Assembly (NCBI GenBank): GCA_964651695.1
Contig: CAZYYP010000003.1
Coordinates: 1-49,584, forward strand
Length of the DNA: 49,584 nt
Source of the DNA: an uncultured Gaiellales bacterium
GTDB lineage: Bacteria; Actinomycetota; Thermoleophilia; Gaiellales; JALYLC01
Direction of reading: 5' to 3'
Shown: positions 1-49,584 of the stretch, piece after piece
How the letters are laid out: every line of letters begins with the position of its first letter
How positions within the stretch are numbered: the first letter of the stretch is position 1
The notes under the pieces: generated by a model
Seen by the model: the letters and a program-made list of their open reading frames with translations, nothing else
Database searches by the model: none
What the model was told of the DNA's origin: nothing
Program-made: the position numbers and the translations under genes

Positions 1-169
1 TCGCCATACCGACCACCGAGCTCTCGTGGAGCGCGAGCACGAAGCGGAAGTCGGCCGGCAGGTCGGCGAGCAGCTTGATCTCGGTCGAGCCGGGGTTCGC
101 GAAGATCGACGTCAGGCCGTACTCGCGCCAGACGCCGAAGGTCGCCTCGCGGACAGTCTGCGGAGCCAT
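1..169 (-). CDS. TPP-dependent decarboxylase, benzoylformate-decarboxylase-like (5' end only; gene runs off the left edge)
   Basis: The reverse complement from the ATG at 169-167 reads MAPQTVREATFGVWREYGLTSIFANPGSTEIKLLADLPADFRFVLALHESSVVGMA. The pattern FxNPGSxE...L.D.P.DFR..LAL.E..VVG is the N-terminal pyrimidine-binding domain of TPP enzymes. By memory it most resembles benzoylformate decarboxylase. It is missing from the ORF track because it is truncated. Confidence 0.6.
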   Translation of the reverse strand, partial: MAPQTVREATFGVWREYGLTSIFANPGSTEIKLLADLPADFRFVLALHESSVVGMA

Positions 170-175
170 GCGCCC

Positions 176-239
176 GAGTTTACACAAATCATTTGCTTTT
201 TTACACCGCGGGTGTGACGATTGCCCACGTGACGGCCGA
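176..239. promoter_or_regulatory. AT-rich divergent promoter region with repeated TTTACAC and a short inverted repeat ACACC-gcg-GGTGT
   Basis: This is one of the very few AT-rich stretches in the window (gtttacacaaatcatttgcttttttacaccgcgggtgtgac). TTTACAC occurs at 179-185 and again at 200-206. The inverted repeat spans 203-215. The stretch lies between two divergent start codons (169 minus, 240 plus). Confidence 0.3.
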
Positions 240-1151
240 ATGAAGGTGACGATCGCGGGAGGCGGCGGAGGCGTCGGCGCATCGACGGCGTTCAACCTCG
301 TCCTGCGGCGCACGCCGCGCGAGATCGTGCTGCTCGACAGCCGGCCCGAGATGATCACCTCGCACGTCATGGATCTCGAGCAGGTGCTCGAGCAGGCGCC
401 CGGCTGCAGCGTGCGCGGCGGCGACGCGAGCGACCTCGCCGACGCCGACATCGTCGTCCTGATCTCCTCGACGGCGCTGACCGTCGGCACCTCGCGACTC
501 GAGTACCTCGGCAAGAACGCGCGCATCGCCGACGAGCTCGGCGACGCACTCCCCTCCGGCTGGGGTGGCCTGCTCGTCGTCGTCACGAATCCCGTGGACC
601 CGCTCGTGACGCGGCTGCACCGGCGCACGGGCATCGATCGCCGAAGGATCCTCGGGTACACGCTCAACGACAGCCTGCGCATGCGGACGGGCCTCGGCAG
701 GGCCATGGGCCTCCCGCCGGGGAGCGTCGATGCGTGGGTGCTCGGTGAGCACGGCGACCTGAGCGTGCCGCTCTACAGCCGCGTCGAGGTGAACGGCGAG
801 CGCATCGAGCCCAGCGACGCGCAGATCGCCGCCGCTGAGGACTACCTCCGCACCTGGTACGTCAAGCACGTCGCGCTCGACTCGGGGCGCTCGTCGACCT
901 GGACCTCGGGCCTCGGCGTGTCGCGCATGGTCGCCGCGCTCGACGGCGAGGGCGGGCTCTGGCCCTCGTCGGTCGTGCTCGAGGGCGAGTACGGCATCCA
1001 CGGCGTCGCGGTGACGGTGCCCGTGACCCTCGGGCGGAGCGGCGTCGAGCGCATCCACGAGTGGGAGCTCACCCCCGCCGAGCGCGCCGCCCTGCACGCA
1101 TCCGCCGAGTTCGTGCGTGGCGCCGTGGACGATTTCCCCCCGAAGGGGTAG
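240..1151 (+). CDS. L-lactate/malate dehydrogenase family 2-hydroxyacid dehydrogenase (atypical substrate loop)
   Basis: In-frame ATG at 240 inside ORF 75..1151 gives the N-terminus MKVTIAGGGGGVGAS (Rossmann fold). VTNPVD and the catalytic-His motif GEHGD are present. No other start codon lies between 75 and 240 that would keep a sensible N-terminus. Confidence 0.85.
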   Translation: MKVTIAGGGGGVGASTAFNLVLRRTPREIVLLDSRPEMITSHVMDLEQVLEQAPGCSVRGGDASDLADADIVVLISSTALTVGTSRLEYLGKNARIADELGDALPSGWGGLLVVVTNPVDPLVTRLHRRTGIDRRRILGYTLNDSLRMRTGLGRAMGLPPGSVDAWVLGEHGDLSVPLYSRVEVNGERIEPSDAQIAAAEDYLRTWYVKHVALDSGRSSTWTSGLGVSRMVAALDGEGGLWPSSVVLEGEYGIHGVAVTVPVTLGRSGVERIHEWELTPAERAALHASAEFVRGAVDDFPPKG

Positions 1152-1208
1152 TCCGACCTGCGGATAATTGCCGATTCACGAAACGGCCGTGCGTGCCGAT
1201 GGTCACGT

Positions 1209-3626
1209 ATGGGAATCGATTTCTCTGCGCCGGCACCCCCGCGGGACGCGTGCGGGCCGCGCCGCCCGCACGGCGTCATGTTCTGGGCGCTCGCGGCGAG
1301 CGCTCTCGTCCTCGTCGGCGTCGCAGCCTCACTCGCTGCTGGGCGGTTCGTCGCCAACGATCGCGCCTCCGCGTCCCGCCTGGCCTTCCACAACTCGTCG
1401 CAGGACGTCGCCGTGGCGCTGCAGCTCGCGATCCAGCGCGAACAGGATCTCGTGGTGAGCGCGGGAGCGTTCATGGCCAGGAACCCGAACGGCTCGCAGG
1501 CGCAATTCCTCGCCTGGAGCAGGTCCGTGCGTGCCCTGACTCGCTATACCGAGCTCGAGGGCATGGGGTTCGTGGTCATTGTGCCGCACTCCCGGCTGCC
1601 GGCCTTCGCCGCACGCATCAATGCCACGCAGCCCGCAGGTTCCGCTCCGTTCACGGTGTCGCCGGCGGGCAAGCGGCCGTTCTACTGCCTCGGTGTAGTC
1701 GGAATCGCGCGCATCCCGATCAGCGCCTCCGTCGGGTCCGACTACTGCGCGGCCAACGCGACGACGCTGAGGGCGCGCGATACGGGACAGGGTGCGTACT
1801 ACCCCGTCTCCCTCGGCTTCACGACCTGGCTCGGCATCGACACGCCGATCTACCGCGGAGGCGTCATTCCCGCCACGCGCGAGGCCAGGCGGAGCCGGTT
1901 CCTCGGCTGGGTCGGCGAGGCCATCGATCCCCACGTCCTCCTGAACCGGGCACTCGTCGGGCACGCAGGCACGGCCGTCAAGATGCAGTATGCGAGGGGC
2001 GGACCGACCGTCGTCTTCGCGAGCGCCGACTCCCCGCACCCGGCAGCGACGAGGACCATCGACCTCCACAATGGCTGGACGGTCACGGTCACCGGCCCGC
2101 TTCCGGCGGCCGGTGCGTTCGGCACCTGGAGCGGGCCCCTCCTCGCGATCGGCGTCAGCGCCGTCAGCCTGCTGCTCGGCCTGCTGCTGTTCGTGCTCGG
2201 GACCGGGCGCGTGCGGGCACTGCAGCTGGTCGAGGAGAAGACCCGCCTGCTCGGCCATCAGGCGCTCCACGACGGGCTGACCGGGCTGCCGAACCGGGCG
2301 CTCGTGCTCGACCGAGCAGAGCAGCTGCTGGCCGGCAACCGACGCCATCCCGACCGGGTCGCCGCCGCGCTCTATGTCGATGTCGACGGCTTCAAGACCG
2401 TCAACGACACCTACGGGCACGCATCGGGCGACCACGTCCTGACCGTCGTCGGACAACGGTTGCAGCGAGTCATGCGCGAGCACGACACCGTCGGGAGGCT
2501 GGGAGGCGACGAATTCGTGGTGCTGCTCGAGTCGACCCCCCAGGAAGCCTCGCCCGGCATGGTCGCGGCGCGACTGATCGAGGAGCTCCGCGAGCCGATC
2601 GCGCTGCCGGACGACGGCCGCTCGGTCACGGTCTCCGCGAGCATCGGCATCGCCTTCGGTCAGCGGCACTCCGCCGACGAGCTCCTGCGGGACGCCGACT
2701 TCGCCCTCTACGAGGCCAAGACGCTCGGCAAGGATCGCTACGCGCTCTTCGAGCAGCGGATGCAGACCGACGCCGCGGGCCGCGCCGAGCTCGAGACCGA
2801 CCTCGGCAAGGCGCTCGAGCAGCATCAGTTCTTCCTCCAGTATCAGCCCATCTTCGACCTCACGACTCAGAACGTGCTCGGGATCGAAGCACTCATCCGC
2901 TGGCGGCATCCCACGCGCGGCATCGTCGAGCCCGGCGCCTTCATCCCGATCGCGGAGGAGTCGGGGCTCATCTCCGGCATCGGGCGCTGGGTGCTCAGCG
3001 AAGCTTGCCGGCAGCTGGCGATCTGGCAGGCGAGCGGCGAAAGGATCGGCGTCTCGGTCAACGTGTCCGCCTACCAGCTCGACCGGGACGGCCTGGCACA
3101 GGACGTGGCGCGCGCGATCGGCGAATCGGGGATCGACCCCGCCTTGCTGACGCTCGAGATCACCGAGAGCGCGCTGATGCACGACGTCAACGCGGCGGCA
3201 CGGCGGCTCGAGGAGCTGAAGGCACTCGGCGTGCGGCTGGCGATCGACGATTTCGGCACGGGCTACAGCTCGCTGGCGTACCTGCGCCAATTCCCGGTCG
3301 ACGCGCTCAAGATCGACCGTTCGTTCATCTCCAACCTGGCGACCTCGCACGACGCGGGCGCGATCATCCACGCGCTCGTCCAACTCGGCAAGACGCTGAA
3401 CATCGAGACGCTCGCCGAGGGCATCGAGGACCACGCCCAGCTGCGCGAGCTCCAGCGCGAGCACTGCGATCACGGCCAGGGCTTCCTGTTCGCCCGGCCG
3501 CTCGACGCGTCCGCCGTGAAGGACTTCCTCGCGACGAAACGGCGGTCTGCGCGACTGCTTCCGGCGGAGGACGCACCCGCAGTGCCGGCGACTCCGGTCA
3601 GCCGGCCACGGCAGCGCTCCCGCTGA
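1209..3626 (+). CDS. Membrane sensor diguanylate cyclase/phosphodiesterase (CHASE-like periplasmic domain, GGDEF, EAL)
   Basis: TM helix (FWALAASALVLVGVAASLAAG), then a periplasmic region of about 270 aa, then a second TM (LLAIGVSAVSLLLGLLLFVLG). GGDEF domain with RLGGDEF and an RxxD I-site (REHD) 5 residues upstream. EAL domain with EALIRW, DDFGTGYSSL, KIDRSF and GQGFLF. Confidence 0.9.
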   Translation: MGIDFSAPAPPRDACGPRRPHGVMFWALAASALVLVGVAASLAAGRFVANDRASASRLAFHNSSQDVAVALQLAIQREQDLVVSAGAFMARNPNGSQAQFLAWSRSVRALTRYTELEGMGFVVIVPHSRLPAFAARINATQPAGSAPFTVSPAGKRPFYCLGVVGIARIPISASVGSDYCAANATTLRARDTGQGAYYPVSLGFTTWLGIDTPIYRGGVIPATREARRSRFLGWVGEAIDPHVLLNRALVGHAGTAVKMQYARGGPTVVFASADSPHPAATRTIDLHNGWTVTVTGPLPAAGAFGTWSGPLLAIGVSAVSLLLGLLLFVLGTGRVRALQLVEEKTRLLGHQALHDGLTGLPNRALVLDRAEQLLAGNRRHPDRVAAALYVDVDGFKTVNDTYGHASGDHVLTVVGQRLQRVMREHDTVGRLGGDEFVVLLESTPQEASPGMVAARLIEELREPIALPDDGRSVTVSASIGIAFGQRHSADELLRDADFALYEAKTLGKDRYALFEQRMQTDAAGRAELETDLGKALEQHQFFLQYQPIFDLTTQNVLGIEALIRWRHPTRGIVEPGAFIPIAEESGLISGIGRWVLSEACRQLAIWQASGERIGVSVNVSAYQLDRDGLAQDVARAIGESGIDPALLTLEITESALMHDVNAAARRLEELKALGVRLAIDDFGTGYSSLAYLRQFPVDALKIDRSFISNLATSHDAGAIIHALVQLGKTLNIETLAEGIEDHAQLRELQREHCDHGQGFLFARPLDASAVKDFLATKRRSARLLPAEDAPAVPATPVSRPRQRSR

Positions 3627-5019
3627 TCGGGTCTGCGGTCTGGCCGGTGCGCGCCTCGCCGGCGAGCGCCGCTGCGAGCTCGTCGAGGTCCGCCGCCGAC
3701 GGCACGGCGCGCAAGAGGGCGGCAAGTCGCCGAGCGGCGCCGGCAGACAGGCCGCCTTCGCGGCAGCAGTCGGCGAACTTGGCGTCGAGGTCGGCCTCGG
3801 AGAGCGGCGAGCGCGCGTCGCCGTAGGTGTGGTCGACACGGAGCCGGTCGATCGACCCGGGCGGCGACTCGACGATCACGACCGTGTAGCCGTCGCCAAA
3901 GCCGGGCTCGCCGAGGGGCGGCACGTCGCTCTCGCGCACCGTCACGGCGCCCATGCGCGAGCGCGCGCTCTCGTTGCGGAATCCATCGTCGCTGAAGTGC
4001 CCCAGCCGGAGCTCGCCGTGGGCGAGCGCGACCGAGACCGCGTAGGCCATGCTGAACTTGGCCTCGGTACCCGTTGCCGGCTCGTGCGCCAGGAGCGGGC
4101 GGAGGCCACCGGGCTCGACGACCACCTCGACATGCGCAGGCGCGCTCCCGCGGAGGCCGGCGCTCAGGCGCAGCGCCGCGTCGACCGCACGGTGCGTCGC
4201 GTAACAGGCGGGATAGCGCTTGAGCGCCCAGTCCTGCGGCCACTCGAGCCGCCAGCGCTCGAGCTCGGCCGGCAGCCGCGCCAGCCGCGCGGCATCCGGC
4301 TCGCCGAAGAGCGCGAAGAAGCCGCCGGGCGCCTCGAGTTGGCCGACGTTGGCCGTGAAGCCCTCCGCCGCGAGCTCGACGGCGGTCACCGCGTCGCGGG
4401 CCGCGACGCCCGCGTGCAGCGGCTTCGTCATCGTGCCGAAGTTCGCGAGGCTGCCGCTCGCGAGCGAGGCGACCAGGCCGAGGGCATTGCACGCCTGGCG
4501 CTCGTCGAGCCGCCGCAGGCTCGCGAGTGCGGCGACGGCGGCCACGCGGCCGACCGTGGAGGTCGTGTGCCAGCCGCGGCCGTAGTGCACGGAGCGCGGC
4601 AAGGCCTGCGTGACGGCCCGGAAGACCGCGGCGCCGACGTCGTGCGCCTCCGTCAGGGCCGGTCCGGAGGCGCCCGCCGCCTCGGCCTCGGCGAGCAGCG
4701 CCGGGATGAGCACGACGCTCGGGTGCATCATGCTGCCGGGCGATACGTCGTCCCAGTCGAGCGCATGCCCCGCCGTCCCGTTGAGCAGGGCCGCCTGCGC
4801 CGCCGAGACCCGCTCGCCGGTCGTCCAGACCGTCGAGCGCCCGGTCGTCCGCTCGCGCGCGCACCAACGGCGCAGGAGCGCATTCAGATCGGATGGCGTC
4901 GCGGCGACCGCGCACCCGACCGTGTCGACGAGCGCGCGCGCGAAGTGCTCCGCGTGCCCGGACGGCACGGGGTGCCTGGCGCACGCGAACGCCGCGAGAT
5001 CGGCCGTTGCCCCACTCAT
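3598..5019 (-). CDS. MmgE/PrpD family protein (2-methylcitrate dehydratase-like)
   Basis: ATG at 5019 (residue 114 of ORF 3598..5358) gives MSGATADLAAFACARHPVPSGHAEHFARALVDTVGCAVAA, a typical PrpD-family N-terminus. The 113 codons upstream are Arg/Ser-rich and overlap the neighbouring gene. Confidence 0.8.
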   Translation of the reverse strand: MSGATADLAAFACARHPVPSGHAEHFARALVDTVGCAVAATPSDLNALLRRWCARERTTGRSTVWTTGERVSAAQAALLNGTAGHALDWDDVSPGSMMHPSVVLIPALLAEAEAAGASGPALTEAHDVGAAVFRAVTQALPRSVHYGRGWHTTSTVGRVAAVAALASLRRLDERQACNALGLVASLASGSLANFGTMTKPLHAGVAARDAVTAVELAAEGFTANVGQLEAPGGFFALFGEPDAARLARLPAELERWRLEWPQDWALKRYPACYATHRAVDAALRLSAGLRGSAPAHVEVVVEPGGLRPLLAHEPATGTEAKFSMAYAVSVALAHGELRLGHFSDDGFRNESARSRMGAVTVRESDVPPLGEPGFGDGYTVVIVESPPGSIDRLRVDHTYGDARSPLSEADLDAKFADCCREGGLSAGAARRLAALLRAVPSAADLDELAAALAGEARTGQTADPISGSAAVAG

Positions 5020-5032
5020 GCGACCCACTTCA

Positions 5033-6229
5033 TCACACGAGGCTCTCGAGGAGGACGACGAGCTCCTCGCGCGGCGGGGCTCCGCCCGGCGCCCCGCCGG
5101 CGAGGAAGTCGCCGAGCACGGCATCGGCGAGCTCGCCCGTGTCCAGTGATCCGAACCCGGCCTCGCCGAGCCGGCGCGGCAGCCCGAGCCGCCGTATGAG
5201 CGCGTCCACGGCCGCAGCGGCCCGCTCGGCGACCTCGTCGTCGGAGGCACTCGGCTCGTCGACGTCGAAGGCCTGCGCGATGAGCCGCGCCTTGCCGCCG
5301 GCGCGCGGCGCGACGTAGCGCATGACGTCGGGCAGCGCGATGCACGATGCGAGGCCATGGCCGAGGCCGAGACGGCTCCCCAGCTGGTGACCGATCGCGT
5401 GCGAGAGGCCGAGCGTGCCCGCGGCCACCCCGAAGTAGGAGAGCCAGGACCCGAGCTGGCCGCGGGCGCGCACGTCCCGGTCGCCCGGCGCCGTGAGCGC
5501 GCCCGGCAGCGCCTCGCGGAGGTGGACGATGGCCGAGCGGCTCAGCTCGTCGACAGGCGGGGACGAGCGGGGCGAGAGGATCGTCTCGACCGCGTGGTCG
5601 AGTGCGCGCACGCCGGTCACGACCCACGCCCGAGAGGGCGTGGCGCACGCGAGCGCGGGATCCACGAGCACCGCGCGGCAGGCGAGGGCCGGGCCGGCGA
5701 ACAACTCCTTGCGGCCGCTCCAGGGACACGTGGCCGCGCCGCCGTCGCTGAACTCCGCCGACGAGAGCGTCGTCGGGATGGCGACGTGCGGAAGCGCCTG
5801 CGAGGCGGCGGTGGGGAACTCCGGCCCCGCGGGCCCGAGCCGCACGCGCAGGGCGTGCAGTTGCTGGATCGTCGTCACGCCCTCGGCGGCGCAGAGCGCC
5901 GCGAGGCGGGCGGTGTCGATCGCGGTCCCGCCGCCGACGCTCACCACGCCGTCGGCGCCCGCCTCCCGTGCAGCGCGCGCGGCGGCGAGAACGACGTCGT
6001 ACGGGGTGTGCGGGCGCACGTCGCCGAAGACCGCGAGGCGCCCGCCCGCGCTCGCCTGCAGACGGGCGACGAGCGACGAATCGGCCGCGGCCGACGGCGT
6101 CATGACGGCCAGGCAGCGGGTCAGCCCGAGCTCGTCGAGCACGTCGCCGAGGAGCTCGGCGCTCCCGGCCTGCGACCAGATCGCGCCCGTGAGCGGATAG
6201 CGGAAGGCGACGGGGGCCCCGGCGGTCAC
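5033..6229 (-). CDS. Iron-containing alcohol dehydrogenase family protein (maleylacetate-reductase-like)
   Basis: GTG at 6229 overlaps the upstream ALDH stop as GTGA and is in frame with ORF 5033..6964. Motifs seen: VSVGGGTAIDTAR, IPTTLSSAEF, LSHAIGHQLGSRLGLGHG. Confidence 0.8.
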   Translation of the reverse strand: MTAGAPVAFRYPLTGAIWSQAGSAELLGDVLDELGLTRCLAVMTPSAAADSSLVARLQASAGGRLAVFGDVRPHTPYDVVLAAARAAREAGADGVVSVGGGTAIDTARLAALCAAEGVTTIQQLHALRVRLGPAGPEFPTAASQALPHVAIPTTLSSAEFSDGGAATCPWSGRKELFAGPALACRAVLVDPALACATPSRAWVVTGVRALDHAVETILSPRSSPPVDELSRSAIVHLREALPGALTAPGDRDVRARGQLGSWLSYFGVAAGTLGLSHAIGHQLGSRLGLGHGLASCIALPDVMRYVAPRAGGKARLIAQAFDVDEPSASDDEVAERAAAAVDALIRRLGLPRRLGEAGFGSLDTGELADAVLGDFLAGGAPGGAPPREELVVLLESLV

Positions 6230-7686
6230 GCGAGCCTGACGCAGACGTTCTTGAGCTGGGTGTAGCCGGCGAGCGCCTCGATGCCCTTCTCCCGCCCGAA
6301 GCCGCTGCCCTTGCGCCCGCCGAACGGCAACTCGACGCCGCCGCCGGAGCCGTAGTTGTTGACGAAGACCTGACCGACCTCGAGGTCGCGCGCGAGCGAG
6401 AGCGCCTCGCCGACGTCGCTCGTCCAGACGCCCGCCGCGAGCCCGAACTCGCTGTCGTTGGCGAGCGCGAGGGCGTGCGCCGCGTCCCTCACCGGCGTGA
6501 TCGCGAGCACCGGCCCGAAGACCTCGCTGCGGCTGATCGCGGCCTGCGGATCGACCCGGTCGAGGATCGTGGGCAGCACGAAGTTGCCCCCTGCAGGGAG
6601 CGCTCCGGCCGCCGGCGCGCCGCCCGTTCGCAACTCGGCGCCGCCCGAGCCGGTCGCGGCGTCGACGTGCGCGAGCACGCGGTCGCGCTGCTCGGGCGAG
6701 ATCAGCGGCCCGACCTCGACGCCCTCCTCGCTCGCCCGGCCCACGCGCAGCGCCTCGGCGCGCTCGACGAGCAGATCTGCGAGCCGCTCGTGCAGATCCT
6801 CGCGCACGAGTACGCGCGACCCCGCCGAGCAGGCCTGCCCCGCGGTGCGGAACATCACGCCCGCGATCGCCGTGGCCGCCGCCTCCAGCTGCGCCTCGCC
6901 GAGCACGATCTGCGCCGACTTGCCGCCGAGCTCGAGCGTCAGCGGGACGACGCGGCGCGCGCACAGCGCCATGACGGCCGATCCGACGGCCCGCGAGCCC
7001 GTGAACGTGACGTGGGCGATGCCCTCGTGCGCGAGCAGCGCCTCACCCGTCGCCGCGGCCCCGTGGACGATGTTGAACGCCCCGGGCGGGAGGCCCGCCT
7101 CGCCGCAGATCCGCGCCAGCAAGGGGGCGCACAGCGGACTCCGCTCGGAGGCCTTGAGCACGACGGCGTTGCCCATCGCCAGCGCGGGCGCGAGGCTGCG
7201 GGAGATCTGCTGGAGCGGGAAGTTGAAGGGGGCGACGACGGCGCAGACGCCCCACGGCTGGTGCAGCGTGTAGTCGAGATGGGCGCTGTCGAGCGGGATC
7301 GTCTCGCCGCCGAACTTGTCGGCCAGGCCCGCATAGAACTCGAAGTAGCGCGCCGCGACCTGGGCGTCGCTGCGCGCGATCGCGAGCGGGATCCCGGCGT
7401 CGATGGCCTCGAACTGCGCCAGCAGGCCCGCCTGCGACCTGATCGCGTCGGCGATCCGCAGCAGCAACCGCGAGCGCTCGAGTGGCTCGACGGCGCCCCA
7501 GGCGCCGGCGAAGGCGGTGGTCGCCGACTCGACCGCGCTCGCGACGAGATCCGGCGCCGCGACCTGCATGCCCACCAGCACCCCGCCCGTCGAGGGATCG
7601 CGCACCTCGAACGCCTCGCAGGCGGGGTCCGCGACCTCGCGACCGTCGATCCACGCGGCGTGGGACTGGATCATCTGCAGGGACAC
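6226..7686 (-). CDS. NAD(P)-dependent aldehyde dehydrogenase
   Basis: 486-aa ORF with the ALDH hallmarks FTGSRAVG, ELGGKSAQIV (catalytic Glu), FRTAGQACSAGSR (catalytic Cys) and EVFGPV. Confidence 0.95.
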   Translation of the reverse strand: MSLQMIQSHAAWIDGREVADPACEAFEVRDPSTGGVLVGMQVAAPDLVASAVESATTAFAGAWGAVEPLERSRLLLRIADAIRSQAGLLAQFEAIDAGIPLAIARSDAQVAARYFEFYAGLADKFGGETIPLDSAHLDYTLHQPWGVCAVVAPFNFPLQQISRSLAPALAMGNAVVLKASERSPLCAPLLARICGEAGLPPGAFNIVHGAAATGEALLAHEGIAHVTFTGSRAVGSAVMALCARRVVPLTLELGGKSAQIVLGEAQLEAAATAIAGVMFRTAGQACSAGSRVLVREDLHERLADLLVERAEALRVGRASEEGVEVGPLISPEQRDRVLAHVDAATGSGGAELRTGGAPAAGALPAGGNFVLPTILDRVDPQAAISRSEVFGPVLAITPVRDAAHALALANDSEFGLAAGVWTSDVGEALSLARDLEVGQVFVNNYGSGGGVELPFGGRKGSGFGREKGIEALAGYTQLKNVCVRLA

Positions 7687-7696
7687 GGGACTCCGA

Positions 7697-8560
7697 TCAG
7701 CTCAGGCGCGCGCGAATGTCGTCGAGCACGGGCATCAGGTACACCTTGAATGCCTCGGGATCCTCGGTCATCGGGAAGTGCCCCAGGCCCTTCATCTCGG
7801 CGTACGTGGATCCGGCCACGGTCTCGTGCAGCCGGCGGCACACCTCCGGCGTCCCCGACCAGTCGTACTCGCCGCCGAGGATGTACATCGCGCACTTCGA
7901 CGTGTCGATCGTCTTCGCGGTCTCGCGTACGTCGTGCTCGCCGCCGTAGTAGTTGAGGTCGCCCTTGAAGACCACCGGCGCGCCCTGGCTGTAGACGAAG
8001 CCGACCTCGCGGCGGAACCGCTCGGGGCTCGTGGGCGACATCATCGTGAGCATGAGCGCGGCCTTCATCTCGTTGCCGATGCGCGGATGCCAGAACCACT
8101 CGAGCAGCCGCGAGGGCGCCGTCTCGGCGGTGTCGAGACCGGCCTCGAGGCCGATCACGGCGCGGAAGCTCTCGGGGTGGGAGATCGCGAGGTCGACCGC
8201 CAGATGGCCGCCCATCGAGGCGCCCATGTAGACCGGGCGGTCGAGCTCCAGGGCGTCGTTCATGGCGAGCATGAAGTCGAACAGGAACGACGTCGTGAGC
8301 TTGTACTCCTCCTTCCACCACTCCTTCTCGAGGGGCGGGAGCGATTTTCCGTGGTAGGGCAGGTCGACGGCGACGATGCGGAAGTCCCTTGTCATCTCGG
8401 GGTCCTCGAGCATGTGCCGGTAGAGGCGCCCGTCGGTGCCCGCGGTGTGCATGAGGATCAGCGGGATGCCGGCGCCGGCCTCCTCGTAGTAGACGCGGTA
8501 CTCGAGCCCCTGGACGAGCAGATAGACGTATCCGCCCCGGATCGGCGAGTGCGTGGCCAT
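7697..8560 (-). CDS. Alpha/beta-fold hydrolase
   Basis: ATG at 8560 (residue 115 of ORF 7697..8902) gives MATHSPIRGGYVYLLVQGLEYRVYYEEAGAGIPLILMHTAG. The nucleophile elbow GASMGG is present. The upstream part of the ORF is Arg/Pro-rich. Confidence 0.85.
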   Translation of the reverse strand: MATHSPIRGGYVYLLVQGLEYRVYYEEAGAGIPLILMHTAGTDGRLYRHMLEDPEMTRDFRIVAVDLPYHGKSLPPLEKEWWKEEYKLTTSFLFDFMLAMNDALELDRPVYMGASMGGHLAVDLAISHPESFRAVIGLEAGLDTAETAPSRLLEWFWHPRIGNEMKAALMLTMMSPTSPERFRREVGFVYSQGAPVVFKGDLNYYGGEHDVRETAKTIDTSKCAMYILGGEYDWSGTPEVCRRLHETVAGSTYAEMKGLGHFPMTEDPEAFKVYLMPVLDDIRARLS

Positions 8561-8577
8561 GGCGAGACTCTCCCTTC

Positions 8578-8973
8578 TCAGCTCTGGAGCGCGACGGGCG
8601 CGTCGCTGTGGATGGCGCGCATGACCTCGGTCATGCGCCGGACGGCCGCGTAGTAGGCGAAGAGGCTCTCGAGGTCGCCGTGCATCCGCAGTCCGTGGTG
8701 CAGCTGGGCCGGGAAGAGATCCTGCAGGCGGGGCGGCGGGATCTCGGCCAGGATGCCGGCCCAGACCGCGTCGTCGGCAGCGATCTCGATGTCGGACTCG
8801 TCGAAGAACGTCGCGGGCTCGGAGATTCCGGACACCCGGCCGTCGCGGATCACGACGATGAAGCTGTGATCCCCCATGCGGTAGCGCAGGCGCGCGTCCC
8901 ACGAGCGCGCGCAGAGCAGGAACTCCGGGTCGTCGTTGAGCGTCGTCTGCAGCTTGTCGGTCGCGATGCGCAC
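8578..8973 (-). CDS. Small SCP2/sterol-carrier-like domain protein
   Basis: GTG at 8973 sits 6 nt downstream of GAGG and lies below the ACAD stop at 9005. The sequence ...FLLCARSWDARLRYRMGDHSFIVVIRDGRVSG...DIEIAADDAVWAGILAEIPPPRLQDLFPAQLHHGLRMHGDLESLF has the SCP2-like pattern. The function call is tentative. Confidence 0.5.
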   Translation of the reverse strand: MRIATDKLQTTLNDDPEFLLCARSWDARLRYRMGDHSFIVVIRDGRVSGISEPATFFDESDIEIAADDAVWAGILAEIPPPRLQDLFPAQLHHGLRMHGDLESLFAYYAAVRRMTEVMRAIHSDAPVALQS

Positions 8974-9004
8974 GCTGACCTCGTTTCTTGTCGTCAGGGG
9001 ACCG

Positions 9005-10189
9005 TCAGTAGGAACGCGGCATGCCGAGCACGTTCTGGCCGAGGAACGCGAGGATGAGATTGGTCGAGACGGGGGCGATCTGCTGGATCCGCGCCTCCCG
9101 CCAGCGCCGCTCGACGTCGTACTCGACCGCGTAGCCGTAGCCGCCGTGGGTCTGCATGCACGCCTCGGCGGCGTGCCAGGCGGCGTCGGAGGCGAGCAGC
9201 TTGGCAATGTTGGCGTCCTCGCCGCAGGGCAGGCCGGCGTCGAACAGGCTCGCGGCCTTGCGCACCATCATGTCGGCGGCCTGCGCCTCGGCGTAGGCGC
9301 GCGCGATGGGGAACTGCACGGCCTGGTTCTGGCCGATCGGCCGGTCGAACACGATGCGCTCGCTGGCGTACTTCGAGGCGGTGCGGACGAACCAGCGCGC
9401 GTCGCCGATCGACTCGTGCGAGACGAGGATGCGCTCGGCGTTCATGCCGTCGAGGATCTGCCGGAACCCATTCCCCTCGACGCCCACGAGGCTGTCGGCC
9501 GGGATCGGCACCTCGTCCATGAAGATCTCGGTCGTCGCGTGGTTGATCATCGCCTTGAGCGGCCGGATGTCCATGCCGTTCTTGCGCGCCTCGTGGATGT
9601 CGACGAGGAAGACCGAGAGGCCCTGCGTCTTCTTCTCGACCTCCTCGAGCGGCGTCGTGCGCGCGAGCAGCAGCATCAGGTCGGAGTGCAGCGCGCGCGA
9701 GATCCAGACCTTCTGGCCGGTCAGCAGGTAGTGGTCGCCCTTGCGCACCGCGCGCGTCTGGAGCTTCGTCGTATCCGTGCCCGTCGTCGGCTCGGTCACG
9801 CCGAACGACTGCAGCCGCAGCTCGCCGCTCGCGATCTTGGGCAGGAACTCCGCCTTCTGCTCGTCGCTGCCGTGGCGCAGCAGCGTGCCCATGGTGTACA
9901 TCTGCGCGTGGCAGGCCCCGGCGTAGCAGCCCGCGGCCTGGCACTCCTCGAGGATGACGCCCGCGGCCCGGATCGTGAGTCCGGCACCGCCGTACTCCTC
10001 GGGGATCAGCGCCGCCAGGAAGCCGCTCTCGGTGAGCGCTGCGACGAACTCCTCGGCGTACCCCTCGCGCTCGTCGAGCTCGCGCCAGTACTCGCCGGGG
10101 AACCCCGCGCAGATCGCGCGCACGCCCTCCCGGATCTCGCGGTAGTCGTCCCCGAGCGCGATGCTCGGCTCAATCGGTGTCGTCGGCAT
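9005..10189 (-). CDS. Acyl-CoA dehydrogenase
   Basis: 394-aa ORF with ACAD features: FGVTEPTTGTD, a FAD/substrate region, and the C-terminal HGGYGYAVEYDVERRWREARIQQI with the catalytic Glu context. Confidence 0.95.
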   Translation of the reverse strand: MPTTPIEPSIALGDDYREIREGVRAICAGFPGEYWRELDEREGYAEEFVAALTESGFLAALIPEEYGGAGLTIRAAGVILEECQAAGCYAGACHAQMYTMGTLLRHGSDEQKAEFLPKIASGELRLQSFGVTEPTTGTDTTKLQTRAVRKGDHYLLTGQKVWISRALHSDLMLLLARTTPLEEVEKKTQGLSVFLVDIHEARKNGMDIRPLKAMINHATTEIFMDEVPIPADSLVGVEGNGFRQILDGMNAERILVSHESIGDARWFVRTASKYASERIVFDRPIGQNQAVQFPIARAYAEAQAADMMVRKAASLFDAGLPCGEDANIAKLLASDAAWHAAEACMQTHGGYGYAVEYDVERRWREARIQQIAPVSTNLILAFLGQNVLGMPRSY

Positions 10190-10198
10190 GGCTCTCTC

Positions 10199-11164
10199 TC
10201 ACGCAGGCGCTGCGGCACGCGCGGCGGCCGGCACGTAGTTGACGGGCAGTCCCGCACGCGCGAGGGCGCCGTGGAGCTCGCCCGCGGCGATGTTCCGCGC
10301 CGGAATCGCGCGCGCGGCGACGAGCCGCTCGAGATCGATGCCGGTGCGCAACCCCATCGAGTCGAGCAGGAAGACGAGGTCCTCGGTGACGATGTTGCCG
10401 CTCGCCCCCGGCGCGAACGGGCAGCCACCGAGCCCGGCCAGCGAGGCGTCGAAGCTGCGCACGCCGCACTCGAGTGCCGCGACGACGTTGGCGAGGCCGA
10501 GGCCGCGCGTGTCGTGGAAGTGGGCGCCGATCGGCAGCGAGCCGACCTCGGCGGCGAGCGCCGTGAAGAGCGCGCGCACCTGCACCGGATCGGCGTACCC
10601 GACCGTGTCGGCTACGAGCAGCTCGTCCGCGCCCGCTTCGGCGAGCTGCGCCGCGTAGCGCCGCACGTCGTCGACCGCCACGCGGCCCTCGTACGAGCAG
10701 CCGAGCGCCGTCGAGATGCCGCCCTTGACGCGCGGCCTGCGCTCCGCCGGAAGCTCCGCGCAGAGAGCGACGACGCGCGCGAAGTCGGCGAGCGACTCCT
10801 CCGGCTCGCGGCGCACGTTCTGACGGCTGTGCGTGCGGCTCGCCGACATGACGAAGTCGAGCGTGTGCGCGCCGAGCGCGATGCCGCGCTCCGCGCCCTT
10901 GAGGTTCGGCACGAGCACCGTGACCGTCAGGCCTGGAAGCGCCCGCGCGGCCGCGACGACCTCGGCCGCGTCGGCGAACTGCGGCATGAGCCCAGGCGGG
11001 ACGAGCGAGGTGACCTCGATCTCGCGGACGCCCGCGGCTGCCTCGGCCCCGATCCAGGCGATCTTCTCGCCCGTCGGGACGATGCCGGTGATCAGCTGCA
11101 GGCCGTCGCGCAGGCCGACCTCGCAGACCTTGACGTCGACACCCACGATCCGCTCAGCGCCCAC
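10199..11164 (-). CDS. Hydroxymethylglutaryl-CoA lyase family (HMGL-like) acyl-CoA lyase
   Basis: VKVCEVGLRDGLQ near the N-terminus, then ADTVGYADPVQV and HFHDTRGLGLANVVAALECGVRSFDASLAGLGGCPFAPGASGNIVTEDLVFLL. Confidence 0.9.
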   Translation of the reverse strand: MGAERIVGVDVKVCEVGLRDGLQLITGIVPTGEKIAWIGAEAAAGVREIEVTSLVPPGLMPQFADAAEVVAAARALPGLTVTVLVPNLKGAERGIALGAHTLDFVMSASRTHSRQNVRREPEESLADFARVVALCAELPAERRPRVKGGISTALGCSYEGRVAVDDVRRYAAQLAEAGADELLVADTVGYADPVQVRALFTALAAEVGSLPIGAHFHDTRGLGLANVVAALECGVRSFDASLAGLGGCPFAPGASGNIVTEDLVFLLDSMGLRTGIDLERLVAARAIPARNIAAGELHGALARAGLPVNYVPAAARAAAPA

Positions 11165-11969
11165 GGAACACCGGATCGCGCTTCTCGTTGAAGGCCCGGA
11201 CGCCCTCGAGCCGGTCCTCCGTCACCACGAGCCGGTTGTAGCCCTCGAGGTCGAGCTCGTAGGCGCCGGCGAGATCGGTCTGCAGGCCGCGGTGGATCGA
11301 CTGCTTGGCAACGCGCACCGCGAGCGGGGCGTTGCGCGCGATCGCCCGCGCGGTCTCGAGCGCGTCGGCGAGGGTCTCGCCAGGCTCGCACAGCCGGTTC
11401 ACGATGCCCCATTCGCAGGCGTCCTCGGCGCTGAACGGGCGCGCCGCGAGGATGAGCTCCTTGGCCCGCCGCTCGCCCGCGGCGCGCGCGAGCGTCTGCG
11501 TGCCGCCGCCGCCGGGCATGATGCCGAGCCGCACCTCGGTGAGCGCGAGCCGCGCGCCGCGCGCGGCGTAGATGAAGTCGCACGCCAGCGCCGTCTCGAG
11601 CCCGCCGCCGAAGGCGTGACCGTTGACCGCGGCGATCACCGGAACCGGGCACTCGAGGAGCGCCAGGAACCCGCGCTCGAAGATCTCGTGCTGGGCGCGC
11701 CAGGTGGCGTCGCTCATGCCGTTGCGCTCCTTGAGATCGCCCCCGGCGCAGAACGCGCGCTCGCCGGAGCCCGTCAGGACGACGCAGCGCGCGCGCTCGG
11801 GCTCGGCGGCCAGGCGCGCCCACACGTCGAGCAGGTCGAGGCCCATCTGGGTGTTGATCGCGTTCAGGACGTCGGCGCGGTCGAGCGTGACGACGAGCAC
11901 GCCGTCGCCGGCATCGGCGACCGCGAGCGTCTCGTAGGCGAAGCCCTCGGCCGCGTCGCTAGCCGGCAA
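11154..11969 (-). CDS. Enoyl-CoA hydratase/isomerase (crotonase) family protein
   Basis: Crotonase core VLVVTLDRADVLNAINTQM...VVLTGSGERAFCAGGDLKE...AAVNGHAFGGGLETALACDF. The proposed TTG start at 11969 follows GAGG by about 6 nt and overlaps the upstream stop by 11 nt. The exact start is uncertain. Confidence 0.8.
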   Translation of the reverse strand: MPASDAAEGFAYETLAVADAGDGVLVVTLDRADVLNAINTQMGLDLLDVWARLAAEPERARCVVLTGSGERAFCAGGDLKERNGMSDATWRAQHEIFERGFLALLECPVPVIAAVNGHAFGGGLETALACDFIYAARGARLALTEVRLGIMPGGGGTQTLARAAGERRAKELILAARPFSAEDACEWGIVNRLCEPGETLADALETARAIARNAPLAVRVAKQSIHRGLQTDLAGAYELDLEGYNRLVVTEDRLEGVRAFNEKRDPVFRGR

Positions 11970-13095
11970 GGAGGGCCTCGATCGTCGTCTCGCCGAGCGC
12001 GGGCGGGGCCGTCCGCGCGAACGGTCGCTCGTCGTCGAGCGAGAGCGCCGGGCCGATGACGGGCTGAGACAGGCCGGGCAGCGAGGCGAGCAGGCCGAGG
12101 GCGCCCACCTGCTCGTGGGCGAGCAGCTGCCCCACGTCCTGCACCGGCGCGCACGGCACGCCGTCCCCGTCCAGGATGCGGCCCCACTCGCCGTTCGGCC
12201 GCGTGGCCATGACGGGCTCGATGAGCGAGTCGAGGCACGCAGCATTCGCAACACGCTCGGGGTTCGTGGCGAACCGCGCATCGGTGATCCACTCGGGGTG
12301 CTCGAGAGCCAAGCAGAAGCGGCGGTAGAGCTCGTTGTTTCCGGCCGCCACGACGATGTGGCCGTCGGCCGTCGCGTAGGCGCGGTAGGGCACGATGCCC
12401 GCCTGGCCGGTGCCCTGCTTGCCCGGCAGCGCGCCCGAGGCGAGGAACTGCAGCGCGAAGGGGCCCATCCAGGCCGCGGCCGTCTCGAGCAGCGAGACGT
12501 CGACGACGCCGCCGACGCCCGAGGACGTGCGCCGGTAGAGCGCGAGGACGATGCCGATCGCCGCCCACAGGCCGGTGCCGATGTCGACGATGGACGGGCC
12601 GACGCGCACCGGCGGCCGCCCGGGCTCCCCCGTGACGCTCATGATGCCGCCGAACGCCTGCATCAGGGGGTCGTAGCCGGGGCGCTCGGCGAGCGGCCCC
12701 TGACGCCCGAACGCGCCGATGTTGCAGTAGACGAGCGAGGGCTTCTGCGCGCAGAGCGCGGCCGCGCCGAGGCCGAGCGCGTCCACCTGCCCGGGGCGCA
12801 TGTTCTGGAGCACCACGTCGGCGCGCTCGAGGACGAGGCGCGTGAGCAGCGCGTGCTGAGCAGCGTCGCGCAGATCGCAGACGACCGACCGCTTGCCGCG
12901 GTTGAGCGCCTGGAACGTGGCCGCGGCGCCGCCGATGAACGGCGGCCCCCAGGCCCTCGCGTCGTCGCCGCCCGGCTTCTCGACCTTGACCACGAGCGCA
13001 CCCAGATCGGCGAGCAGCTGGCCCACGAAGGGCGCCGCAACGCTCTGCCCGAGCTCCACGGCGACGATGCCCGCGAGAGGCGCGCCGTCCGTCAC
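11959..13095 (-). CDS. Family III CoA-transferase (CaiB/BaiF type)
   Basis: GTG start at 13095. PLAGIVAVELGQSVAAPFVGQLLADLGALVVKVEKPGGDDAR is the typical family III N-terminus. The ORF is 378 aa. Confidence 0.9.
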   Translation of the reverse strand: MTDGAPLAGIVAVELGQSVAAPFVGQLLADLGALVVKVEKPGGDDARAWGPPFIGGAAATFQALNRGKRSVVCDLRDAAQHALLTRLVLERADVVLQNMRPGQVDALGLGAAALCAQKPSLVYCNIGAFGRQGPLAERPGYDPLMQAFGGIMSVTGEPGRPPVRVGPSIVDIGTGLWAAIGIVLALYRRTSSGVGGVVDVSLLETAAAWMGPFALQFLASGALPGKQGTGQAGIVPYRAYATADGHIVVAAGNNELYRRFCLALEHPEWITDARFATNPERVANAACLDSLIEPVMATRPNGEWGRILDGDGVPCAPVQDVGQLLAHEQVGALGLLASLPGLSQPVIGPALSLDDERPFARTAPPALGETTIEALLAG

Positions 13096-13103
13096 TGGCT
13101 CGG

Positions 13104-13132
13104 GTACGATTCAGTCATCCGGATGTCCGTAC
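13104..13132. promoter_or_regulatory. Candidate operator(s) in the divergent CoA-transferase / gntR promoter region
   Basis: Perfect 10-bp palindrome CATCCGGATG at 13116-13125, flanked by GTACG (13104-13108) and CGTAC (13128-13132). The two symmetries are not concentric. The region lies in the 77-bp gap between the divergent starts at 13095 and 13173. Confidence 0.3.
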
Positions 13133-13172
13133 ATTACCAGTGGCGCCATCCGCGTCAAGCGCGAGCCCGGGC

Positions 13173-13910
13173 ATGAGCGCCGCTCCGCGCTACATGCAGG
13201 TCGCCGACGCCCTGATCGGCGACATCGCGAGCGATCGGTATCCGGTGGGCACGCTGCTGCCATCCGAGCACGAACTCTCCGACCGCTACGGCGTCTCGCG
13301 GCACACCCTGCGCGAGGCGATGCGGCGCGTCGCCGAGCGGGGCCTGATCTCGCGCAAGCAGGGCATCGGCACCGAGGTCACCTCGCGCACCGCCGACACC
13401 CGCTACGTCGCATCGATCAATGCGCTCGAGGATCTCTTCGAGTACACGCGGCAGACCCGCCTCGACGTGATCGCCGAGCGCACGATCTCGGCCGACGGCG
13501 AGCTCGCGTCGTTCCTCGGCTGCAAGCGCGGCCAGCGCTGGCTGAGCTTCGAGTCCCGCCGCTACCCGATCGACGGCACGCGACCGATCGCGCACATGAC
13601 GGCCTACATCGCGCCGGCCTTCGAGGGCATCCGCGACCACCTGCACGAGGAGGGCGTCTCGGTCTACCGCCTGCTCGAGCAGCACTACGACGCCCACATC
13701 GCCGACGTGCGGCAGCGCGCCGAGGCGATCGCGCTCTCCCCGGGGATCGCCGACCTGCTCGAGACCGACGCCGGCGCCCCGGCCCTGCGCGTCTCGCGCC
13801 TCTACACCGACGCCGACGGGCGCCTCCTGACCGCCTCGGTGAACATCCACCCGGGCGACCGCTTCACGCTCGTCACCGGCTGGCGCCTGGACTGGCACCC
13901 CGCGGGCTGA
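13173..13910 (+). CDS. GntR family transcriptional regulator, HutC/UTRA subfamily
   Basis: ATG at 13173 gives MSAAPRYMQVADALIGDIASDRYPVGTLLPSEHELSDRYGVSRHTLREAMRRVAERGLISRKQGIGTEV (winged HTH). A UTRA-like C-terminal effector domain follows. GTG at 13140 is a possible alternative start. Confidence 0.9.
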   Translation: MSAAPRYMQVADALIGDIASDRYPVGTLLPSEHELSDRYGVSRHTLREAMRRVAERGLISRKQGIGTEVTSRTADTRYVASINALEDLFEYTRQTRLDVIAERTISADGELASFLGCKRGQRWLSFESRRYPIDGTRPIAHMTAYIAPAFEGIRDHLHEEGVSVYRLLEQHYDAHIADVRQRAEAIALSPGIADLLETDAGAPALRVSRLYTDADGRLLTASVNIHPGDRFTLVTGWRLDWHPAG

Positions 13911-13952
13911 GGCGAGCCGCGCCACGCGGGCGAGCCCCCGCCTGTCGCGCGG

Positions 13953-15494
13953 CTACGCCCGGATCAGGTCTGCGGCCTTCTCGCCGATCATGATCGTCGC
14001 GGCGTTCGTGTTGCCGCGCGTGACCGTCGGCATGACCGACGCATCCGCGACGCGCAGCCCCTCGAAGCCGTAGACGCGCAGGGCGGGATCGACGACCGAA
14101 CCGATCGCGCAGGTCGACGTCGGGTGGTAGACCGACTGGGACGCGCGGCGGACGAAGTCCATGATCGCCTCGTCCGAATCGCCGGCCGGCACGCTGAAGG
14201 GCTTGCGCATCACCTTCCGGAGCGGCGGCTGCTCGGCGACTTCCATCGCCTTGCGCATGCCCGCGAGCATGCACGCGCGGTCCTCGTCGGTCGTCAGGAA
14301 GTTGCACAGCACCGTGGGCTTGGAGTCGGCCATCGGCGTGCGCAGCATCACGCGCCCGCGGCTCGACGGCTTGATCACGACCGGGCCGAAGCAGTAGCCG
14401 TTGTCGTGCGGCGCCGTCAGCCCCTCGTCGTAGAACATCGACGCCGAGTAGTGGAACTGCATGTCGGGCGCCGCGAGATCCGGGCGCGTGCGGAAGAACG
14501 CCGCTGCCTCGGGATAGCCCGACGTCAGCGGGCCCCGGCCCTCGCTCTCGAGCAGCGCGAAGTTCTCCGGCGTGAAGATGCCGTGCATCGACTGCACGTC
14601 CGTCTCGTAGTTGAGCTGGCACATGCAGTGGTCCTGGAGGTTGCGCCCGACCGGCAGGTCCTCTCGCACCTCGATCCCGAACGGTGCGATGTCGGCCGCC
14701 GGCCCGATGCCCGAGAGCATCAGCAGCGCCGGCGACTGGTAGGCGCCGGCCGAGACGATGACCTCGCGCCCGGCGCGGATCTCCTCGGAGCCGCTGCCGC
14801 GGGCGATCTCGACACCGATCGCGCGCGTGCCCTCGAAGAGGATGCGGAGCGCCATCGCATCACAGATCACGTCGAGGTTCGGGCGCGCCGCGGCCGGGTG
14901 CAGGAACGCGGCCGCAGTCGAATGGCGCAGGCCGTTGCGCTGCGTGCTCTGGAAGCGCCCGACGCCCTCCTGCCGCGCGCCGTTGAAGTCGGGGTTGTAG
15001 TCGAGGCCGGCGAGCTCGCTCGCCTCGAGCATCGTCTCGATGAGCGGCGCCATCGAGCGGCTGTCGGACACGCTCATCGGGCCGCCCGCGCCGTGGAACG
15101 CGTCCTCGCCGCGCTCGTTGTCCTCGGAGCGCTTGAAGTACGGCAGCACCTCGTCGTAGCTCCAGCCCTCGGCCCCGCCCGCCGCCCACTCGTCGTAGTC
15201 GGCGCGGTTGCCGCGCAGGTAGATCATCGCGTTGATCGAGCCCGAACCGCCGAGCACCTTCCCGCGTGGCAGGTAGAGCCGCCGACCGCCGAGACCCGGC
15301 TCCGGCTCGCCGTACATGTCCCAGTCGACACTCGACTTCAGGAGGATCGGAAAGGCCGCCGGAATCGCGATCTCCGGGCGGCTGTCCTGGCCGCCGGCCT
15401 CGAGCAGCGCGACCTTGACGCCGGGGTCCTCGCTCAGGCGCGCGGCGAGCACGCACCCCGCAGATCCTGCACCTACGACCACGTAGTCGTACAC
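13953..15494 (-). CDS. GMC family FAD oxidoreductase (choline-dehydrogenase-like)
   Basis: MYDYVVVGAGSAGCVLAARLSEDPGVKVALLEAGG (FAD GxGxxG). C-terminal part: YHPTSTCAIG...RVADASVMPTVTRGNTNAATIMIGEKAADLI. Confidence 0.95.
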   Translation of the reverse strand: MYDYVVVGAGSAGCVLAARLSEDPGVKVALLEAGGQDSRPEIAIPAAFPILLKSSVDWDMYGEPEPGLGGRRLYLPRGKVLGGSGSINAMIYLRGNRADYDEWAAGGAEGWSYDEVLPYFKRSEDNERGEDAFHGAGGPMSVSDSRSMAPLIETMLEASELAGLDYNPDFNGARQEGVGRFQSTQRNGLRHSTAAAFLHPAAARPNLDVICDAMALRILFEGTRAIGVEIARGSGSEEIRAGREVIVSAGAYQSPALLMLSGIGPAADIAPFGIEVREDLPVGRNLQDHCMCQLNYETDVQSMHGIFTPENFALLESEGRGPLTSGYPEAAAFFRTRPDLAAPDMQFHYSASMFYDEGLTAPHDNGYCFGPVVIKPSSRGRVMLRTPMADSKPTVLCNFLTTDEDRACMLAGMRKAMEVAEQPPLRKVMRKPFSVPAGDSDEAIMDFVRRASQSVYHPTSTCAIGSVVDPALRVYGFEGLRVADASVMPTVTRGNTNAATIMIGEKAADLIRA

Positions 15495-15527
15495 CGCGCC
15501 TCCTCTTGCGTGTCAGGCCGCCTGATA

Positions 15528-16520
15528 CTACGCTCCGGCGGCGGGCGGGATCAACATTCCCCGCACGGCCGCCACGATCTCGTCCGCGCCGGGCAGATAG
15601 GCGTCCTCGAGCGGCGGGCTGAGCGGGATCGGGGCAAACGGCGCCCCGACGCGCGCGATCGGGGCGTCGAGCGAGTCGAACGCCGCGCTCCCGACCTGCG
15701 CGGCGATCTCGGCGCCGAAGCCGCCGTGCTCGACGGCCTCGTGCGCGACGACCAGCCGCCCGGTGCGGCCGACCGAATCCACGATCGCCGCGAGGTCGAG
15801 TGGGACGAGCGTGCGCGGGTCGATCACCTCGGCCTCGATGCCATCCTCGGAGGCGAGGCGATCAGCCGCCGCAACCGCCTCGTGCGCCATGCGCGAGAGC
15901 GCGACGATGGTGACGTCGTGGCCCTCGCGCAACGTGACCGCGCGCCCGATCGGCACCGGCACGACCGGCTCGGGCACCTCGCCCGTGCGGAAGTAGAGCG
16001 TCTTGTTCTCGATGAAGACGACGGGGTTGGGATCGGCGATCGCGCTCGCGAGCAGGCCCGCCGCATCGCACGGGCGGCTCGGCATCACGACCTTCAGCCC
16101 CGGCACGTGCGTCAGCCAGCTCTCGAGACTCTGCGAGTGCTGCGCACCGCCGCGGTACCCCGCGCCGCCCTGGGTGCGCAGCACCATCGGCACCGTCAGC
16201 TGCCCGCCCGACATGAAGTGCGCCTTGGCGGCGGCGTTGACGAGCTGGTCGAGCGCGAGCGTGATGAAGTCGATGAACATGATCTCGAGCACGGGACGCA
16301 TGCCCGACTGCGCGGCGCCGATCGCGACGCCGGTGATGGCCGCCTCGCTGATCGGGGTGTCGATCACCCGCTCACGGCCGAACTCCTCGGAGAGGCCCGC
16401 GGTGGCGGTGTAGGGCCCGCCCTCCGCGACGTCCTCCCCGAGCACGAAGACGCGCTCGTCCGCGCGCATCGCGGTCGCGAGCGCCGCGGTGATCGCCTTG
16501 ACGTAGGTCGTCTCAGCCAT
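15528..16520 (-). CDS. 2-oxoacid/acetoin dehydrogenase E1 component, beta subunit (second copy)
   Basis: MAETTYVKAITAALATAMRADERVFVLGEDV...VIDTPISEAAITGVAIGAA is a transketolase-like Pyr domain, followed by a C-terminal domain. The start overlaps the upstream alpha stop by 8 nt. Confidence 0.9.
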   Translation of the reverse strand: MAETTYVKAITAALATAMRADERVFVLGEDVAEGGPYTATAGLSEEFGRERVIDTPISEAAITGVAIGAAQSGMRPVLEIMFIDFITLALDQLVNAAAKAHFMSGGQLTVPMVLRTQGGAGYRGGAQHSQSLESWLTHVPGLKVVMPSRPCDAAGLLASAIADPNPVVFIENKTLYFRTGEVPEPVVPVPIGRAVTLREGHDVTIVALSRMAHEAVAAADRLASEDGIEAEVIDPRTLVPLDLAAIVDSVGRTGRLVVAHEAVEHGGFGAEIAAQVGSAAFDSLDAPIARVGAPFAPIPLSPPLEDAYLPGADEIVAAVRGMLIPPAAGA

Positions 16521-17487
16521 CGGCGTAGACCAGCTCGCCGATCAGGCCGGCCGGCGGGAACGGGCTCGCACGCGCCACGGCCTCGGCAGCCTCGAGCGCG
16601 GCGGTGGCGTCCGACTCGATCGCCGCCAGGGCGTCCGCGCCGAACCAGCCCTGCGCGATCCCGTGGCGCTGGAGCCGCCAGATCGGGTCCCTGGCGTGCC
16701 ACTCCGCGTCCGCGAGCGTCTCGCGGTACGCGCCGGGATCGCCCTCGTAGTGACCGCGCAGCCGGTGGGTCAGGCACTCGAGCAGAAACGGCCCGCCGCC
16801 GGCCCGCGCGGCGTCGAGAAAGCGCCCGAATGCGTCCCAGACCGCGGCAACGTCGCTGCCGTCCACGGTCTCGCGCTCGAGTCCGTAGGGCGCCACCACA
16901 TCGCTCACGCGCTCCACGATCGTGTGCGCCGAGCGAGGCGTGAACTCGGCGAAGCCGTTGTTCTCGCACACGAGGATCAGCGGCAGCCCCCACAGCGCCG
17001 CCAGGTTCACGGTCTCGTTGAAGTGGCCGGCCTGCACGGCGCCGTCGCCGAAGAAGACGACGGCAACCGAGTCCTCGCCCCGCAAGCGCATCGCCAGCGC
17101 GCTCCCGAGCGCGATCGGGATGGTGCCGCCCACCACGCCGGTCGCGCCGAGGAAGCCGTGCGCGGCGTCGACCAGGTGCATCGACCCGCCGAGGCCGCGG
17201 CAGAGCCCGCCGTCGCGGCCCATCAGCTCCGCGAGCACGCGCGCGAGCGGCGCGCCCTTCGCGATGGCGTGCCCGTGCGCGCGATGCCCGGAGTAGACGA
17301 CGTCGTCGGCGCGCAGTTGCGCGCACACGCCGGCCGCGACCCCTTCCCCGCCGATGCTGAGGTGGATCAGCCCGTGCACCTCGTCGGCCTGCTTGAGCCG
17401 GCCCACCCGCTCCTCGAAGAGGCGGATGCGCCACATGGTCGCGAGCAGGCGCAGCGCGTCCTCGCCGCCGAGCGGCGCAGGCGCCAC
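16513..17487 (-). CDS. 2-oxoacid/acetoin dehydrogenase E1 component, alpha subunit (second copy)
   Basis: TPP-binding motif FFGDGAVQAGHFNETVNLAALWGLPLILVCENNGF, and N-terminal MWRIRLFEERV. The GTG start at 17487 directly abuts the upstream beta stop at 17488-17490. Confidence 0.85.
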   Translation of the reverse strand: MAPAPLGGEDALRLLATMWRIRLFEERVGRLKQADEVHGLIHLSIGGEGVAAGVCAQLRADDVVYSGHRAHGHAIAKGAPLARVLAELMGRDGGLCRGLGGSMHLVDAAHGFLGATGVVGGTIPIALGSALAMRLRGEDSVAVVFFGDGAVQAGHFNETVNLAALWGLPLILVCENNGFAEFTPRSAHTIVERVSDVVAPYGLERETVDGSDVAAVWDAFGRFLDAARAGGGPFLLECLTHRLRGHYEGDPGAYRETLADAEWHARDPIWRLQRHGIAQGWFGADALAAIESDATAALEAAEAVARASPFPPAGLIGELVYADG

Positions 17488-18468
17488 CTAGGAGCTCACG
17501 AGTGCCGTTCCGAGCACCCGGTGGACCGCCGCGACGACCTTCTCCTCGCTGGGCATCACGAATGCCTCGAGGGGCTGGCTGTAGGGGACGGTCGCGTCCA
17601 GCGCGGTGACCATGACGATCGGCGCCTTGAGCGACGAGAAGCCGTGTTCGGCGACTTCGGCCGCGATCACGCCGGCCGCGGACGCATGGCGCGTGGCCTG
17701 GTCGACGAGCACGAGGTGACCGGTCTTCTCGACCGACTCCAGGATCGTCTTGGTGTCGAGCGGCGCGAGCGTGCGCGGGTCGATCACCTCGGCCTGGATG
17801 CCGTCGGAGGCGAGTTGCCCGGCCGCGGCGAGCGCGCGGTCGACGCACCAGCCCGTGGCGACGATGGTCACGTCCCCGCCCGTGCGCCGGATCGCGGCCT
17901 GGCCGAACGGCACGAGGTACTCGCCGTCCGGCACCTCGCCGTGCTCGAGCGTGAGCAGGTAGTTGTGCAGGTAGACGACGGGGTTGTCGTCCCGGATCGC
18001 CGTCGCCATCAGGCCCTTGGCGTCGGCTGCCGTCGACGGCACGACGACCTTGAGGCCCGGGACGCCCATGAAGAGCGCGCTGATCGTGCCCGTGTGCTGA
18101 CCCGCCCAGCCGGCCGTGAAGCCGTAGCCGGCCTTGAGCACGATCGGGACCTTGACCTGGCCGCCGCTCATCGCGCGGAAGCGCGGGGCCTCGTTGAGTA
18201 CCTGATCCATGGCGACGAGCATGAACTCGGCCATGTAGAGCTCGACGACGGGCCGGAAGCCCGAGAGCGCGGCGCCGATCGCGATGCCGATCTCGGCGGT
18301 CTCGGAGATCGGCGTGACGCGCACGCGATCCCTGCCGAAGGCGTCGACGAACGGCTCGTTCTCCGTCGTGGCCATGTTCTGGCCGAAGTAGAGGACGCTC
18401 TCGTCGCGCTCCATCTCGAGGTGGATCGCCTCGCCGATCGCGGCGATGTACGGCAGTTCATGTGCCAT
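17488..18468 (-). CDS. 2-oxoacid/acetoin dehydrogenase E1 component, beta subunit (first copy)
   Basis: MAHELPYIAAIGEAIHLEMERDESVLYFGQNM...RVTPISETAEIGIAIGAALSG, over 326 aa. The architecture matches an E1 beta / transketolase C-terminal domain. Confidence 0.9.
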   Translation of the reverse strand: MAHELPYIAAIGEAIHLEMERDESVLYFGQNMATTENEPFVDAFGRDRVRVTPISETAEIGIAIGAALSGFRPVVELYMAEFMLVAMDQVLNEAPRFRAMSGGQVKVPIVLKAGYGFTAGWAGQHTGTISALFMGVPGLKVVVPSTAADAKGLMATAIRDDNPVVYLHNYLLTLEHGEVPDGEYLVPFGQAAIRRTGGDVTIVATGWCVDRALAAAGQLASDGIQAEVIDPRTLAPLDTKTILESVEKTGHLVLVDQATRHASAAGVIAAEVAEHGFSSLKAPIVMVTALDATVPYSQPLEAFVMPSEEKVVAAVHRVLGTALVSS

Positions 18469-18477
18469 GAATCGCTC

Positions 18478-19518
18478 CTAGGCCTCGGTGTAGGCGAGCG
18501 CTTCGCTCGTCTCGGGGAAGGGGCTCTCGAGTCCGAACGTGACAGCCGCCTGCATCTCGTCGCGCACCGTCGCCGCCATCGCGTCGGCCTGCTCGGCCGT
18601 GAGCGTCCCGTCGGCGACGAGCCGCCCGCGGAACGCCGGCAGCGGGTCGCCTCGCTTGGCCGCCTCGTACTCCTCGGGCGCGCCGAACTTCTCGATCGCC
18701 TCGTGCTCGGGGAAGTGGAGCGGAACGCCGGGCGGGGCGATGATGTTGCCGTGCGCCGAGAGGCGGTACATCTGCGACTCCACGAGCGTCGGTCCGTCGC
18801 CCGCGCGCGCACGCGCGACGGCGGCCCCGACCGTCTCGTAGACGGCCACCGGATCGCGGCCGTCGATCGTCACGCCGGGCATGCTGTAGGCCTTCGCCTT
18901 GACCGAGAGATCCTCGCCGTTGGCGCGGTTCGCGTCCTCCTGGTCGGAGCGCGTGTGGACGTTGTAGCCGTTGTTCTCCATCACGAAGACGATCGGCAGC
19001 TTCCACAGCGAGGCGATGTTGAGCGTCTCGGCGAACGCGCCCTGCTTCGAGGCGCCGTCGCCGAAGAAGCAGAGCACGACCTGCCCCTGCTTGCGGATCT
19101 GCGCGGCCCAGGCGGCGCCGGCGGCATGCGGGATGCCCGCCGCGACGATCCCGGAGGTGCCGAGGAAGCCGTTGGAGACGTCGGTCAGGTGCATCGAGCC
19201 GCCGATGCCCTTGCAGAGCCCGTCCCTGCGGCCGTAGATCTCGGCCATCATCGCCTTCGGATCCGTGCCGCGCGCGATGGGATAGCCGTGGCAGCGGTAG
19301 GTGGTGAGGAACTGGTCGTCGGGGCCGAGCGTCGCGATCGACCCGACGATCGAGGCCTCGGCGCCGTCGGCGAGGTGCGTGTGCCCGCGGATCACGCCCG
19401 GATGCTCGAGGAACGTGCGCTTGACGCGCTCCTCGAACTCGCGGATCCGCAGCATCTGCTCGTAGATCCAGACCAGCCGGTCGCGGTCGAGCGCGGGGAC
19501 CCCCTGCAGCGTGCTCAC
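18478..19518 (-). CDS. 2-oxoacid/acetoin dehydrogenase E1 component, alpha subunit (first copy)
   Basis: GTG at 19518 overlaps the upstream stop as GTGA and is in frame with ORF 18478..20472. N-terminus VSTLQGVPALDRDRLVWIYEQMLRIREFEERV. TPP motif FFGDGASKQGAFAETLNIASLWKLPIVFVMENNGY. Confidence 0.9.
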   Translation of the reverse strand: MSTLQGVPALDRDRLVWIYEQMLRIREFEERVKRTFLEHPGVIRGHTHLADGAEASIVGSIATLGPDDQFLTTYRCHGYPIARGTDPKAMMAEIYGRRDGLCKGIGGSMHLTDVSNGFLGTSGIVAAGIPHAAGAAWAAQIRKQGQVVLCFFGDGASKQGAFAETLNIASLWKLPIVFVMENNGYNVHTRSDQEDANRANGEDLSVKAKAYSMPGVTIDGRDPVAVYETVGAAVARARAGDGPTLVESQMYRLSAHGNIIAPPGVPLHFPEHEAIEKFGAPEEYEAAKRGDPLPAFRGRLVADGTLTAEQADAMAATVRDEMQAAVTFGLESPFPETSEALAYTEA

Positions 19519-20396
19519 GTGGAGCTCCTCTCCTTCGCGAATTGGGCGGCGGTCGTCTCGTAGGCGCGCCGGAAGATGACCCCCAGCGGCTGGTTGCGCA
19601 GCTCCTCGGACAGCACCTCGACGCCCCACGGGCCGTCGTAGCCGCACTCCCGGCAGACCTCGATGTAGGAGCGGAGGTCGAACTCGCCCTCGCCGGGCAG
19701 GCGACGATGGTTGACGGTCTCGTCGACGAGGTCGTCCATGTCCTCGCGCCGGCCGTCGCTCAGCTCGACCCAGGACAGGTACTCGGACGGGATCCGCCGC
19801 AGCTCGCCCGGCGCGATCCCGAGCTTGCTCATGTGCCACGTGTCGATCGCGATGCCGCCATTCGCAGCGCCCGCCCCCGCGACGACGGCCAGGGCGGAGT
19901 CGACGCTCCGCACGTTCACGTCGAACGGCATGAACTCGTAGACGATCTTCGCGTCGGTGCGCTCGGCGGCCTCGGCGCAGAGCTCGCCGAAGCGCTCGGC
20001 GAGCCGCGGGATCCCGCACGGCGTCCCCGGGATGTTGCCGATCTTGATGTGGTGGGCGCCGAGCGCCCCCGCGGCTGCGAGCAGCAGCTCGCGGGTCGCA
20101 TCGGACGCAGCTCGGCGTTCGTCGCCCGGGTCGAGGAACCAGTCCATGAGGAACTCGAGCTCCAGGTGCTGCAGCCCGTTGTCGTCGAAGACCTTCTTCA
20201 TCTCCGCGAGGCTGCGCGTCTCGAGCACGTGCTGGAGGTCGGCGTGCCAGATCCCGATGCCGCTGAACCCGACCTCCCGCGCCTGCGCACAGCGATCGGC
20301 CCAGTCGAACAGGCTCCACTCGCGCCCGACGTGCACCTCGACCGGACCGGAGACCGTCCAGTAGAGGGCGACGAGCTCTGCGTCCGGCGCGCTCAC
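19515..20396 (-). CDS. Xylose-isomerase-like TIM-barrel protein (sugar phosphate isomerase/epimerase/dehydratase family)
   Basis: GTG at 20396 overlaps the LigM-like stop as GTGA and is in frame with ORF 19515..21122. Family pattern seen: ...HIKIGNIPG..., DTWHM, RRLPGEGEFDLRSYIEVCRECGYDGPWGVEVLSEE. Confidence 0.8.
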   Translation of the reverse strand: MSAPDAELVALYWTVSGPVEVHVGREWSLFDWADRCAQAREVGFSGIGIWHADLQHVLETRSLAEMKKVFDDNGLQHLELEFLMDWFLDPGDERRAASDATRELLLAAAGALGAHHIKIGNIPGTPCGIPRLAERFGELCAEAAERTDAKIVYEFMPFDVNVRSVDSALAVVAGAGAANGGIAIDTWHMSKLGIAPGELRRIPSEYLSWVELSDGRREDMDDLVDETVNHRRLPGEGEFDLRSYIEVCRECGYDGPWGVEVLSEELRNQPLGVIFRRAYETTAAQFAKERSST

Positions 20397-21760
20397 TTGG
20401 GGCGGTACGAGGCGCGGACGACCTCGGCGTACGGGACGGGCGAGACGGTGGCCCGGATCTCCGTCTGCACATGGCGCTCGACGACGGGCTTGGCCGAGCC
20501 GCCGCCCTCCTCGCCCCAGACGAGCACGACCTCGGTGCCCGGCTCGCTCTGCGCGACGTCGACGACGGCGAGCGAGAGCATCGAGCTCTCGTTGGAGCTG
20601 TAGCCGGAGAACGTCGAGACGCCCACCATCTCGCCGTCCTTCATGATCCTGTCGTTGGGCCAGGTGGAGTAGTTGGAGAGGGGGAGGTCGATGTACTTGG
20701 CCCTGTCGCCCTTGTGGAACATCGTCTCCATCGCGCGCGCGACGTCCTCGCCGTGCCACGCGAGCGTGACCTTCTTGCGCGGCGGAGCGGCGGCCATCCG
20801 CTCGAGCGCGGCGCGGCCGATGAACTCGTGGTCGAACTTGACGAAGCCGCCGTAGCCGAGGTCGTACGGCGTCAGGTAGTAGTCGGAGATGTCGTCCGAG
20901 TAGTAGCTGCCGCCGAGCGAGCCCGTGCCCTCGTACCCGTCGGCGGGCAGCCAGCTGCGGTAGGCCTTCATGTCGTCGCCCGTGAAGATCGCCGGCAGCG
21001 GGCACGGGATCCAGCCCGACTCCAGCGTGTTCGTGGCGTAGACGCGCGAGCCCACCTGCCGGAGCCCGAACTCCGCGCCTGCGGCCACGATCGCGGCCTT
21101 GACCTCGGCGCCCTCGTCCCACGGGCCGAACAGCTCGAGGCCCGGAACGCCCGACATGCCGTGATGGAGGGCGCGCACGGCGTGGCCGGCGATCGTGATC
21201 TCGCCCATGTTGAAGAACTTGATCTCGGGCAGAGGGCCGCCGTTGGCCTTCTCCAGCACCTCGAGCGCGGTCGGGCCTTGCACCTGGTAGCGGTAGATCC
21301 TGCGATTGCCCTTGTTGACGGCCGCGCGCTCGTCGCGCTCGCAGGTCGCGTCGTAGTCGCCCGTCTCGCAGTGGTACTGCACCCAGTTGTGCGCCGAGGG
21401 CCGCCCGACGAGGCTGAGCAGGTTCTCGTCGAGGTAGAAGAGGATCGCGTCGCCGATCACGTAGCCGTCGTAGTTGGTCGCGACGAATTGCTTGGCCTTG
21501 TCGACGGCGAAGTTCTCGAAGCTGTTGACGCCGAGGTCGGACAGCAGCCGGATCGCATCCGGGCCATGGATGTACAGATCGGTCATATGGTACGACTGAT
21601 CGAAGAGGCAGCTCGTCGCGCGCCAGGCGTGCTGCTCGTCGCGCCAGTTCGTGAACTCGCTCGCATACCCCGGATAGACGTATGGGCCGATCTGCGAGTT
21701 GCGCGCGAGGTCGACGGGACTCCGGGTCACCAGCACGTCTTCCAGGCTTCGCGAACTCAT
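20393..21760 (-). CDS. ligM: Tetrahydrofolate-dependent aromatic O-demethylase, LigM-like (GcvT/aminomethyltransferase family)
   Basis: From ATG 21760: MSSRSLEDVLVTRSPVDLARNSQIGPYVYPGYASEFTNWRDEQHAWR...LFDQSYHMTDLYIHGPDAIRLLSD...KFFNM...LHHGMSGVPGLELFGPW...NTLESGWIPCPLPAIFTGDDMKAYRSWLPA...GYGGFVKFDHEFIGRAALE...KKVTLAW...VSPVPY. As I remember it, this tracks Sphingobium SYK-6 LigM block by block. The alternative ATG at 21772 sits flush against its SD. Confidence 0.8.
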   Translation of the reverse strand: MSSRSLEDVLVTRSPVDLARNSQIGPYVYPGYASEFTNWRDEQHAWRATSCLFDQSYHMTDLYIHGPDAIRLLSDLGVNSFENFAVDKAKQFVATNYDGYVIGDAILFYLDENLLSLVGRPSAHNWVQYHCETGDYDATCERDERAAVNKGNRRIYRYQVQGPTALEVLEKANGGPLPEIKFFNMGEITIAGHAVRALHHGMSGVPGLELFGPWDEGAEVKAAIVAAGAEFGLRQVGSRVYATNTLESGWIPCPLPAIFTGDDMKAYRSWLPADGYEGTGSLGGSYYSDDISDYYLTPYDLGYGGFVKFDHEFIGRAALERMAAAPPRKKVTLAWHGEDVARAMETMFHKGDRAKYIDLPLSNYSTWPNDRIMKDGEMVGVSTFSGYSSNESSMLSLAVVDVAQSEPGTEVVLVWGEEGGGSAKPVVERHVQTEIRATVSPVPYAEVVRASYRPK

Positions 21761-21936
21761 GGCTGCGTGCATCTCCTCATCGAGAATCGCCGGGGTGTGG
21801 CGAGCTGGCCGGCCCGGTGCGAGGGCCTGCATGCGCCTGCCGTCGTCGGGCGGCGCCGCTCCGGACTCTCTCAGGGCATTGCCCGTTTGTCAAGACACCG
21901 TTCCGACAACTGGAACAGGGAGTAGGATAGGCCTCG

Positions 21937-23925
21937 ATGTCGACCGCCACCAGCAACGGCGACGGCTCCGCGGCCCTCTGGACGCCGCCGCAGGATGTCC
22001 GCGAGACGACGGAGATCGGCCGCTACGTGACCTGGCTCGAGAGCGAGCGAGGACTGGCGTTCGCGTCCTACGAGGAGCTGCAGCGCTGGTCCGTCGACGA
22101 CCTGCCCGGGTTCTGGTCGTCGATCTGGGACTTCTTCGAGGTCAGGTCGCACGCGCCCTACAGCGAGGTCCTGGCCTCGGACGCGATGCCCGGCGCCCAG
22201 TGGTTTCCCGGCGCACGGCTCAACTTCGCCGAGCACCTCGTCGGCCGGGACGAGGACGTGGACACGGTCGCGATCCTCTCCTACTCCCAGACGCGCGCGC
22301 CGCAGCAGCTCACGTTCGGCGAGTTGCGCGAGCAGGTGGCGCGCGCTCGCGCGGGTCTCGAGCGCCTCGGCGTGCAGCCGGGAGACCGGGTCGTCGCCTA
22401 CCTCCCGAACATCCCGGAGACGCTGATCGCGTTCGCCGCGACCGCGAGCCTCGGCGCGATCTGGGCGAGTTGCGCCCCGGAGCTCGGCGCCCGCAGCGTG
22501 ATCGACCGGCTCGCGCAGCTCGACCCGGCGGTGCTGCTGACCGTCGACGGCTACGGCTTCCGCGACCGCTCGATCGACCGCAGCGAGGAGGTCGCGACGA
22601 TCCGCGCGGCGCTGCCCAGCCTGCGCCACGTCGTCCACGTGCCCTACGGCGGTCGTGAGCTGCCGGACACCGTCGCCTGGGACGAGCTGCTGGCCGAGCC
22701 CGCCCCGCTCGCGTTCCTGCCGGTCGCGTTCGACCACCCGCTCTCGGTGCTGTTCTCGTCCGGGACGACGGGCATCCCCAAGGCGATCGTCCACGGGCAC
22801 GGCGGCATCCTCCTGGAGTACCTCAAGGCGCACGCGCTGAGCTGGGACCTCAAGCCGGGCGGCCGCCTGCTGTGGTTCTCGACGACCTCGTGGATGATGT
22901 GGAACGCGCTCATCTCCGCGCTGCTCATGCGCTCCTCGATCGTCATGCTCGACGGCGACCCCGCGTGGCCGGATCTCGGCTGGCAGTGGCGGCTCGCCGA
23001 GCAGACGCGCCCGACCTTCATGGGCGTCAGCCCGGCCTTCCTGATGGCCTGCCGCAAAGCCGGTCTGCAGCCGGGCCGGGAGTACGACCTCAGCTCGATC
23101 CGCGTCTTCGGCACGGCCGGATCTCCGCTCCCGGCCGAGGGGTACCGCTATGTCTACGACCAACTCGGTCCCGCCGTCCTGCTGATCAACGGCAGCGGCG
23201 GCACGGACGTCTGCAGCGGCATCGTGGGCGGCTCGGCGCTGATCCCGGTCTACGAGGGCGAGATCTCCGGCCGTCTGCTCGGCGTCGCCACCGAGGCCTT
23301 CGACCCGCGCGGAGAGCCACTCGTCGGCGAGCTCGGCGAGCTCGTGATCACGCGTCCGATGCCGTCGATGCCGATCGGTCTCTGGGGCGACGAGGACGGC
23401 TCGCGCTACCACGCCTCGTACTTCGGCATGTACCCCGGGGTCTGGCGGCAGGGCGACTGGATCGCATTCTCGGAGCGCGGCAGCTGCGTCGTCACCGGCC
23501 GCTCCGACGCGACGCTCAACCGCGGCGGCGTCCGCCTCGGCACGGGTGAGTTCTACAGCGTCGTCGAGGAGCTGCCCGAGGTCACCGACAGCCTCGTCGT
23601 GCACCTCGAGGACGCCGAGGGCGGCGCGGGCGAGCTCCTGCTCTTCATCGTGCTCGCCGACCGCGCCGAGCTGGACGAGGACCTGCGCCGGCGCATCGCC
23701 GTGAGCCTGCGCTCGCAGCTCTCCCCGCGCCACGTGCCCGACAGGATCCACGCCGTGCACGCGATTCCGCGCACGCTCACGGGCAAGAAGCTCGAGACGC
23801 CCGTCAAGCGCATCCTCTGCGGCGCCCGGGTGGAGACCGTTGCGAGCAGGGACGCGCTGCTCGACCCCACGGCGCTCGATGCGTTCGCCGTGCTCGCCAC
23901 CCCGCCGAAGGACACCCGTGCCTGA
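21937..23925 (+). CDS. Acetoacetyl-CoA synthetase-like acyl-CoA ligase (ANL superfamily)
   Basis: 662 aa. The N-terminus LWTPPQDVRETTEIGRYVTWLESERGLAFASYEELQRWSVDDLPGFWSSIWDFFEV is typical of acetoacetate-CoA ligases. AMP-binding core FSSGTTGIPKAIVHGHGG. Confidence 0.85.
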   Translation: MSTATSNGDGSAALWTPPQDVRETTEIGRYVTWLESERGLAFASYEELQRWSVDDLPGFWSSIWDFFEVRSHAPYSEVLASDAMPGAQWFPGARLNFAEHLVGRDEDVDTVAILSYSQTRAPQQLTFGELREQVARARAGLERLGVQPGDRVVAYLPNIPETLIAFAATASLGAIWASCAPELGARSVIDRLAQLDPAVLLTVDGYGFRDRSIDRSEEVATIRAALPSLRHVVHVPYGGRELPDTVAWDELLAEPAPLAFLPVAFDHPLSVLFSSGTTGIPKAIVHGHGGILLEYLKAHALSWDLKPGGRLLWFSTTSWMMWNALISALLMRSSIVMLDGDPAWPDLGWQWRLAEQTRPTFMGVSPAFLMACRKAGLQPGREYDLSSIRVFGTAGSPLPAEGYRYVYDQLGPAVLLINGSGGTDVCSGIVGGSALIPVYEGEISGRLLGVATEAFDPRGEPLVGELGELVITRPMPSMPIGLWGDEDGSRYHASYFGMYPGVWRQGDWIAFSERGSCVVTGRSDATLNRGGVRLGTGEFYSVVEELPEVTDSLVVHLEDAEGGAGELLLFIVLADRAELDEDLRRRIAVSLRSQLSPRHVPDRIHAVHAIPRTLTGKKLETPVKRILCGARVETVASRDALLDPTALDAFAVLATPPKDTRA

Positions 23926-24820
23926 GATCGAGCGACTCGCGCTCGCGGACGCCGTCGCGATCGACTTCCACACGCACGTCGAGATGTCGCAGGCGGGCGG
24001 CGACTCGCTCCCCGACGAGCTGCGCGAGGCCGCCGTGCGCCACTTCCGCGGCGAATCGGCGCGCCCGACGGCCGAGGAGCTCGCGACGTACTACCGCGAG
24101 CGCCGCATGATGGCCGTGATCTTCACGGTCGACTCCGAGTCCTTCACGGGCCAGGAGCGCGTGCCGAACGAAGAGATCGCCGAGGTCGCGCGGGCCAACT
24201 CCGACGTCCTCATCCCGTTCGCGAGCATCGACCCGCACAAGGGCAAGCGCGGCGTCGACGAGGCGCGCCGGCTGATCGCCGAGCACGGCGTGCGCGGCTT
24301 CAAGTTCCACCCCAACGTCCAGGGCTTCTTCCCGAACGACCGCATGGCCTACCCGCTCTACGAGGCGATCGAGGAGGCGGGCCTGCCGGCGCTCTTCCAC
24401 ACCGGGCAGTCAGGCGTCGGCACGGGCCTCCCGGGCGGCGGCGGCATCCGGCTCAAGTACTCGAACCCGATCCACGTGGACGACGTCGCGGTCGACTTCC
24501 CGCGCCTCAAGATCGTGCTCGCCCACCCGTCGTTCCCGTGGCAGGACGAGGCGATCGCCGTGGCCGTGCACAAGCCGCAGGTCTACATCGACCTCTCCGG
24601 CTGGTCGCCGAAGTACTTCCCGCCGCAACTCGTCCACCACGCCAACACGCTGCTGCGCGACCGCGTGCTGTTCGGCACCGACTACCCGTTCATCACCCCC
24701 GATCGCTGGCTCGCGGACTTCGCCAAGCTCGAGATCAAGCCGGAGGTGCGTCCACTGATCCTGAAGCAGAACGCGATGCGCCTGCTCGGGCTGGAACTAC
24801 CGGAGGGTCCGCATGCCTGA
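23918..24820 (+). CDS. Amidohydrolase-2 family metal-dependent hydrolase/decarboxylase (LigI/LigW/ACMSD-type fold)
   Basis: GTG at 23918 is in frame with ORF 23840..24820 and overlaps the ligase stop by 8 nt (GTGCCTGA). Motifs AIDFHTHVE, FKFHPNVQGF, ALFHTGQ, KIVLAHPSFPW, LFGTDYPF. Confidence 0.85.
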   Translation: MPEIERLALADAVAIDFHTHVEMSQAGGDSLPDELREAAVRHFRGESARPTAEELATYYRERRMMAVIFTVDSESFTGQERVPNEEIAEVARANSDVLIPFASIDPHKGKRGVDEARRLIAEHGVRGFKFHPNVQGFFPNDRMAYPLYEAIEEAGLPALFHTGQSGVGTGLPGGGGIRLKYSNPIHVDDVAVDFPRLKIVLAHPSFPWQDEAIAVAVHKPQVYIDLSGWSPKYFPPQLVHHANTLLRDRVLFGTDYPFITPDRWLADFAKLEIKPEVRPLILKQNAMRLLGLELPEGPHA

Positions 24821-25925
24821 CAAACGACCGGTCGTCGTCTACGGGGCGAGCGGCTTCTCGGCCCGGCTGATCATCGAGTTCCTGCGCGAGTACAACGTGC
24901 CGTTCGTGGCCGCGGGCCGCAACCGCACGCGCATCGAGGAGGTGCTCGCTCACGTGCCCGGCATCGGCACCGCCGACTACGAGATCGTCGAGGTCGCGCA
25001 CGACGTCGATGCCCTGGCGGGGGTGCTGGATGGCGCAACGGTCGTCTGCAACACCGTCGGTCCGTGCATCTACCACGGCTCGACCGTCGCGGAGGCCGCG
25101 CTCAAGGCCGGCTGCCACTACGTCGACACCGGCGGCGAGGCTCCCTGGGTGCGGCTCGCGTGCGAGCAGTGGGGAGCGAAGTTCGCCGCGGCCGGCCTGC
25201 TGCTCGCGCCCGCCACGGCCTACATGTCCGCCGTCGCCGAGGCCTGCGCGCGCATCGCGATGGAGCGGTCGCCGGGAATCGACTCGCTCGAGATCCTCTC
25301 GATGTTCAACGGCTTCCCGACCTACGGCTCGACCCAGACGATCTTCGGCCAGCTCCAGTGGGAGTCGTTCTACCTCGAGCAGAACGAGTACAAGCTCTGG
25401 CCCCCGGTGACGACGCTCGAGGTGACCATCCCGAGCGCGATCACGACCCAGCTCGCGCTGCCGTGGGGCGGCTTCCCGCACCCGGTGTGGTTCAAGGACA
25501 GCCCGCAGATCGCGAACGTGCGGGCCTTCGGCGGCCTGCTCGACCGCACGATCATGGAGGGCATCGTCGCGGGCCAGCAGAGCTACCAGGACAGCATCCG
25601 CGCGCTGCCGGCCGACGAGCAGCGGCGCGTGCTCGCCGAGATCGCCGACTCGATGCAGCCGGGCCTCCCCCCGCGCGAGAACCGGCGCATGCAGCGCACG
25701 GTGGACGTCGTCATCGGTCGCGGCAGCCTCGAGACCGTGCGGGTCTCGGCGCACGGGCAGGGCGCCTATCTGCAGACCGGCCTGATCCAGGCCTTCGCCG
25801 CCCACCACCTCGTGCACCAGCCGCCGCGCACGGTGGGCTTCGCGTCGCCGGGCGAGGCCTTCGGCCACCACGAGATCCTGGCTGCGCTCGAGGCCTACGG
25901 CTTCGTCCGCGTCGAGATCGGCTAA
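24813..25925 (+). CDS. Saccharopine-dehydrogenase-like NAD(P)-binding protein
   Basis: MPDKRPVVVYGASGFSARLIIEFLREYNVPFVAAGRNRTRIEEVL is a Rossmann fold of the saccharopine dehydrogenase / trans-acting enoyl reductase type. The ATG overlaps the upstream stop by 8 nt (ATGCCTGA). Confidence 0.7.
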   Translation: MPDKRPVVVYGASGFSARLIIEFLREYNVPFVAAGRNRTRIEEVLAHVPGIGTADYEIVEVAHDVDALAGVLDGATVVCNTVGPCIYHGSTVAEAALKAGCHYVDTGGEAPWVRLACEQWGAKFAAAGLLLAPATAYMSAVAEACARIAMERSPGIDSLEILSMFNGFPTYGSTQTIFGQLQWESFYLEQNEYKLWPPVTTLEVTIPSAITTQLALPWGGFPHPVWFKDSPQIANVRAFGGLLDRTIMEGIVAGQQSYQDSIRALPADEQRRVLAEIADSMQPGLPPRENRRMQRTVDVVIGRGSLETVRVSAHGQGAYLQTGLIQAFAAHHLVHQPPRTVGFASPGEAFGHHEILAALEAYGFVRVEIG

Positions 25926-25942
25926 GGGCCCAAGGGCCCGCC

Positions 25943-26686
25943 CTACGTCTCGTCGCGCAGCTGCTCGAGCCACTCGGCGGCAGCCGTCGCGACGCGCGGC
26001 TCGACCCCCAGCTCCTCGACGTAGGCCGCAGCGGCGCGCATCTCGTCCACCCTCCGCGCCGCGTGCGTGCGCGAGCCCGAGAGCAGCCGCTCGAGCAGCG
26101 GCTCGCCGAGCACGCCGGCGATGTCCGCGCGCACGTGCCCCTCGACGCCCGCGACGCGCGCGGCCTCGATGCTCTCGATCGCGGCCGCCGCGATGCCCTT
26201 CATGAACACGCTGCGCACGAGCTTGAGCCCGGCGGCGTCGCCCGGTCGCTCCCCCACCACCTCGACCGGCATGCCCAGCGGCCGGAAGAGCTCGGCGAAG
26301 CGCTCCGCCCCGGCGCCGGAGGCGAGCGCGGGGATCGCGAGGCCGTGGCCCGGGACGACGCCGGTGAGCGCGACGTCCGCGAAGCACACCGGCAGCGCGG
26401 CGGCGAGGTCGCGCTTGAGCTGCGGCGCGGCCGTGTTGAGATCGGCGAAGAGCGCGTGCTCCGCGAGTTCGCCCGCGACACGCCTCGCCGCCTCGAGGGC
26501 GTGGGCCGCGGTCGTGAGGCTGAGAACGACGTCGGCGCCCCTGACGGCCTCGAGGTCGCTCGCCGCGTTCGGGATCCCCTCCGGGCGCCGGGCGGGATCC
26601 CACGCCCGCACGCTGCAGCCGGCCGCGACCAGGTCGGCTGCGATCAGGCCCCCGGCCTCGCCGAGCCCGAGCACCGCGACCTGCAT
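25943..26686 (-). CDS. NAD(P)-binding dehydrogenase (6-phosphogluconate/3-hydroxyisobutyrate dehydrogenase-like N-domain plus DUF1932-like C-domain)
   Basis: MQVAVLGLGEAGGLIAADLVAAGCSVRAWDP (GxGxxG), 247 aa. The start shares 1 nt with the upstream stop (TGATG). Confidence 0.7.
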   Translation of the reverse strand: MQVAVLGLGEAGGLIAADLVAAGCSVRAWDPARRPEGIPNAASDLEAVRGADVVLSLTTAAHALEAARRVAGELAEHALFADLNTAAPQLKRDLAAALPVCFADVALTGVVPGHGLAIPALASGAGAERFAELFRPLGMPVEVVGERPGDAAGLKLVRSVFMKGIAAAAIESIEAARVAGVEGHVRADIAGVLGEPLLERLLSGSRTHAARRVDEMRAAAAYVEELGVEPRVATAAAEWLEQLRDET

Positions 26687-27306
26687 CAGTCGCCTTCGAC
26701 GAGCGCCCGGAGCCCCTGCAGGTCATAGGAGAGCTCCCCCGCCGCATACCGCACGCGCATCGCCCGCTCGCGCTCCTCGCGCTCGAGCGCGAGCGGCCGC
26801 ACCTCGTTCATCCGCTCGGCCGGGAGCGCCAGCGCGCCGTCGCAGTCCATCACGACGAGGTCGCCCGGGCGGATGGCGGCACCGCCGATCGCGACCGGGA
26901 CGTCGAGTTGCCCCACCCCGCCCTTGGTCGCGCCCGAGGCGCGCACCCAGCGCGCCCAGATCGGCAGGCCGATGGAGACGAGCTCGTCGAGGTCGCGGAC
27001 GGCGCCGTCGACGAGCATCCCCGCGGCGCCCTGCTCCCGGGCCTGCGTGGCGAGCAGCTCGCCGATGAACGCGATCGGCGCGGGCTCGGCCGAGGTGAGC
27101 ACGAGGATGTCGCCCGGCTGCGCGTGGGCGATGACGGCGTGCACCATCGTGTTGTCGCCGGGCGTGCAGACGGCGATGCGCGCGGGGCCGGCGACGCGCG
27201 ATCCGGGGACGACCTGGGTCAGCGGGAGGTCGACGACACCGGTGCGGCCCGCGGCCTCGTGCACGGTCGAGACACCGAGCCTGGCGAAGACGGCGTAGTC
27301 GGTCAC
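26686..27306 (-). CDS. RraA-fold class II aldolase, 4-carboxy-4-hydroxy-2-oxoadipate / HMG aldolase type (LigK/GalC-like)
   Basis: GTG at 27306 overlaps the upstream stop as GTGA and is in frame with ORF 26686..27480. Sequence VTDYAVFARLGVSTVHEAAGRTGVVDL...CTPGDNTMVHAVIAHAQPGDILVL...GELLATQAREQGAAGMLVDGAVRD...PIWARWVRASGATKGG. Confidence 0.8.
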   Translation of the reverse strand: MTDYAVFARLGVSTVHEAAGRTGVVDLPLTQVVPGSRVAGPARIAVCTPGDNTMVHAVIAHAQPGDILVLTSAEPAPIAFIGELLATQAREQGAAGMLVDGAVRDLDELVSIGLPIWARWVRASGATKGGVGQLDVPVAIGGAAIRPGDLVVMDCDGALALPAERMNEVRPLALEREERERAMRVRYAAGELSYDLQGLRALVEGD

Positions 27307-28016
27307 AGCGCGTCCAGCACGACGGGGATCTCGCGCATGAACGCCTCGGCGTAGCGGATGCCGCTGCGGCCCGAGATCCGCCGTGCGTGGTTGGCGCGGT
27401 GCTCCCCGCGCTCCGCGTAGTACTGCTTGAGGTAGCCCTGGGCGCCCATCGCCTCCATCGCGGCGAGCTTCCTCGGCCACACGGGCGTGATGTCGAGGAA
27501 CGTGGTCGGCACGAAGCCGCAGAGCTCGGGCTGGTGGGGCTCGAAGATCAGGAGCTCGGGCGGCGCGATCGTCTTGAATGCGCTCGCGACGCCGGCGCCG
27601 CTCGCCAGCTGCCGGGCTTGCACGGTCGCATCGTGCGCGACGCCGTGATCGGGGTTGAACGGGTCGAGCGCGGCGTGCGTGAGGATCAGCCGCGGCTCGA
27701 GCTCGCGGATCAGATCCGTCAGCAGCTCGACGGCGGCCGCGTCCATGACGAGCGGATAGTCGCCGAGGTCGAGGCTGCGGAAGTCCGCGCCCAGCGCGGT
27801 CGCCGCCGCCAGCGCCTCCTGGTGCCGGATCTCCTTGACGCGCTGCTCGGTCTGCCCCGCCTGTTTCCAGAGCTCGCCCGACTCGCCGCGCTCGCCGTAG
27901 GAGAGCGAGACGATGTGCACCGTGCCGCCGGCCTCGACGACCGTCGCGATCGCGCCCGCCGCGCGCCAGACGAAGTCGGCCGAGTGGGCGCTCACGACGA
28001 GGGCGGTCTTAGGCAC
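27303..28016 (-). CDS. PIG-L/LmbE-fold zinc enzyme, GalB-like (putative 4-oxalomesaconate hydratase)
   Basis: GTG start at 28016. MPKTALVVSAHSADFVWRAAGAIATVVEAGGTVHIVSLSYGERGES...DPFNPDHGVAHD carries the PIG-L metal motif (HxxD ... H). The gene sits immediately upstream of a LigK/GalC-type aldolase, as in the P. putida gal cluster. Confidence 0.7.
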   Translation of the reverse strand: MPKTALVVSAHSADFVWRAAGAIATVVEAGGTVHIVSLSYGERGESGELWKQAGQTEQRVKEIRHQEALAAATALGADFRSLDLGDYPLVMDAAAVELLTDLIRELEPRLILTHAALDPFNPDHGVAHDATVQARQLASGAGVASAFKTIAPPELLIFEPHQPELCGFVPTTFLDITPVWPRKLAAMEAMGAQGYLKQYYAERGEHRANHARRISGRSGIRYAEAFMREIPVVLDAL

Positions 28017-28908
28017 CGGCGAGCATTCTCGTGTTGGCGACCGCCATGGTGCGGATGTCGTCCTCGGCGAACCCGGCCTCGAGCAGGCGGTCGGCCATCA
28101 GCGCCAGTCCATCCTCGACCGGCGGGTTCGCGACCTGGCCGAGGTCGGTGGAGAGCACGTTGACGGCCGGCCCGGTGGCCCGGATCGCCTCGAACGTCGC
28201 CTCCCAGGACACCTTGCCGGTGTGGATCGGCGCGAAGCAGCGCTCGAGCAGCGCGCCCTGCCGTGCGAGCTCCCGCTGCTCGTCGACGGGCACGCCCTGG
28301 GTCGGGTAGTCGGGGTGGGTCACGACGACGCGGGCGACGCCCGCCGCGAGCGCGGCATCGACGGCCATGTGGATCTCGGCGCGCCCGAGGTGCCCGGTTG
28401 CGAGCACGAGGTCGTGCCGGGCGACGACCGCGAGCACCGGCGCGAGCGCCGCGGGCGTGACGGGTACCGGCCCGCCGGCGACCCCGGCGGCCTCGAACTC
28501 GTTCTGGATCGTGCGCCACACGGGCTGCTTGGCGGGCTTCGGGCCATCCTCACCGGCCTCGTTCTCGGAGTCGACGGTCGGCAGCCAGACGATCCTGGCG
28601 CCCCCGCGCGCGGCGATCTCGACCGCCTGCGCGTTGAGCCCGCCGACGCCCGCGTTGAGCGCGATCGCCCCGAGCGCGTCCACACCCGGCACTGCCGCCC
28701 GCACGACCGCGGCGCGCTCCGCCGTCGGGACGTAGTGCGACTTGAGCACGAAGCCCGCGAGCCCGAGCTCGGCGAAGCGGCGCGCGAGCGAGAGGTCGTC
28801 GATGCGGCGCTTCGCGAGGTCCGGCTCGACGTGGACGTGGAGGTCGTAGGCCCCGCGGACGAGCTCCCGCGCGCGGGAGCTCGGCTCAGTGGCCGGCGCT
28901 GCGGGCAA
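28009..28908 (-). CDS. Uncharacterised amidohydrolase-fold (HxH) protein
   Basis: TTG at 28908 is the only start codon upstream of the DLHVHVEPD metal motif, with GGAGGA about 9 nt upstream. VLKSHYVPTAERA, VWLPTVDS and VVVTHPDYP suggest a TIM-barrel metallohydrolase. I do not recognise any characterised homologue. Confidence 0.55.
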   Translation of the reverse strand: MPAAPATEPSSRARELVRGAYDLHVHVEPDLAKRRIDDLSLARRFAELGLAGFVLKSHYVPTAERAAVVRAAVPGVDALGAIALNAGVGGLNAQAVEIAARGGARIVWLPTVDSENEAGEDGPKPAKQPVWRTIQNEFEAAGVAGGPVPVTPAALAPVLAVVARHDLVLATGHLGRAEIHMAVDAALAAGVARVVVTHPDYPTQGVPVDEQRELARQGALLERCFAPIHTGKVSWEATFEAIRATGPAVNVLSTDLGQVANPPVEDGLALMADRLLEAGFAEDDIRTMAVANTRMLAGA

Positions 28909-29869
28909 GGAGCACGTCCTCCTCGGGCACCGGCGGCGTGCCCTTGATGTGGAACGACGCGACCGTCTGCATCCCCCACGCCTGCCCCTTGGCGCGCTCC
29001 GCCTGCGTCCAGACGACGGGCTCGTGCGCGGGGTCGAAGATCAGGAACCCGCCGGCGCAGACCTCGATGCGGTTGCCGCCCGGCTCGTAGGTGTAGAGGA
29101 AGAACGTCTGCTGGATCGCGTGCTTGTGTGGCCCCGACTCCATCACGATGCCGTGCTCGAGGAAGATGTCGGCCGCCCGTAGCACGTCCTCGCGCTGATC
29201 CACGAAGAACGCGAGGTGGTGCAGCCGGCCGCGCGTCCCCGTGACGTCGCGCGTGTAGGTGAGGTCGTACGACTTCTGGTTGGAGGCGAGCCAGACGCCG
29301 GCCTCCTTGCCGTCGTCGAGCACGATCTGCTCGGTCAGCCGCAGGCCGAGGTACTGCTCGCAGAAGACGCGGTTCTCGCCCGGATCGACGGCCAGGAAGT
29401 TGACGTGGTCGAGATGGCGCACGCCGACGCCGCGCCCCGGGTAGCGCTGCGGCTGGTTCTTGAGCGCGGGCCGCAGCTCCGGCGGCGCGACGTACCGCTC
29501 GGACTCGTAGAACAGCTCGATCCGGTGACCGTCGGGATCCAGGAAGCTGTACGCCCGGCCGTGACCGAGATCGCCGTCGATCCAGCCGCCCCCGCTGGCG
29601 CCCGCCTCGAGCTCGGCGACGCGCCGCTCCAGCGCCTCCGGGCTGTGCGTGCGGTACGCGAGGTGCCCGACGCCCGACTGCGGGGAGGCCGTGAGCTTGA
29701 GCGACGAGCGCTCGTAGTCGCCGAACCCACGCAGGTAGACCGAGTCGCCGTGCTCCCCGGAGATCTCCATGCCCAGGATCTCCCGGAAGTAGAACAGGCT
29801 CTCCTCGGGCTTCGGCGTCAGGAGCTCGACGTGGGAGAGGTGCGCGATGTCGCGCACGTGCTCGCTCAC
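28886..29869 (-). CDS. Type I (vicinal-oxygen-chelate) extradiol ring-cleavage dioxygenase, catechol 2,3-dioxygenase family
   Basis: GTG at 29869 overlaps the GMC stop as GTGA and is in frame with ORF 28886..31564. Metal-ligand contexts RHLDHVNFLA, RLHHLAFFVD and FLYTYEPGGNRIEV are present, plus GPHKHAIQQ. Two-domain size of 327 aa. Confidence 0.9.
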   Translation of the reverse strand: MSEHVRDIAHLSHVELLTPKPEESLFYFREILGMEISGEHGDSVYLRGFGDYERSSLKLTASPQSGVGHLAYRTHSPEALERRVAELEAGASGGGWIDGDLGHGRAYSFLDPDGHRIELFYESERYVAPPELRPALKNQPQRYPGRGVGVRHLDHVNFLAVDPGENRVFCEQYLGLRLTEQIVLDDGKEAGVWLASNQKSYDLTYTRDVTGTRGRLHHLAFFVDQREDVLRAADIFLEHGIVMESGPHKHAIQQTFFLYTYEPGGNRIEVCAGGFLIFDPAHEPVVWTQAERAKGQAWGMQTVASFHIKGTPPVPEEDVLLARSAGH

Positions 29870-31311
29870 GCGAGGTACCCGTGCGGATCCGCGTGCAGAT
29901 GCCCGGCGAGGCGGTCGGCCAGCGCCATGATGGTGAGCGACGGGTTGACGGAGAGCGTGCGCGGGACGAGCGAGCCGTCGCCGACATAGAGCCGCTTGAC
30001 GTCCCAGCACTGCGCATCGGCGTCGACGACCGAGCGCTCGGGATCGCTGCCCATCCGGCACGTCCCCTGCACGTGCGTCGTCAGGAGCCCCGTCCAGCGG
30101 ACGCGCGTCGCGCCGGCCTCGGTGAGCACCGTGCGCGAGAAGTCGAGCGCGCCGTCGATGCGCGCCTGCTCGCGCTCGTTGAACGCCGCCTCGAACGACT
30201 CCCCGCCGTTCTCGTCCAGCGACACGCGGCCGTTGTTCTCGTCGTTGACCATCGCGAGCAGGCCGATCCAGTGGCGGAAGCCCCGCACCGCCTCGACGAG
30301 CGCCGATCCCCAGAGCGGGCCGTCCTCGTCCTCGAGCGTCGTCGCGAAGCCGATGGGATCCTGGATCGTCGTCGCCTCGACGACGAAGCCGCCGTCCTCG
30401 TCGTGCTGGTGCCGCATCGCGTGCGCGGTGATCGGATACACCATGTGCGCGTCCTGCGGCTCGTCGAACAGCCCGTACACGAGGCGCGCCGGATGGAAGC
30501 CGAGATTGCGGCCGACCAGGCGGCTGCTCGGGCTGTCGGGCAGGCCCGAGCGCATCAGCAGCTGCGGCGTGTTGAGCGTGCCGCCCGCGACCACGACGGC
30601 ACCGGCGCCGACACGCCTCGTCGTCCCGTCGCCGTCGACGTACTCGACGCCGCGGGCCTCGCCGTCCTCGATCACGACGCGGTCGACGCGGGCGCCCGCG
30701 CGCAGCTCGAGGCGGCCCGCGGCCCAGGCGTCGTGGATGTAGGTGTTGAGCGTGGACTTGCCGGCATTCGTCGGGCAGCCCTGGAGGCACGAGCCGCAGC
30801 GCATGCAGTTGCCGTCGGTGTACGAGCGCACCGGCGAGAGCTCGGCGCCGAGCGCGCGGAACGCCGGCTCCACGGTGCGCACGCTCCTCGGCCAGTCGTT
30901 CCGCTCGCGCACGCCGAGCCGCGCCTCGACGCGGTCGTAGTGCGGCGCGAGGTCGGACGGGCCGAAGGGCGCGCCGCCGGCGCCCTCGAGGCCGCTCGCG
31001 ACCCCCCACTTGGCGAAGTCGTTGGCGTGGGCGCGCAGCGCCACCTTGGTGTTGACGGTCGTACTGCCGCCCACGCAGCGACCGCCGAGCAGCGCGACCG
31101 CCCCGCCGGCCCCGCCGTCGATCAGCGCGAACCGGATCGGCCAGAAGAGGTCGTTCGTGGCCTTGGCCTCCCAGCGCGTGAAGTCGGCGGCCGTGAGATG
31201 CGGGCCCTGCTCCAGCAGGAGCACCCGCCGCCCGCGGTCGGCGAGCTCGCCCGCGACGATGCCGCCGCCCGCGCCGGAACCGACGACGACGACGTCGAAG
31301 CGCTCGCTCAT
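29866..31311 (-). CDS. GMC family FAD oxidoreductase (flavoprotein subunit of a two-subunit dehydrogenase)
   Basis: ATG at 31311 (residue 49 of ORF 29866..31455) overlaps the small-subunit stop as ATGA. MSERFDVVVVGSGAGGGIVAGELADRGRRVLLLEQG. C-terminal GTCRMGSDPERSVVD...LYVGDGSLVPRTLSVNPSLTIMALADRLAGHL. Confidence 0.9.
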   Translation of the reverse strand: MSERFDVVVVGSGAGGGIVAGELADRGRRVLLLEQGPHLTAADFTRWEAKATNDLFWPIRFALIDGGAGGAVALLGGRCVGGSTTVNTKVALRAHANDFAKWGVASGLEGAGGAPFGPSDLAPHYDRVEARLGVRERNDWPRSVRTVEPAFRALGAELSPVRSYTDGNCMRCGSCLQGCPTNAGKSTLNTYIHDAWAAGRLELRAGARVDRVVIEDGEARGVEYVDGDGTTRRVGAGAVVVAGGTLNTPQLLMRSGLPDSPSSRLVGRNLGFHPARLVYGLFDEPQDAHMVYPITAHAMRHQHDEDGGFVVEATTIQDPIGFATTLEDEDGPLWGSALVEAVRGFRHWIGLLAMVNDENNGRVSLDENGGESFEAAFNEREQARIDGALDFSRTVLTEAGATRVRWTGLLTTHVQGTCRMGSDPERSVVDADAQCWDVKRLYVGDGSLVPRTLSVNPSLTIMALADRLAGHLHADPHGYLA

Positions 31312-31670
31312 GCGATCCCCAGGTAGGACCAGTCCTTCGCCAGACGGGTGGCGAGCGGAGTATTGAAGTCGATCTCGGCCCACGCGCCCGTCGCATCGAC
31401 ACCGGGCGCGACGAAGTCGCTGTAGAAGGCCTCGATCGCGAGCGCCCGCGCCCACAGGAACGCGGGTGTGCGCACCTGCGCGGCGATGTCCCCGGCCGCG
31501 AGCGCCGCGAACGCGGCCACGGCGGCGGCACGCACCGGCGCGTCCATGCGGGCGAGCAGCGCATCGACGTAGATCTCCGGGCGCACCCGCGCCGAGCCGG
31601 GGACGATCGCGTCGCAGACGCCCGCGATCATGCGCGCAGTCTCGTCGTCGAGCACCTGCAGGTCGGCCAT
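31308..31670 (-). CDS. Gluconate-2-dehydrogenase-subunit-3-like small subunit, no Tat signal
   Basis: MADLQVLDDETARMIAGVCDAIVPGS... resembles the mature part of the small (gamma) subunits that partner GMC flavoproteins. No twin-arginine leader is present in any candidate N-terminus. The start is ambiguous (ATG at 31670, 31682 or 31700). Confidence 0.55.
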   Translation of the reverse strand: MADLQVLDDETARMIAGVCDAIVPGSARVRPEIYVDALLARMDAPVRAAAVAAFAALAAGDIAAQVRTPAFLWARALAIEAFYSDFVAPGVDATGAWAEIDFNTPLATRLAKDWSYLGIA

Positions 31671-31800
31671 GCGGTCGATCATAAGGAACGCTCGTCCCAT
31701 GCGGGCGTTTGCGTCTGGCGAGTGGCAGGGGTCGCCGGGCACCACGCCCGCATGAGACGAGCCCTCGGTCGTGGCGCGCGCGGCGTGCAAACCGGGATCG

Positions 31801-31819
31801 ATATCAGGCCACCTGATAT
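31801..31819. promoter_or_regulatory. Perfect inverted repeat ATATCAGG-cca-CCTGATAT, candidate MarR operator overlapping a TATATT -10-like box
   Basis: 8-bp perfect arms with a 3-bp spacer, read directly at 31801-31819. It ends 33 nt upstream of the ech GTG start (31852), inside a locally AT-rich patch. TATATT lies at 31817-31822. A MarR gene is co-transcribed with ech. Confidence 0.45.
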
Positions 31820-31851
31820 ATTCGGCCGATACGCGACGAGAGGAAGGCGCC

Positions 31852-32691
31852 GTGAGCTACGCGGACCGATGGACGACCGTGAAGGTCGAGATCGACGACG
31901 GTGTCGCCTGGGTCGAGCTCAACCGGCCCGAGAAGCGCAACGCGATGAGCCCGACCCTCAACGCCGAGATGGTCGAGGTCCTGCTCGCGCTCGATGCCGA
32001 CGACGACTGCGGCGTGCTCGTGCTCACCGGCGCCGGCGACTCCTGGTCGGCCGGCATGGATCTCAAGGAGTACTTCCGGGAGGTCGACGGCGGGCCGGAT
32101 CACGTGCAGCGCAGGGTGCGCCGTGACGCGGCCCTGTGGCAGTGGCGCCTCCTGCGCACCTACGCGAAGCCGACCATTGCGATGGTCAACGGCTGGTGCT
32201 TCGGTGGCGCGTTCACGCCGCTCGTCGCGTGCGACCTCGCGATCGCCGCGGACGAGGCGACGTTCGGGCTCTCCGAGATCAACTGGGGCATCCCGCCCGG
32301 CAGCGTCGTCAGCAAGGCCCTCTCGGACACGGTCGGCTCGCGCGCGGGCCTGCTCTACGTGATGACCGGCCGCACGTTCGACGGCACGCAGGCCGCGGCG
32401 ATGGGCCTCGTCAACTCGAGTGTCCCGCGCGCGCAGCTGCGCGCCGAGGTCGAGCAGCTCGCACGCGAGCTGCTGGCCAAGAACCCCGTCGTGCTGCGCG
32501 CCGCGAAGCTCGGCTACAAGCACACGGGGACGATGAGCTGGGATCAGGCCGAGGACTACCTCTACGCCAAGCTCGAGCAGTCGCAGTTCCTCGACACCGA
32601 ACGCGGCCGCGAGCACGGCCTCGGGCAGTTCCTCGACGAGAAGCGCATCAAGCCGGGCCTGCAGACCTACGAGCGCCCGGCCGAGACGTGA
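31852..32691 (+). CDS. ech: 4-hydroxycinnamoyl-CoA (feruloyl-CoA) hydratase/lyase, HCHL/Ech
   Basis: GTG at 31852 with AGGAAGG 6 nt upstream. VSYADRWTTVKVEIDDGVAWVELNRPEKRNAMSPTLNAEMVEVL...VLVLTGAGDSWSAGMDLKEYFREVD...YAKPTIAMVNGWCFGGAFTPLVACDLAIAADEATFGLSEINWGIPPG...NPVVLRAAK...EDYLYAKL...KPGLQTYER is near-collinear with Pseudomonas HCHL as I remember it. Confidence 0.9.
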   Translation: MSYADRWTTVKVEIDDGVAWVELNRPEKRNAMSPTLNAEMVEVLLALDADDDCGVLVLTGAGDSWSAGMDLKEYFREVDGGPDHVQRRVRRDAALWQWRLLRTYAKPTIAMVNGWCFGGAFTPLVACDLAIAADEATFGLSEINWGIPPGSVVSKALSDTVGSRAGLLYVMTGRTFDGTQAAAMGLVNSSVPRAQLRAEVEQLARELLAKNPVVLRAAKLGYKHTGTMSWDQAEDYLYAKLEQSQFLDTERGREHGLGQFLDEKRIKPGLQTYERPAET

Positions 32692-33134
32692 CCGCAGAGC
32701 CGCGGCTCAGCTACGTCATCGGGCGGCTCGACCGTATCCTCCGCCGTCGGCTCGCCGCGGCCGTCGAGCCGTGCGGCCTGACGCTGCCCGCCTATACCGC
32801 GCTCTCGGTGCTGCGGGCACACGACGGGCTCTCCAACGCACGGCTCGCCCGTCGCTCGCTGGTGACGCCGCAATCGATGAGCGAGGTGCTCGGACTGCTC
32901 GTCGACCGGGGCTACGTGCGGCGGCTCGCGGAACCGGGGCACGCGCGGATCATCCGCATGGAGCTGACGCGGGCCGGGAGCCGCGTGCTCGAGCGCTGCG
33001 ACGAAGCGGTCGACGCGGTCGAGCGGGCGATGCTCGGCTCGCTCGACGCCGACGAGGCGGCGGGCATCCGCGACACCCTGGCCGGCTGGGGCCGCGCGCT
33101 CGAGCATCAGCCCGCCGGGAGCACGGCCGGATGA
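32688..33134 (+). CDS. MarR family transcriptional regulator
   Basis: GTG at 32688 overlaps the ech stop as GTGA and is in frame with ORF 32136..33134. LTLPAYTALSVLRAHDGLSNARLARRSLVTPQSMSEVLGLLVDRGYVRR is the MarR winged-helix core. Confidence 0.9.
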   Translation: MTAEPRLSYVIGRLDRILRRRLAAAVEPCGLTLPAYTALSVLRAHDGLSNARLARRSLVTPQSMSEVLGLLVDRGYVRRLAEPGHARIIRMELTRAGSRVLERCDEAVDAVERAMLGSLDADEAAGIRDTLAGWGRALEHQPAGSTAG

Positions 33135-33210
33135 GCGGCGCGCGCCCGTCGTCGCTAGTCTGCGAGCCGATCATCGCTCCTGGATCCGCAACCGAGGAGG
33201 ACGGTGCCGC

Positions 33211-33939
33211 TTGAGCACGCGAGCCGAGGAGCTGCAGCGCGTCGACGACGACGAGCGGGCGACCCGTGACGCCGATCCGGCGTACTTCACCCCGGAGTAC
33301 GTCGGCACCCGCCTGCGTGCCCCGCGCAAGCCCCTGCTGCTGCTGCCGGAGCGGCTGTCGGAGCTGTCCGGCCCGGCCTTCGGGACGGACGACGTGCGCG
33401 CGAGCGACAGCGATCTCACCCAGCAGCACGACGGCGAGCCGATCGGCGAGCGCATCATCGTGAGCGGGCGCGTGCTGGGCTCGGACGGCAGGCCCGTGCG
33501 CAGCGCGCTGATCGAGATCTGGCAGGCCAACGCGGCCGGCCGCTACCACCATCAGGTCGACCAGCACCCGGCGCCGCTCGACCCGAACTTCACGGGCGGG
33601 GGCCGCGTCCTGACCGACGACGAGGGTGGCTACCGCTTCATCACCATCAAGCCCGGCGCCTATCCGTGGCGCAACCACGACAACGCATGGCGCCCGGCCC
33701 ACATCCATCTCTCGGTCTTCGGCAGCGCGTTCACCGAGCGCCTCGTGACCCAGATGTACTTCCCGGGCGACCCGCTCTTCGCCTACGACCCGATCTACCA
33801 GTCGGTGCGCGATCCCGCCGCGCGCGAGCGCATGATCAGCACGTTCGACCTCGCCTCCACGAAGCCCGAGTGGGCACTCGCGTATCACTTCGACGTGGTG
33901 CTCGGCGGGACCCTCGCAACGCCGCTGGAGAACGCGTGA
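33211..33939 (+). CDS. pcaH: Protocatechuate 3,4-dioxygenase beta subunit
   Basis: TTG start with GAGGAGG 10 nt upstream. IEIWQANAAGRYHHQVDQHPAPLDPNFTGGGRVLTDDEGGYRFITIKPGAYPWRNHDNAWRPAHIHLSVFG. Confidence 0.95.
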   Translation: MSTRAEELQRVDDDERATRDADPAYFTPEYVGTRLRAPRKPLLLLPERLSELSGPAFGTDDVRASDSDLTQQHDGEPIGERIIVSGRVLGSDGRPVRSALIEIWQANAAGRYHHQVDQHPAPLDPNFTGGGRVLTDDEGGYRFITIKPGAYPWRNHDNAWRPAHIHLSVFGSAFTERLVTQMYFPGDPLFAYDPIYQSVRDPAARERMISTFDLASTKPEWALAYHFDVVLGGTLATPLENA

Positions 33940-34472
33940 AGATCCCGCGCACGCCATCGCAGACGGTCGGGCCGTTCTTCGCATTCGCGCTCATGACGAG
34001 GCCGATGGTCGTCGCAGCCGATGCAGCGGGCGCGATCCGCATCGAGGGCCGGGTGCTCGACGGCGCCGGCGAGCCGGTGCCGGACGGGCTCGTCGAGATC
34101 TGGGGGCCCGACGGCGACGGCCGCTACACCGGCAGCGCCGGCTGGGGCCGCAGCGACACGGGACCGGACGGGGGCTACGCGTTTACGACCGTCAAGCCGG
34201 GCGCCGTGAGCGAGCCCGACGGCTGCGTCCAGGCACCGCACCTGAGCGTGCTGTGTTTCGCGCGCGGCCTGCTCAAGCCGGTGCTCACCCGCATCTACTT
34301 CCCGGACGAGTTGGAGGCGAACGCGGCGGATCCGTTGCTGCACGCGCTCTCGGACGACGAGCGCGCGACGCTCGTGGCGGAGCCGGCGGGGCCGGGCGGC
34401 TACCGCTTCGACATCCGGCTGCAGGGCGACGACCAGACCGTCTTCTTCACGACGCCGGCCTCCGGCCTGTGA
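33936..34472 (+). CDS. pcaG: Protocatechuate 3,4-dioxygenase alpha subunit
   Basis: GTG at 33936 overlaps the pcaH stop as GTGA. TPSQTVGPFFAFAL...VEIWGPDGDGRY...GGYAFTTVKPG...APHLSVLCFARGLLKPVLTRIYFPDE. Confidence 0.9.
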   Translation: MKIPRTPSQTVGPFFAFALMTRPMVVAADAAGAIRIEGRVLDGAGEPVPDGLVEIWGPDGDGRYTGSAGWGRSDTGPDGGYAFTTVKPGAVSEPDGCVQAPHLSVLCFARGLLKPVLTRIYFPDELEANAADPLLHALSDDERATLVAEPAGPGGYRFDIRLQGDDQTVFFTTPASGL

Positions 34473-35245
34473 CCTACTCGCGCATCGACGGCCCCGCGGA
34501 TGCGCCGGTGGTCGTGCTCTCCAACTCGCTCGGCACGACGCTTGCGATGTGGGAGCCGCAGCTGCCGATGCTCGCCGAGCGGTTCGCGGTGCTGCGCTAC
34601 GACCACCCGGGCCATGGCGAGGGGCGCGGGGCGGCGACGCCGCATTCGGTCGAGGACCTCGCGCGCGGCGTCCTCGCGATCCTCGACGAGCGCGAACTCG
34701 CGCGCGCGTCCTTCTGCGGCCTCTCCCTGGGAGGCGCCGTCGGCATGTGGCTCGCGATGTACGCGCCGGAGCGCATCGACCGCCTCGTGCTCGCATGCAC
34801 CTCGGCGCGCTTCGGCCTCCGCGAGAGCTGGCTCGAGCGCGCGGCCACCGTGCGGGCCGAGGGCATGGAGGCGATCGCCGACGCGGTGCTCGCGCTGTGG
34901 TTCACGCCGCAGACCCACCACGAGCGCCCCGACGTCGTGCGGGCCTACCGGGCGATGATGGTGTCGGCCGAGCCCGAGGGCTACGCGGGCTGCTGCGAGG
35001 CACTCGGCGACTGGGATCCCGGCGACGCGCTGGCGGCGATCCGCGCACCCGTGCTCGTACTCGCCGGGAGCGATGACCCGGCAGCGCCGCCTGACCGGGC
35101 CGAGGCGATCCGGGATCGCATTCCGGGCGCGCGCCTGATCGTGCTGCCGGGCGCCGGGCACATCGCCAACGTCGAGCAGCCCGAGGCCTTCGGTGACCTC
35201 CTGATCGAGCACCTGACGGCGCGCCCCGCGGTGGAGGTTGCATGA
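34469..35245 (+). CDS. pcaD: 3-oxoadipate enol-lactonase
   Basis: GTG at 34469 overlaps the pcaG stop as GTGA. VVVLSNSLGTTLAMWEPQLPMLAERFAVLRYDHPGHGE and nucleophile elbow GLSLGG. Cluster context supports the call. Confidence 0.85.
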   Translation: MTYSRIDGPADAPVVVLSNSLGTTLAMWEPQLPMLAERFAVLRYDHPGHGEGRGAATPHSVEDLARGVLAILDERELARASFCGLSLGGAVGMWLAMYAPERIDRLVLACTSARFGLRESWLERAATVRAEGMEAIADAVLALWFTPQTHHERPDVVRAYRAMMVSAEPEGYAGCCEALGDWDPGDALAAIRAPVLVLAGSDDPAAPPDRAEAIRDRIPGARLIVLPGAGHIANVEQPEAFGDLLIEHLTARPAVEVA

Positions 35246-35634
35246 GCACGGAGTCCGGTGACGACGCCTACGGGCGGGGCATGCGGATCCGGCGCGAGGT
35301 GCTCGGAGACGCGCACGTCGACGCTTCGATCGCGCGTACGACCGACTTCACCGCCGACTTCCAGGAGCTGATCACGCGTCAGGCCTGGGGTGGCATCTGG
35401 GCGCGGCCGGGCCTCGAGCGGCGCATGCGCAGCGCGATCACCCTGACGGCGCTCGTCGCGCTCGGGCGCGACGAGGAGCTGAAGATGCACGTGCGCGCAG
35501 CGCTGCGCAACGGCCTCACGCGCGACGAGATCAAGGAGGTGCTGCTGCAGACCTCCGTCTACTGCGGCGTGCCTGCCGCCAACACCGCCTTCGCGATCGC
35601 CCAGAGCGTGCTCGACGAGGAGGACTCGCCATGA
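35242..35634 (+). CDS. pcaC: 4-carboxymuconolactone decarboxylase
   Basis: ATGA overlap with pca[16 protein letters not shown]...[74 protein letters not shown]. Confidence 0.9.
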
Positions 35635-36812
35635 CGCGGGCGGTGCTGCTCTCGGCCGTGCGGACGCCGATCGGCCGTCACGGCGGTGCGCTCGCGCAGG
35701 TGCGTCCCGACGATCTCGCGGCGCTCGTCGTCGCGGCCGCGGTCGAGCGTGCCGGGGTGGATCCCGAGGAGATCGAGGACGTCTACCTCGGCTGTGCCAA
35801 CCAGGCGGGCGAGGACAATCGCAACGTGGCGCGGATGGCGGCGCTGCTCGCGGGGTTGCCGCAGTCGGTCGCGGGCGTGACCGTCAACCGCCTGTGCGCG
35901 TCGGGCCTCGCGGCGATCACGGCGGCCTGCCATGCCGTTATCGCCGGCGACGGCGAGCTCTTCGTGGCCGGTGGGGTCGAGTCGATGAGCCGCGCGCCGC
36001 TCGTGACGGCCAAGCCCGACCGGGCGTTTCCGCGCGGGGATCGGACGCTCTACGACACGACGCTCGGCTGGCGCTTCCCGAACCCGGCGATGGAGGCGAT
36101 GTTCCCGCTCGAGAGCATGGGCGAGACGGGCGAGAACGTGGCCGAGCGCTACGGCGTCAGCCGCGAGGATCAGGATGCGTTCGCGCTTCGCTCGCAGCAG
36201 CGCTGGGCCGTGGCGCAGGCGGCCGGGCGGTTCGCGGACGAGCTCGTGCCCGTGGACGGCGTGGAGGTCGACGAACACCCCCGCCCGGACACGAGCGAGG
36301 CGGCGCTCGCCAAGCTGCGCCCCGCGTTCCGCGCCAACGGCAGCGTGACGGCGGGCAACTCGAGCGGCATCAACGACGGCGCGGCCGCGGTCGTGATCGC
36401 GAGCGAGGAGCGCGCACGCGCCCTCGGCGCCGAGCCGCTCCTGCGCTTCGCGGGCAGCGCCGTGGCGGGCGTCGACCCGCGCGTCATGGGCATCGGCCCG
36501 ATACCGGCCGTGCGCAAGCTGCTCGCGCGCACCGGCCTCGCCGCCGGCGACCTCGACCTGGTCGAGCTCAACGAGGCCTTCGCGTCGCAGAGCCTGGCCG
36601 TCGTGCGCGAGCTCGGGCTCGACCCCGAGCGCGTCAACGTCAACGGCGGGGCGATCGCACTCGGCCACCCGCTCGGCATGAGCGGCGCGCGCCTCGTCGT
36701 CTCGCTCGCACACGAGCTCCGCCGCCGAGGTGGCCGCTGGGGACTCGCCACGCTCTGCGTCGGCGTCGGACAGGGCCAGGCCGCGCTCTTCGAGCGCACG
36801 GCAGGGCCCTGA
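35631..36812 (+). CDS. pcaF: 3-oxoadipyl-CoA thiolase / acetyl-CoA C-acyltransferase
   Basis: ATGA overlap with pcaC. Thiolase motifs VNRLCASGL (active Cys), [27 protein letters not shown] and CVGVGQG. Confidence 0.9.
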
Positions 36813-37984
36813 TGCGCACGCAGGTCGGCATCGTCGGCGCCGGCCCCGCGGGACTCATGCTGGCGCGGCTCCTGCAGCTCCAGGGCATCGAGTCGGTCGT
36901 GCTCGAGGCACGCGGCCGCGAGCACGTCGAGCAGCGCATCCGCGCCGGGGTGCTCGAGCAGGGCACGGTCGACCTGCTCGACGAGGCCGGCGTGGGCGAG
37001 CGCATGCGGCGCGAGGGCCTCGTGCATCACGGCATCGAGCTGCAGTTCGGCGGCGAACGGCACCGGATCCCGCTCAGCGAGCTCGCCGGCGGCCGCAGCA
37101 TCGTCGTCTACGGCCAGACCGAGGTCGTCAAGGACCTGATCGAGGCGCGGCTCGCCAGCGGCGCGCCCCTGCACTTCGACGTGGCCGACGTCAGCGTGCA
37201 CGGGCTCACGGACGAGCGACCCGTGATCCGCTTCGTCGCCGACGGCCGCCCGCAGGAGCTGGAGTGCGACTTCATCGCCGGCTGCGACGGGTTCCACGGC
37301 ATCTGCCGCGCGAGCATCCCCGAGGGCGTGCTGCATACCTTCGCGCGCGAGTACCCCTTCGGCTGGCTCGGCATCCTGGCCGCCGTCGCGCCCTCCAGCG
37401 AGGAGCTCGTCTACGCCCACCACGAGCGCGGCTTCGCACTGCACAGCCTGCGCTCGCCGGAGCTCAGCCGCCTCTACGTGCAGTGCCGGCCCGACGAGGA
37501 CATCGCCGAGTGGCCCGACGAGCGCATCTGGGCCGAGTTGCAGACGCGCCTCGGCATCGACGGGTGGACGCTCGCCGAGGGTGAGGTGCTCGAGAAGGGC
37601 GTGACCGGCATGCGAAGCTTCGTCGCTGAGCCGATGCGCCATGGACGCCTCTATCTCGCCGGCGATGCCGCGCACATCGTGCCGCCGACGGGTGCCAAGG
37701 GGCTCAACCTCGCGATCGCGGACGTCCGCGTGCTCGCCTCAGCGCTCGCACGCTGGGCGCGATCGGGCTCGACGGAGCTGCTGGACGCCTACTCGGACAC
37801 GTGTCTGCGGCGCGTGTGGCGGGCCGAGCACTTCTCGTGGTGGATGACCTCGATGCTCCACCGCTCACCCGACGGCGATGCGTTCGACCGGCAACTCCAG
37901 CTCTCGCAGCTCCGCAACGTCGTGACCTCGCGCGCGGCCGCGACCGTGCTGGCCGAGAACTACGTCGGCCTCGAGACCGTCTGA
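36812..37984 (+). CDS. pobA: 4-hydroxybenzoate 3-monooxygenase
   Basis: ATG at 36812 shares 1 nt with the pcaF stop (TGATG). [32 protein letters not shown]...CDFIAGCDGFHGICR...YPFGWLGILA...LYLAGDAAHIVPPTGAKGLNLA. Confidence 0.95.
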   Translation: MRTQVGIVGAGPAGLMLARLLQLQGIESVVLEARGREHVEQRIRAGVLEQGTVDLLDEAGVGERMRREGLVHHGIELQFGGERHRIPLSELAGGRSIVVYGQTEVVKDLIEARLASGAPLHFDVADVSVHGLTDERPVIRFVADGRPQELECDFIAGCDGFHGICRASIPEGVLHTFAREYPFGWLGILAAVAPSSEELVYAHHERGFALHSLRSPELSRLYVQCRPDEDIAEWPDERIWAELQTRLGIDGWTLAEGEVLEKGVTGMRSFVAEPMRHGRLYLAGDAAHIVPPTGAKGLNLAIADVRVLASALARWARSGSTELLDAYSDTCLRRVWRAEHFSWWMTSMLHRSPDGDAFDRQLQLSQLRNVVTSRAAATVLAENYVGLETV

Positions 37985-39297
37985 TGTTCGACGAGATCTT
38001 CACCCCGCGCGCCCTGCTCGACGAGCTCGGCGACCAGGCCTGGCTGCAGGCGATGCTCGACGCCGAGCGCGCCCTGGCGGCCGCCGAGGCGGCCACCGGC
38101 GTGATTCCCCAAGCGGCCGCCGAGGCGATCGGCGCGGCATGCCGCGCCGAGCTGTTCGAGAGCGGGCACATCGCCGGCGAGGGCCGGCACTCGGGCAATC
38201 CCGCCGAGCCGCTCGTGCGCGCGCTGCGCGCTGCCGTGGGCGGCGAGGCAGCGGACTCGGTGCATTACGGCGCGACCAGCCAGGACATCGTCGACACCGC
38301 CGCGATGCTCGTCAGCCGGCGTGCCCTCGAGCTCGTCCTGGGCGACGTCGCGACGGCGGCGGCGGCCTGCGCGGCACTCGCAGATGCGCACCGCGCGACG
38401 CCGATGGTGGCGCGCACGCTGCTCCAGCACGCGCTGCCGACGACGTTCGGATACAAGGCCGCGACCTGGCTCGCGGGCCTGCTCGAAGCGCAGCAGCTCG
38501 TGCTCGCCGCGCGCGAGCGGCTCGCGGCGCAACTGGGAGGGGCTGCCGGCACGCTGGCCGCGCTCGGCGAGCACGGGCCGGCGGTCGCTGCGCGCTTCGC
38601 GAGCGAGCTCGGCTTGCCCGAGCCGCCGCTTCCGTGGCACACCTCGCGCGTGCGCGTCGCCGCCCTGGGGTCGGCCCTCGCGACGCTCGCCGGGGCGCTC
38701 GGAAAGATCGCCCTCGACATCGTGCTGCTGGCCCAGACCGAGGTCGGCGAGGTCGGTGAGCCCGGCGGCGAGGGCCGCGGCGGATCGTCGACGATGGCGC
38801 ACAAGCACAACCCGATCGGATCGACGCTGGCGCTCGCTTCGGCCCGGCGCGCCCAGGCCTACGCCGGCCTGCTGACGGGGAGCCTCGTCCAGGAGCACGA
38901 GCGCGCCACCGGCGCCTGGCATGCCGAATGGGACGGCATCACCGGCGTGCTCGCTGCGGCGGGCGGAGCGGCATCGGCGATGGCCGAGGTGCTGGGAGGG
39001 CTCGAGGTGCATCCGGAGCGCATGCGCGCCAACCTCGAGCTCACGCGAGGCCTGGTGCTCTCCGAGCGCCTCGTCTTCGCGCTCGCGGGCCGGATCGGCC
39101 GGGCCGGCGCGCGGGCGGCGGTGAGCGAGGCCACGGCGCGAGCGCTGGAGCGGGGCACCCTGCTGCGCGACGAGCTCGACGCCGATCGGCGCGTGCCGCT
39201 GACCGCGGCCGAGCTCGACGCGGAGTTCGACCCCGAGACGTACCTGGGCGCGGCCGAGGTGTTCATCGACCGCGCCCTGGATCTCTACCGCGGGTAG
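37984..39297 (+). CDS. pcaB: 3-carboxy-cis,cis-muconate cycloisomerase
   Basis: ATG at 37984 shares 1 nt with the pobA stop. Fumarase/ASL superfamily motifs YGATSQDIVDTA and GSSTMAHKHNPIGS. Cluster context supports the call. Confidence 0.9.
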   Translation: MFDEIFTPRALLDELGDQAWLQAMLDAERALAAAEAATGVIPQAAAEAIGAACRAELFESGHIAGEGRHSGNPAEPLVRALRAAVGGEAADSVHYGATSQDIVDTAAMLVSRRALELVLGDVATAAAACAALADAHRATPMVARTLLQHALPTTFGYKAATWLAGLLEAQQLVLAARERLAAQLGGAAGTLAALGEHGPAVAARFASELGLPEPPLPWHTSRVRVAALGSALATLAGALGKIALDIVLLAQTEVGEVGEPGGEGRGGSSTMAHKHNPIGSTLALASARRAQAYAGLLTGSLVQEHERATGAWHAEWDGITGVLAAAGGAASAMAEVLGGLEVHPERMRANLELTRGLVLSERLVFALAGRIGRAGARAAVSEATARALERGTLLRDELDADRRVPLTAAELDAEFDPETYLGAAEVFIDRALDLYRG

Positions 39298-39304
39298 CTC
39301 ACGT

Positions 39305-40390
39305 TCAGGAGGGGACGACGCGCAGGTTCACGAGCCTGCGTGCCGCGACTCCCGCGATGAGCTTCTGCCCGGCGACGCGCGCGCGGACGAACATCACGAG
39401 CGAGGCGCCGCGCTGGAGCGGCAGCTTGTGCGTCGGCTGCAGCGTCAGCGTGGCGGTGCCGTCGGAACCGGTCTTTACCTCCGCGGGGGTCGACGAGCGG
39501 CCGAACGGCAGGGCCTGGACGAACACGAGGGCGTTGCGCACGGAGAACCCGCGGGTGTCGGAGACGTGGATCTTGGCCGTGAACGCGGCGCGCGAGCTCA
39601 GCGGGTTGGGCGAGAACGACACCTTGTCGATCACGAGCAGCGCAGGCGAGGTGACGTCGGTCGCATCGATCGACTTGCCGCCCGAGGGCAGGGTCACGAC
39701 GCTCGCCGGCGCGAGCGCGGCGATCTGCCCGGTGGGGGCGGAGGTCTCGGTTGCGCTTCCGAGCGTGTTCTTGGCCGTCACGGAGACCCGGAGGGCCTTG
39801 CCGTCATCGGCTGCCACGAGCACGTAGGTCTTGGCGGTCGCGCCGGTGATCGGCACGCACGCGGCGCCCGTCGCATCACAGCGCGACCATGCGTACGCAA
39901 AGGCGATGGTCGCAGCGCCCGACCAGGTGCCGTCGGCTGCGATCAGCGTCTGGCCTTCGGTGAGCGTGCCCGACACGGTCGGCGGCGCGCTCGCCTGCGG
40001 CGCGGCACCGGCGGCGATGACCGCAGTCGCGGCCGAGGCGGCGTCGGTCGTGCCGCCGGCGTCAGTCGCGGTCTCGAGCACGCGATCGGTCTGACCGACG
40101 TCCGCCGAGGTCGGGACGTAGGTCGTCCCGGTGGCGCCGCTGATCGTCGCGCAGGCCGTGCCCGTATCGCTGCAGCGCTGCCAGACGTAGGCGACCGAGG
40201 TCGGCGGAGTGGCCCAGGTGGCCGGCGTCGCCGTCAGTGTCTGACCGGCCTTGGGCGTACCCGAGACGGTCGGGAGCGAGTTGACCGTAGGGCCCCCGGC
40301 GCCCGTGGCGCTCGCGGTGAACGCAGTCGCAGCGATTGCGGCGACGGCGAGCACAAGAGCGAGGGAGCGGACATGGCGTAGGTGCTTCAT
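39305..40390 (-). CDS. Secreted protein with two tandem Ig-like repeats and a C-terminal beta-rich domain (function unknown)
   Basis: ATG at 40390 with GGGAGG 8 nt upstream. Signal peptide MKHLRHVRSLALVLAVAAIAATAFTASA, followed by two units of about 97 aa. The upstream 147 codons of ORF 39305..40831 overlap crcB antisense. Confidence 0.7.
   Translation of the reverse strand: MKHLRHVRSLALVLAVAAIAATAFTASATGAGGPTVNSLPTVSGTPKAGQTLTATPATWATPPTSVAYVWQRCSDTGTACATISGATGTTYVPTSADVGQTDRVLETATDAGGTTDAASAATAVIAAGAAPQASAPPTVSGTLTEGQTLIAADGTWSGAATIAFAYAWSRCDATGAACVPITGATAKTYVLVAADDGKALRVSVTAKNTLGSATETSAPTGQIAALAPASVVTLPSGGKSIDATDVTSPALLVIDKVSFSPNPLSSRAAFTAKIHVSDTRGFSVRNALVFVQALPFGRSSTPAEVKTGSDGTATLTLQPTHKLPLQRGASLVMFVRARVAGQKLIAGVAARRLVNLRVVPS
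39725..40273 (-). repeat. Intragenic tandem duplication (2 x ~97 codons) encoding Ig-like modules
   Basis: Unit 1: PTVSGTPKAGQTLTATPATWATPPTSVAYVWQRCSDTGTACATISGATGTTYVPTSADVGQTDRV... Unit 2: PTVSGTLTEGQTLIAADGTWSGAATIAFAYAWSRCDATGAACVPITGATAKTYVLVAADDGKALRV... The conserved skeleton is PTVSGT..GQTL.A..G.W......Y.W.RC...G..C..I.GAT..TY....AD.G. Confidence 0.6.
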
Positions 40391-40555
40391 CGAGGGGACC
40401 TCCCGGGCGACATTGCCGAATGACCACACCCTTGCGCGCACTTGCAAGCAGAACCCGCACCGCGAGGTCAGGTTTCCGTAAGGGGGTTTTCTCACCACAT
40501 TCCCGGAACCTGCAGGTGAATCGCAGATCCGTGACTTCGTGCAAGCTGACGAGGC

Positions 40556-40930
40556 ATGCGGGAGCGGATCCTCGTCGCGATCTTCGCCGGCGGCGCCGCC
40601 GGCGGGCTGGCGCGTACGGCACTCGAGCGCGAATGGCCGGCGGACGGCCACAGCTGGCCGTGGGTGACGTTCGCCGTCAACATCGCGGGCACGGCGATCC
40701 TGGCCTACGTGGTCCTCGGGATGAGTGGCCGTCATTACGCCCGCCCGCTGCTCGGCATCGGCTTCTGCGGCGCTCTCACGACGTTCTCGACGCTGCAACT
40801 CGAAGCGCTCGAGCTGGCGCACCGGCATCACGTGTGGCTCGCGCTGGGCTACACCGCCGGAACCGTCGCCGGGGGCCTGCTCGTCGCAGGCGGCATGCGA
40901 GCGCTCATACGCCCGGCGAGGGCGTCGTGA
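40556..40930 (+). CDS. crcB: Fluoride ion channel CrcB/FluC (subunit 1)
   Basis: 124 aa with four TM segments. VAIFAGGAAGGLARTAL, TFAVNIAGTAILAY and GFCGALTTFSTLQLE are CrcB signatures. Confidence 0.9.
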   Translation: MRERILVAIFAGGAAGGLARTALEREWPADGHSWPWVTFAVNIAGTAILAYVVLGMSGRHYARPLLGIGFCGALTTFSTLQLEALELAHRHHVWLALGYTAGTVAGGLLVAGGMRALIRPARAS

Positions 40931-41292
40931 ACGCCGCGCTGTGGACCTGTGTCGCGCTCGTGAGCGGCACGGGCGCGGTCCTGCGCTACGCGCTGCACTC
41001 GGCCGTCCAGCGCCGCAGGGCGGACGCGTTCCCCCTCGGAACGCTGGTGGTCAACATCCTCGGCTCCCTGATCCTCGGCCTGCTCCACGGCGCCGGCGTG
41101 AGCGGCGACGGGGCGCTGCTCGTGGGCACGGCACTGCTCGGCTCGTTCACGACGTTCTCGGCCTGGATGTTCGAGACCGAGTTCCTCGCGGACAAGGACC
41201 ACGGGAGCATCGCCGCCGCCAACGTCGCGATCAGCCTCGTTCTCGGCCTCGCGGCGGTCGCGGCCGGCTGGGCCGTCGGCGCGGTCCTCTAG
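40927..41292 (+). CDS. crcB: Fluoride ion channel CrcB/FluC (subunit 2)
   Basis: GTG at 40927 overlaps the first crcB stop as GTGA and is in frame with ORF 40336..41292. GTLVVNILGSLILGLL and LGSFTTFSAWMFE. Confidence 0.9.
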   Translation: MNAALWTCVALVSGTGAVLRYALHSAVQRRRADAFPLGTLVVNILGSLILGLLHGAGVSGDGALLVGTALLGSFTTFSAWMFETEFLADKDHGSIAAANVAISLVLGLAAVAAGWAVGAVL

Positions 41293-41297
41293 GCGCT

Positions 41298-43121
<1,824 letters not shown>

Positions 43122-43140
43122 TAGTGCTCCGTCCCGGAGG

Positions 43141-43917
43141 TCACGAAGCGACCTCTGCCGTGGCGCACGGCGCGGTCAGTCTGGCGGCCTCGGCGGCGAG
43201 CATCGCGGCGCCGACGATGCCCGCGCGGTTCTGCAGCGCCGCGGGGACGCAGCGCACCCGCGCCGGCAGCTCGTGGATGAAGCGGTCGGCGTCCTTGCTC
43301 ACGCCGCCGCCGATGATCACGAGATCGGGCCAGAGCAGGGCGTCGATCGCCTCGAGGTACTCCGACAGCAGCTTGCCCCACTCCTGCCAGCTGAGGCCCT
43401 TCTGCTCCTTGATCGACGCTGCAGCACGGCGCTCGGCGTCCTTTCCGCGCACCTGCAGGTGCCCGAACTCGGTGTTCGGCACGAGCGCTCCGTCGCGGAA
43501 GAGCGCCGACCCGATGCCCGTGCCGAGTGTGAGCATCAGCACCGTCCCTCCCTCGCCGCGACCGGCGCCGAAGCGCATCTCGGCGAGTCCGGCGGCATCG
43601 GCATCGTTGCCGACGGTCAGCGGACGGTCGAGGGCGCCGGCGAACAGCGCGTCCACCTGGACGCCGATCCAGGACGCATCGACGTTGGCGGCGGTCTTTG
43701 CGACGCCGCCGAGGATCACGGCGGGAAAACCGACCCCGGCCGGCACGTCGTGCGGGAAGCCGGCCACGATCGACGCCGTCGCCCTGGCGACGGCCTTGGG
43801 CGTCGCGGGACGCGGTGTCTCGACGCGCACGCGCGGTGTCGTCAGCTCCCCCGTCGTCGTCTCGACGATCGCGGCCTTGATGCCGGTCCCGCCCACGTCG
43901 ATGCCGATCATCTGCAT
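43141..43917 (-). CDS. ppgK: Polyphosphate/ATP glucokinase, ROK family
   Basis: [18 protein letters not shown]...[18 protein letters not shown]...[12 protein letters not shown]...NTEFGHL, 258 aa. This is the characteristic PPGK pattern. Confidence 0.9.
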
Positions 43918-43961
43918 GCCAGGTCTCCGCGTTCTCTCGCCGGGGCCCTCACGTGCCCAGA

Positions 43962-43980
43962 CCGCACGTTACGCGTGCGG
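43962..43980. promoter_or_regulatory. Inverted repeat CCGCACG-ttacg-CGTGCGG in the ppgK / gnd divergent intergenic region
   Basis: 7-bp perfect arms read directly. It lies in the 105-bp gap between the divergent starts at 43917 and 44023. Function unknown. Confidence 0.2.
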
Positions 43981-44022
43981 GCGGCGTTTCGGGGTGGCGA
44001 GCCCGCATGCGAGACTTGGGCC

Positions 44023-45042
44023 ATGCAGCTGGCAATGATCGGCCTCGGGCGCATGGGCGCCAACATCGTCCGGCGCCTGATGGCCGACGGACACGAATGC
44101 GTGGTCTACGACGTCAACGAAGCGGCGATCCGGCAACTCGAGAGCGAGGGTGCCCTCGGAGCGCGCTCGCTGAAGGAGCTCGCGGGCAAGCTGACGACGC
44201 CGCGCGCGGCCTGGATCATGGTGCCCGCGGCGCTCACCGGCGCCACGGTGACCGAGCTCGCCGGCCTCTTCGAGCGGGGCGACATCATCATCGACGGCGG
44301 CAACAGCTACTACCGCGACGACATCGATCGCGCCGCCGCGCTCTCGGCCCGCGGCGTCCACTACGTCGACATCGGCACGAGCGGCGGCGTGTTCGGTCTG
44401 GAGCGCGGCTACTGCCTGATGATCGGCGGCGAGGATGGCACCGTCAGGCACCTCGACCCGATCTTCCGCACGCTCGCCCCGGGGGTGGACATGGCGCCGC
44501 GGACGCCGGGACGGCGCGGCCCGGCAGGACAGGCCGAGCACGGCTATCTGCACTGCGGCGCGAACGGCGCCGGGCACTTCGTGAAGATGGTGCACAACGG
44601 CATCGAGTACGGGATGATGGCCGCGATCGCCGAGGGCCTCGCGATCCTCAAGAAGGCCGACATCGGCCTCCAGGAGCACGCCAAGGACGCCGAGACGGCG
44701 CCCTTGCGCGACCCGGAGTACTACCGCTACACGCTCGATCTCCCCGAGGTCGCCGAGGTCTGGCGGCGCGGCAGCGTCGTCAGCTCGTGGCTGCTCGACC
44801 TCACGGCGGCCGCGCTGAAGGAGGATCCCGACGTCTCCAGCTTCTCCGGCCACGTCTCCGATTCGGGCGAGGGGCGCTGGACGGTGCTCGCCGCGATCGA
44901 CGAGGCCGTGCCCGCGCACGTGCTCGCGGCCGCGCTCTACGAGCGCTTCAGCTCGCGCGGCGAGGCCGACTACGCCGACAAGCTGCTCTCGGCGCTGCGC
45001 AAGCAGTTCGGCGGCCACGAGGAGCAGCAGCCACCGGCGTGA
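44023..45042 (+). CDS. gnd: 6-phosphogluconate dehydrogenase (decarboxylating), short-form Gnd/YqeC-like
   Basis: ATG at 44023 is in frame with ORF 43111..45042. [31 protein letters not shown]...[10 protein letters not shown]...[19 protein letters not shown]...[13 protein letters not shown]. Confidence 0.9.
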
Positions 45043-45064
45043 CCGCCCTGCGCACCCGGGGGTC

Positions 45065-45517
45065 TTGATAGTTGATCACAGAGGTGGAAACAGCGTAGAA
45101 TCGGCCGCCTTGAGCGCGCACGCCGAAAATCTCGCCGCCGTTCGCAGCTCATACGAGGCCTTCTCGCGCGGCGACCTCGACGGCGCGCTCGCGATGATGG
45201 ACGACGCGATCGTCTGGCACCAGGCCGAGGGGCTCGCGCACGGCGGCGTGTACCACGGCCTGCCGGCCGTACGCGCCGCGGTCTTCGATCCGATCGACGC
45301 GCAGTGGTGGGAGGACTTCGACGCCGTCCCTTCCGAGATCCTCGCCGGCGACGACCACGTCGTCGCGATCGGGCGCTACACCGCGCGTTCGAAAGCCACC
45401 GGCAAGCCGCTCGACGTGCCGTTCGCGCACGTCTGGAAGTTCGCCGGGGGCAAGGCCGTGCGCTTCCACCAGTTCACCGACACGCACAGCTGGGTGGCCG
45501 CGCTGGCACCGGCCTGA
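45065..45517 (+). CDS. SnoaL-like / NTF2-fold protein
   Basis: NLAAVRSSYEAFSRGDLDGALAMMDDAIVWHQAEG...DHVVAIGRYTARSKATGKPLDVPFAHVWKFAGGKAVRFHQFTD is the ketosteroid-isomerase-like pattern. The start is uncertain (TTG at 45065 or 45110). Confidence 0.65.
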   Translation: MIVDHRGGNSVESAALSAHAENLAAVRSSYEAFSRGDLDGALAMMDDAIVWHQAEGLAHGGVYHGLPAVRAAVFDPIDAQWWEDFDAVPSEILAGDDHVVAIGRYTARSKATGKPLDVPFAHVWKFAGGKAVRFHQFTDTHSWVAALAPA

Positions 45518-45618
45518 CGCGCGCGCCGGGCGCACGCAGACCAACAAATCGCCGCATTTCCCCGTCGTATCCGCCCGAGGCACACCATCGCCTGCACCCC
45601 CCGAGGAGGAGTTCGTCC

Positions 45619-46818
45619 ATGAAGAAAGCCAAGTCGTTCCCGCTGTTCGCAGCGGTAGCCGCGGCTACAGCGCTCGCGGCCACGGTGTCAGCGGCGCCGG
45701 CAGCGGCCAAGACCACACGGGCGGCCGCAGGAATCAGCTGCTCGAAGACGCTCGACATCGGGATGCTGGCCCCGCTCACGGGCGTTGCCGGCTACCTCGG
45801 CCAGGAGCAGCTCTCCTGGGCGAAGTACGCGGTCAAGAGCCTGGCCCCGACGATGGGGCTGAAGGTCAAGCTCGTGCCCGGCGACCTGCCGGTCGAGAAG
45901 GGCCAGGCGGACGCGCAGGCGGTCGCGCAGAAGTTCATCGCCGACAGGAGCATGGTCGGGGTCGTTGGCGGCTCGACGTCGGGATCGGTCGTCTCGACGA
46001 GCACGGCCCTGACCCAGGGCGGCCTGGTGCAGGTGTCGCCCTCGGCGACGCGCACCACCCTCACGAAGGGCGACAACCAGCAGGCCACGAACGCGTTCTT
46101 CCGCGTCGTCCCGGCCGATGACTTCCAGGGCAGCACGGACGCCGCCTACATGGTCAACACGCTGCACGTGAAGAACGTCGTGATCTTCGACTTCCAGGAG
46201 CCCTATTCGCTGGGCCTCGGCGGCGAGGTCGAGAAGGACCTGAAGGCCGCGGGAGTCACCACCTCGCACCAGTCCGTCGCCAACACGGTCACGGACTTCT
46301 CCTCCTACGTCACGAAGGTCCCCAGCGACGCCGACATCGTGTTCTTCCCGACCCAGTCGCCGGGCACGGCAGAGTCGTTCGCGGAGCAGCTCGTGCAGCA
46401 GGGTAAGAAGGCCAAGGTCTTCGGCGGAGACGGATCCAACGGACTCGGCGAGTTCAAGGCGCCCGGCTCGTACATCTCGTCCTTCGCACCGTCGATCACG
46501 GGCTTCGCGGCCGACAAGGCGATCATCGCCGGCTGGCAGAAGGACAACAAGGGCAAGCCGGTCGGCTCCTTCGGCCCGGCCGCGTACGGCGCGGTGCAGG
46601 TCATCCTGGCGGCGGTCAAGGCCGCCTGCACCAAGGGCCACGGCAGCATCGCGAAGCGCTCGCTCGTGATCGGCCAGATGCGCAAGGTGCACATCGACAA
46701 GGGCTGGATCCTCGGCGGCAAGTTCTCGTGGTCGAAGATCAACACCCGCGACCCGAGCGTGACGAAGTTCTACATCCTGCAGATCCAGGCGGATGGCTCG
46801 TACAAGACGCTGAACTAG
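45619..46818 (+). CDS. ABC transporter substrate-binding protein, branched-chain amino acid (LivJ/K) type
   Basis: ATG at 45619 with GAGGAGGA upstream, in frame with ORF 45304..46818. Signal peptide MKKAKSFPLFAAVAAATALAATVSAAPAAA, then the periplasmic-binding type I pattern IGMLAPLTGVAGYLG...VVGGSTSG. Confidence 0.85.
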   Translation: MKKAKSFPLFAAVAAATALAATVSAAPAAAKTTRAAAGISCSKTLDIGMLAPLTGVAGYLGQEQLSWAKYAVKSLAPTMGLKVKLVPGDLPVEKGQADAQAVAQKFIADRSMVGVVGGSTSGSVVSTSTALTQGGLVQVSPSATRTTLTKGDNQQATNAFFRVVPADDFQGSTDAAYMVNTLHVKNVVIFDFQEPYSLGLGGEVEKDLKAAGVTTSHQSVANTVTDFSSYVTKVPSDADIVFFPTQSPGTAESFAEQLVQQGKKAKVFGGDGSNGLGEFKAPGSYISSFAPSITGFAADKAIIAGWQKDNKGKPVGSFGPAAYGAVQVILAAVKAACTKGHGSIAKRSLVIGQMRKVHIDKGWILGGKFSWSKINTRDPSVTKFYILQIQADGSYKTLN

Positions 46819-46836
46819 GCGTCACCCCTGCTCGAT

Positions 46837-46875
46837 CCGAGGGCGGTCCCGGGCTGAGGCCCGGACCGCCCTCGG
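46837..46875 (+). terminator. Strong GC-rich hairpin between the binding-protein gene and the permease genes (attenuator / partial terminator)
   Basis: CCGAGGGCGGTCCCGGGC-tgag-GCCCGGACCGCCCTCGG forms a 17-bp stem with one bulged C and a 4-nt loop, read directly. No U-tract follows. Confidence 0.45.
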
Positions 46876-46897
46876 CCGTTAGACTCGCCTTCCCCCC

Positions 46898-47821
46898 GTG
46901 GACACCTTCACGCAGCTCACGCTCAACGGCCTGACCGAGGGCAGTACCTACGCGTTGATCGCGCTTGGCTACACACTCGTCTACGGCGTCCTCAAGCTCC
47001 TGAACTTCGCCCACGGCGACGTCTTCATGGTCGGGTCCTTCATCGGGTTCGGCGTGCTCAAGGCACTCGGCGGCGCGGGCGATCCACAGGTCCCGATCTG
47101 GCTCCTGCTGACGCTGATGGTGCTGGGCGCCATGGTCGGCTGCGCTGTCCTCGGCGTCGCGATCGAGCGCTTCGCGTACCGGCCGCTGCGCGACGCACCA
47201 CGGATAGCCCCGTTGATCAGCGCCCTGGGCGTGTCCTTCTTCCTCGCCAACTCGTTCCAGCTGATGTTCGGCGCGCAGCAGTACAACTACGGGATCTTCT
47301 TCCTGGACGGCGGCTCGCTCTTCACCAAGGGCTTCGAGATCGGCAACGTGCACGTCCCGCTGATCGAGATCATCACGATCCTCGCGGCCTTCGGACTCAT
47401 GATCGCTCTCTGGCTGCTCGTGACGAGGACGCGCACGGGCAAGGCGATGCGCGCGACCTCGTTCGACCGTGAGGCCGCGGCCATGATGGGCATCGACATC
47501 GACCGGGTGATCGTGTTCACGTTCGTCATCGGGTCGGCCCTCGCGGGCGCCGGGGGAGTGATGTTCGCGCTGCGCGTGCCGACGGCGGCCTCGATCGGCT
47601 TCGTGATCGGCCTCAAGGGCTTCACGGCCGCCGTGATCGGCGGCATCGGGTCGATCCCGGGCGCGATGGCGGGCGGGCTGATCCTCGGATTCGGCGAGGC
47701 CTACATCGCCGGCTACTGGACGACGCGCTGGTCCGATCTCGTCATCTTCAGCGTGCTGATCGCATTCATGCTGTTCAGGCCCTCGGGACTGCTCGGCCGC
47801 GCCGGGATCACGAAGGTATGA
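46898..47821 (+). CDS. livH: Branched-chain amino acid ABC transporter permease (LivH type)
   Basis: GTG start. 307-aa polytopic membrane protein. LNGLTEGSTYALIALGYTLVYGVLKLLNFAHGD is the LivH signature. Confidence 0.9.
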   Translation: MDTFTQLTLNGLTEGSTYALIALGYTLVYGVLKLLNFAHGDVFMVGSFIGFGVLKALGGAGDPQVPIWLLLTLMVLGAMVGCAVLGVAIERFAYRPLRDAPRIAPLISALGVSFFLANSFQLMFGAQQYNYGIFFLDGGSLFTKGFEIGNVHVPLIEIITILAAFGLMIALWLLVTRTRTGKAMRATSFDREAAAMMGIDIDRVIVFTFVIGSALAGAGGVMFALRVPTAASIGFVIGLKGFTAAVIGGIGSIPGAMAGGLILGFGEAYIAGYWTTRWSDLVIFSVLIAFMLFRPSGLLGRAGITKV

Positions 47822-49281
47822 GCGCGCCGGGCGATCCGCAGGAGTCGTCCGGGCCGGCGATCGGGCAGGACGAGTGGGTCGCGCGGCACGGCGAGCGCCG
47901 CTCGCGGCGCGCGGGAATCCTCGGAGAACTCGAGGAGCGCGCGCGGAATGCCCCGTGGTGGGCATGGCTCGTGCTCTTCGTCGCCGCGTTCGCGCTGCTG
48001 CCGGTCGCCTCGGGGGACGGCTACATCCGCAGGGTTGCCTTCGACACGACCATCTACATGCTGCTCGCGCTGGGCCTGAACGTCGTGGTCGGCTGGGGCG
48101 GCCTGCTCGACCTCGGCTACGTCGCCTTCTACGGTATCGGCGCATACGCGTACGCGATGCTCAGCTCGACGAAATTCGGCATCCACCTGCCGACGCTGGT
48201 TGCGATCCCGATCGTCGTGGTGATCGGGGCGGTCGCGGGCTTCCTCGTCGGGCTCCCGTCGAGGCGGCTGATCGGCGACTACCTGGCGATCGTGACGCTC
48301 TTCTTTCTGCAGATATCTCAGACTGTCCTGACGAACGGCGACCAGATCGCGGGCCACGACCTCACCGGCGGCGCCAACGGGATCCTCGACATCGACCCGC
48401 TCCACCTCCTCGGCCACGCGCTCGCTGTGCAGCATCAAGGCGTGTTCGCCGTCTCATATCTCTACATCTCGATCGCCGTCTTCGCCGTCGTCTACGTCGC
48501 GCTGCACTTCGTCAACCACTCGCGTACCGGCCGTGCCTGGCGATCGCTGCGCGAGGATCCGCTGGCCGCCGAGGTGATGGGCATGCCCGTCAACGTGCTC
48601 AAGCTGATGGCGTTCAGCTTCGGCGCTGCCATCGCCGCGCTGACCGGCACCCTCTTCGCGTCCGTGAGCACGAGTGTCTTTCCGCTCACGTTCTCGTTTC
48701 CACTCGTGATCACCGTCTACACGATGGTGATCCTGGGCGGACAGGGAAACCTGGCCGGAGTGACGCTCGGCGCCGTCGTGGTCAGCGTGATGCTCGAGTT
48801 CCTGCGCGATCCGGGCGACGCGCGCATCCTGTTCTACGTGGTCGGCGTGCTCGCGATCGCGTTCGCCTTCGGCCGCACGCGTAAGCTCGCAGCGCTGATC
48901 GGAAGCCTGCTCGTCTTCGGGTTCGCGGCGCACGCGGTGGCAGACGCGATCAACCACAACTGGGTCGCAGGACCCGCGGCGAACGGCTTCGACCATGCAC
49001 TCGCGCACTGGGTGATCATCCCGACGAGCCTCGCGACCTGGGTCGGGCCGGTCTCGTACATCGGCTTGGTATGCCTCGTCCTGGTGCTCACGCTCCTGCC
49101 CGCCCGCGCGCGCTCCGTCGCGCTCGTGCCGACCGTCTACCTGGGCACGTTCGTGTGGGAGAACGTGCTGCTCGCCCAGCCGGACGCGACGCGCTTCATC
49201 GTCCTCGGCGTGATGCTGATCGCGCTCATGATCGTGCGCCCGAACGGGCTGCTCGGCGAGCGGCGCATGGAGATCATCTGA
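47818..49281 (+). CDS. livM: Branched-chain amino acid ABC transporter permease (LivM type, long form)
   Basis: ATGA overlap with livH. YMLLALGLNVVVGWGGLLDLGYVAFYGIGAYAYAML is the LivM signature. At 487 aa, it carries extra TM segments at the C-terminus. Confidence 0.85.
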   Translation: MSAPGDPQESSGPAIGQDEWVARHGERRSRRAGILGELEERARNAPWWAWLVLFVAAFALLPVASGDGYIRRVAFDTTIYMLLALGLNVVVGWGGLLDLGYVAFYGIGAYAYAMLSSTKFGIHLPTLVAIPIVVVIGAVAGFLVGLPSRRLIGDYLAIVTLFFLQISQTVLTNGDQIAGHDLTGGANGILDIDPLHLLGHALAVQHQGVFAVSYLYISIAVFAVVYVALHFVNHSRTGRAWRSLREDPLAAEVMGMPVNVLKLMAFSFGAAIAALTGTLFASVSTSVFPLTFSFPLVITVYTMVILGGQGNLAGVTLGAVVVSVMLEFLRDPGDARILFYVVGVLAIAFAFGRTRKLAALIGSLLVFGFAAHAVADAINHNWVAGPAANGFDHALAHWVIIPTSLATWVGPVSYIGLVCLVLVLTLLPARARSVALVPTVYLGTFVWENVLLAQPDATRFIVLGVMLIALMIVRPNGLLGERRMEII

Positions 49282-49584
49282 TGGCCGCGACGCTCCTCGA
49301 GCTGCGGGGCGTCTCGCTGGCGTTCGGCGGTCTGAAAGTCGTGTCGGACCTCGACCTGACGGTCGCCGAGGGCGAGATCGTCAGCGTCATCGGACCGAAC
49401 GGCGCCGGCAAGACGACGCTCTTCAACCTGATCACGGGCATCTACGAGCCCGACGGCGGCGACATCCTGCTCGAGGGCGCGAGCATCACGGGCCTCGAGC
49501 CGCACCAGATCAACCGCCTCGGCGTCGCCCGCACGTTCCAGACGCTGCGCCTCTTCCTCAACATGTCGGTGCGCGAGAACGTCA
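49281..49584 (+). CDS. livG: Branched-chain amino acid ABC transporter ATP-binding protein (LivG type), 5' part only
   Basis: ATG at 49281 shares 1 nt with the livM stop. MAATLLELRGVSLAFGGLKVVSDLDLTVAEGEIVSVIGPNGAGKTTLFNLITG includes Walker A. The gene runs off the right edge. Confidence 0.9.
   Translation, partial: MAATLLELRGVSLAFGGLKVVSDLDLTVAEGEIVSVIGPNGAGKTTLFNLITGIYEPDGGDILLEGASITGLEPHQINRLGVARTFQTLRLFLNMSVRENV

Follow-up and report, generated by a model that had tools for sequence, protein, structure and literature searches.

An operon-like block linking a LigM-type O-demethylase to a TIM-barrel protein and two E2-less E1 pairs in an aromatic-catabolism island of an uncultured member of the Thermoleophilia

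The seven-gene block described here is best explained as a single transcription unit in an aromatic-catabolism island of ~36 kb in an uncultured Thermoleophilia bacterium, and as a combination of three modules: a LigM O-demethylase, a TIM-barrel protein with E1 pairs, and a GMC alcohol oxidoreductase. We infer that the TIM-barrel protein and the E2-less E1 enzymes constitute an uncharacterised C–C-cleaving module within genes for the degradation of methoxylated, lignin-type aromatics. The best reading, to which we assign a probability of roughly 40%, is that thiamine diphosphate (ThDP)-dependent cleavage of an aryl α-ketol or diketone side chain would feed LigM.

The window, i.e., the whole stretch of DNA analysed (49,584 nt), spans an entire contig of a soil MAG that is Gaiellales-like (Thermoleophilia). 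Seven minus-strand ORFs occupy positions 13953–21760; all of them and their junctions match the sequence at the coordinates given in the original prediction, and each gene family that it had proposed was upheld by Pfam or NCBIfam matches. In the order of the coding strand, the ORFs are as follows.

20393..21760, minus strand: LigM/DesA-family tetrahydrofolate-dependent aryl O-demethylase (LigM), 455 aa; Pfam GCV_T, 1.2e-39
19515..20396, minus strand: xylose-isomerase-like TIM-barrel protein (TIM), 293 aa, invariant core; AP_endonuc_2, 1.1e-24
18478..19518, minus strand: E1 alpha subunit 1 (E1a1), 346 aa, invariant core; E1_dh, 3.4e-66
17488..18468, minus strand: E1 beta subunit 1 (E1b1), 326 aa, invariant core; Transket_pyr and Transketolase_C
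16513..17487, minus strand: E1 alpha subunit 2 (E1a2), 324 aa; E1_dh, 8.2e-63
15528..16520, minus strand: E1 beta subunit 2 (E1b2), 330 aa; Transket_pyr and Transketolase_C
13953..15494, minus strand: GMC flavoprotein oxidoreductase (GMC), 513 aa, movable accessory; GMC_oxred_N and GMC_oxred_C

The GC content at the third codon position was 0.94–0.96 in each ORF. The LigM gene starts with ATG at 21760, with GAGGAG 12 nt upstream. As read from the sequence, LigM–TIM and TIM–E1a1 each overlap by 4 nt (GTGA at 20393–20396 and 19515–19518, respectively), E1a1 and E1b1 are separated by a 9-nt gap containing GGAG, E1b1 abuts E1a2 (TAG-GTG at 17488/17487), E1a2 and E1b2 overlap by 8 nt (16513–16520), and a 33-nt gap containing AGAGGAGG precedes GMC. 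No terminator-like or promoter-like sites were found within the block by a pattern scan. Overlaps of 4 nt are common in operons of high-GC actinobacteria; the unusual feature of the block is its gene content, not its coupling.

To evaluate conservation, we compared 80 related genomes or loci (1.55 Mb) and counted gene presence in the 63 long loci within a 10-kb range. TIM, E1a1, and E1b1 formed an invariant core, usually followed by the second pair, E1a2 and E1b2; TIM was present in 60/63 and E1a2 in 58/63 of the long loci. TIM and E1a1 were adjacent in 64 related loci (median distance, −4 nt), E1b1 and E1a2 in 56 (2 nt), and E1a2 and E1b2 in 51 (−8 nt). Because these tight junctions recur across related genomes, the arrangement is not chance adjacency. 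In 35 related loci, LigM immediately preceded TIM (median, 4 nt), and GMC, which was often divergent from TIM in Solirubrobacterales, was within 10 kb in 45/63. Where LigM and GMC lie, and which way they point with respect to the core, varies; both are mobile accessories that mostly stay less than 10 kb from the core. Thus, for the seven-gene operon originally proposed, the coupling was confirmed, but the placement of LigM and GMC does not fit one fixed unit.

This mobility could mean that the genes share a promoter while LigM, GMC, and TIM/E1 serve different substrates in a general aromatic regulon. In line with this, LigM was missing within 10 kb in 17/63 loci and GMC in 18/63, about a quarter in each case, and the GntR and CoA-transferase operon downstream of the block in the window was never conserved beside the block in related loci. 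However, LigM and TIM are translationally coupled in the 35 loci mentioned above, and LigM, GMC, an acetoacetate-CoA-ligase-family (AACS-type) gene, and ring-cleavage genes were within 10 kb in 58–83% (37–52/63) of the loci, across two orders. We give such unrelated functions only a slim chance.

LigM scored 599.6 bits against the NCBIfam LigM model (cut-off, 580) and 689.3 bits against the DesA model (cut-off, 800), and it aligned over the full length with LigM of SYK-6 (5TL4; 513 bits). Y29, Y31, H60, Q93, R122, E215, and Y247 of SYK-6 LigM are retained, among them the Arg that binds the carboxylate. Methyl transfer to tetrahydrofolate by LigM-type enzymes requires an aryl methyl ether, from which a phenolate leaves. 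GMC scored under the cut-offs of the BetA models, and its nearest solved structures were 9lq0 (361 bits), the chloramphenicol-inactivating oxidoreductase 8b7s (353 bits), and the alcohol oxidase 8rpg. The 8b7s enzyme oxidises the side-chain alcohol of chloramphenicol, an aryl-propanediol.

TIM probably depends on a metal and functions as a ketol isomerase, epimerase, or dehydratase. The best Foldseek matches of its AF2 model (pLDDT 77, pTM 0.80) were Lmo2234 (2g0w; TM 0.80), QuiC1 (5hmq), and IolI (1i60). Homologues with ~40% identity occur on Rhizobium and Rhodococcus plasmids near genes for hydroxyquinol dioxygenase, maleylacetate reductase, SDRs, and sugar ABC transporters, in clusters that look like cyclitol-to-hydroxyquinol aromatising routes. 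These homologues and the fold, similar to those of IolI and dehydroshikimate dehydratase, are consistent with catabolism of an O-methylated cyclitol, the second reading of the original prediction; in this case GMC would produce an inosose, TIM would serve as an IolE-like dehydratase, E1 would open a cyclic 1,2-diketone in place of IolD, and LigM would demethylate, possibly after aromatisation. However, the aryl ether needed by LigM and its retained aromatic-acid residues argue against this reading. Moreover, no IolG-, IolB-, or IolC-type genes or sugar ABC transporter were found beside the block, where the transporters are Liv-type ABC systems and the regulators belong to the IclR, GntR, or MarR families. 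The cyclitol reading is thus disfavoured and appears highly improbable.

The PDH E1alpha models were the best-scoring for both alpha subunits, and database labels on relatives read pyruvate/acetoin dehydrogenase. E1a1 (294 bits against TIGR03182; cut-off, 393.85), E1a2, and E1b1 (302.5 bits against PRK09212; cut-off, 321) fell below curated cut-offs, whereas E1b2 exceeded that of PRK09212 (360.7 bits). E1a2 shares 42% identity with E1a1, and E1b2 shares 46% with E1b1. E1a1 represents a divergent clade whose active-site loop is remodelled and which has clade-specific insertions; this clade was sharply bounded among 1.84 billion representatives, and the ThDP motif GDG..NN was kept in 79/79 E1a1 orthologues. 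E1a2 is closer to canonical subunits than E1a1 and is specific to Thermoleophilia. E2/E3 genes immediately outside the window, completing an ordinary acetoin or branched-chain 2-oxoacid dehydrogenase complex, had been named as evidence that would refute the original prediction; neither the window nor the 80 related loci, covered to ±10 kb around the block, contained an E2, E3, or lipoyl-domain gene. No characterised equivalent of the TIM–E1 module was found. E1-type alpha/beta ThDP enzymes operate without E2 in sugar branching.

The pairs may instead be the E1 parts of ordinary dehydrogenases for 2-oxoacids or acetoin, which borrow E2/E3 from elsewhere and act on, e.g., aryl-glyoxylates, arylpyruvates, pyruvate, or acetoin, their aromatic clustering being incidental or merely supportive. 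The model scores of both alphas and E1b2, the database labels, and a lipoyl carrier in a sister clade (described below) speak for this, and the window covers a single contig of the genome. We nevertheless consider it quite unlikely: E2, E3, and lipoyl genes are lacking within ±10 kb in the 80 loci, three subunits miss the cut-offs, E1a1 has its own bounded clade and altered loop, and two phyla show obligatory coupling to the TIM barrel. To our knowledge, canonical 2-oxoacid and acetoin dehydrogenase complexes have no TIM-barrel partner.

The context of the block is aromatic catabolism: it is surrounded by pcaHGDCF, pobA, and pcaB, and by extradiol dioxygenase, GalB-type, and LigK-type genes of an extradiol lower pathway. 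The features following position 21760 are listed below.

21761..21936, no strand: intergenic spacer of 176 bp separating LigM from the divergent AACS-type ligase operon, presumed to hold promoters
21937..23925, plus strand (divergent): AACS-type enzyme, 662 aa; NCBIfam PRK03584 and TIGR01217
23879..24820, plus strand: Amidohydro_2 protein, 313 aa; Pfam, 4.4e-55
24813..25925, plus strand: saccharopine-dehydrogenase-like NADP-binding protein, DUF5938, 370 aa; Pfam DUF5938, 6.2e-74
25943..26686, minus strand: DUF1932 protein, 247 aa; Pfam DUF1932
26686..27306, minus strand: RraA-like class II aldolase/oxaloacetate decarboxylase, 206 aa; RraA-like, 9.1e-35
27303..28016, minus strand: PIG-L-fold hydratase, 237 aa; homologue of GalB 4-oxalomesaconate hydratase
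28009..28908, minus strand: DUF6282 protein, 299 aa; Pfam, 1.3e-59
28886..29869, minus strand: type I extradiol (catechol 2,3-dioxygenase-type) ring-cleavage dioxygenase, 327 aa; TIGR03211

Neither a consensus sigma-70 site nor an inverted repeat was found in the 176-bp region. The AACS-type enzyme (PRK03584, 866.5 bits, cut-off 639; TIGR01217, 751 bits, cut-off 520.9) may act as a ligase on 3-oxoacids, e.g., aroylacetates. The sole PDB relative of the Amidohydro_2 protein was the uncharacterised BB4693, and the DUF6282 protein had no sequence relative in PDB. The DUF1932 protein, of which one orthologue also contains NAD_binding_2, is probably a beta-hydroxyacid-dehydrogenase-type enzyme and may serve as semialdehyde dehydrogenase acting on the ring-fission product. 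The RraA-like protein scored 176.9 bits against PRK09262 (cut-off, 179), the PIG-L protein aligned over the full length with 5CGZ (209 bits, E 4.6e-61), and the dioxygenase scored 311 bits against TIGR03211 (cut-off, 320), 407 bits against PDB 9wgj, and 273 bits against 3lm4 of RHA1.

Related loci also carry a BFDC-like ThDP enzyme, ALDH, Zn-ADHs, an MTHFR-like protein, and Liv-type ABC transporters, and an acetovanillone-type (Acv/Hpe-like) dikinase/biotin-carboxylase/HAD-phosphatase set occurs directly upstream of TIM. A single close outgroup of the core was found, in Acidobacteriota (58–68% identity for E1 subunits, 49% for TIM), where it lies in an operon ordered DUF5938, CoA ligase, lipoyl carrier, E1alpha, E1beta, TIM, DUF6282, PIG-L, and RraA-like, whose members share 39–68% identity with the window proteins. 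The acidobacterial E1 beta shares 68% identity with E1b1, and the E1 alpha only 34% with E1a2; the DUF5938 protein is 59% identical to the first gene product, the DUF6282 protein 50% to its counterpart, and the Amidohydro_2 protein 32% to a neighbour. The free-standing lipoyl carrier adjoining E1alpha–E1beta–TIM suggests that the chemistry is oxidative (dehydrogenase-type) and not that of a simple lyase. Genes for LigM, GMC, or a ring-cleaving dioxygenase were not found within 10 kb of the acidobacterial core. The strongest cross-phylum partners of the core are the GalB-type hydratase, RraA-type aldolase, DUF6282, and DUF5938, families that also flank the block here, and not LigM or GMC, which makes a role downstream of ring cleavage a serious rival.

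In that case, TIM and E1 would act on an aliphatic α-hydroxy-oxo acid or 2-oxoacid from an extradiol (protocatechuate-4,5/gallate-type) route, for example an acyloin or diketo acid freed by the RraA-type aldolase from a hydroxyalkyl- or acyl-bearing catechol; TIM would make the E1-competent ketol or 2-oxo form, like Hyi and OtnI, and the fragments would be finished by a CoA ligase and thiolase. Besides the acidobacterial operon, the GalB homology of the PIG-L protein, the conserved AACS-type gene (52/63 loci), and the Solirubrobacterales loci in which DUF1932 (after E1b2), DUF6282, PIG-L, RraA, and C23O come after the E1 genes in the same orientation argue for this role. On the other hand, several Solirubrobacterales loci contain TIM and two E1 pairs accompanied solely by genes for a regulator and an ABC transporter, with neither a hydratase nor an aldolase within 10 kb, suggesting that TIM and the E1 enzymes act on an imported compound, and the acidobacterial loci lack a nearby ring-cleaving dioxygenase. 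As far as we know, the gallate and protocatechuate-4,5 lower pathways need neither a ThDP enzyme nor a TIM barrel. Taken together, we regard a lower-pathway role as somewhat unlikely.

Side-chain cleavage of an aryl ketol or diketone with demethylation, the first reading of the original prediction, remains the best fit to the aromatic context and the LigM residues. Lignin-type aryl-C2/C3 compounds with an oxygenated side chain (arylglycerol, hydroxypropiovanillone, and Hibbert-ketone types) would be taken up, and their side-chain alcohol would be oxidised by GMC. Through metal-stabilised enediolate chemistry, TIM would isomerise, epimerise, or dehydrate the α-hydroxyketone to a form acceptable to E1, and the E1 heterotetramers with ThDP would break the C–C bond beside the carbonyl without dedicated E2/E3, giving a vanillin/vanillate-type product and a C2 fragment. 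LigM would demethylate the aromatic acid to protocatechuate or gallate, which may enter the neighbouring pcaHG or extradiol/GalB-type pathway; the two E1 pairs are perhaps for two stereoisomers or two substrate classes. Several observations count against this scheme: the acidobacterial core stands apart from LigM, GMC, and a ring-cleaving dioxygenase and has a lipoyl carrier, LigM and GMC are missing near a part of the related cores, shared E2/E3 elsewhere in the genome are possible, and the AACS-type ligase has no necessary role unless aroylacetates are also substrates.

Among known systems, the LigM module resembles vanillate/syringate-type O-demethylases. Inosose isomerase, dehydroshikimate dehydratase, and ketose 3-epimerases are nearest to the TIM fold, and each of these enzymes deprotonates its substrate beside a hydroxyketone carbonyl. 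For the conversion of G-diketone-derived ketols to vanillin and a C2 unit, the side-chain-cleaving enzyme was reported to be unknown (PMC8612281). The cleavage proposed for E1 is comparable to that of acetoin and diacetyl by acetoin dehydrogenase E1, although dedicated E2/E3 are absent here. Diketones or methylacetoin serve as acyl-anion donors for acetoin dehydrogenase E1, which forms phenylacetylcarbinol with benzaldehyde (PMC12247030), the reverse of the cleavage proposed in this study.

The window makes up one complete contig (49,584 bp). Gene calling by third-position GC gave a clean map of the window (GC, ca. 0.72) with seven genes, hereafter the block, in unbroken series at 13953–21760 on the minus strand. 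Their order is a ligM homologue (LigM), a gene for a xylose-isomerase-like TIM-barrel protein (TIM), two E1 alpha/beta pairs (E1a1, E1b1, E1a2, and E1b2), and a GMC oxidoreductase gene (GMC). The junctions read from the sequence bear out the close coupling described in the original prediction.

Junctions between the genes of the block
LigM–TIM: minus strand, 4-nt overlap, GTGA
TIM–E1a1: minus strand, 4-nt overlap, GTGA
E1a1–E1b1: minus strand, 9-nt spacing with GGAG within
E1b1–E1a2: minus strand, abutting, TAG/GTG
E1a2–E1b2: minus strand, 8-nt overlap
E1b2–GMC: minus strand, 33-nt spacing with AGAGGAGG within

A scan of the block gave no internal promoter-like or terminator-like sites, and nothing found among promoters, terminators, inverted repeats, Rfam families, or tRNAs would divide or regulate it. 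Since the junctions are tight and no such site lies between the genes, we regard the block as one transcription unit. Gene overlaps of this kind are normal for high-GC actinobacteria; the oddity of the block is its gene content.

Genes 3–6 encode two E1 alpha/beta pairs, of which the alphas are 42% and the betas 46% identical to each other. The alpha subunits have an E1_dh domain with the GDG..NN ThDP motif, and the beta subunits have Transket_pyr and Transketolase_C domains with the cofactor-activating Glu. Among the orthologues, the ThDP motifs were present in 79/79 E1a1, 54/54 E1a2, and 125/125 beta sequences. E1a1 (294.4) and E1a2 (290.9) missed the PDH E1 cut-off of 393.85, and E1b1 (302.5) fell below the beta cut-off of 321, leaving E1b2 (360.7) as the only subunit that passed. 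E1a1 has clade-specific insertions in the loop after YRLSAH, which by our reading corresponds to the active-site (phosphorylation) loop of human E1alpha. When E1a1 was searched against 1.84 billion representative proteins, a sharp drop was observed past its own cluster. Apparent sister clusters of 60–67% identity were rejected because they stem from the same locus, in long-read copies with frameshifts. The long-read MAG contigs (comparison loci L086, L087, and L088, and many MFD-labelled loci) often have genes split or fused by frameshifts, as illustrated by a 528-aa TIM–E1alpha "fusion". Such artefacts produce spurious 60–67% identity clusters in protein libraries, and apparent sister clades need a check at the DNA level.

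E1-family thiamine enzymes are textbook parts of large E1–E2–E3 complexes. In tblastn searches of the window and 80 related loci (1.55 Mb), no homologues of AceF and Lpd of Escherichia coli (E ≤ 1e-3) or of the Halobaculum E2/lipoyl, Sphingobium lipoyl, and acidobacterial lipoyl proteins (E ≤ 1e-2) were detected. Matches to E2/E3 from a motif scan were out-of-frame chance matches, and tblastn was used instead. The original prediction had named E2/E3 genes completing an ordinary complex as the finding that would speak against it; since neither the window nor the 80 loci contain an E2/E3 homologue, the prediction stands on this point. A shared E2/E3 may be encoded elsewhere in the genome, beyond the loci covered, and it is improbable that the block simply encodes ordinary E1 enzymes using such a remote E2.

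The product of gene 1 has a GcvT-type folate-binding fold (GCV_T, 1.2e-39). It passed the LigM equivalog NF047885 (599.6 bits; cut-off, 580) and did not pass the DesA (syringate) equivalog NF047633 (689.3 bits; cut-off, 800). It aligned end to end with LigM of SYK-6 (5TL4; 513 bits, residues 5–452), and Y29, Y31, H60, Q93, R122, E215, and Y247 of SYK-6 LigM, which we take to be its substrate and catalytic residues, were all identical in the alignment. Judging from the sequence, gene 1 is predicted to encode a genuine LigM/DesA-family tetrahydrofolate-dependent aryl O-demethylase, and retention of the Arg speaks for an aromatic acid substrate. No metF/ligH-type folate genes were found in the window; an MTHFR-like gene is present in nine related loci. 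The product of gene 7 has N- and C-terminal GMC domains (PF00732, 2.4e-55; PF05199, 6.6e-32) with the FAD-binding motif. It scored below the cut-offs for BetA (choline dehydrogenase; TIGR01810, 460.6 vs 732.1; PRK02106, 530.3 vs 605), and the solved structures nearest to it include those of the chloramphenicol-inactivating oxidoreductase (8b7s) and of alcohol oxidases.

The block lies in an island of ca. 36 kb of aromatic catabolism genes, which includes the following operons.

Operons adjoining the block in the island
21937–25925, divergent from the block: acetoacetate-CoA-ligase-family (AACS-type) ligase, Amidohydro_2, DUF5938
25943–31790, minus strand: DUF1932, RraA, PIG-L, DUF6282, extradiol dioxygenase, second GMC enzyme (GMC2)
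33211–39297, plus strand: complete beta-ketoadipate branch with pcaH, pcaG, pcaD-like, pcaC-like, thiolase (pcaF), pobA-like hydroxylase, and pcaB-like lyase genes

The PIG-L protein aligned with the 4-oxalomesaconate hydratase GalB (5CGZ; 209.4 bits, residues 3–234 of 237), and the RraA-like aldolase scored 176.9 bits against a cut-off of 179 (PRK09262) and 166.7 against 304.5 (TIGR02798) in the LigK/GalC models. The dioxygenase (28886..29869) is a type I catechol-2,3-type extradiol enzyme. The operon at 25943–31790 looks like a non-canonical protocatechuate/gallate-type extradiol pathway, in which the type I dioxygenase, dehydrogenase-like DUF1932, DUF6282, PIG-L, and RraA-like proteins stand where LigAB, LigC, LigI, LigJ, and LigK would be expected. 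With the beta-ketoadipate branch beside it, intradiol and extradiol routes are both present in one island. GMC2 has a 160-aa upstream partner that matches no family, and a MarR gene precedes the beta-ketoadipate branch. As called, Amidohydro_2 and the end of the AACS-type ligase gene share 47 nt (23879–23925); the true start of Amidohydro_2 may lie further downstream. VceA of SYK-6 was rejected as a counterpart of the AACS-type ligase because VceA is an acetyl-CoA-dependent converting enzyme. Two tandem crcB (fluoride channel) genes occur at 40556–41292; no fluoride riboswitch or other Rfam family was found anywhere in the window at the gathering threshold.

To assess conservation, one genome per species was scanned, giving 452 relatives of E1a1. 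The best 80 of these were all from MAGs labelled Gaiellales, Solirubrobacterales, or Thermoleophilia, with 75–96% identity. Gene presence within 10 kb was then scored in the 63 loci of at least 20 kb.

Presence of genes within 10 kb in 63 related loci
TIM: 60/63
E1a2 and E1b2: 58/63 each
AACS-type ligase: 52/63
LigM: 46/63
GMC: 45/63
PIG-L and RraA: 45/63 each
GntR/CoA-transferase operon downstream of the block in the window: 0/63

The tight junctions of the core, that is, TIM and E1a1/E1b1, usually followed by E1a2/E1b2, are conserved in the related loci. LigM is directly upstream of TIM in 35 loci and elsewhere ends a ring-cleavage operon or sits on the other strand, and GMC follows E1b2 in 22 loci and is often divergent from TIM in Solirubrobacterales. 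The seven-gene unit of the original prediction therefore held in part: the core is invariant and its junctions are kept, whereas the full set is not fixed. Because LigM and GMC change place around the kept core, the block is one arrangement of movable modules; that these modules are functionally unrelated seems quite improbable. The minus-strand operon at 3598–13095 encodes a family III CoA-transferase and enoyl-CoA hydratase, HMG-CoA-lyase-like, acyl-CoA dehydrogenase, alpha/beta-hydrolase, aldehyde dehydrogenase, Fe-ADH, and MmgE/PrpD proteins, and, judged by this family list, resembles an itaconate/citramalate-type route. In the 63 long related loci, it never adjoins the E1 block.

Conserved neighbours in the related loci are an IclR regulator, Zn-dependent alcohol dehydrogenases, an aldehyde dehydrogenase, an MTHFR-like protein, Liv-type ABC transporters, and a benzoylformate-decarboxylase-like ThDP enzyme (460 bits; cut-off, 493). 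In several Solirubrobacterales loci and L086 (L067, L069, L072, L076, and L078; L086, 554–6684), genes for a split PEP-synthase-like dikinase, biotin carboxylase/carboxyltransferase, BCCP, and a HAD phosphatase lie directly upstream of TIM, a set with the same gene composition as the acetovanillone/4-hydroxyacetophenone carboxylation systems (Acv/Hpe; AcvABCDEF). In four of these loci, a secreted GH3 beta-glucosidase gene lies between the Acv/Hpe-like set and the TIM/E1 genes. The context points to aromatic compounds, particularly aryl ketones, and none of it points to inositols. These analyses show that the block encodes a pair of catalytically intact E1 enzymes, with no E2 at the locus and obligatorily linked to a TIM-barrel enzyme, and that the setting of this E1/TIM module is a methoxy-aromatic catabolic island.

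The TIM protein (gene 2) has the PF01261 domain (AP_endonuc_2, 87.9 bits) and the corresponding fold, and lies outside the characterised subfamilies (QuiC, 51.3 bits vs 1200; Hyi, 23.4 vs 353). Its AF2 model (pLDDT 77) matched 2g0w, 5hmq, and 1i60 with TM of about 0.75–0.80 and was closest to Lmo2234, the dehydroshikimate-dehydratase domain of QuiC1, IolI, and ketose 3-epimerases. Enzymes of the QuiC1-domain, IolI, and ketose 3-epimerase types deprotonate the carbon beside the carbonyl of a hydroxyketone. A homologue search with TIM returned close relatives only (79–100% identical), and tblastn of TIM and E1a1 against 72,556 plasmids gave only ca. 40%-identical matches in other contexts. These matches, in hydroxyquinol clusters, a Sphingobium E1/lipoyl/PQQ cluster, and a Halobaculum glycosylation cluster, were ruled out as orthologues.

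On plasmid pRLN2 of Rhizobium leguminosarum (L081, 6206–17217) and a plasmid of Rhodococcus opacus (L082, 9989–19716), the neighbours of the ca. 40%-identical TIM homologues encode a hydroxyquinol-type intradiol dioxygenase, maleylacetate reductase, several SDRs, and a sugar ABC transporter, which suggests an undescribed route aromatising a cyclitol-like compound to hydroxyquinol. These clusters speak for the second reading in the original prediction, catabolism of an O-methylated cyclitol. However, the chemistry of LigM requires an aryl ether, and neither the Pfam/NCBIfam annotation of the island nor the set of conserved neighbours contains an IolG-type dehydrogenase, IolE, IolD (ALS-type ThDP), IolB/IolC, or a sugar/inositol transporter. 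The cyclitol reading is weakened on both counts and appears highly improbable; direct demethylation of a cyclitol by LigM was rejected on mechanistic grounds.

The only true near outgroup of E1a1 was found in Acidobacteriota (56–58% identical). The acidobacterial operon has the order DUF5938, acyl-CoA ligase, lipoyl protein, E1alpha, E1beta, TIM, DUF6282, PIG-L, and RraA-like, with Amidohydro_2, thiolase, and further CoA ligase genes nearby; no LigM, GMC, or ring-cleaving dioxygenase gene was found within 10 kb of it.

Identity of acidobacterial proteins to those of the window
E1alpha: 58% to E1a1, 34% to E1a2
E1beta: 68% to E1b1, 42% to E1b2
TIM: 49%
DUF5938: 59%
DUF6282: 50%
PIG-L: 50%
RraA: 39%

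The DUF5938, DUF6282, PIG-L, and RraA-like families of the acidobacterial operon all flank the block in the window too, in the 21937–25925 and 25943–31790 operons. From the families common to both phyla, the cross-phylum unit consists of E1alpha/beta, TIM, DUF5938, DUF6282, a GalB-type hydratase, and an RraA-type aldolase, and E1a2/E1b2 are a Thermoleophilia addition. The acidobacterial lipoyl carrier is a free-standing protein of 82–95 aa with the motif ELETEK (L089, 9736–9987; L090, 1–288; L091, 8309–8557), encoded immediately upstream of E1alpha; the Thermoleophilia loci have no such protein. No E2 catalytic domain was found in these three acidobacterial E1 operons. On a Sphingobium plasmid (L083), E1alpha, E1beta, and lipoyl protein genes lie beside a PQQ dehydrogenase gene. 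E1 with a carrier and without an E2 core seems to be a recurrent, undescribed architecture. In a glycosyltransferase and nucleotidyl-sugar gene cluster on a Halobaculum lipolyticum plasmid (L085, 5376–10098), the gene for a longer TIM homologue (411 aa, 41% identical) is divergent from a set that encodes E1alpha and E1beta together with a stand-alone lipoyl protein and a short E2 catalytic domain. Halobaculum is thus a third lineage in which E1 enzymes go with a TIM protein of this subfamily, in a looser association.

The main rival explanation, suggested by the operon structures in Acidobacteriota and Solirubrobacterales, is that TIM and the E1 enzymes act after ring cleavage on an aliphatic ketol or 2-oxo acid; we consider it possible, if on the unlikely side. 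If ring-fission products were the substrate, the module would constitute a new extradiol lower-pathway branch involving DUF5938, DUF6282, and DUF1932, families for which no characterised member was found.

We favour, with a probability of about 0.4, the first reading of the original prediction, in which ThDP-dependent cleavage of a methoxylated aryl ketol/diketone side chain feeds LigM; its setting and precedent fit, whereas the substrate is one that we infer. The GMC enzyme would oxidise the side-chain alcohol, and the resulting alpha-hydroxyketone would be isomerised, epimerised, or dehydrated by the TIM enzyme. The E1 enzymes would then cleave the C–C bond beside the carbonyl in the fashion of acetoin dehydrogenase E1, and the aromatic acid would pass through LigM to ring cleavage. 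Cleavage of alpha-hydroxyketones and diketones is known for acetoin-type E1, which in the reverse direction accepts aromatic aldehydes: with diketones as donors, it forms phenylacetylcarbinol by coupling to benzaldehyde (PMC12247030). An enzyme cleaving G-diketone-derived ketols to vanillin and a C2 unit was reported to be unknown in 2021 (PMC8612281). Two E1 pairs would suit racemic lignin-derived ketols.

It is also conceivable, but unlikely, that the missing route by which Hibbert-type aryl-C3 ketones are degraded is made up of DUF5938, the TIM barrel, and the E1 enzymes. In such a route, DUF5938 would reduce the aryl 1,2-diketone, the TIM enzyme would interconvert or epimerise the two alpha-ketols, and the E1 heterotetramers would break the Calpha–Cbeta (acyloin) bond to yield vanillin/syringaldehyde and an activated C2 unit. 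The two E1 pairs would be stereo-complementary in Thermoleophilia, while Acidobacteriota would employ one pair with the lipoyl carrier. If true, an E1-family ThDP enzyme would for the first time be assigned specifically to the cleavage of lignin side chains, and the route would be widespread in two soil phyla that rank among the most abundant and the least cultured.

All proteins of the block belong to known superfamilies, so the module is not categorically new; new are the absence of an E2 at the locus, the TIM partner, the distinct clade, and the two-phylum distribution. A distinct E1 clade fixed to a TIM partner, without E2/E3, is conserved in many uncultured Thermoleophilia, and a lipoyl-carrier variant is conserved in Acidobacteriota. 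These two groups are dominant in soil, and little is known about the carbon sources they use. The module touches a step of lignin monomer catabolism reported as unknown in 2021, side-chain cleavage of lignin-derived aryl ketols/diketones (PMC8612281). If it performs aryl-ketol cleavage, lignin valorisation would gain an enzyme it has lacked, and the diet of these soil lineages would become easier to approach.

Literature searches found no comparable system (LigM with E1 modules, or an E1 and TIM module) and no account of DUF5938 or DUF6282. Compared with LigM/DesA of Sphingobium sp. SYK-6, the LigM homologue is homologous over its full length, keeps the key residues, and passes the LigM cut-off; it differs in being an actinobacterial sequence that scores higher on the DesA model, yet below the cut-off (689/800). 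The gallate/protocatechuate 4,5-cleavage lower pathway likewise has a GalB homologue and an RraA-like aldolase, which adjoin the block. In contrast to that pathway, ring cleavage in the window is of the type I extradiol rather than the LigAB/GalA type, DUF1932 and DUF6282 take the places of LigC and LigI, and the set co-occurs with E1 and TIM, which are absent from the known pathway.

In myo-inositol catabolism, the xylose-isomerase-like TIM barrel IolE readies a 1,2-dicarbonyl/ketol that the ThDP enzyme IolD cleaves. This step logic is the same as that of TIM and E1, and the TIM fold of the block is similar to IolI. However, IolD belongs to the acetolactate-synthase-type ThDP family and the block to the E1 family, TIM matches no IolE model, and further iol genes are lacking.

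Acetoin dehydrogenase E1 (AcoA/AcoB, acetoin:DCPIP oxidoreductase) and heterotetrameric PDH E1 share the domains and ThDP motifs of the block's E1 enzymes, for which PDH E1 alpha and beta gave the best matches among both profiles and PDB entries. Unlike these systems, the block lacks acoC/acoL-type E2/E3 genes, has three of its four subunits below the curated cut-offs, has active-site-loop insertions in E1a1 and an obligatory TIM-barrel partner, and carries two divergent pairs (42% and 46% identical) in tandem. E1-type (alphaKADH2) alpha/beta carboligases of branched-sugar biosynthesis act without an E2 core (PMC12247030) and thus resemble the block as E2-independent alpha/beta E1 enzymes. A biosynthetic role of this branched-sugar type was rejected for the block because every neighbour is catabolic; the alphaKADH2 enzymes are biosynthetic with pyruvate as the donor, whereas the E1 enzymes of the block stand in a catabolic aromatic setting.

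Follow-up and report, generated by a model that had tools for sequence, protein, structure and literature searches.

Which aromatic compound is broken down by an operon that joins a type I extradiol dioxygenase to relatives of the gallate-pathway enzymes GalB and GalC? The genes lie at positions 25943-31670 of the window, the 49,584-nucleotide stretch of DNA from an uncultured Gaiellales bacterium analysed here, and an initial annotation had read them as a candidate non-orthologous variant of the protocatechuate-4,5/gallate meta-cleavage pathway. Third-position GC frame analysis and inspection of starts and stops recovered seven minus-strand genes in the order first described (Table 1). All seven are translationally coupled, with an overlap at every junction (ATGA, GTGA, 8-23 nt or TGATG), and no terminator-like site was found within the operon. 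Pfam, NCBIfam and PDB searches agreed with six of the seven original family calls, the small first gene being the exception, and the quoted motifs HLDHVNF, LHHLAFF, YEPGGNRIEV and VVSAHSADF are all present in the sequence.

Table 1. Genes of the operon and two neighboring features of the window
Feature	Length (aa)	Position	Strand	Basis
Small conserved ORF	120	31308..31670	-	start MADLQVLD from orthologue alignment
GMC-family FAD flavoprotein	481	29866..31311	-	PF00732 3e-38, PF05199 2e-20
Two-domain type I (VOC) extradiol dioxygenase	327	28886..29869	-	TIGR03211, PDB 9wgj
DUF6282 protein, amidohydrolase-superfamily (beta/alpha)8 barrel	299	28009..28908	-	PF19799 1e-59
PIG-L-fold protein, GalB homologue	237	27303..28016	-	PDB 5cgz E 5e-61, 209 bits
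RraA-fold class II aldolase, GalC/LigK homologue	206	26686..27306	-	PDB 3noj E 1e-40
NAD(P)-binding dehydrogenase, 6PGDH-type Rossmann + DUF1932	247	25943..26686	-	PF09130 1e-10, PF03446 2e-5
pcaH/pcaG-like protocatechuate 3,4-dioxygenase subunits		33211..34472	+	PF00775 + PF12391 for pcaH
GCV_T-family gene, outside operon		20393..21772	-	PF01571 1e-39

We favor a gallate-type meta-cleavage pathway that runs via 4-oxalomesaconate (OMA) to pyruvate and oxaloacetate, with a probability of roughly 0.55; every substrate and reaction in it is one we infer, from homologies, active-site conservation, gene coupling and cross-phylum synteny. The VOC dioxygenase would take the place of class III GalA, DesB or LigAB and open gallate, perhaps 3-O-methylgallate or protocatechuate. 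[quoted passage not shown] DUF6282, DUF1932 and the Gaiellales-specific Fe-S GMC protein with its small partner would be accessory, probably supplying OMA from side products or alternative products of ring fission, for which 2-pyrone-4,6-dicarboxylate (a lactone), CHMOD (a methyl ester) and CHMS (a semialdehyde or hemiacetal) are candidates.

Homology to GalB and to the aldolases emerged clearly from the family searches. The PIG-L protein aligns over its full length (residues 3-234, 45% identity) with GalB, the 4-oxalomesaconate (4-carboxy-2-hydroxymuconate) hydratase, whereas the next-best PIG-L match reached only 27 bits. His11, Asp14, Glu42, Glu45 and Asp123 are kept in 78-81 of 81 orthologues. 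The RraA-fold protein, 38% identical to the aldolase in PDB 3noj, scored 176.9 against NF006731 (cut-off 179) and retains 10 of 11 active-site residues, including Arg104, Asp105 and Glu180, with Thr145 replaced by Ala. It is a homologue of the CHA/HMG aldolases GalC and LigK, as first proposed.

The dioxygenase was confirmed as a type I VOC enzyme. Residue mapping revealed an intact His155/His218/Glu269 metal triad, and the protein shares its two-domain fold and triad with the TIGR03211 group, including the Rhodococcus alkylcatechol 2,3-dioxygenase AphC (PDB 3lm4, 273 bits), and with homoprotocatechuate 2,3-dioxygenase (HPCD, about 104 bits). Tyr259, Trp193 and Asn157 correspond to HPCD Tyr257, Trp192 and Asn157, but where canonical enzymes have a conserved acid-base His in the second sphere (HPCD His200), this protein has Tyr201. 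The TIGR03211 score of 311 bits falls just under the cut-off of 320.2. The closest solved relative is a Geobacillus zalihae protein (9wgj), which scored 407 bits and is 56% identical by tblastn; its PDB deposit names it 'Catechol 1,2-dioxygenase', NCBI calls it catechol 2,3-dioxygenase, and no paper about it was found. It shares the Tyr-for-His substitution, and its gene adjoins DUF6282, PIG-L, RraA, DUF1932, an MFS transporter and an esterase. The G. zalihae cluster belongs to another phylum, however, and has no GMC/small-ORF pair; there a GntR regulator separates the dioxygenase gene from the other genes, which are transcribed divergently from it.

Catechol and alkylcatechol 2,3-dioxygenases are the nearest named families, which counts against gallate, and public databases annotate relatives as 'catechol 2,3-dioxygenase'. 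Together with the TIGR03211 score and weak matches of the PIG-L protein to BshB and MshB models, this annotation would fit a chance or regulatory juxtaposition of an ordinary catechol 2,3-dioxygenase with a thiol-pathway deacetylase, sharing no pathway. We consider this already disfavored reading very improbable: the deacetylase models gave 32-60 bits (cut-offs 182-277) against 209 bits for GalB, all seven genes are coupled, and the window contains no catechol meta-pathway genes (4-OT, DmpFG-type pair). The dioxygenase is accompanied by GalB and GalC homologues rather than by the semialdehyde dehydrogenase or hydrolase, 4-OT and DmpFG that partner the TIGR03211 enzymes and HPCD.

Conservation across genomes argues further against juxtaposition. 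The full seven-gene order occurs in about a dozen Gaiellales genomes. A genome scan yielded 80 loci (L001-L080), mostly actinobacterial and Chloroflexota, and 46 of the 65 fully flanked GalB-type loci hold the VOC, PIG-L and RraA trio, with a VOC gene no more than 4.5 kb from that for PIG-L; these belong to Thermoleophilia (Gaiellales, Solirubrobacterales), Rubrobacter, Citricoccus and Anaerolineales. Among nine Bacillota/Chloroflexota contexts that we inspected, six also hold the trio, and its carriers in Bacillota are Geobacillus, Lysinibacillus, Bacillus smithii, Brevibacillus, Metabacillus and Sporosarcina. Soil actinobacteria, Chloroflexi and bacilli thus share the trio, which spans at least three phyla and several gene orders. 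Because the seven-gene order recurs in Gaiellales and its core across phyla, the arrangement is far beyond chance, and the linkage to PIG-L and RraA bears out the dioxygenase as the ring-fission candidate. Dioxygenase relatives in two Alicyclobacillus and one Ktedonosporobacter have neither PIG-L nor RraA nearby, which we count against the gallate pathway.

The smallest clusters bear most directly on the substrate. In Brevibacillus, VOC, PIG-L and RraA are the sole enzymes, with a TRAP transporter; Lysinibacillus has the trio with RidA and a TRAP transporter. Gallate cleavage yields OMA directly and requires neither a dehydrogenase nor a hydrolase, so these three-enzyme clusters fit gallate. 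The Metabacillus cluster is adjoined by a tannase (PDB 6yq4, 474 bits, E 7e-141) and the Sporosarcina cluster by a homologue 61% identical to it, with SLH domains. The absence of a tannase from the window and from all 80 scanned loci counts against gallate, as does that of an OMA tautomerase candidate from the window.

The other genes of the operon are variable add-ons to the core trio. The proposed HxH amidohydrolase proved to be a DUF6282 protein with invariant metal-type ligands (H24, H26, H58, H173, H198, E222 and D255 across orthologues). Sequence searches returned no PDB relative, and Foldseek matched the AlphaFold model (pLDDT 79.6, pTM 0.84) best to PTER, isoaspartyl dipeptidase, TatD, dihydroorotase and phosphotriesterase. 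The DUF1932 protein, whose best PDB matches (3qsg, 4ezb, 1i36) are all structures of unknown function, has counterparts in 33 of the 80 scanned loci and in three Bacillota clusters. DUF6282 accompanies VOC in 32 of the 46 linked loci and DUF1932 or GMC in 24, a frequency that speaks against gallate, which needs neither. Directly upstream of DUF6282, Solirubrobacterales carry either DUF1932 or the pair of GMC and small ORF, an alternation suggesting that the dehydrogenases are interchangeable.

The GMC flavoprotein is more likely to be a dehydrogenase than an oxidase. It carries a ferredoxin-like motif (C169-x2-C172-x2-C175-x3-C179-P) with weak Fer4 matches at residues 163-187, and this motif and His413/Asn456 are kept in 18-20 of 20 orthologues. 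Its best PDB relatives (about 75 bits) are pyridoxine 4-oxidase, FAD-glucose dehydrogenase alpha and the fructose dehydrogenase large subunit. The small ORF, whose stop overlaps the GMC start (ATGA), occurs with GMC in 21 scanned loci. It had been described as a Tat-less protein resembling gluconate-2-DH subunit 3. 'Tat-less' holds because there is no twin-arginine motif, but the subunit-3 likeness found no support: no Pfam or NCBIfam match appeared even at E<=1, a profile search of PDB gave no relative, its AlphaFold model had no structural match, and its homologues are all 'hypothetical protein' without Pfam domains.

In the version of the initial annotation, protocatechuate would be 4,5-cleaved by the VOC enzyme, with DUF1932 or GMC replacing LigC to oxidize CHMS to 2-pyrone-4,6-dicarboxylate, DUF6282 replacing LigI to open the lactone, and PIG-L and RraA completing the route. 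Dioxygenase, NAD(P) dehydrogenase, hydrolase, hydratase and aldolase are the five enzyme types that recur; each has one counterpart by type of reaction among LigAB, LigC, LigI, LigJ and LigK, and all five co-occur in Geobacillus, Rubrobacter and many Thermoleophilia. FAD-glucose dehydrogenase, among the nearest solved relatives of GMC, oxidizes a cyclic hemiacetal to a lactone, and DUF6282 and LigI share the amidohydrolase fold. We nevertheless regard protocatechuate as an unlikely main substrate. No dehydrogenase lies near 22 of the 46 VOC-linked loci and 14 have no DUF6282, and the minimal clusters could not process the semialdehyde. The window also encodes a complete protocatechuate ortho pathway: pcaH/pcaG lie in a plus-strand operon (31852-39297) encoding this branch and are followed by alpha/beta hydrolase, CMD, thiolase, FAD_binding_3 hydroxylase and Lyase_1 genes. 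Gallate is better supported because of the minimal clusters, the tannase linkage and this ortho pathway.

A further unlikely alternative is another hydroxylated aromatic, such as pyrogallol, a 5-substituted protocatechuate or another carboxy- or alkyl-catechol, with PIG-L and RraA acting on an analogue of OMA or CHA and DUF1932 reducing or oxidizing a semialdehyde from the aldol split. The identities to GalB and the aldolase leave room for altered specificity, HMG is also cleaved by this aldolase family (PMC5065237), the Rossmann domain of DUF1932 is of the beta-hydroxyacid-dehydrogenase type (NAD_binding_2), and the dioxygenase clade carries its unusual Tyr. Five Gaiellales loci, unaccounted for by the gallate pathway, have the small ORF, GMC, PIG-L, RraA and DUF1932 but neither VOC nor DUF6282. 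The tannases, the TRAP and MFS carboxylate-type transporters in related clusters and the strongly conserved catalytic residues of hydratase and aldolase argue against such a substrate.

The proposed gallate pathway most resembles that of Pseudomonas putida KT2440 (GalA, GalD isomerase, GalB, GalC). The aldolase gene, homologous to GalC and the P. putida F1 enzyme, directly follows the GalB-like gene, and the minimal clusters follow the same logic of dioxygenase, hydratase and aldolase, with the same expected products. Ring cleavage would differ in using a two-domain VOC enzyme rather than class III LigB-type GalA, and DUF6282, DUF1932 and the Fe-S flavoprotein are additions. A PrpF-type GalD is lacking; small RidA, CHMI-type or SnoaL_4 proteins are found instead in related clusters, but none of them in the window. 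The 4,5-pathway of Sphingobium sp. SYK-6 and Comamonas shares the LigK family as terminal aldolase, but its hydratase is the amidohydrolase LigJ, solved LigI has no detectable sequence relation to DUF6282, and our dehydrogenase candidates come from families other than LigC (Gfo/Idh/MocA). As the initial annotation held, the canonical LigAB/GalA, LigC, LigU (PrpF) and LigJ families are absent from the window, which contains no LigB, PrpF or Gfo/Idh/MocA gene, and we found no paper describing a pathway of this composition. The convergent Amidohydro_2 gene at 23918, suggested as a lactonase, is not LigI- or LigJ-like in sequence; its best PDB match is 3irs, of unknown function.

As in SYK-6, the neighborhood, with ECH-family, GCV_T and pca genes, suggests lignin-monomer catabolism. 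The ECH-family gene appears HCHL-like by eye. The GCV_T fold is that of the tetrahydrofolate-dependent aryl O-demethylases LigM and DesA, and by this resemblance its gene is a possible feeder that may convert syringate to gallate or 3-O-methylgallate; its presence in the neighborhood speaks for the gallate pathway. It recurs near the cluster, adjoining the VOC gene in L022, L023, L031, L038 and L065.

Third-position GC frame analysis, together with inspection of starts and stops, yielded seven coupled minus-strand genes in the window, which has a G+C content of ~72%, and bore out the coordinates, gene order and quoted motifs of the initial annotation. The genes overlap at all junctions (ATGA, GTGA, 8-23 nt or TGATG), and a promoter and terminator scan found no terminator-like site inside the operon. 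The start of the small first ORF (MADLQVLD) was set from 17 orthologues. Pfam, NCBIfam and PDB sequence searches upheld six of the seven family calls made earlier, the exception being the small first ORF. No RNA family reached the Rfam gathering score anywhere in the window.

Genes of the seven-gene operon (25943-31670) and their positions in the window
Gene	Position	Strand	Product length
Small ORF	31308-31670	-	120 aa
GMC flavoprotein	29866-31311	-	481 aa
VOC dioxygenase	28886-29869	-	327 aa
DUF6282 protein	28009-28908	-	299 aa
PIG-L protein	27303-28016	-	237 aa
RraA-like protein	26686-27306	-	206 aa
NAD_binding_2/DUF1932 protein	25943-26686	-	247 aa

By sequence, the PIG-L protein is a full-length homologue of the GalB-type 4-oxalomesaconate (OMA) hydratase. 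Residues 3-234 align with the characterised GalB (PDB 5cgz) at 45% identity (209 bits, E 5e-61), and the second-best PIG-L structure in the PDB search reached only 27 bits. Models for the bacillithiol/mycothiol deacetylases BshB, MshB and Mca scored 32-60 bits against cut-offs of 182-277, which argues for a GalB-type rather than a deacetylase-like protein, in keeping with the initial annotation. The GalB motifs AHSADF, GERGES and N-x-DH are found at residues 10, 41 and 121, and His11, Asp14, Glu42, Glu45 and Asp123, among which we take the Zn ligands to lie from what is generally held of the PIG-L family, are kept in 78-81 of 81 orthologues.

The RraA-like protein matches the HMG/CHA aldolase of Pseudomonas putida F1 (CHA, 4-carboxy-4-hydroxy-2-oxoadipate; PDB 3noj; E 1e-40, 38% identity), as expected of the GalC/LigK-type aldolase proposed earlier. 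The F1 enzyme has an essential Arg-123, metal ligands Asp-124 and Glu-199, and named pocket residues (PMC5065237). Mapping these sites onto the RraA-like protein revealed identity at 10 of 11 active-site positions (R21, N52, H56, G82, R104, D105, G125, K128, R176 and E180), with R104 corresponding to the essential Arg and D105/E180 to the metal ligands; Ala in place of Thr145 is the sole change. Because its scores lie under both curated equivalog cut-offs (NF006731, 176.9 against 179; TIGR02798, ligK_PcmE, 166.7 against 304.5), the protein is a divergent aldolase member that automated rules would leave unnamed.

The third enzyme, judged from its domains and metal site, is a two-domain type I (VOC) extradiol dioxygenase. 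PF00903 matches it in two stretches, and its metal triad H155/H218/E269 aligns with that of homoprotocatechuate 2,3-dioxygenase (HPCD), XylE-type enzymes and AphC. It scores 311 bits with TIGR03211, the catechol 2,3-dioxygenase equivalog, under the cut-off of 320.2, and its closest solved relatives are 9wgj from Geobacillus zalihae (407 bits) and the Rhodococcus alkylcatechol enzymes 7q2a and 3lm4 (273 bits). The second-sphere acid-base His of HPCD (His200) is replaced by Tyr201. Tyr also occupies this position in 9wgj, at L081 (8001-8972), in 29 of 54 cluster-linked sequences in the alignment (the window protein and 53 locus enzymes) and, among 120 relatives of 9wgj, in at least 113; His is kept in the cluster-linked enzymes of Solirubrobacterales. 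Both Tyr-type and His-type dioxygenases adjoin PIG-L and RraA genes, and the Tyr-for-His enzymes offer a natural test of the role of the second-sphere His in extradiol catalysis. BLC23O of Bacillus ligniniphilus, at 283 aa, is set apart by length alone from the clade of the window dioxygenase (315-327 aa). The PDB title of 9wgj (P0241) is 'Catechol 1,2-dioxygenase', a name also carried by a few of its relatives; NCBI lists the same sequence as catechol 2,3-dioxygenase, and its VOC fold is that of extradiol enzymes.

To follow the cluster across genomes, we searched a set holding a single genome for each species with the PIG-L protein, obtaining 577 relatives, and compared the best 80 loci by tblastn of the window proteins. 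The closest loci (79-88% identity in PIG-L) come from uncultured Gaiellaceae and other Thermoleophilia, which makes a Gaiellales origin of the window probable. The complete seven-gene order with the same flanks recurs in about a dozen Gaiellales genomes, and a broader core is present in other lineages with its genes arranged differently, for example as GntR, DUF6282, PIG-L, RraA and VOC in Solirubrobacterales and as PIG-L, RraA and VOC in Anaerolineales. The survey of gene order suggested in the initial annotation found the full arrangement in Gaiellales and the core in other lineages. Where at least 4.5 kb was available on both sides, VOC lay within 4.5 kb of PIG-L in 46 of 65 loci; these 46 included DUF6282 in 32, DUF1932 in 17, GMC in 15 and no dehydrogenase in 22. 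All of these counts are minima, as frameshifts affect several of the long-read MAG loci. Directly upstream of DUF6282 in Solirubrobacterales stands either DUF1932 or a divergent GMC/small-ORF pair. Given this recurrence, mere juxtaposition of genes that share no pathway is very improbable.

In other loci, VOC or RraA is followed by a small gene whose family differs between lineages (for example L043 12180-12944, L047 12217-12678 and L084 10454-10834), and the window operon has no such gene. In 14 Solirubrobacterales-type loci the gene is SnoaL_4, which also lies downstream of CHMI in three Anaerolineales loci; 7 Anaerolineales loci have a CHMI-type tautomerase and 4 Bacillota loci have RidA. 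Such genes might replace the OMA tautomerase GalD/LigU without being homologous to it. Five Gaiellales loci (L013, L015 and L017-L019) hold a different cluster type, with small ORF, GMC, PIG-L, RraA and DUF1932 and neither dioxygenase nor DUF6282, at ~8100-12100 of the 20-kb loci and preceded by Zn-ADH and SDR genes; the feed of their hydratase fits none of the explanations proposed here. In four Anaerolineales loci (L033, L047, L053 and L057), a protein of ~440-460 aa is encoded just upstream of PIG-L (e.g. L053 8173-9552); it has two C-x2-C-x2-C-x3-C-P motifs and by eye is reductive dehalogenase/epoxyqueuosine reductase-like.

Culturable Bacillota carry related clusters. The gene for 9wgj in G. 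zalihae neighbours GntR and DUF6282, PIG-L, RraA, DUF1932, an MFS transporter and a small esterase. Brevibacillus fulvus has VOC, PIG-L, RraA and TRAP only; Lysinibacillus macroides has VOC, PIG-L, RraA, RidA and TRAP; and Bacillus smithii has PIG-L, RraA, RidA and DUF1932, then GntR, then VOC and MFS. Two further species add an esterase, of 530 aa in Metabacillus litoralis (VOC, esterase, TRAP, GntR, MFS, PIG-L, RraA) and of 677 aa in Sporosarcina obsidiansis (esterase; PIG-L, RraA, DUF1932, VOC). The Metabacillus esterase (L089 10256-11848, -) is a tannase by its PDB matches, with 6yq4 at 474 bits (E 7e-141) and the Lactobacillus plantarum tannase at 409 bits, and the Sporosarcina esterase (L090 4330-6363, -) is 61% identical to it and bears SLH cell-surface domains. 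In both species the tannase gene adjoins the VOC, PIG-L and RraA genes.

Hydratase and aldolase genes are absent near the dioxygenase in three relatives, from Alicyclobacillus acidoterrestris, A. dauci and Ktedonosporobacter, and that of A. dauci adjoins a pra-like LigB-type meta cluster. We considered whether the window dioxygenase might be PraA, a protocatechuate 2,3-dioxygenase, and set this aside: since the pra-like cluster of A. dauci starts with a LigB-type gene and the VOC gene is appended after it, the VOC clade is probably not PraA. The A. dauci locus (L086 711-8772) reads IclR, LigB, ALDH, FAA_hydrolase, DmpF, DmpG, FAA_hydrolase, 4-OT and Amidohydro_2, matching what we take to be the pra gene order, and is directly followed by a Tyr-type VOC gene, GntR and an MFS transporter.

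In the Gal pathway, OMA is the direct product of extradiol cleavage of gallate; in the Lig pathway, protocatechuate yields a semialdehyde, which has to pass through oxidation to a pyrone lactone and subsequent hydrolysis. The window has a complete protocatechuate ortho branch of its own (pcaHG, hydrolase, CMD, thiolase, hydroxylase and lyase) and a LigM/DesA-fold gene near the operon. Because of these, and because of the minimal three-enzyme clusters, the tannase linkage and the carboxylate transporters, we favour gallate, possibly syringate-derived via 3-O-methylgallate, over protocatechuate as substrate. Against a pure gallate reading, most clusters include DUF6282 and about half include a dehydrogenase, the very two additional reaction types that protocatechuate, or the lactone and ester products from methylgallate cleavage, would call for. 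We infer, with a probability of roughly 0.55, that dioxygenase, hydratase and aldolase form an invariant gallate-type core, and that the remaining genes would widen or tidy its input. The initial annotation had proposed a non-orthologous protocatechuate-4,5/gallate pathway; the hydratase and aldolase homologies and the conservation of the cluster speak for such a pathway, and the same minimal clusters, tannase genes and ortho branch shift its likely substrate towards gallate. The protocatechuate version, in which DUF6282 and the dehydrogenase would find ready roles, is unlikely, and other substrates are slightly less probable; readings left unnamed here share the residual probability.

The canonical families that the initial annotation reported missing are indeed not seen. 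Pfam scans of essentially all genes in the window found no class III LigB-type gene (PF02900), no LigU-type PrpF and no LigC-type Gfo/Idh/MocA; the three stretches outside these scans are by eye MmgE/PrpD-like, enoyl-CoA hydratase-like and secreted repeat protein-like. Tblastn with one LigB-type query returned nothing in the window or the 80 loci, a single query that very distant relatives could escape. The convergent Amidohydro_2 gene (23840-24820) had been suggested as a lactone opener. We reject it as LigI/LigJ and as a core member: its best PDB match is 3irs, of uncharacterised function, its named matches are weak and confined to 2,3-dihydroxybenzoate decarboxylases, and it travels with the cluster in Gaiellales only.

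The DUF6282 protein (PF19799, 1e-59) has no PDB sequence relative at E<=1, a chance ClpC1 match aside, and none of the matches listed from a 5.8-billion-protein set was more than 90% identical to it. Its AlphaFold model, built from a shallower alignment, is a (beta/alpha)8 barrel (pLDDT 79.6, pTM 0.84), and the top Foldseek matches all belong to the amidohydrolase superfamily (PTER, isoaspartyl dipeptidase, TatD, dihydroorotase and phosphotriesterase; TMq 0.55-0.61). H24, H26, H58, H173, H198, E222 and D255 are invariant among 14 diverse orthologues. With its N-terminal HxH and later His/His/Asp, the predicted fold and sequence place DUF6282 in the amidohydrolase superfamily. No 2-pyrone-4,6-dicarboxylate (PDC) hydrolase appeared among the 50 fold matches listed, nor was there a sequence match to LigI; a LigI-like function is possible, and membership of LigI is without support.

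The GMC protein carries N- and C-terminal domains (PF00732 and PF05199), an FAD-binding GxGxxG motif and the catalytic pair His413 and Asn456, kept in 18-19 of 20 orthologues. It also has a conserved C-x2-C-x2-C-x3-C-P motif, and its nearest solved relatives include the Fe-S catalytic subunits of FAD-glucose and fructose dehydrogenases. The small ORF coupled upstream had been described as a Tat-less protein like gluconate-2-dehydrogenase subunit 3. It lacks a twin-arginine motif, in keeping with the first part of that description; the family call finds no support from profile, PDB, homologue or fold. There was no Pfam or NCBIfam match at E<=1, no PDB match at E<=10 with an 18-sequence profile and, for its all-helical AlphaFold model, no Foldseek match with E<4, and the best 120 of 3967 homologues from the 5.8-billion-protein search are all 'hypothetical' and without a Pfam domain. 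The ORF resembles the subunit-3 family in position only, being short and placed ahead of an Fe-S GMC gene to which it is coupled.

A fuller scheme is tentative. The operon may represent an undescribed, widespread gallate pathway of Gram-positives and Chloroflexi, possibly also taking protocatechuate or 3-O-methylgallate, in which a His-to-Tyr type I enzyme would open the ring, DUF6282 would act as PDC hydrolase or as esterase on the methyl ester CHMOD, DUF1932 would act as dehydrogenase on CHMS (the semialdehyde/hemiacetal from protocatechuate), and in Gaiellales the Fe-S GMC protein with its novel small partner would perform the same oxidation with a non-NAD acceptor. The pathway logic is known; what would be new is its dioxygenase family, both DUF enzymes, the Fe-S GMC pair and the range of lineages. 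Searches of the full-text literature, with most subscription papers out of reach and earlier work therefore possible, the more so as 9wgj has been solved, returned no description of this gene set and no paper on DUF6282.

Much of the plant carbon that enters soil does so as gallate, syringate-derived methylgallate and tannins. To our knowledge, the bacterial routes for these compounds come almost solely from Proteobacteria, with LigB-type dioxygenases. If correct, the scheme would explain their mineralisation by thermophilic bacilli and by Gaiellales, Solirubrobacterales and Anaerolineales, abundant and poorly cultured soil lineages; it would also assign DUF6282 and DUF1932, both domains of unknown function, their first roles and correct many 'catechol 2,3-dioxygenase' annotations. 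Culturable carriers and the solved structure 9wgj make it directly testable.

Several neighbouring units were also observed. The divergent operon at 31852-39297 (+) encodes an ECH-family protein, HCHL/feruloyl-CoA hydratase-lyase-like by eye, followed by MarR, pcaH, pcaG, an alpha/beta hydrolase, CMD, thiolase, a FAD_binding_3 hydroxylase and Lyase_1, and amounts to a putative ferulate/4-hydroxybenzoate-to-protocatechuate ortho-cleavage island. The convergent three-gene unit at 21937-25925 (+), kept beside the cluster in Gaiellales only, comprises an acetoacetyl-CoA-synthetase-like AMP-binding enzyme, the Amidohydro_2 protein and a Sacchrp_dh/DUF5938 protein. Downstream of a GCV_T gene, 13953-20396 (-) holds a second GMC oxidoreductase, two consecutive 2-oxoacid-dehydrogenase-type E1 alpha/beta pairs and a xylose-isomerase-like TIM-barrel gene, of which the E1 pairs and the TIM-barrel gene recur in Gaiellales loci. 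An adjacent pair of CrcB (fluoride channel) genes lies at 40556-41292 (+); no riboswitch in the window reached the Rfam gathering score.
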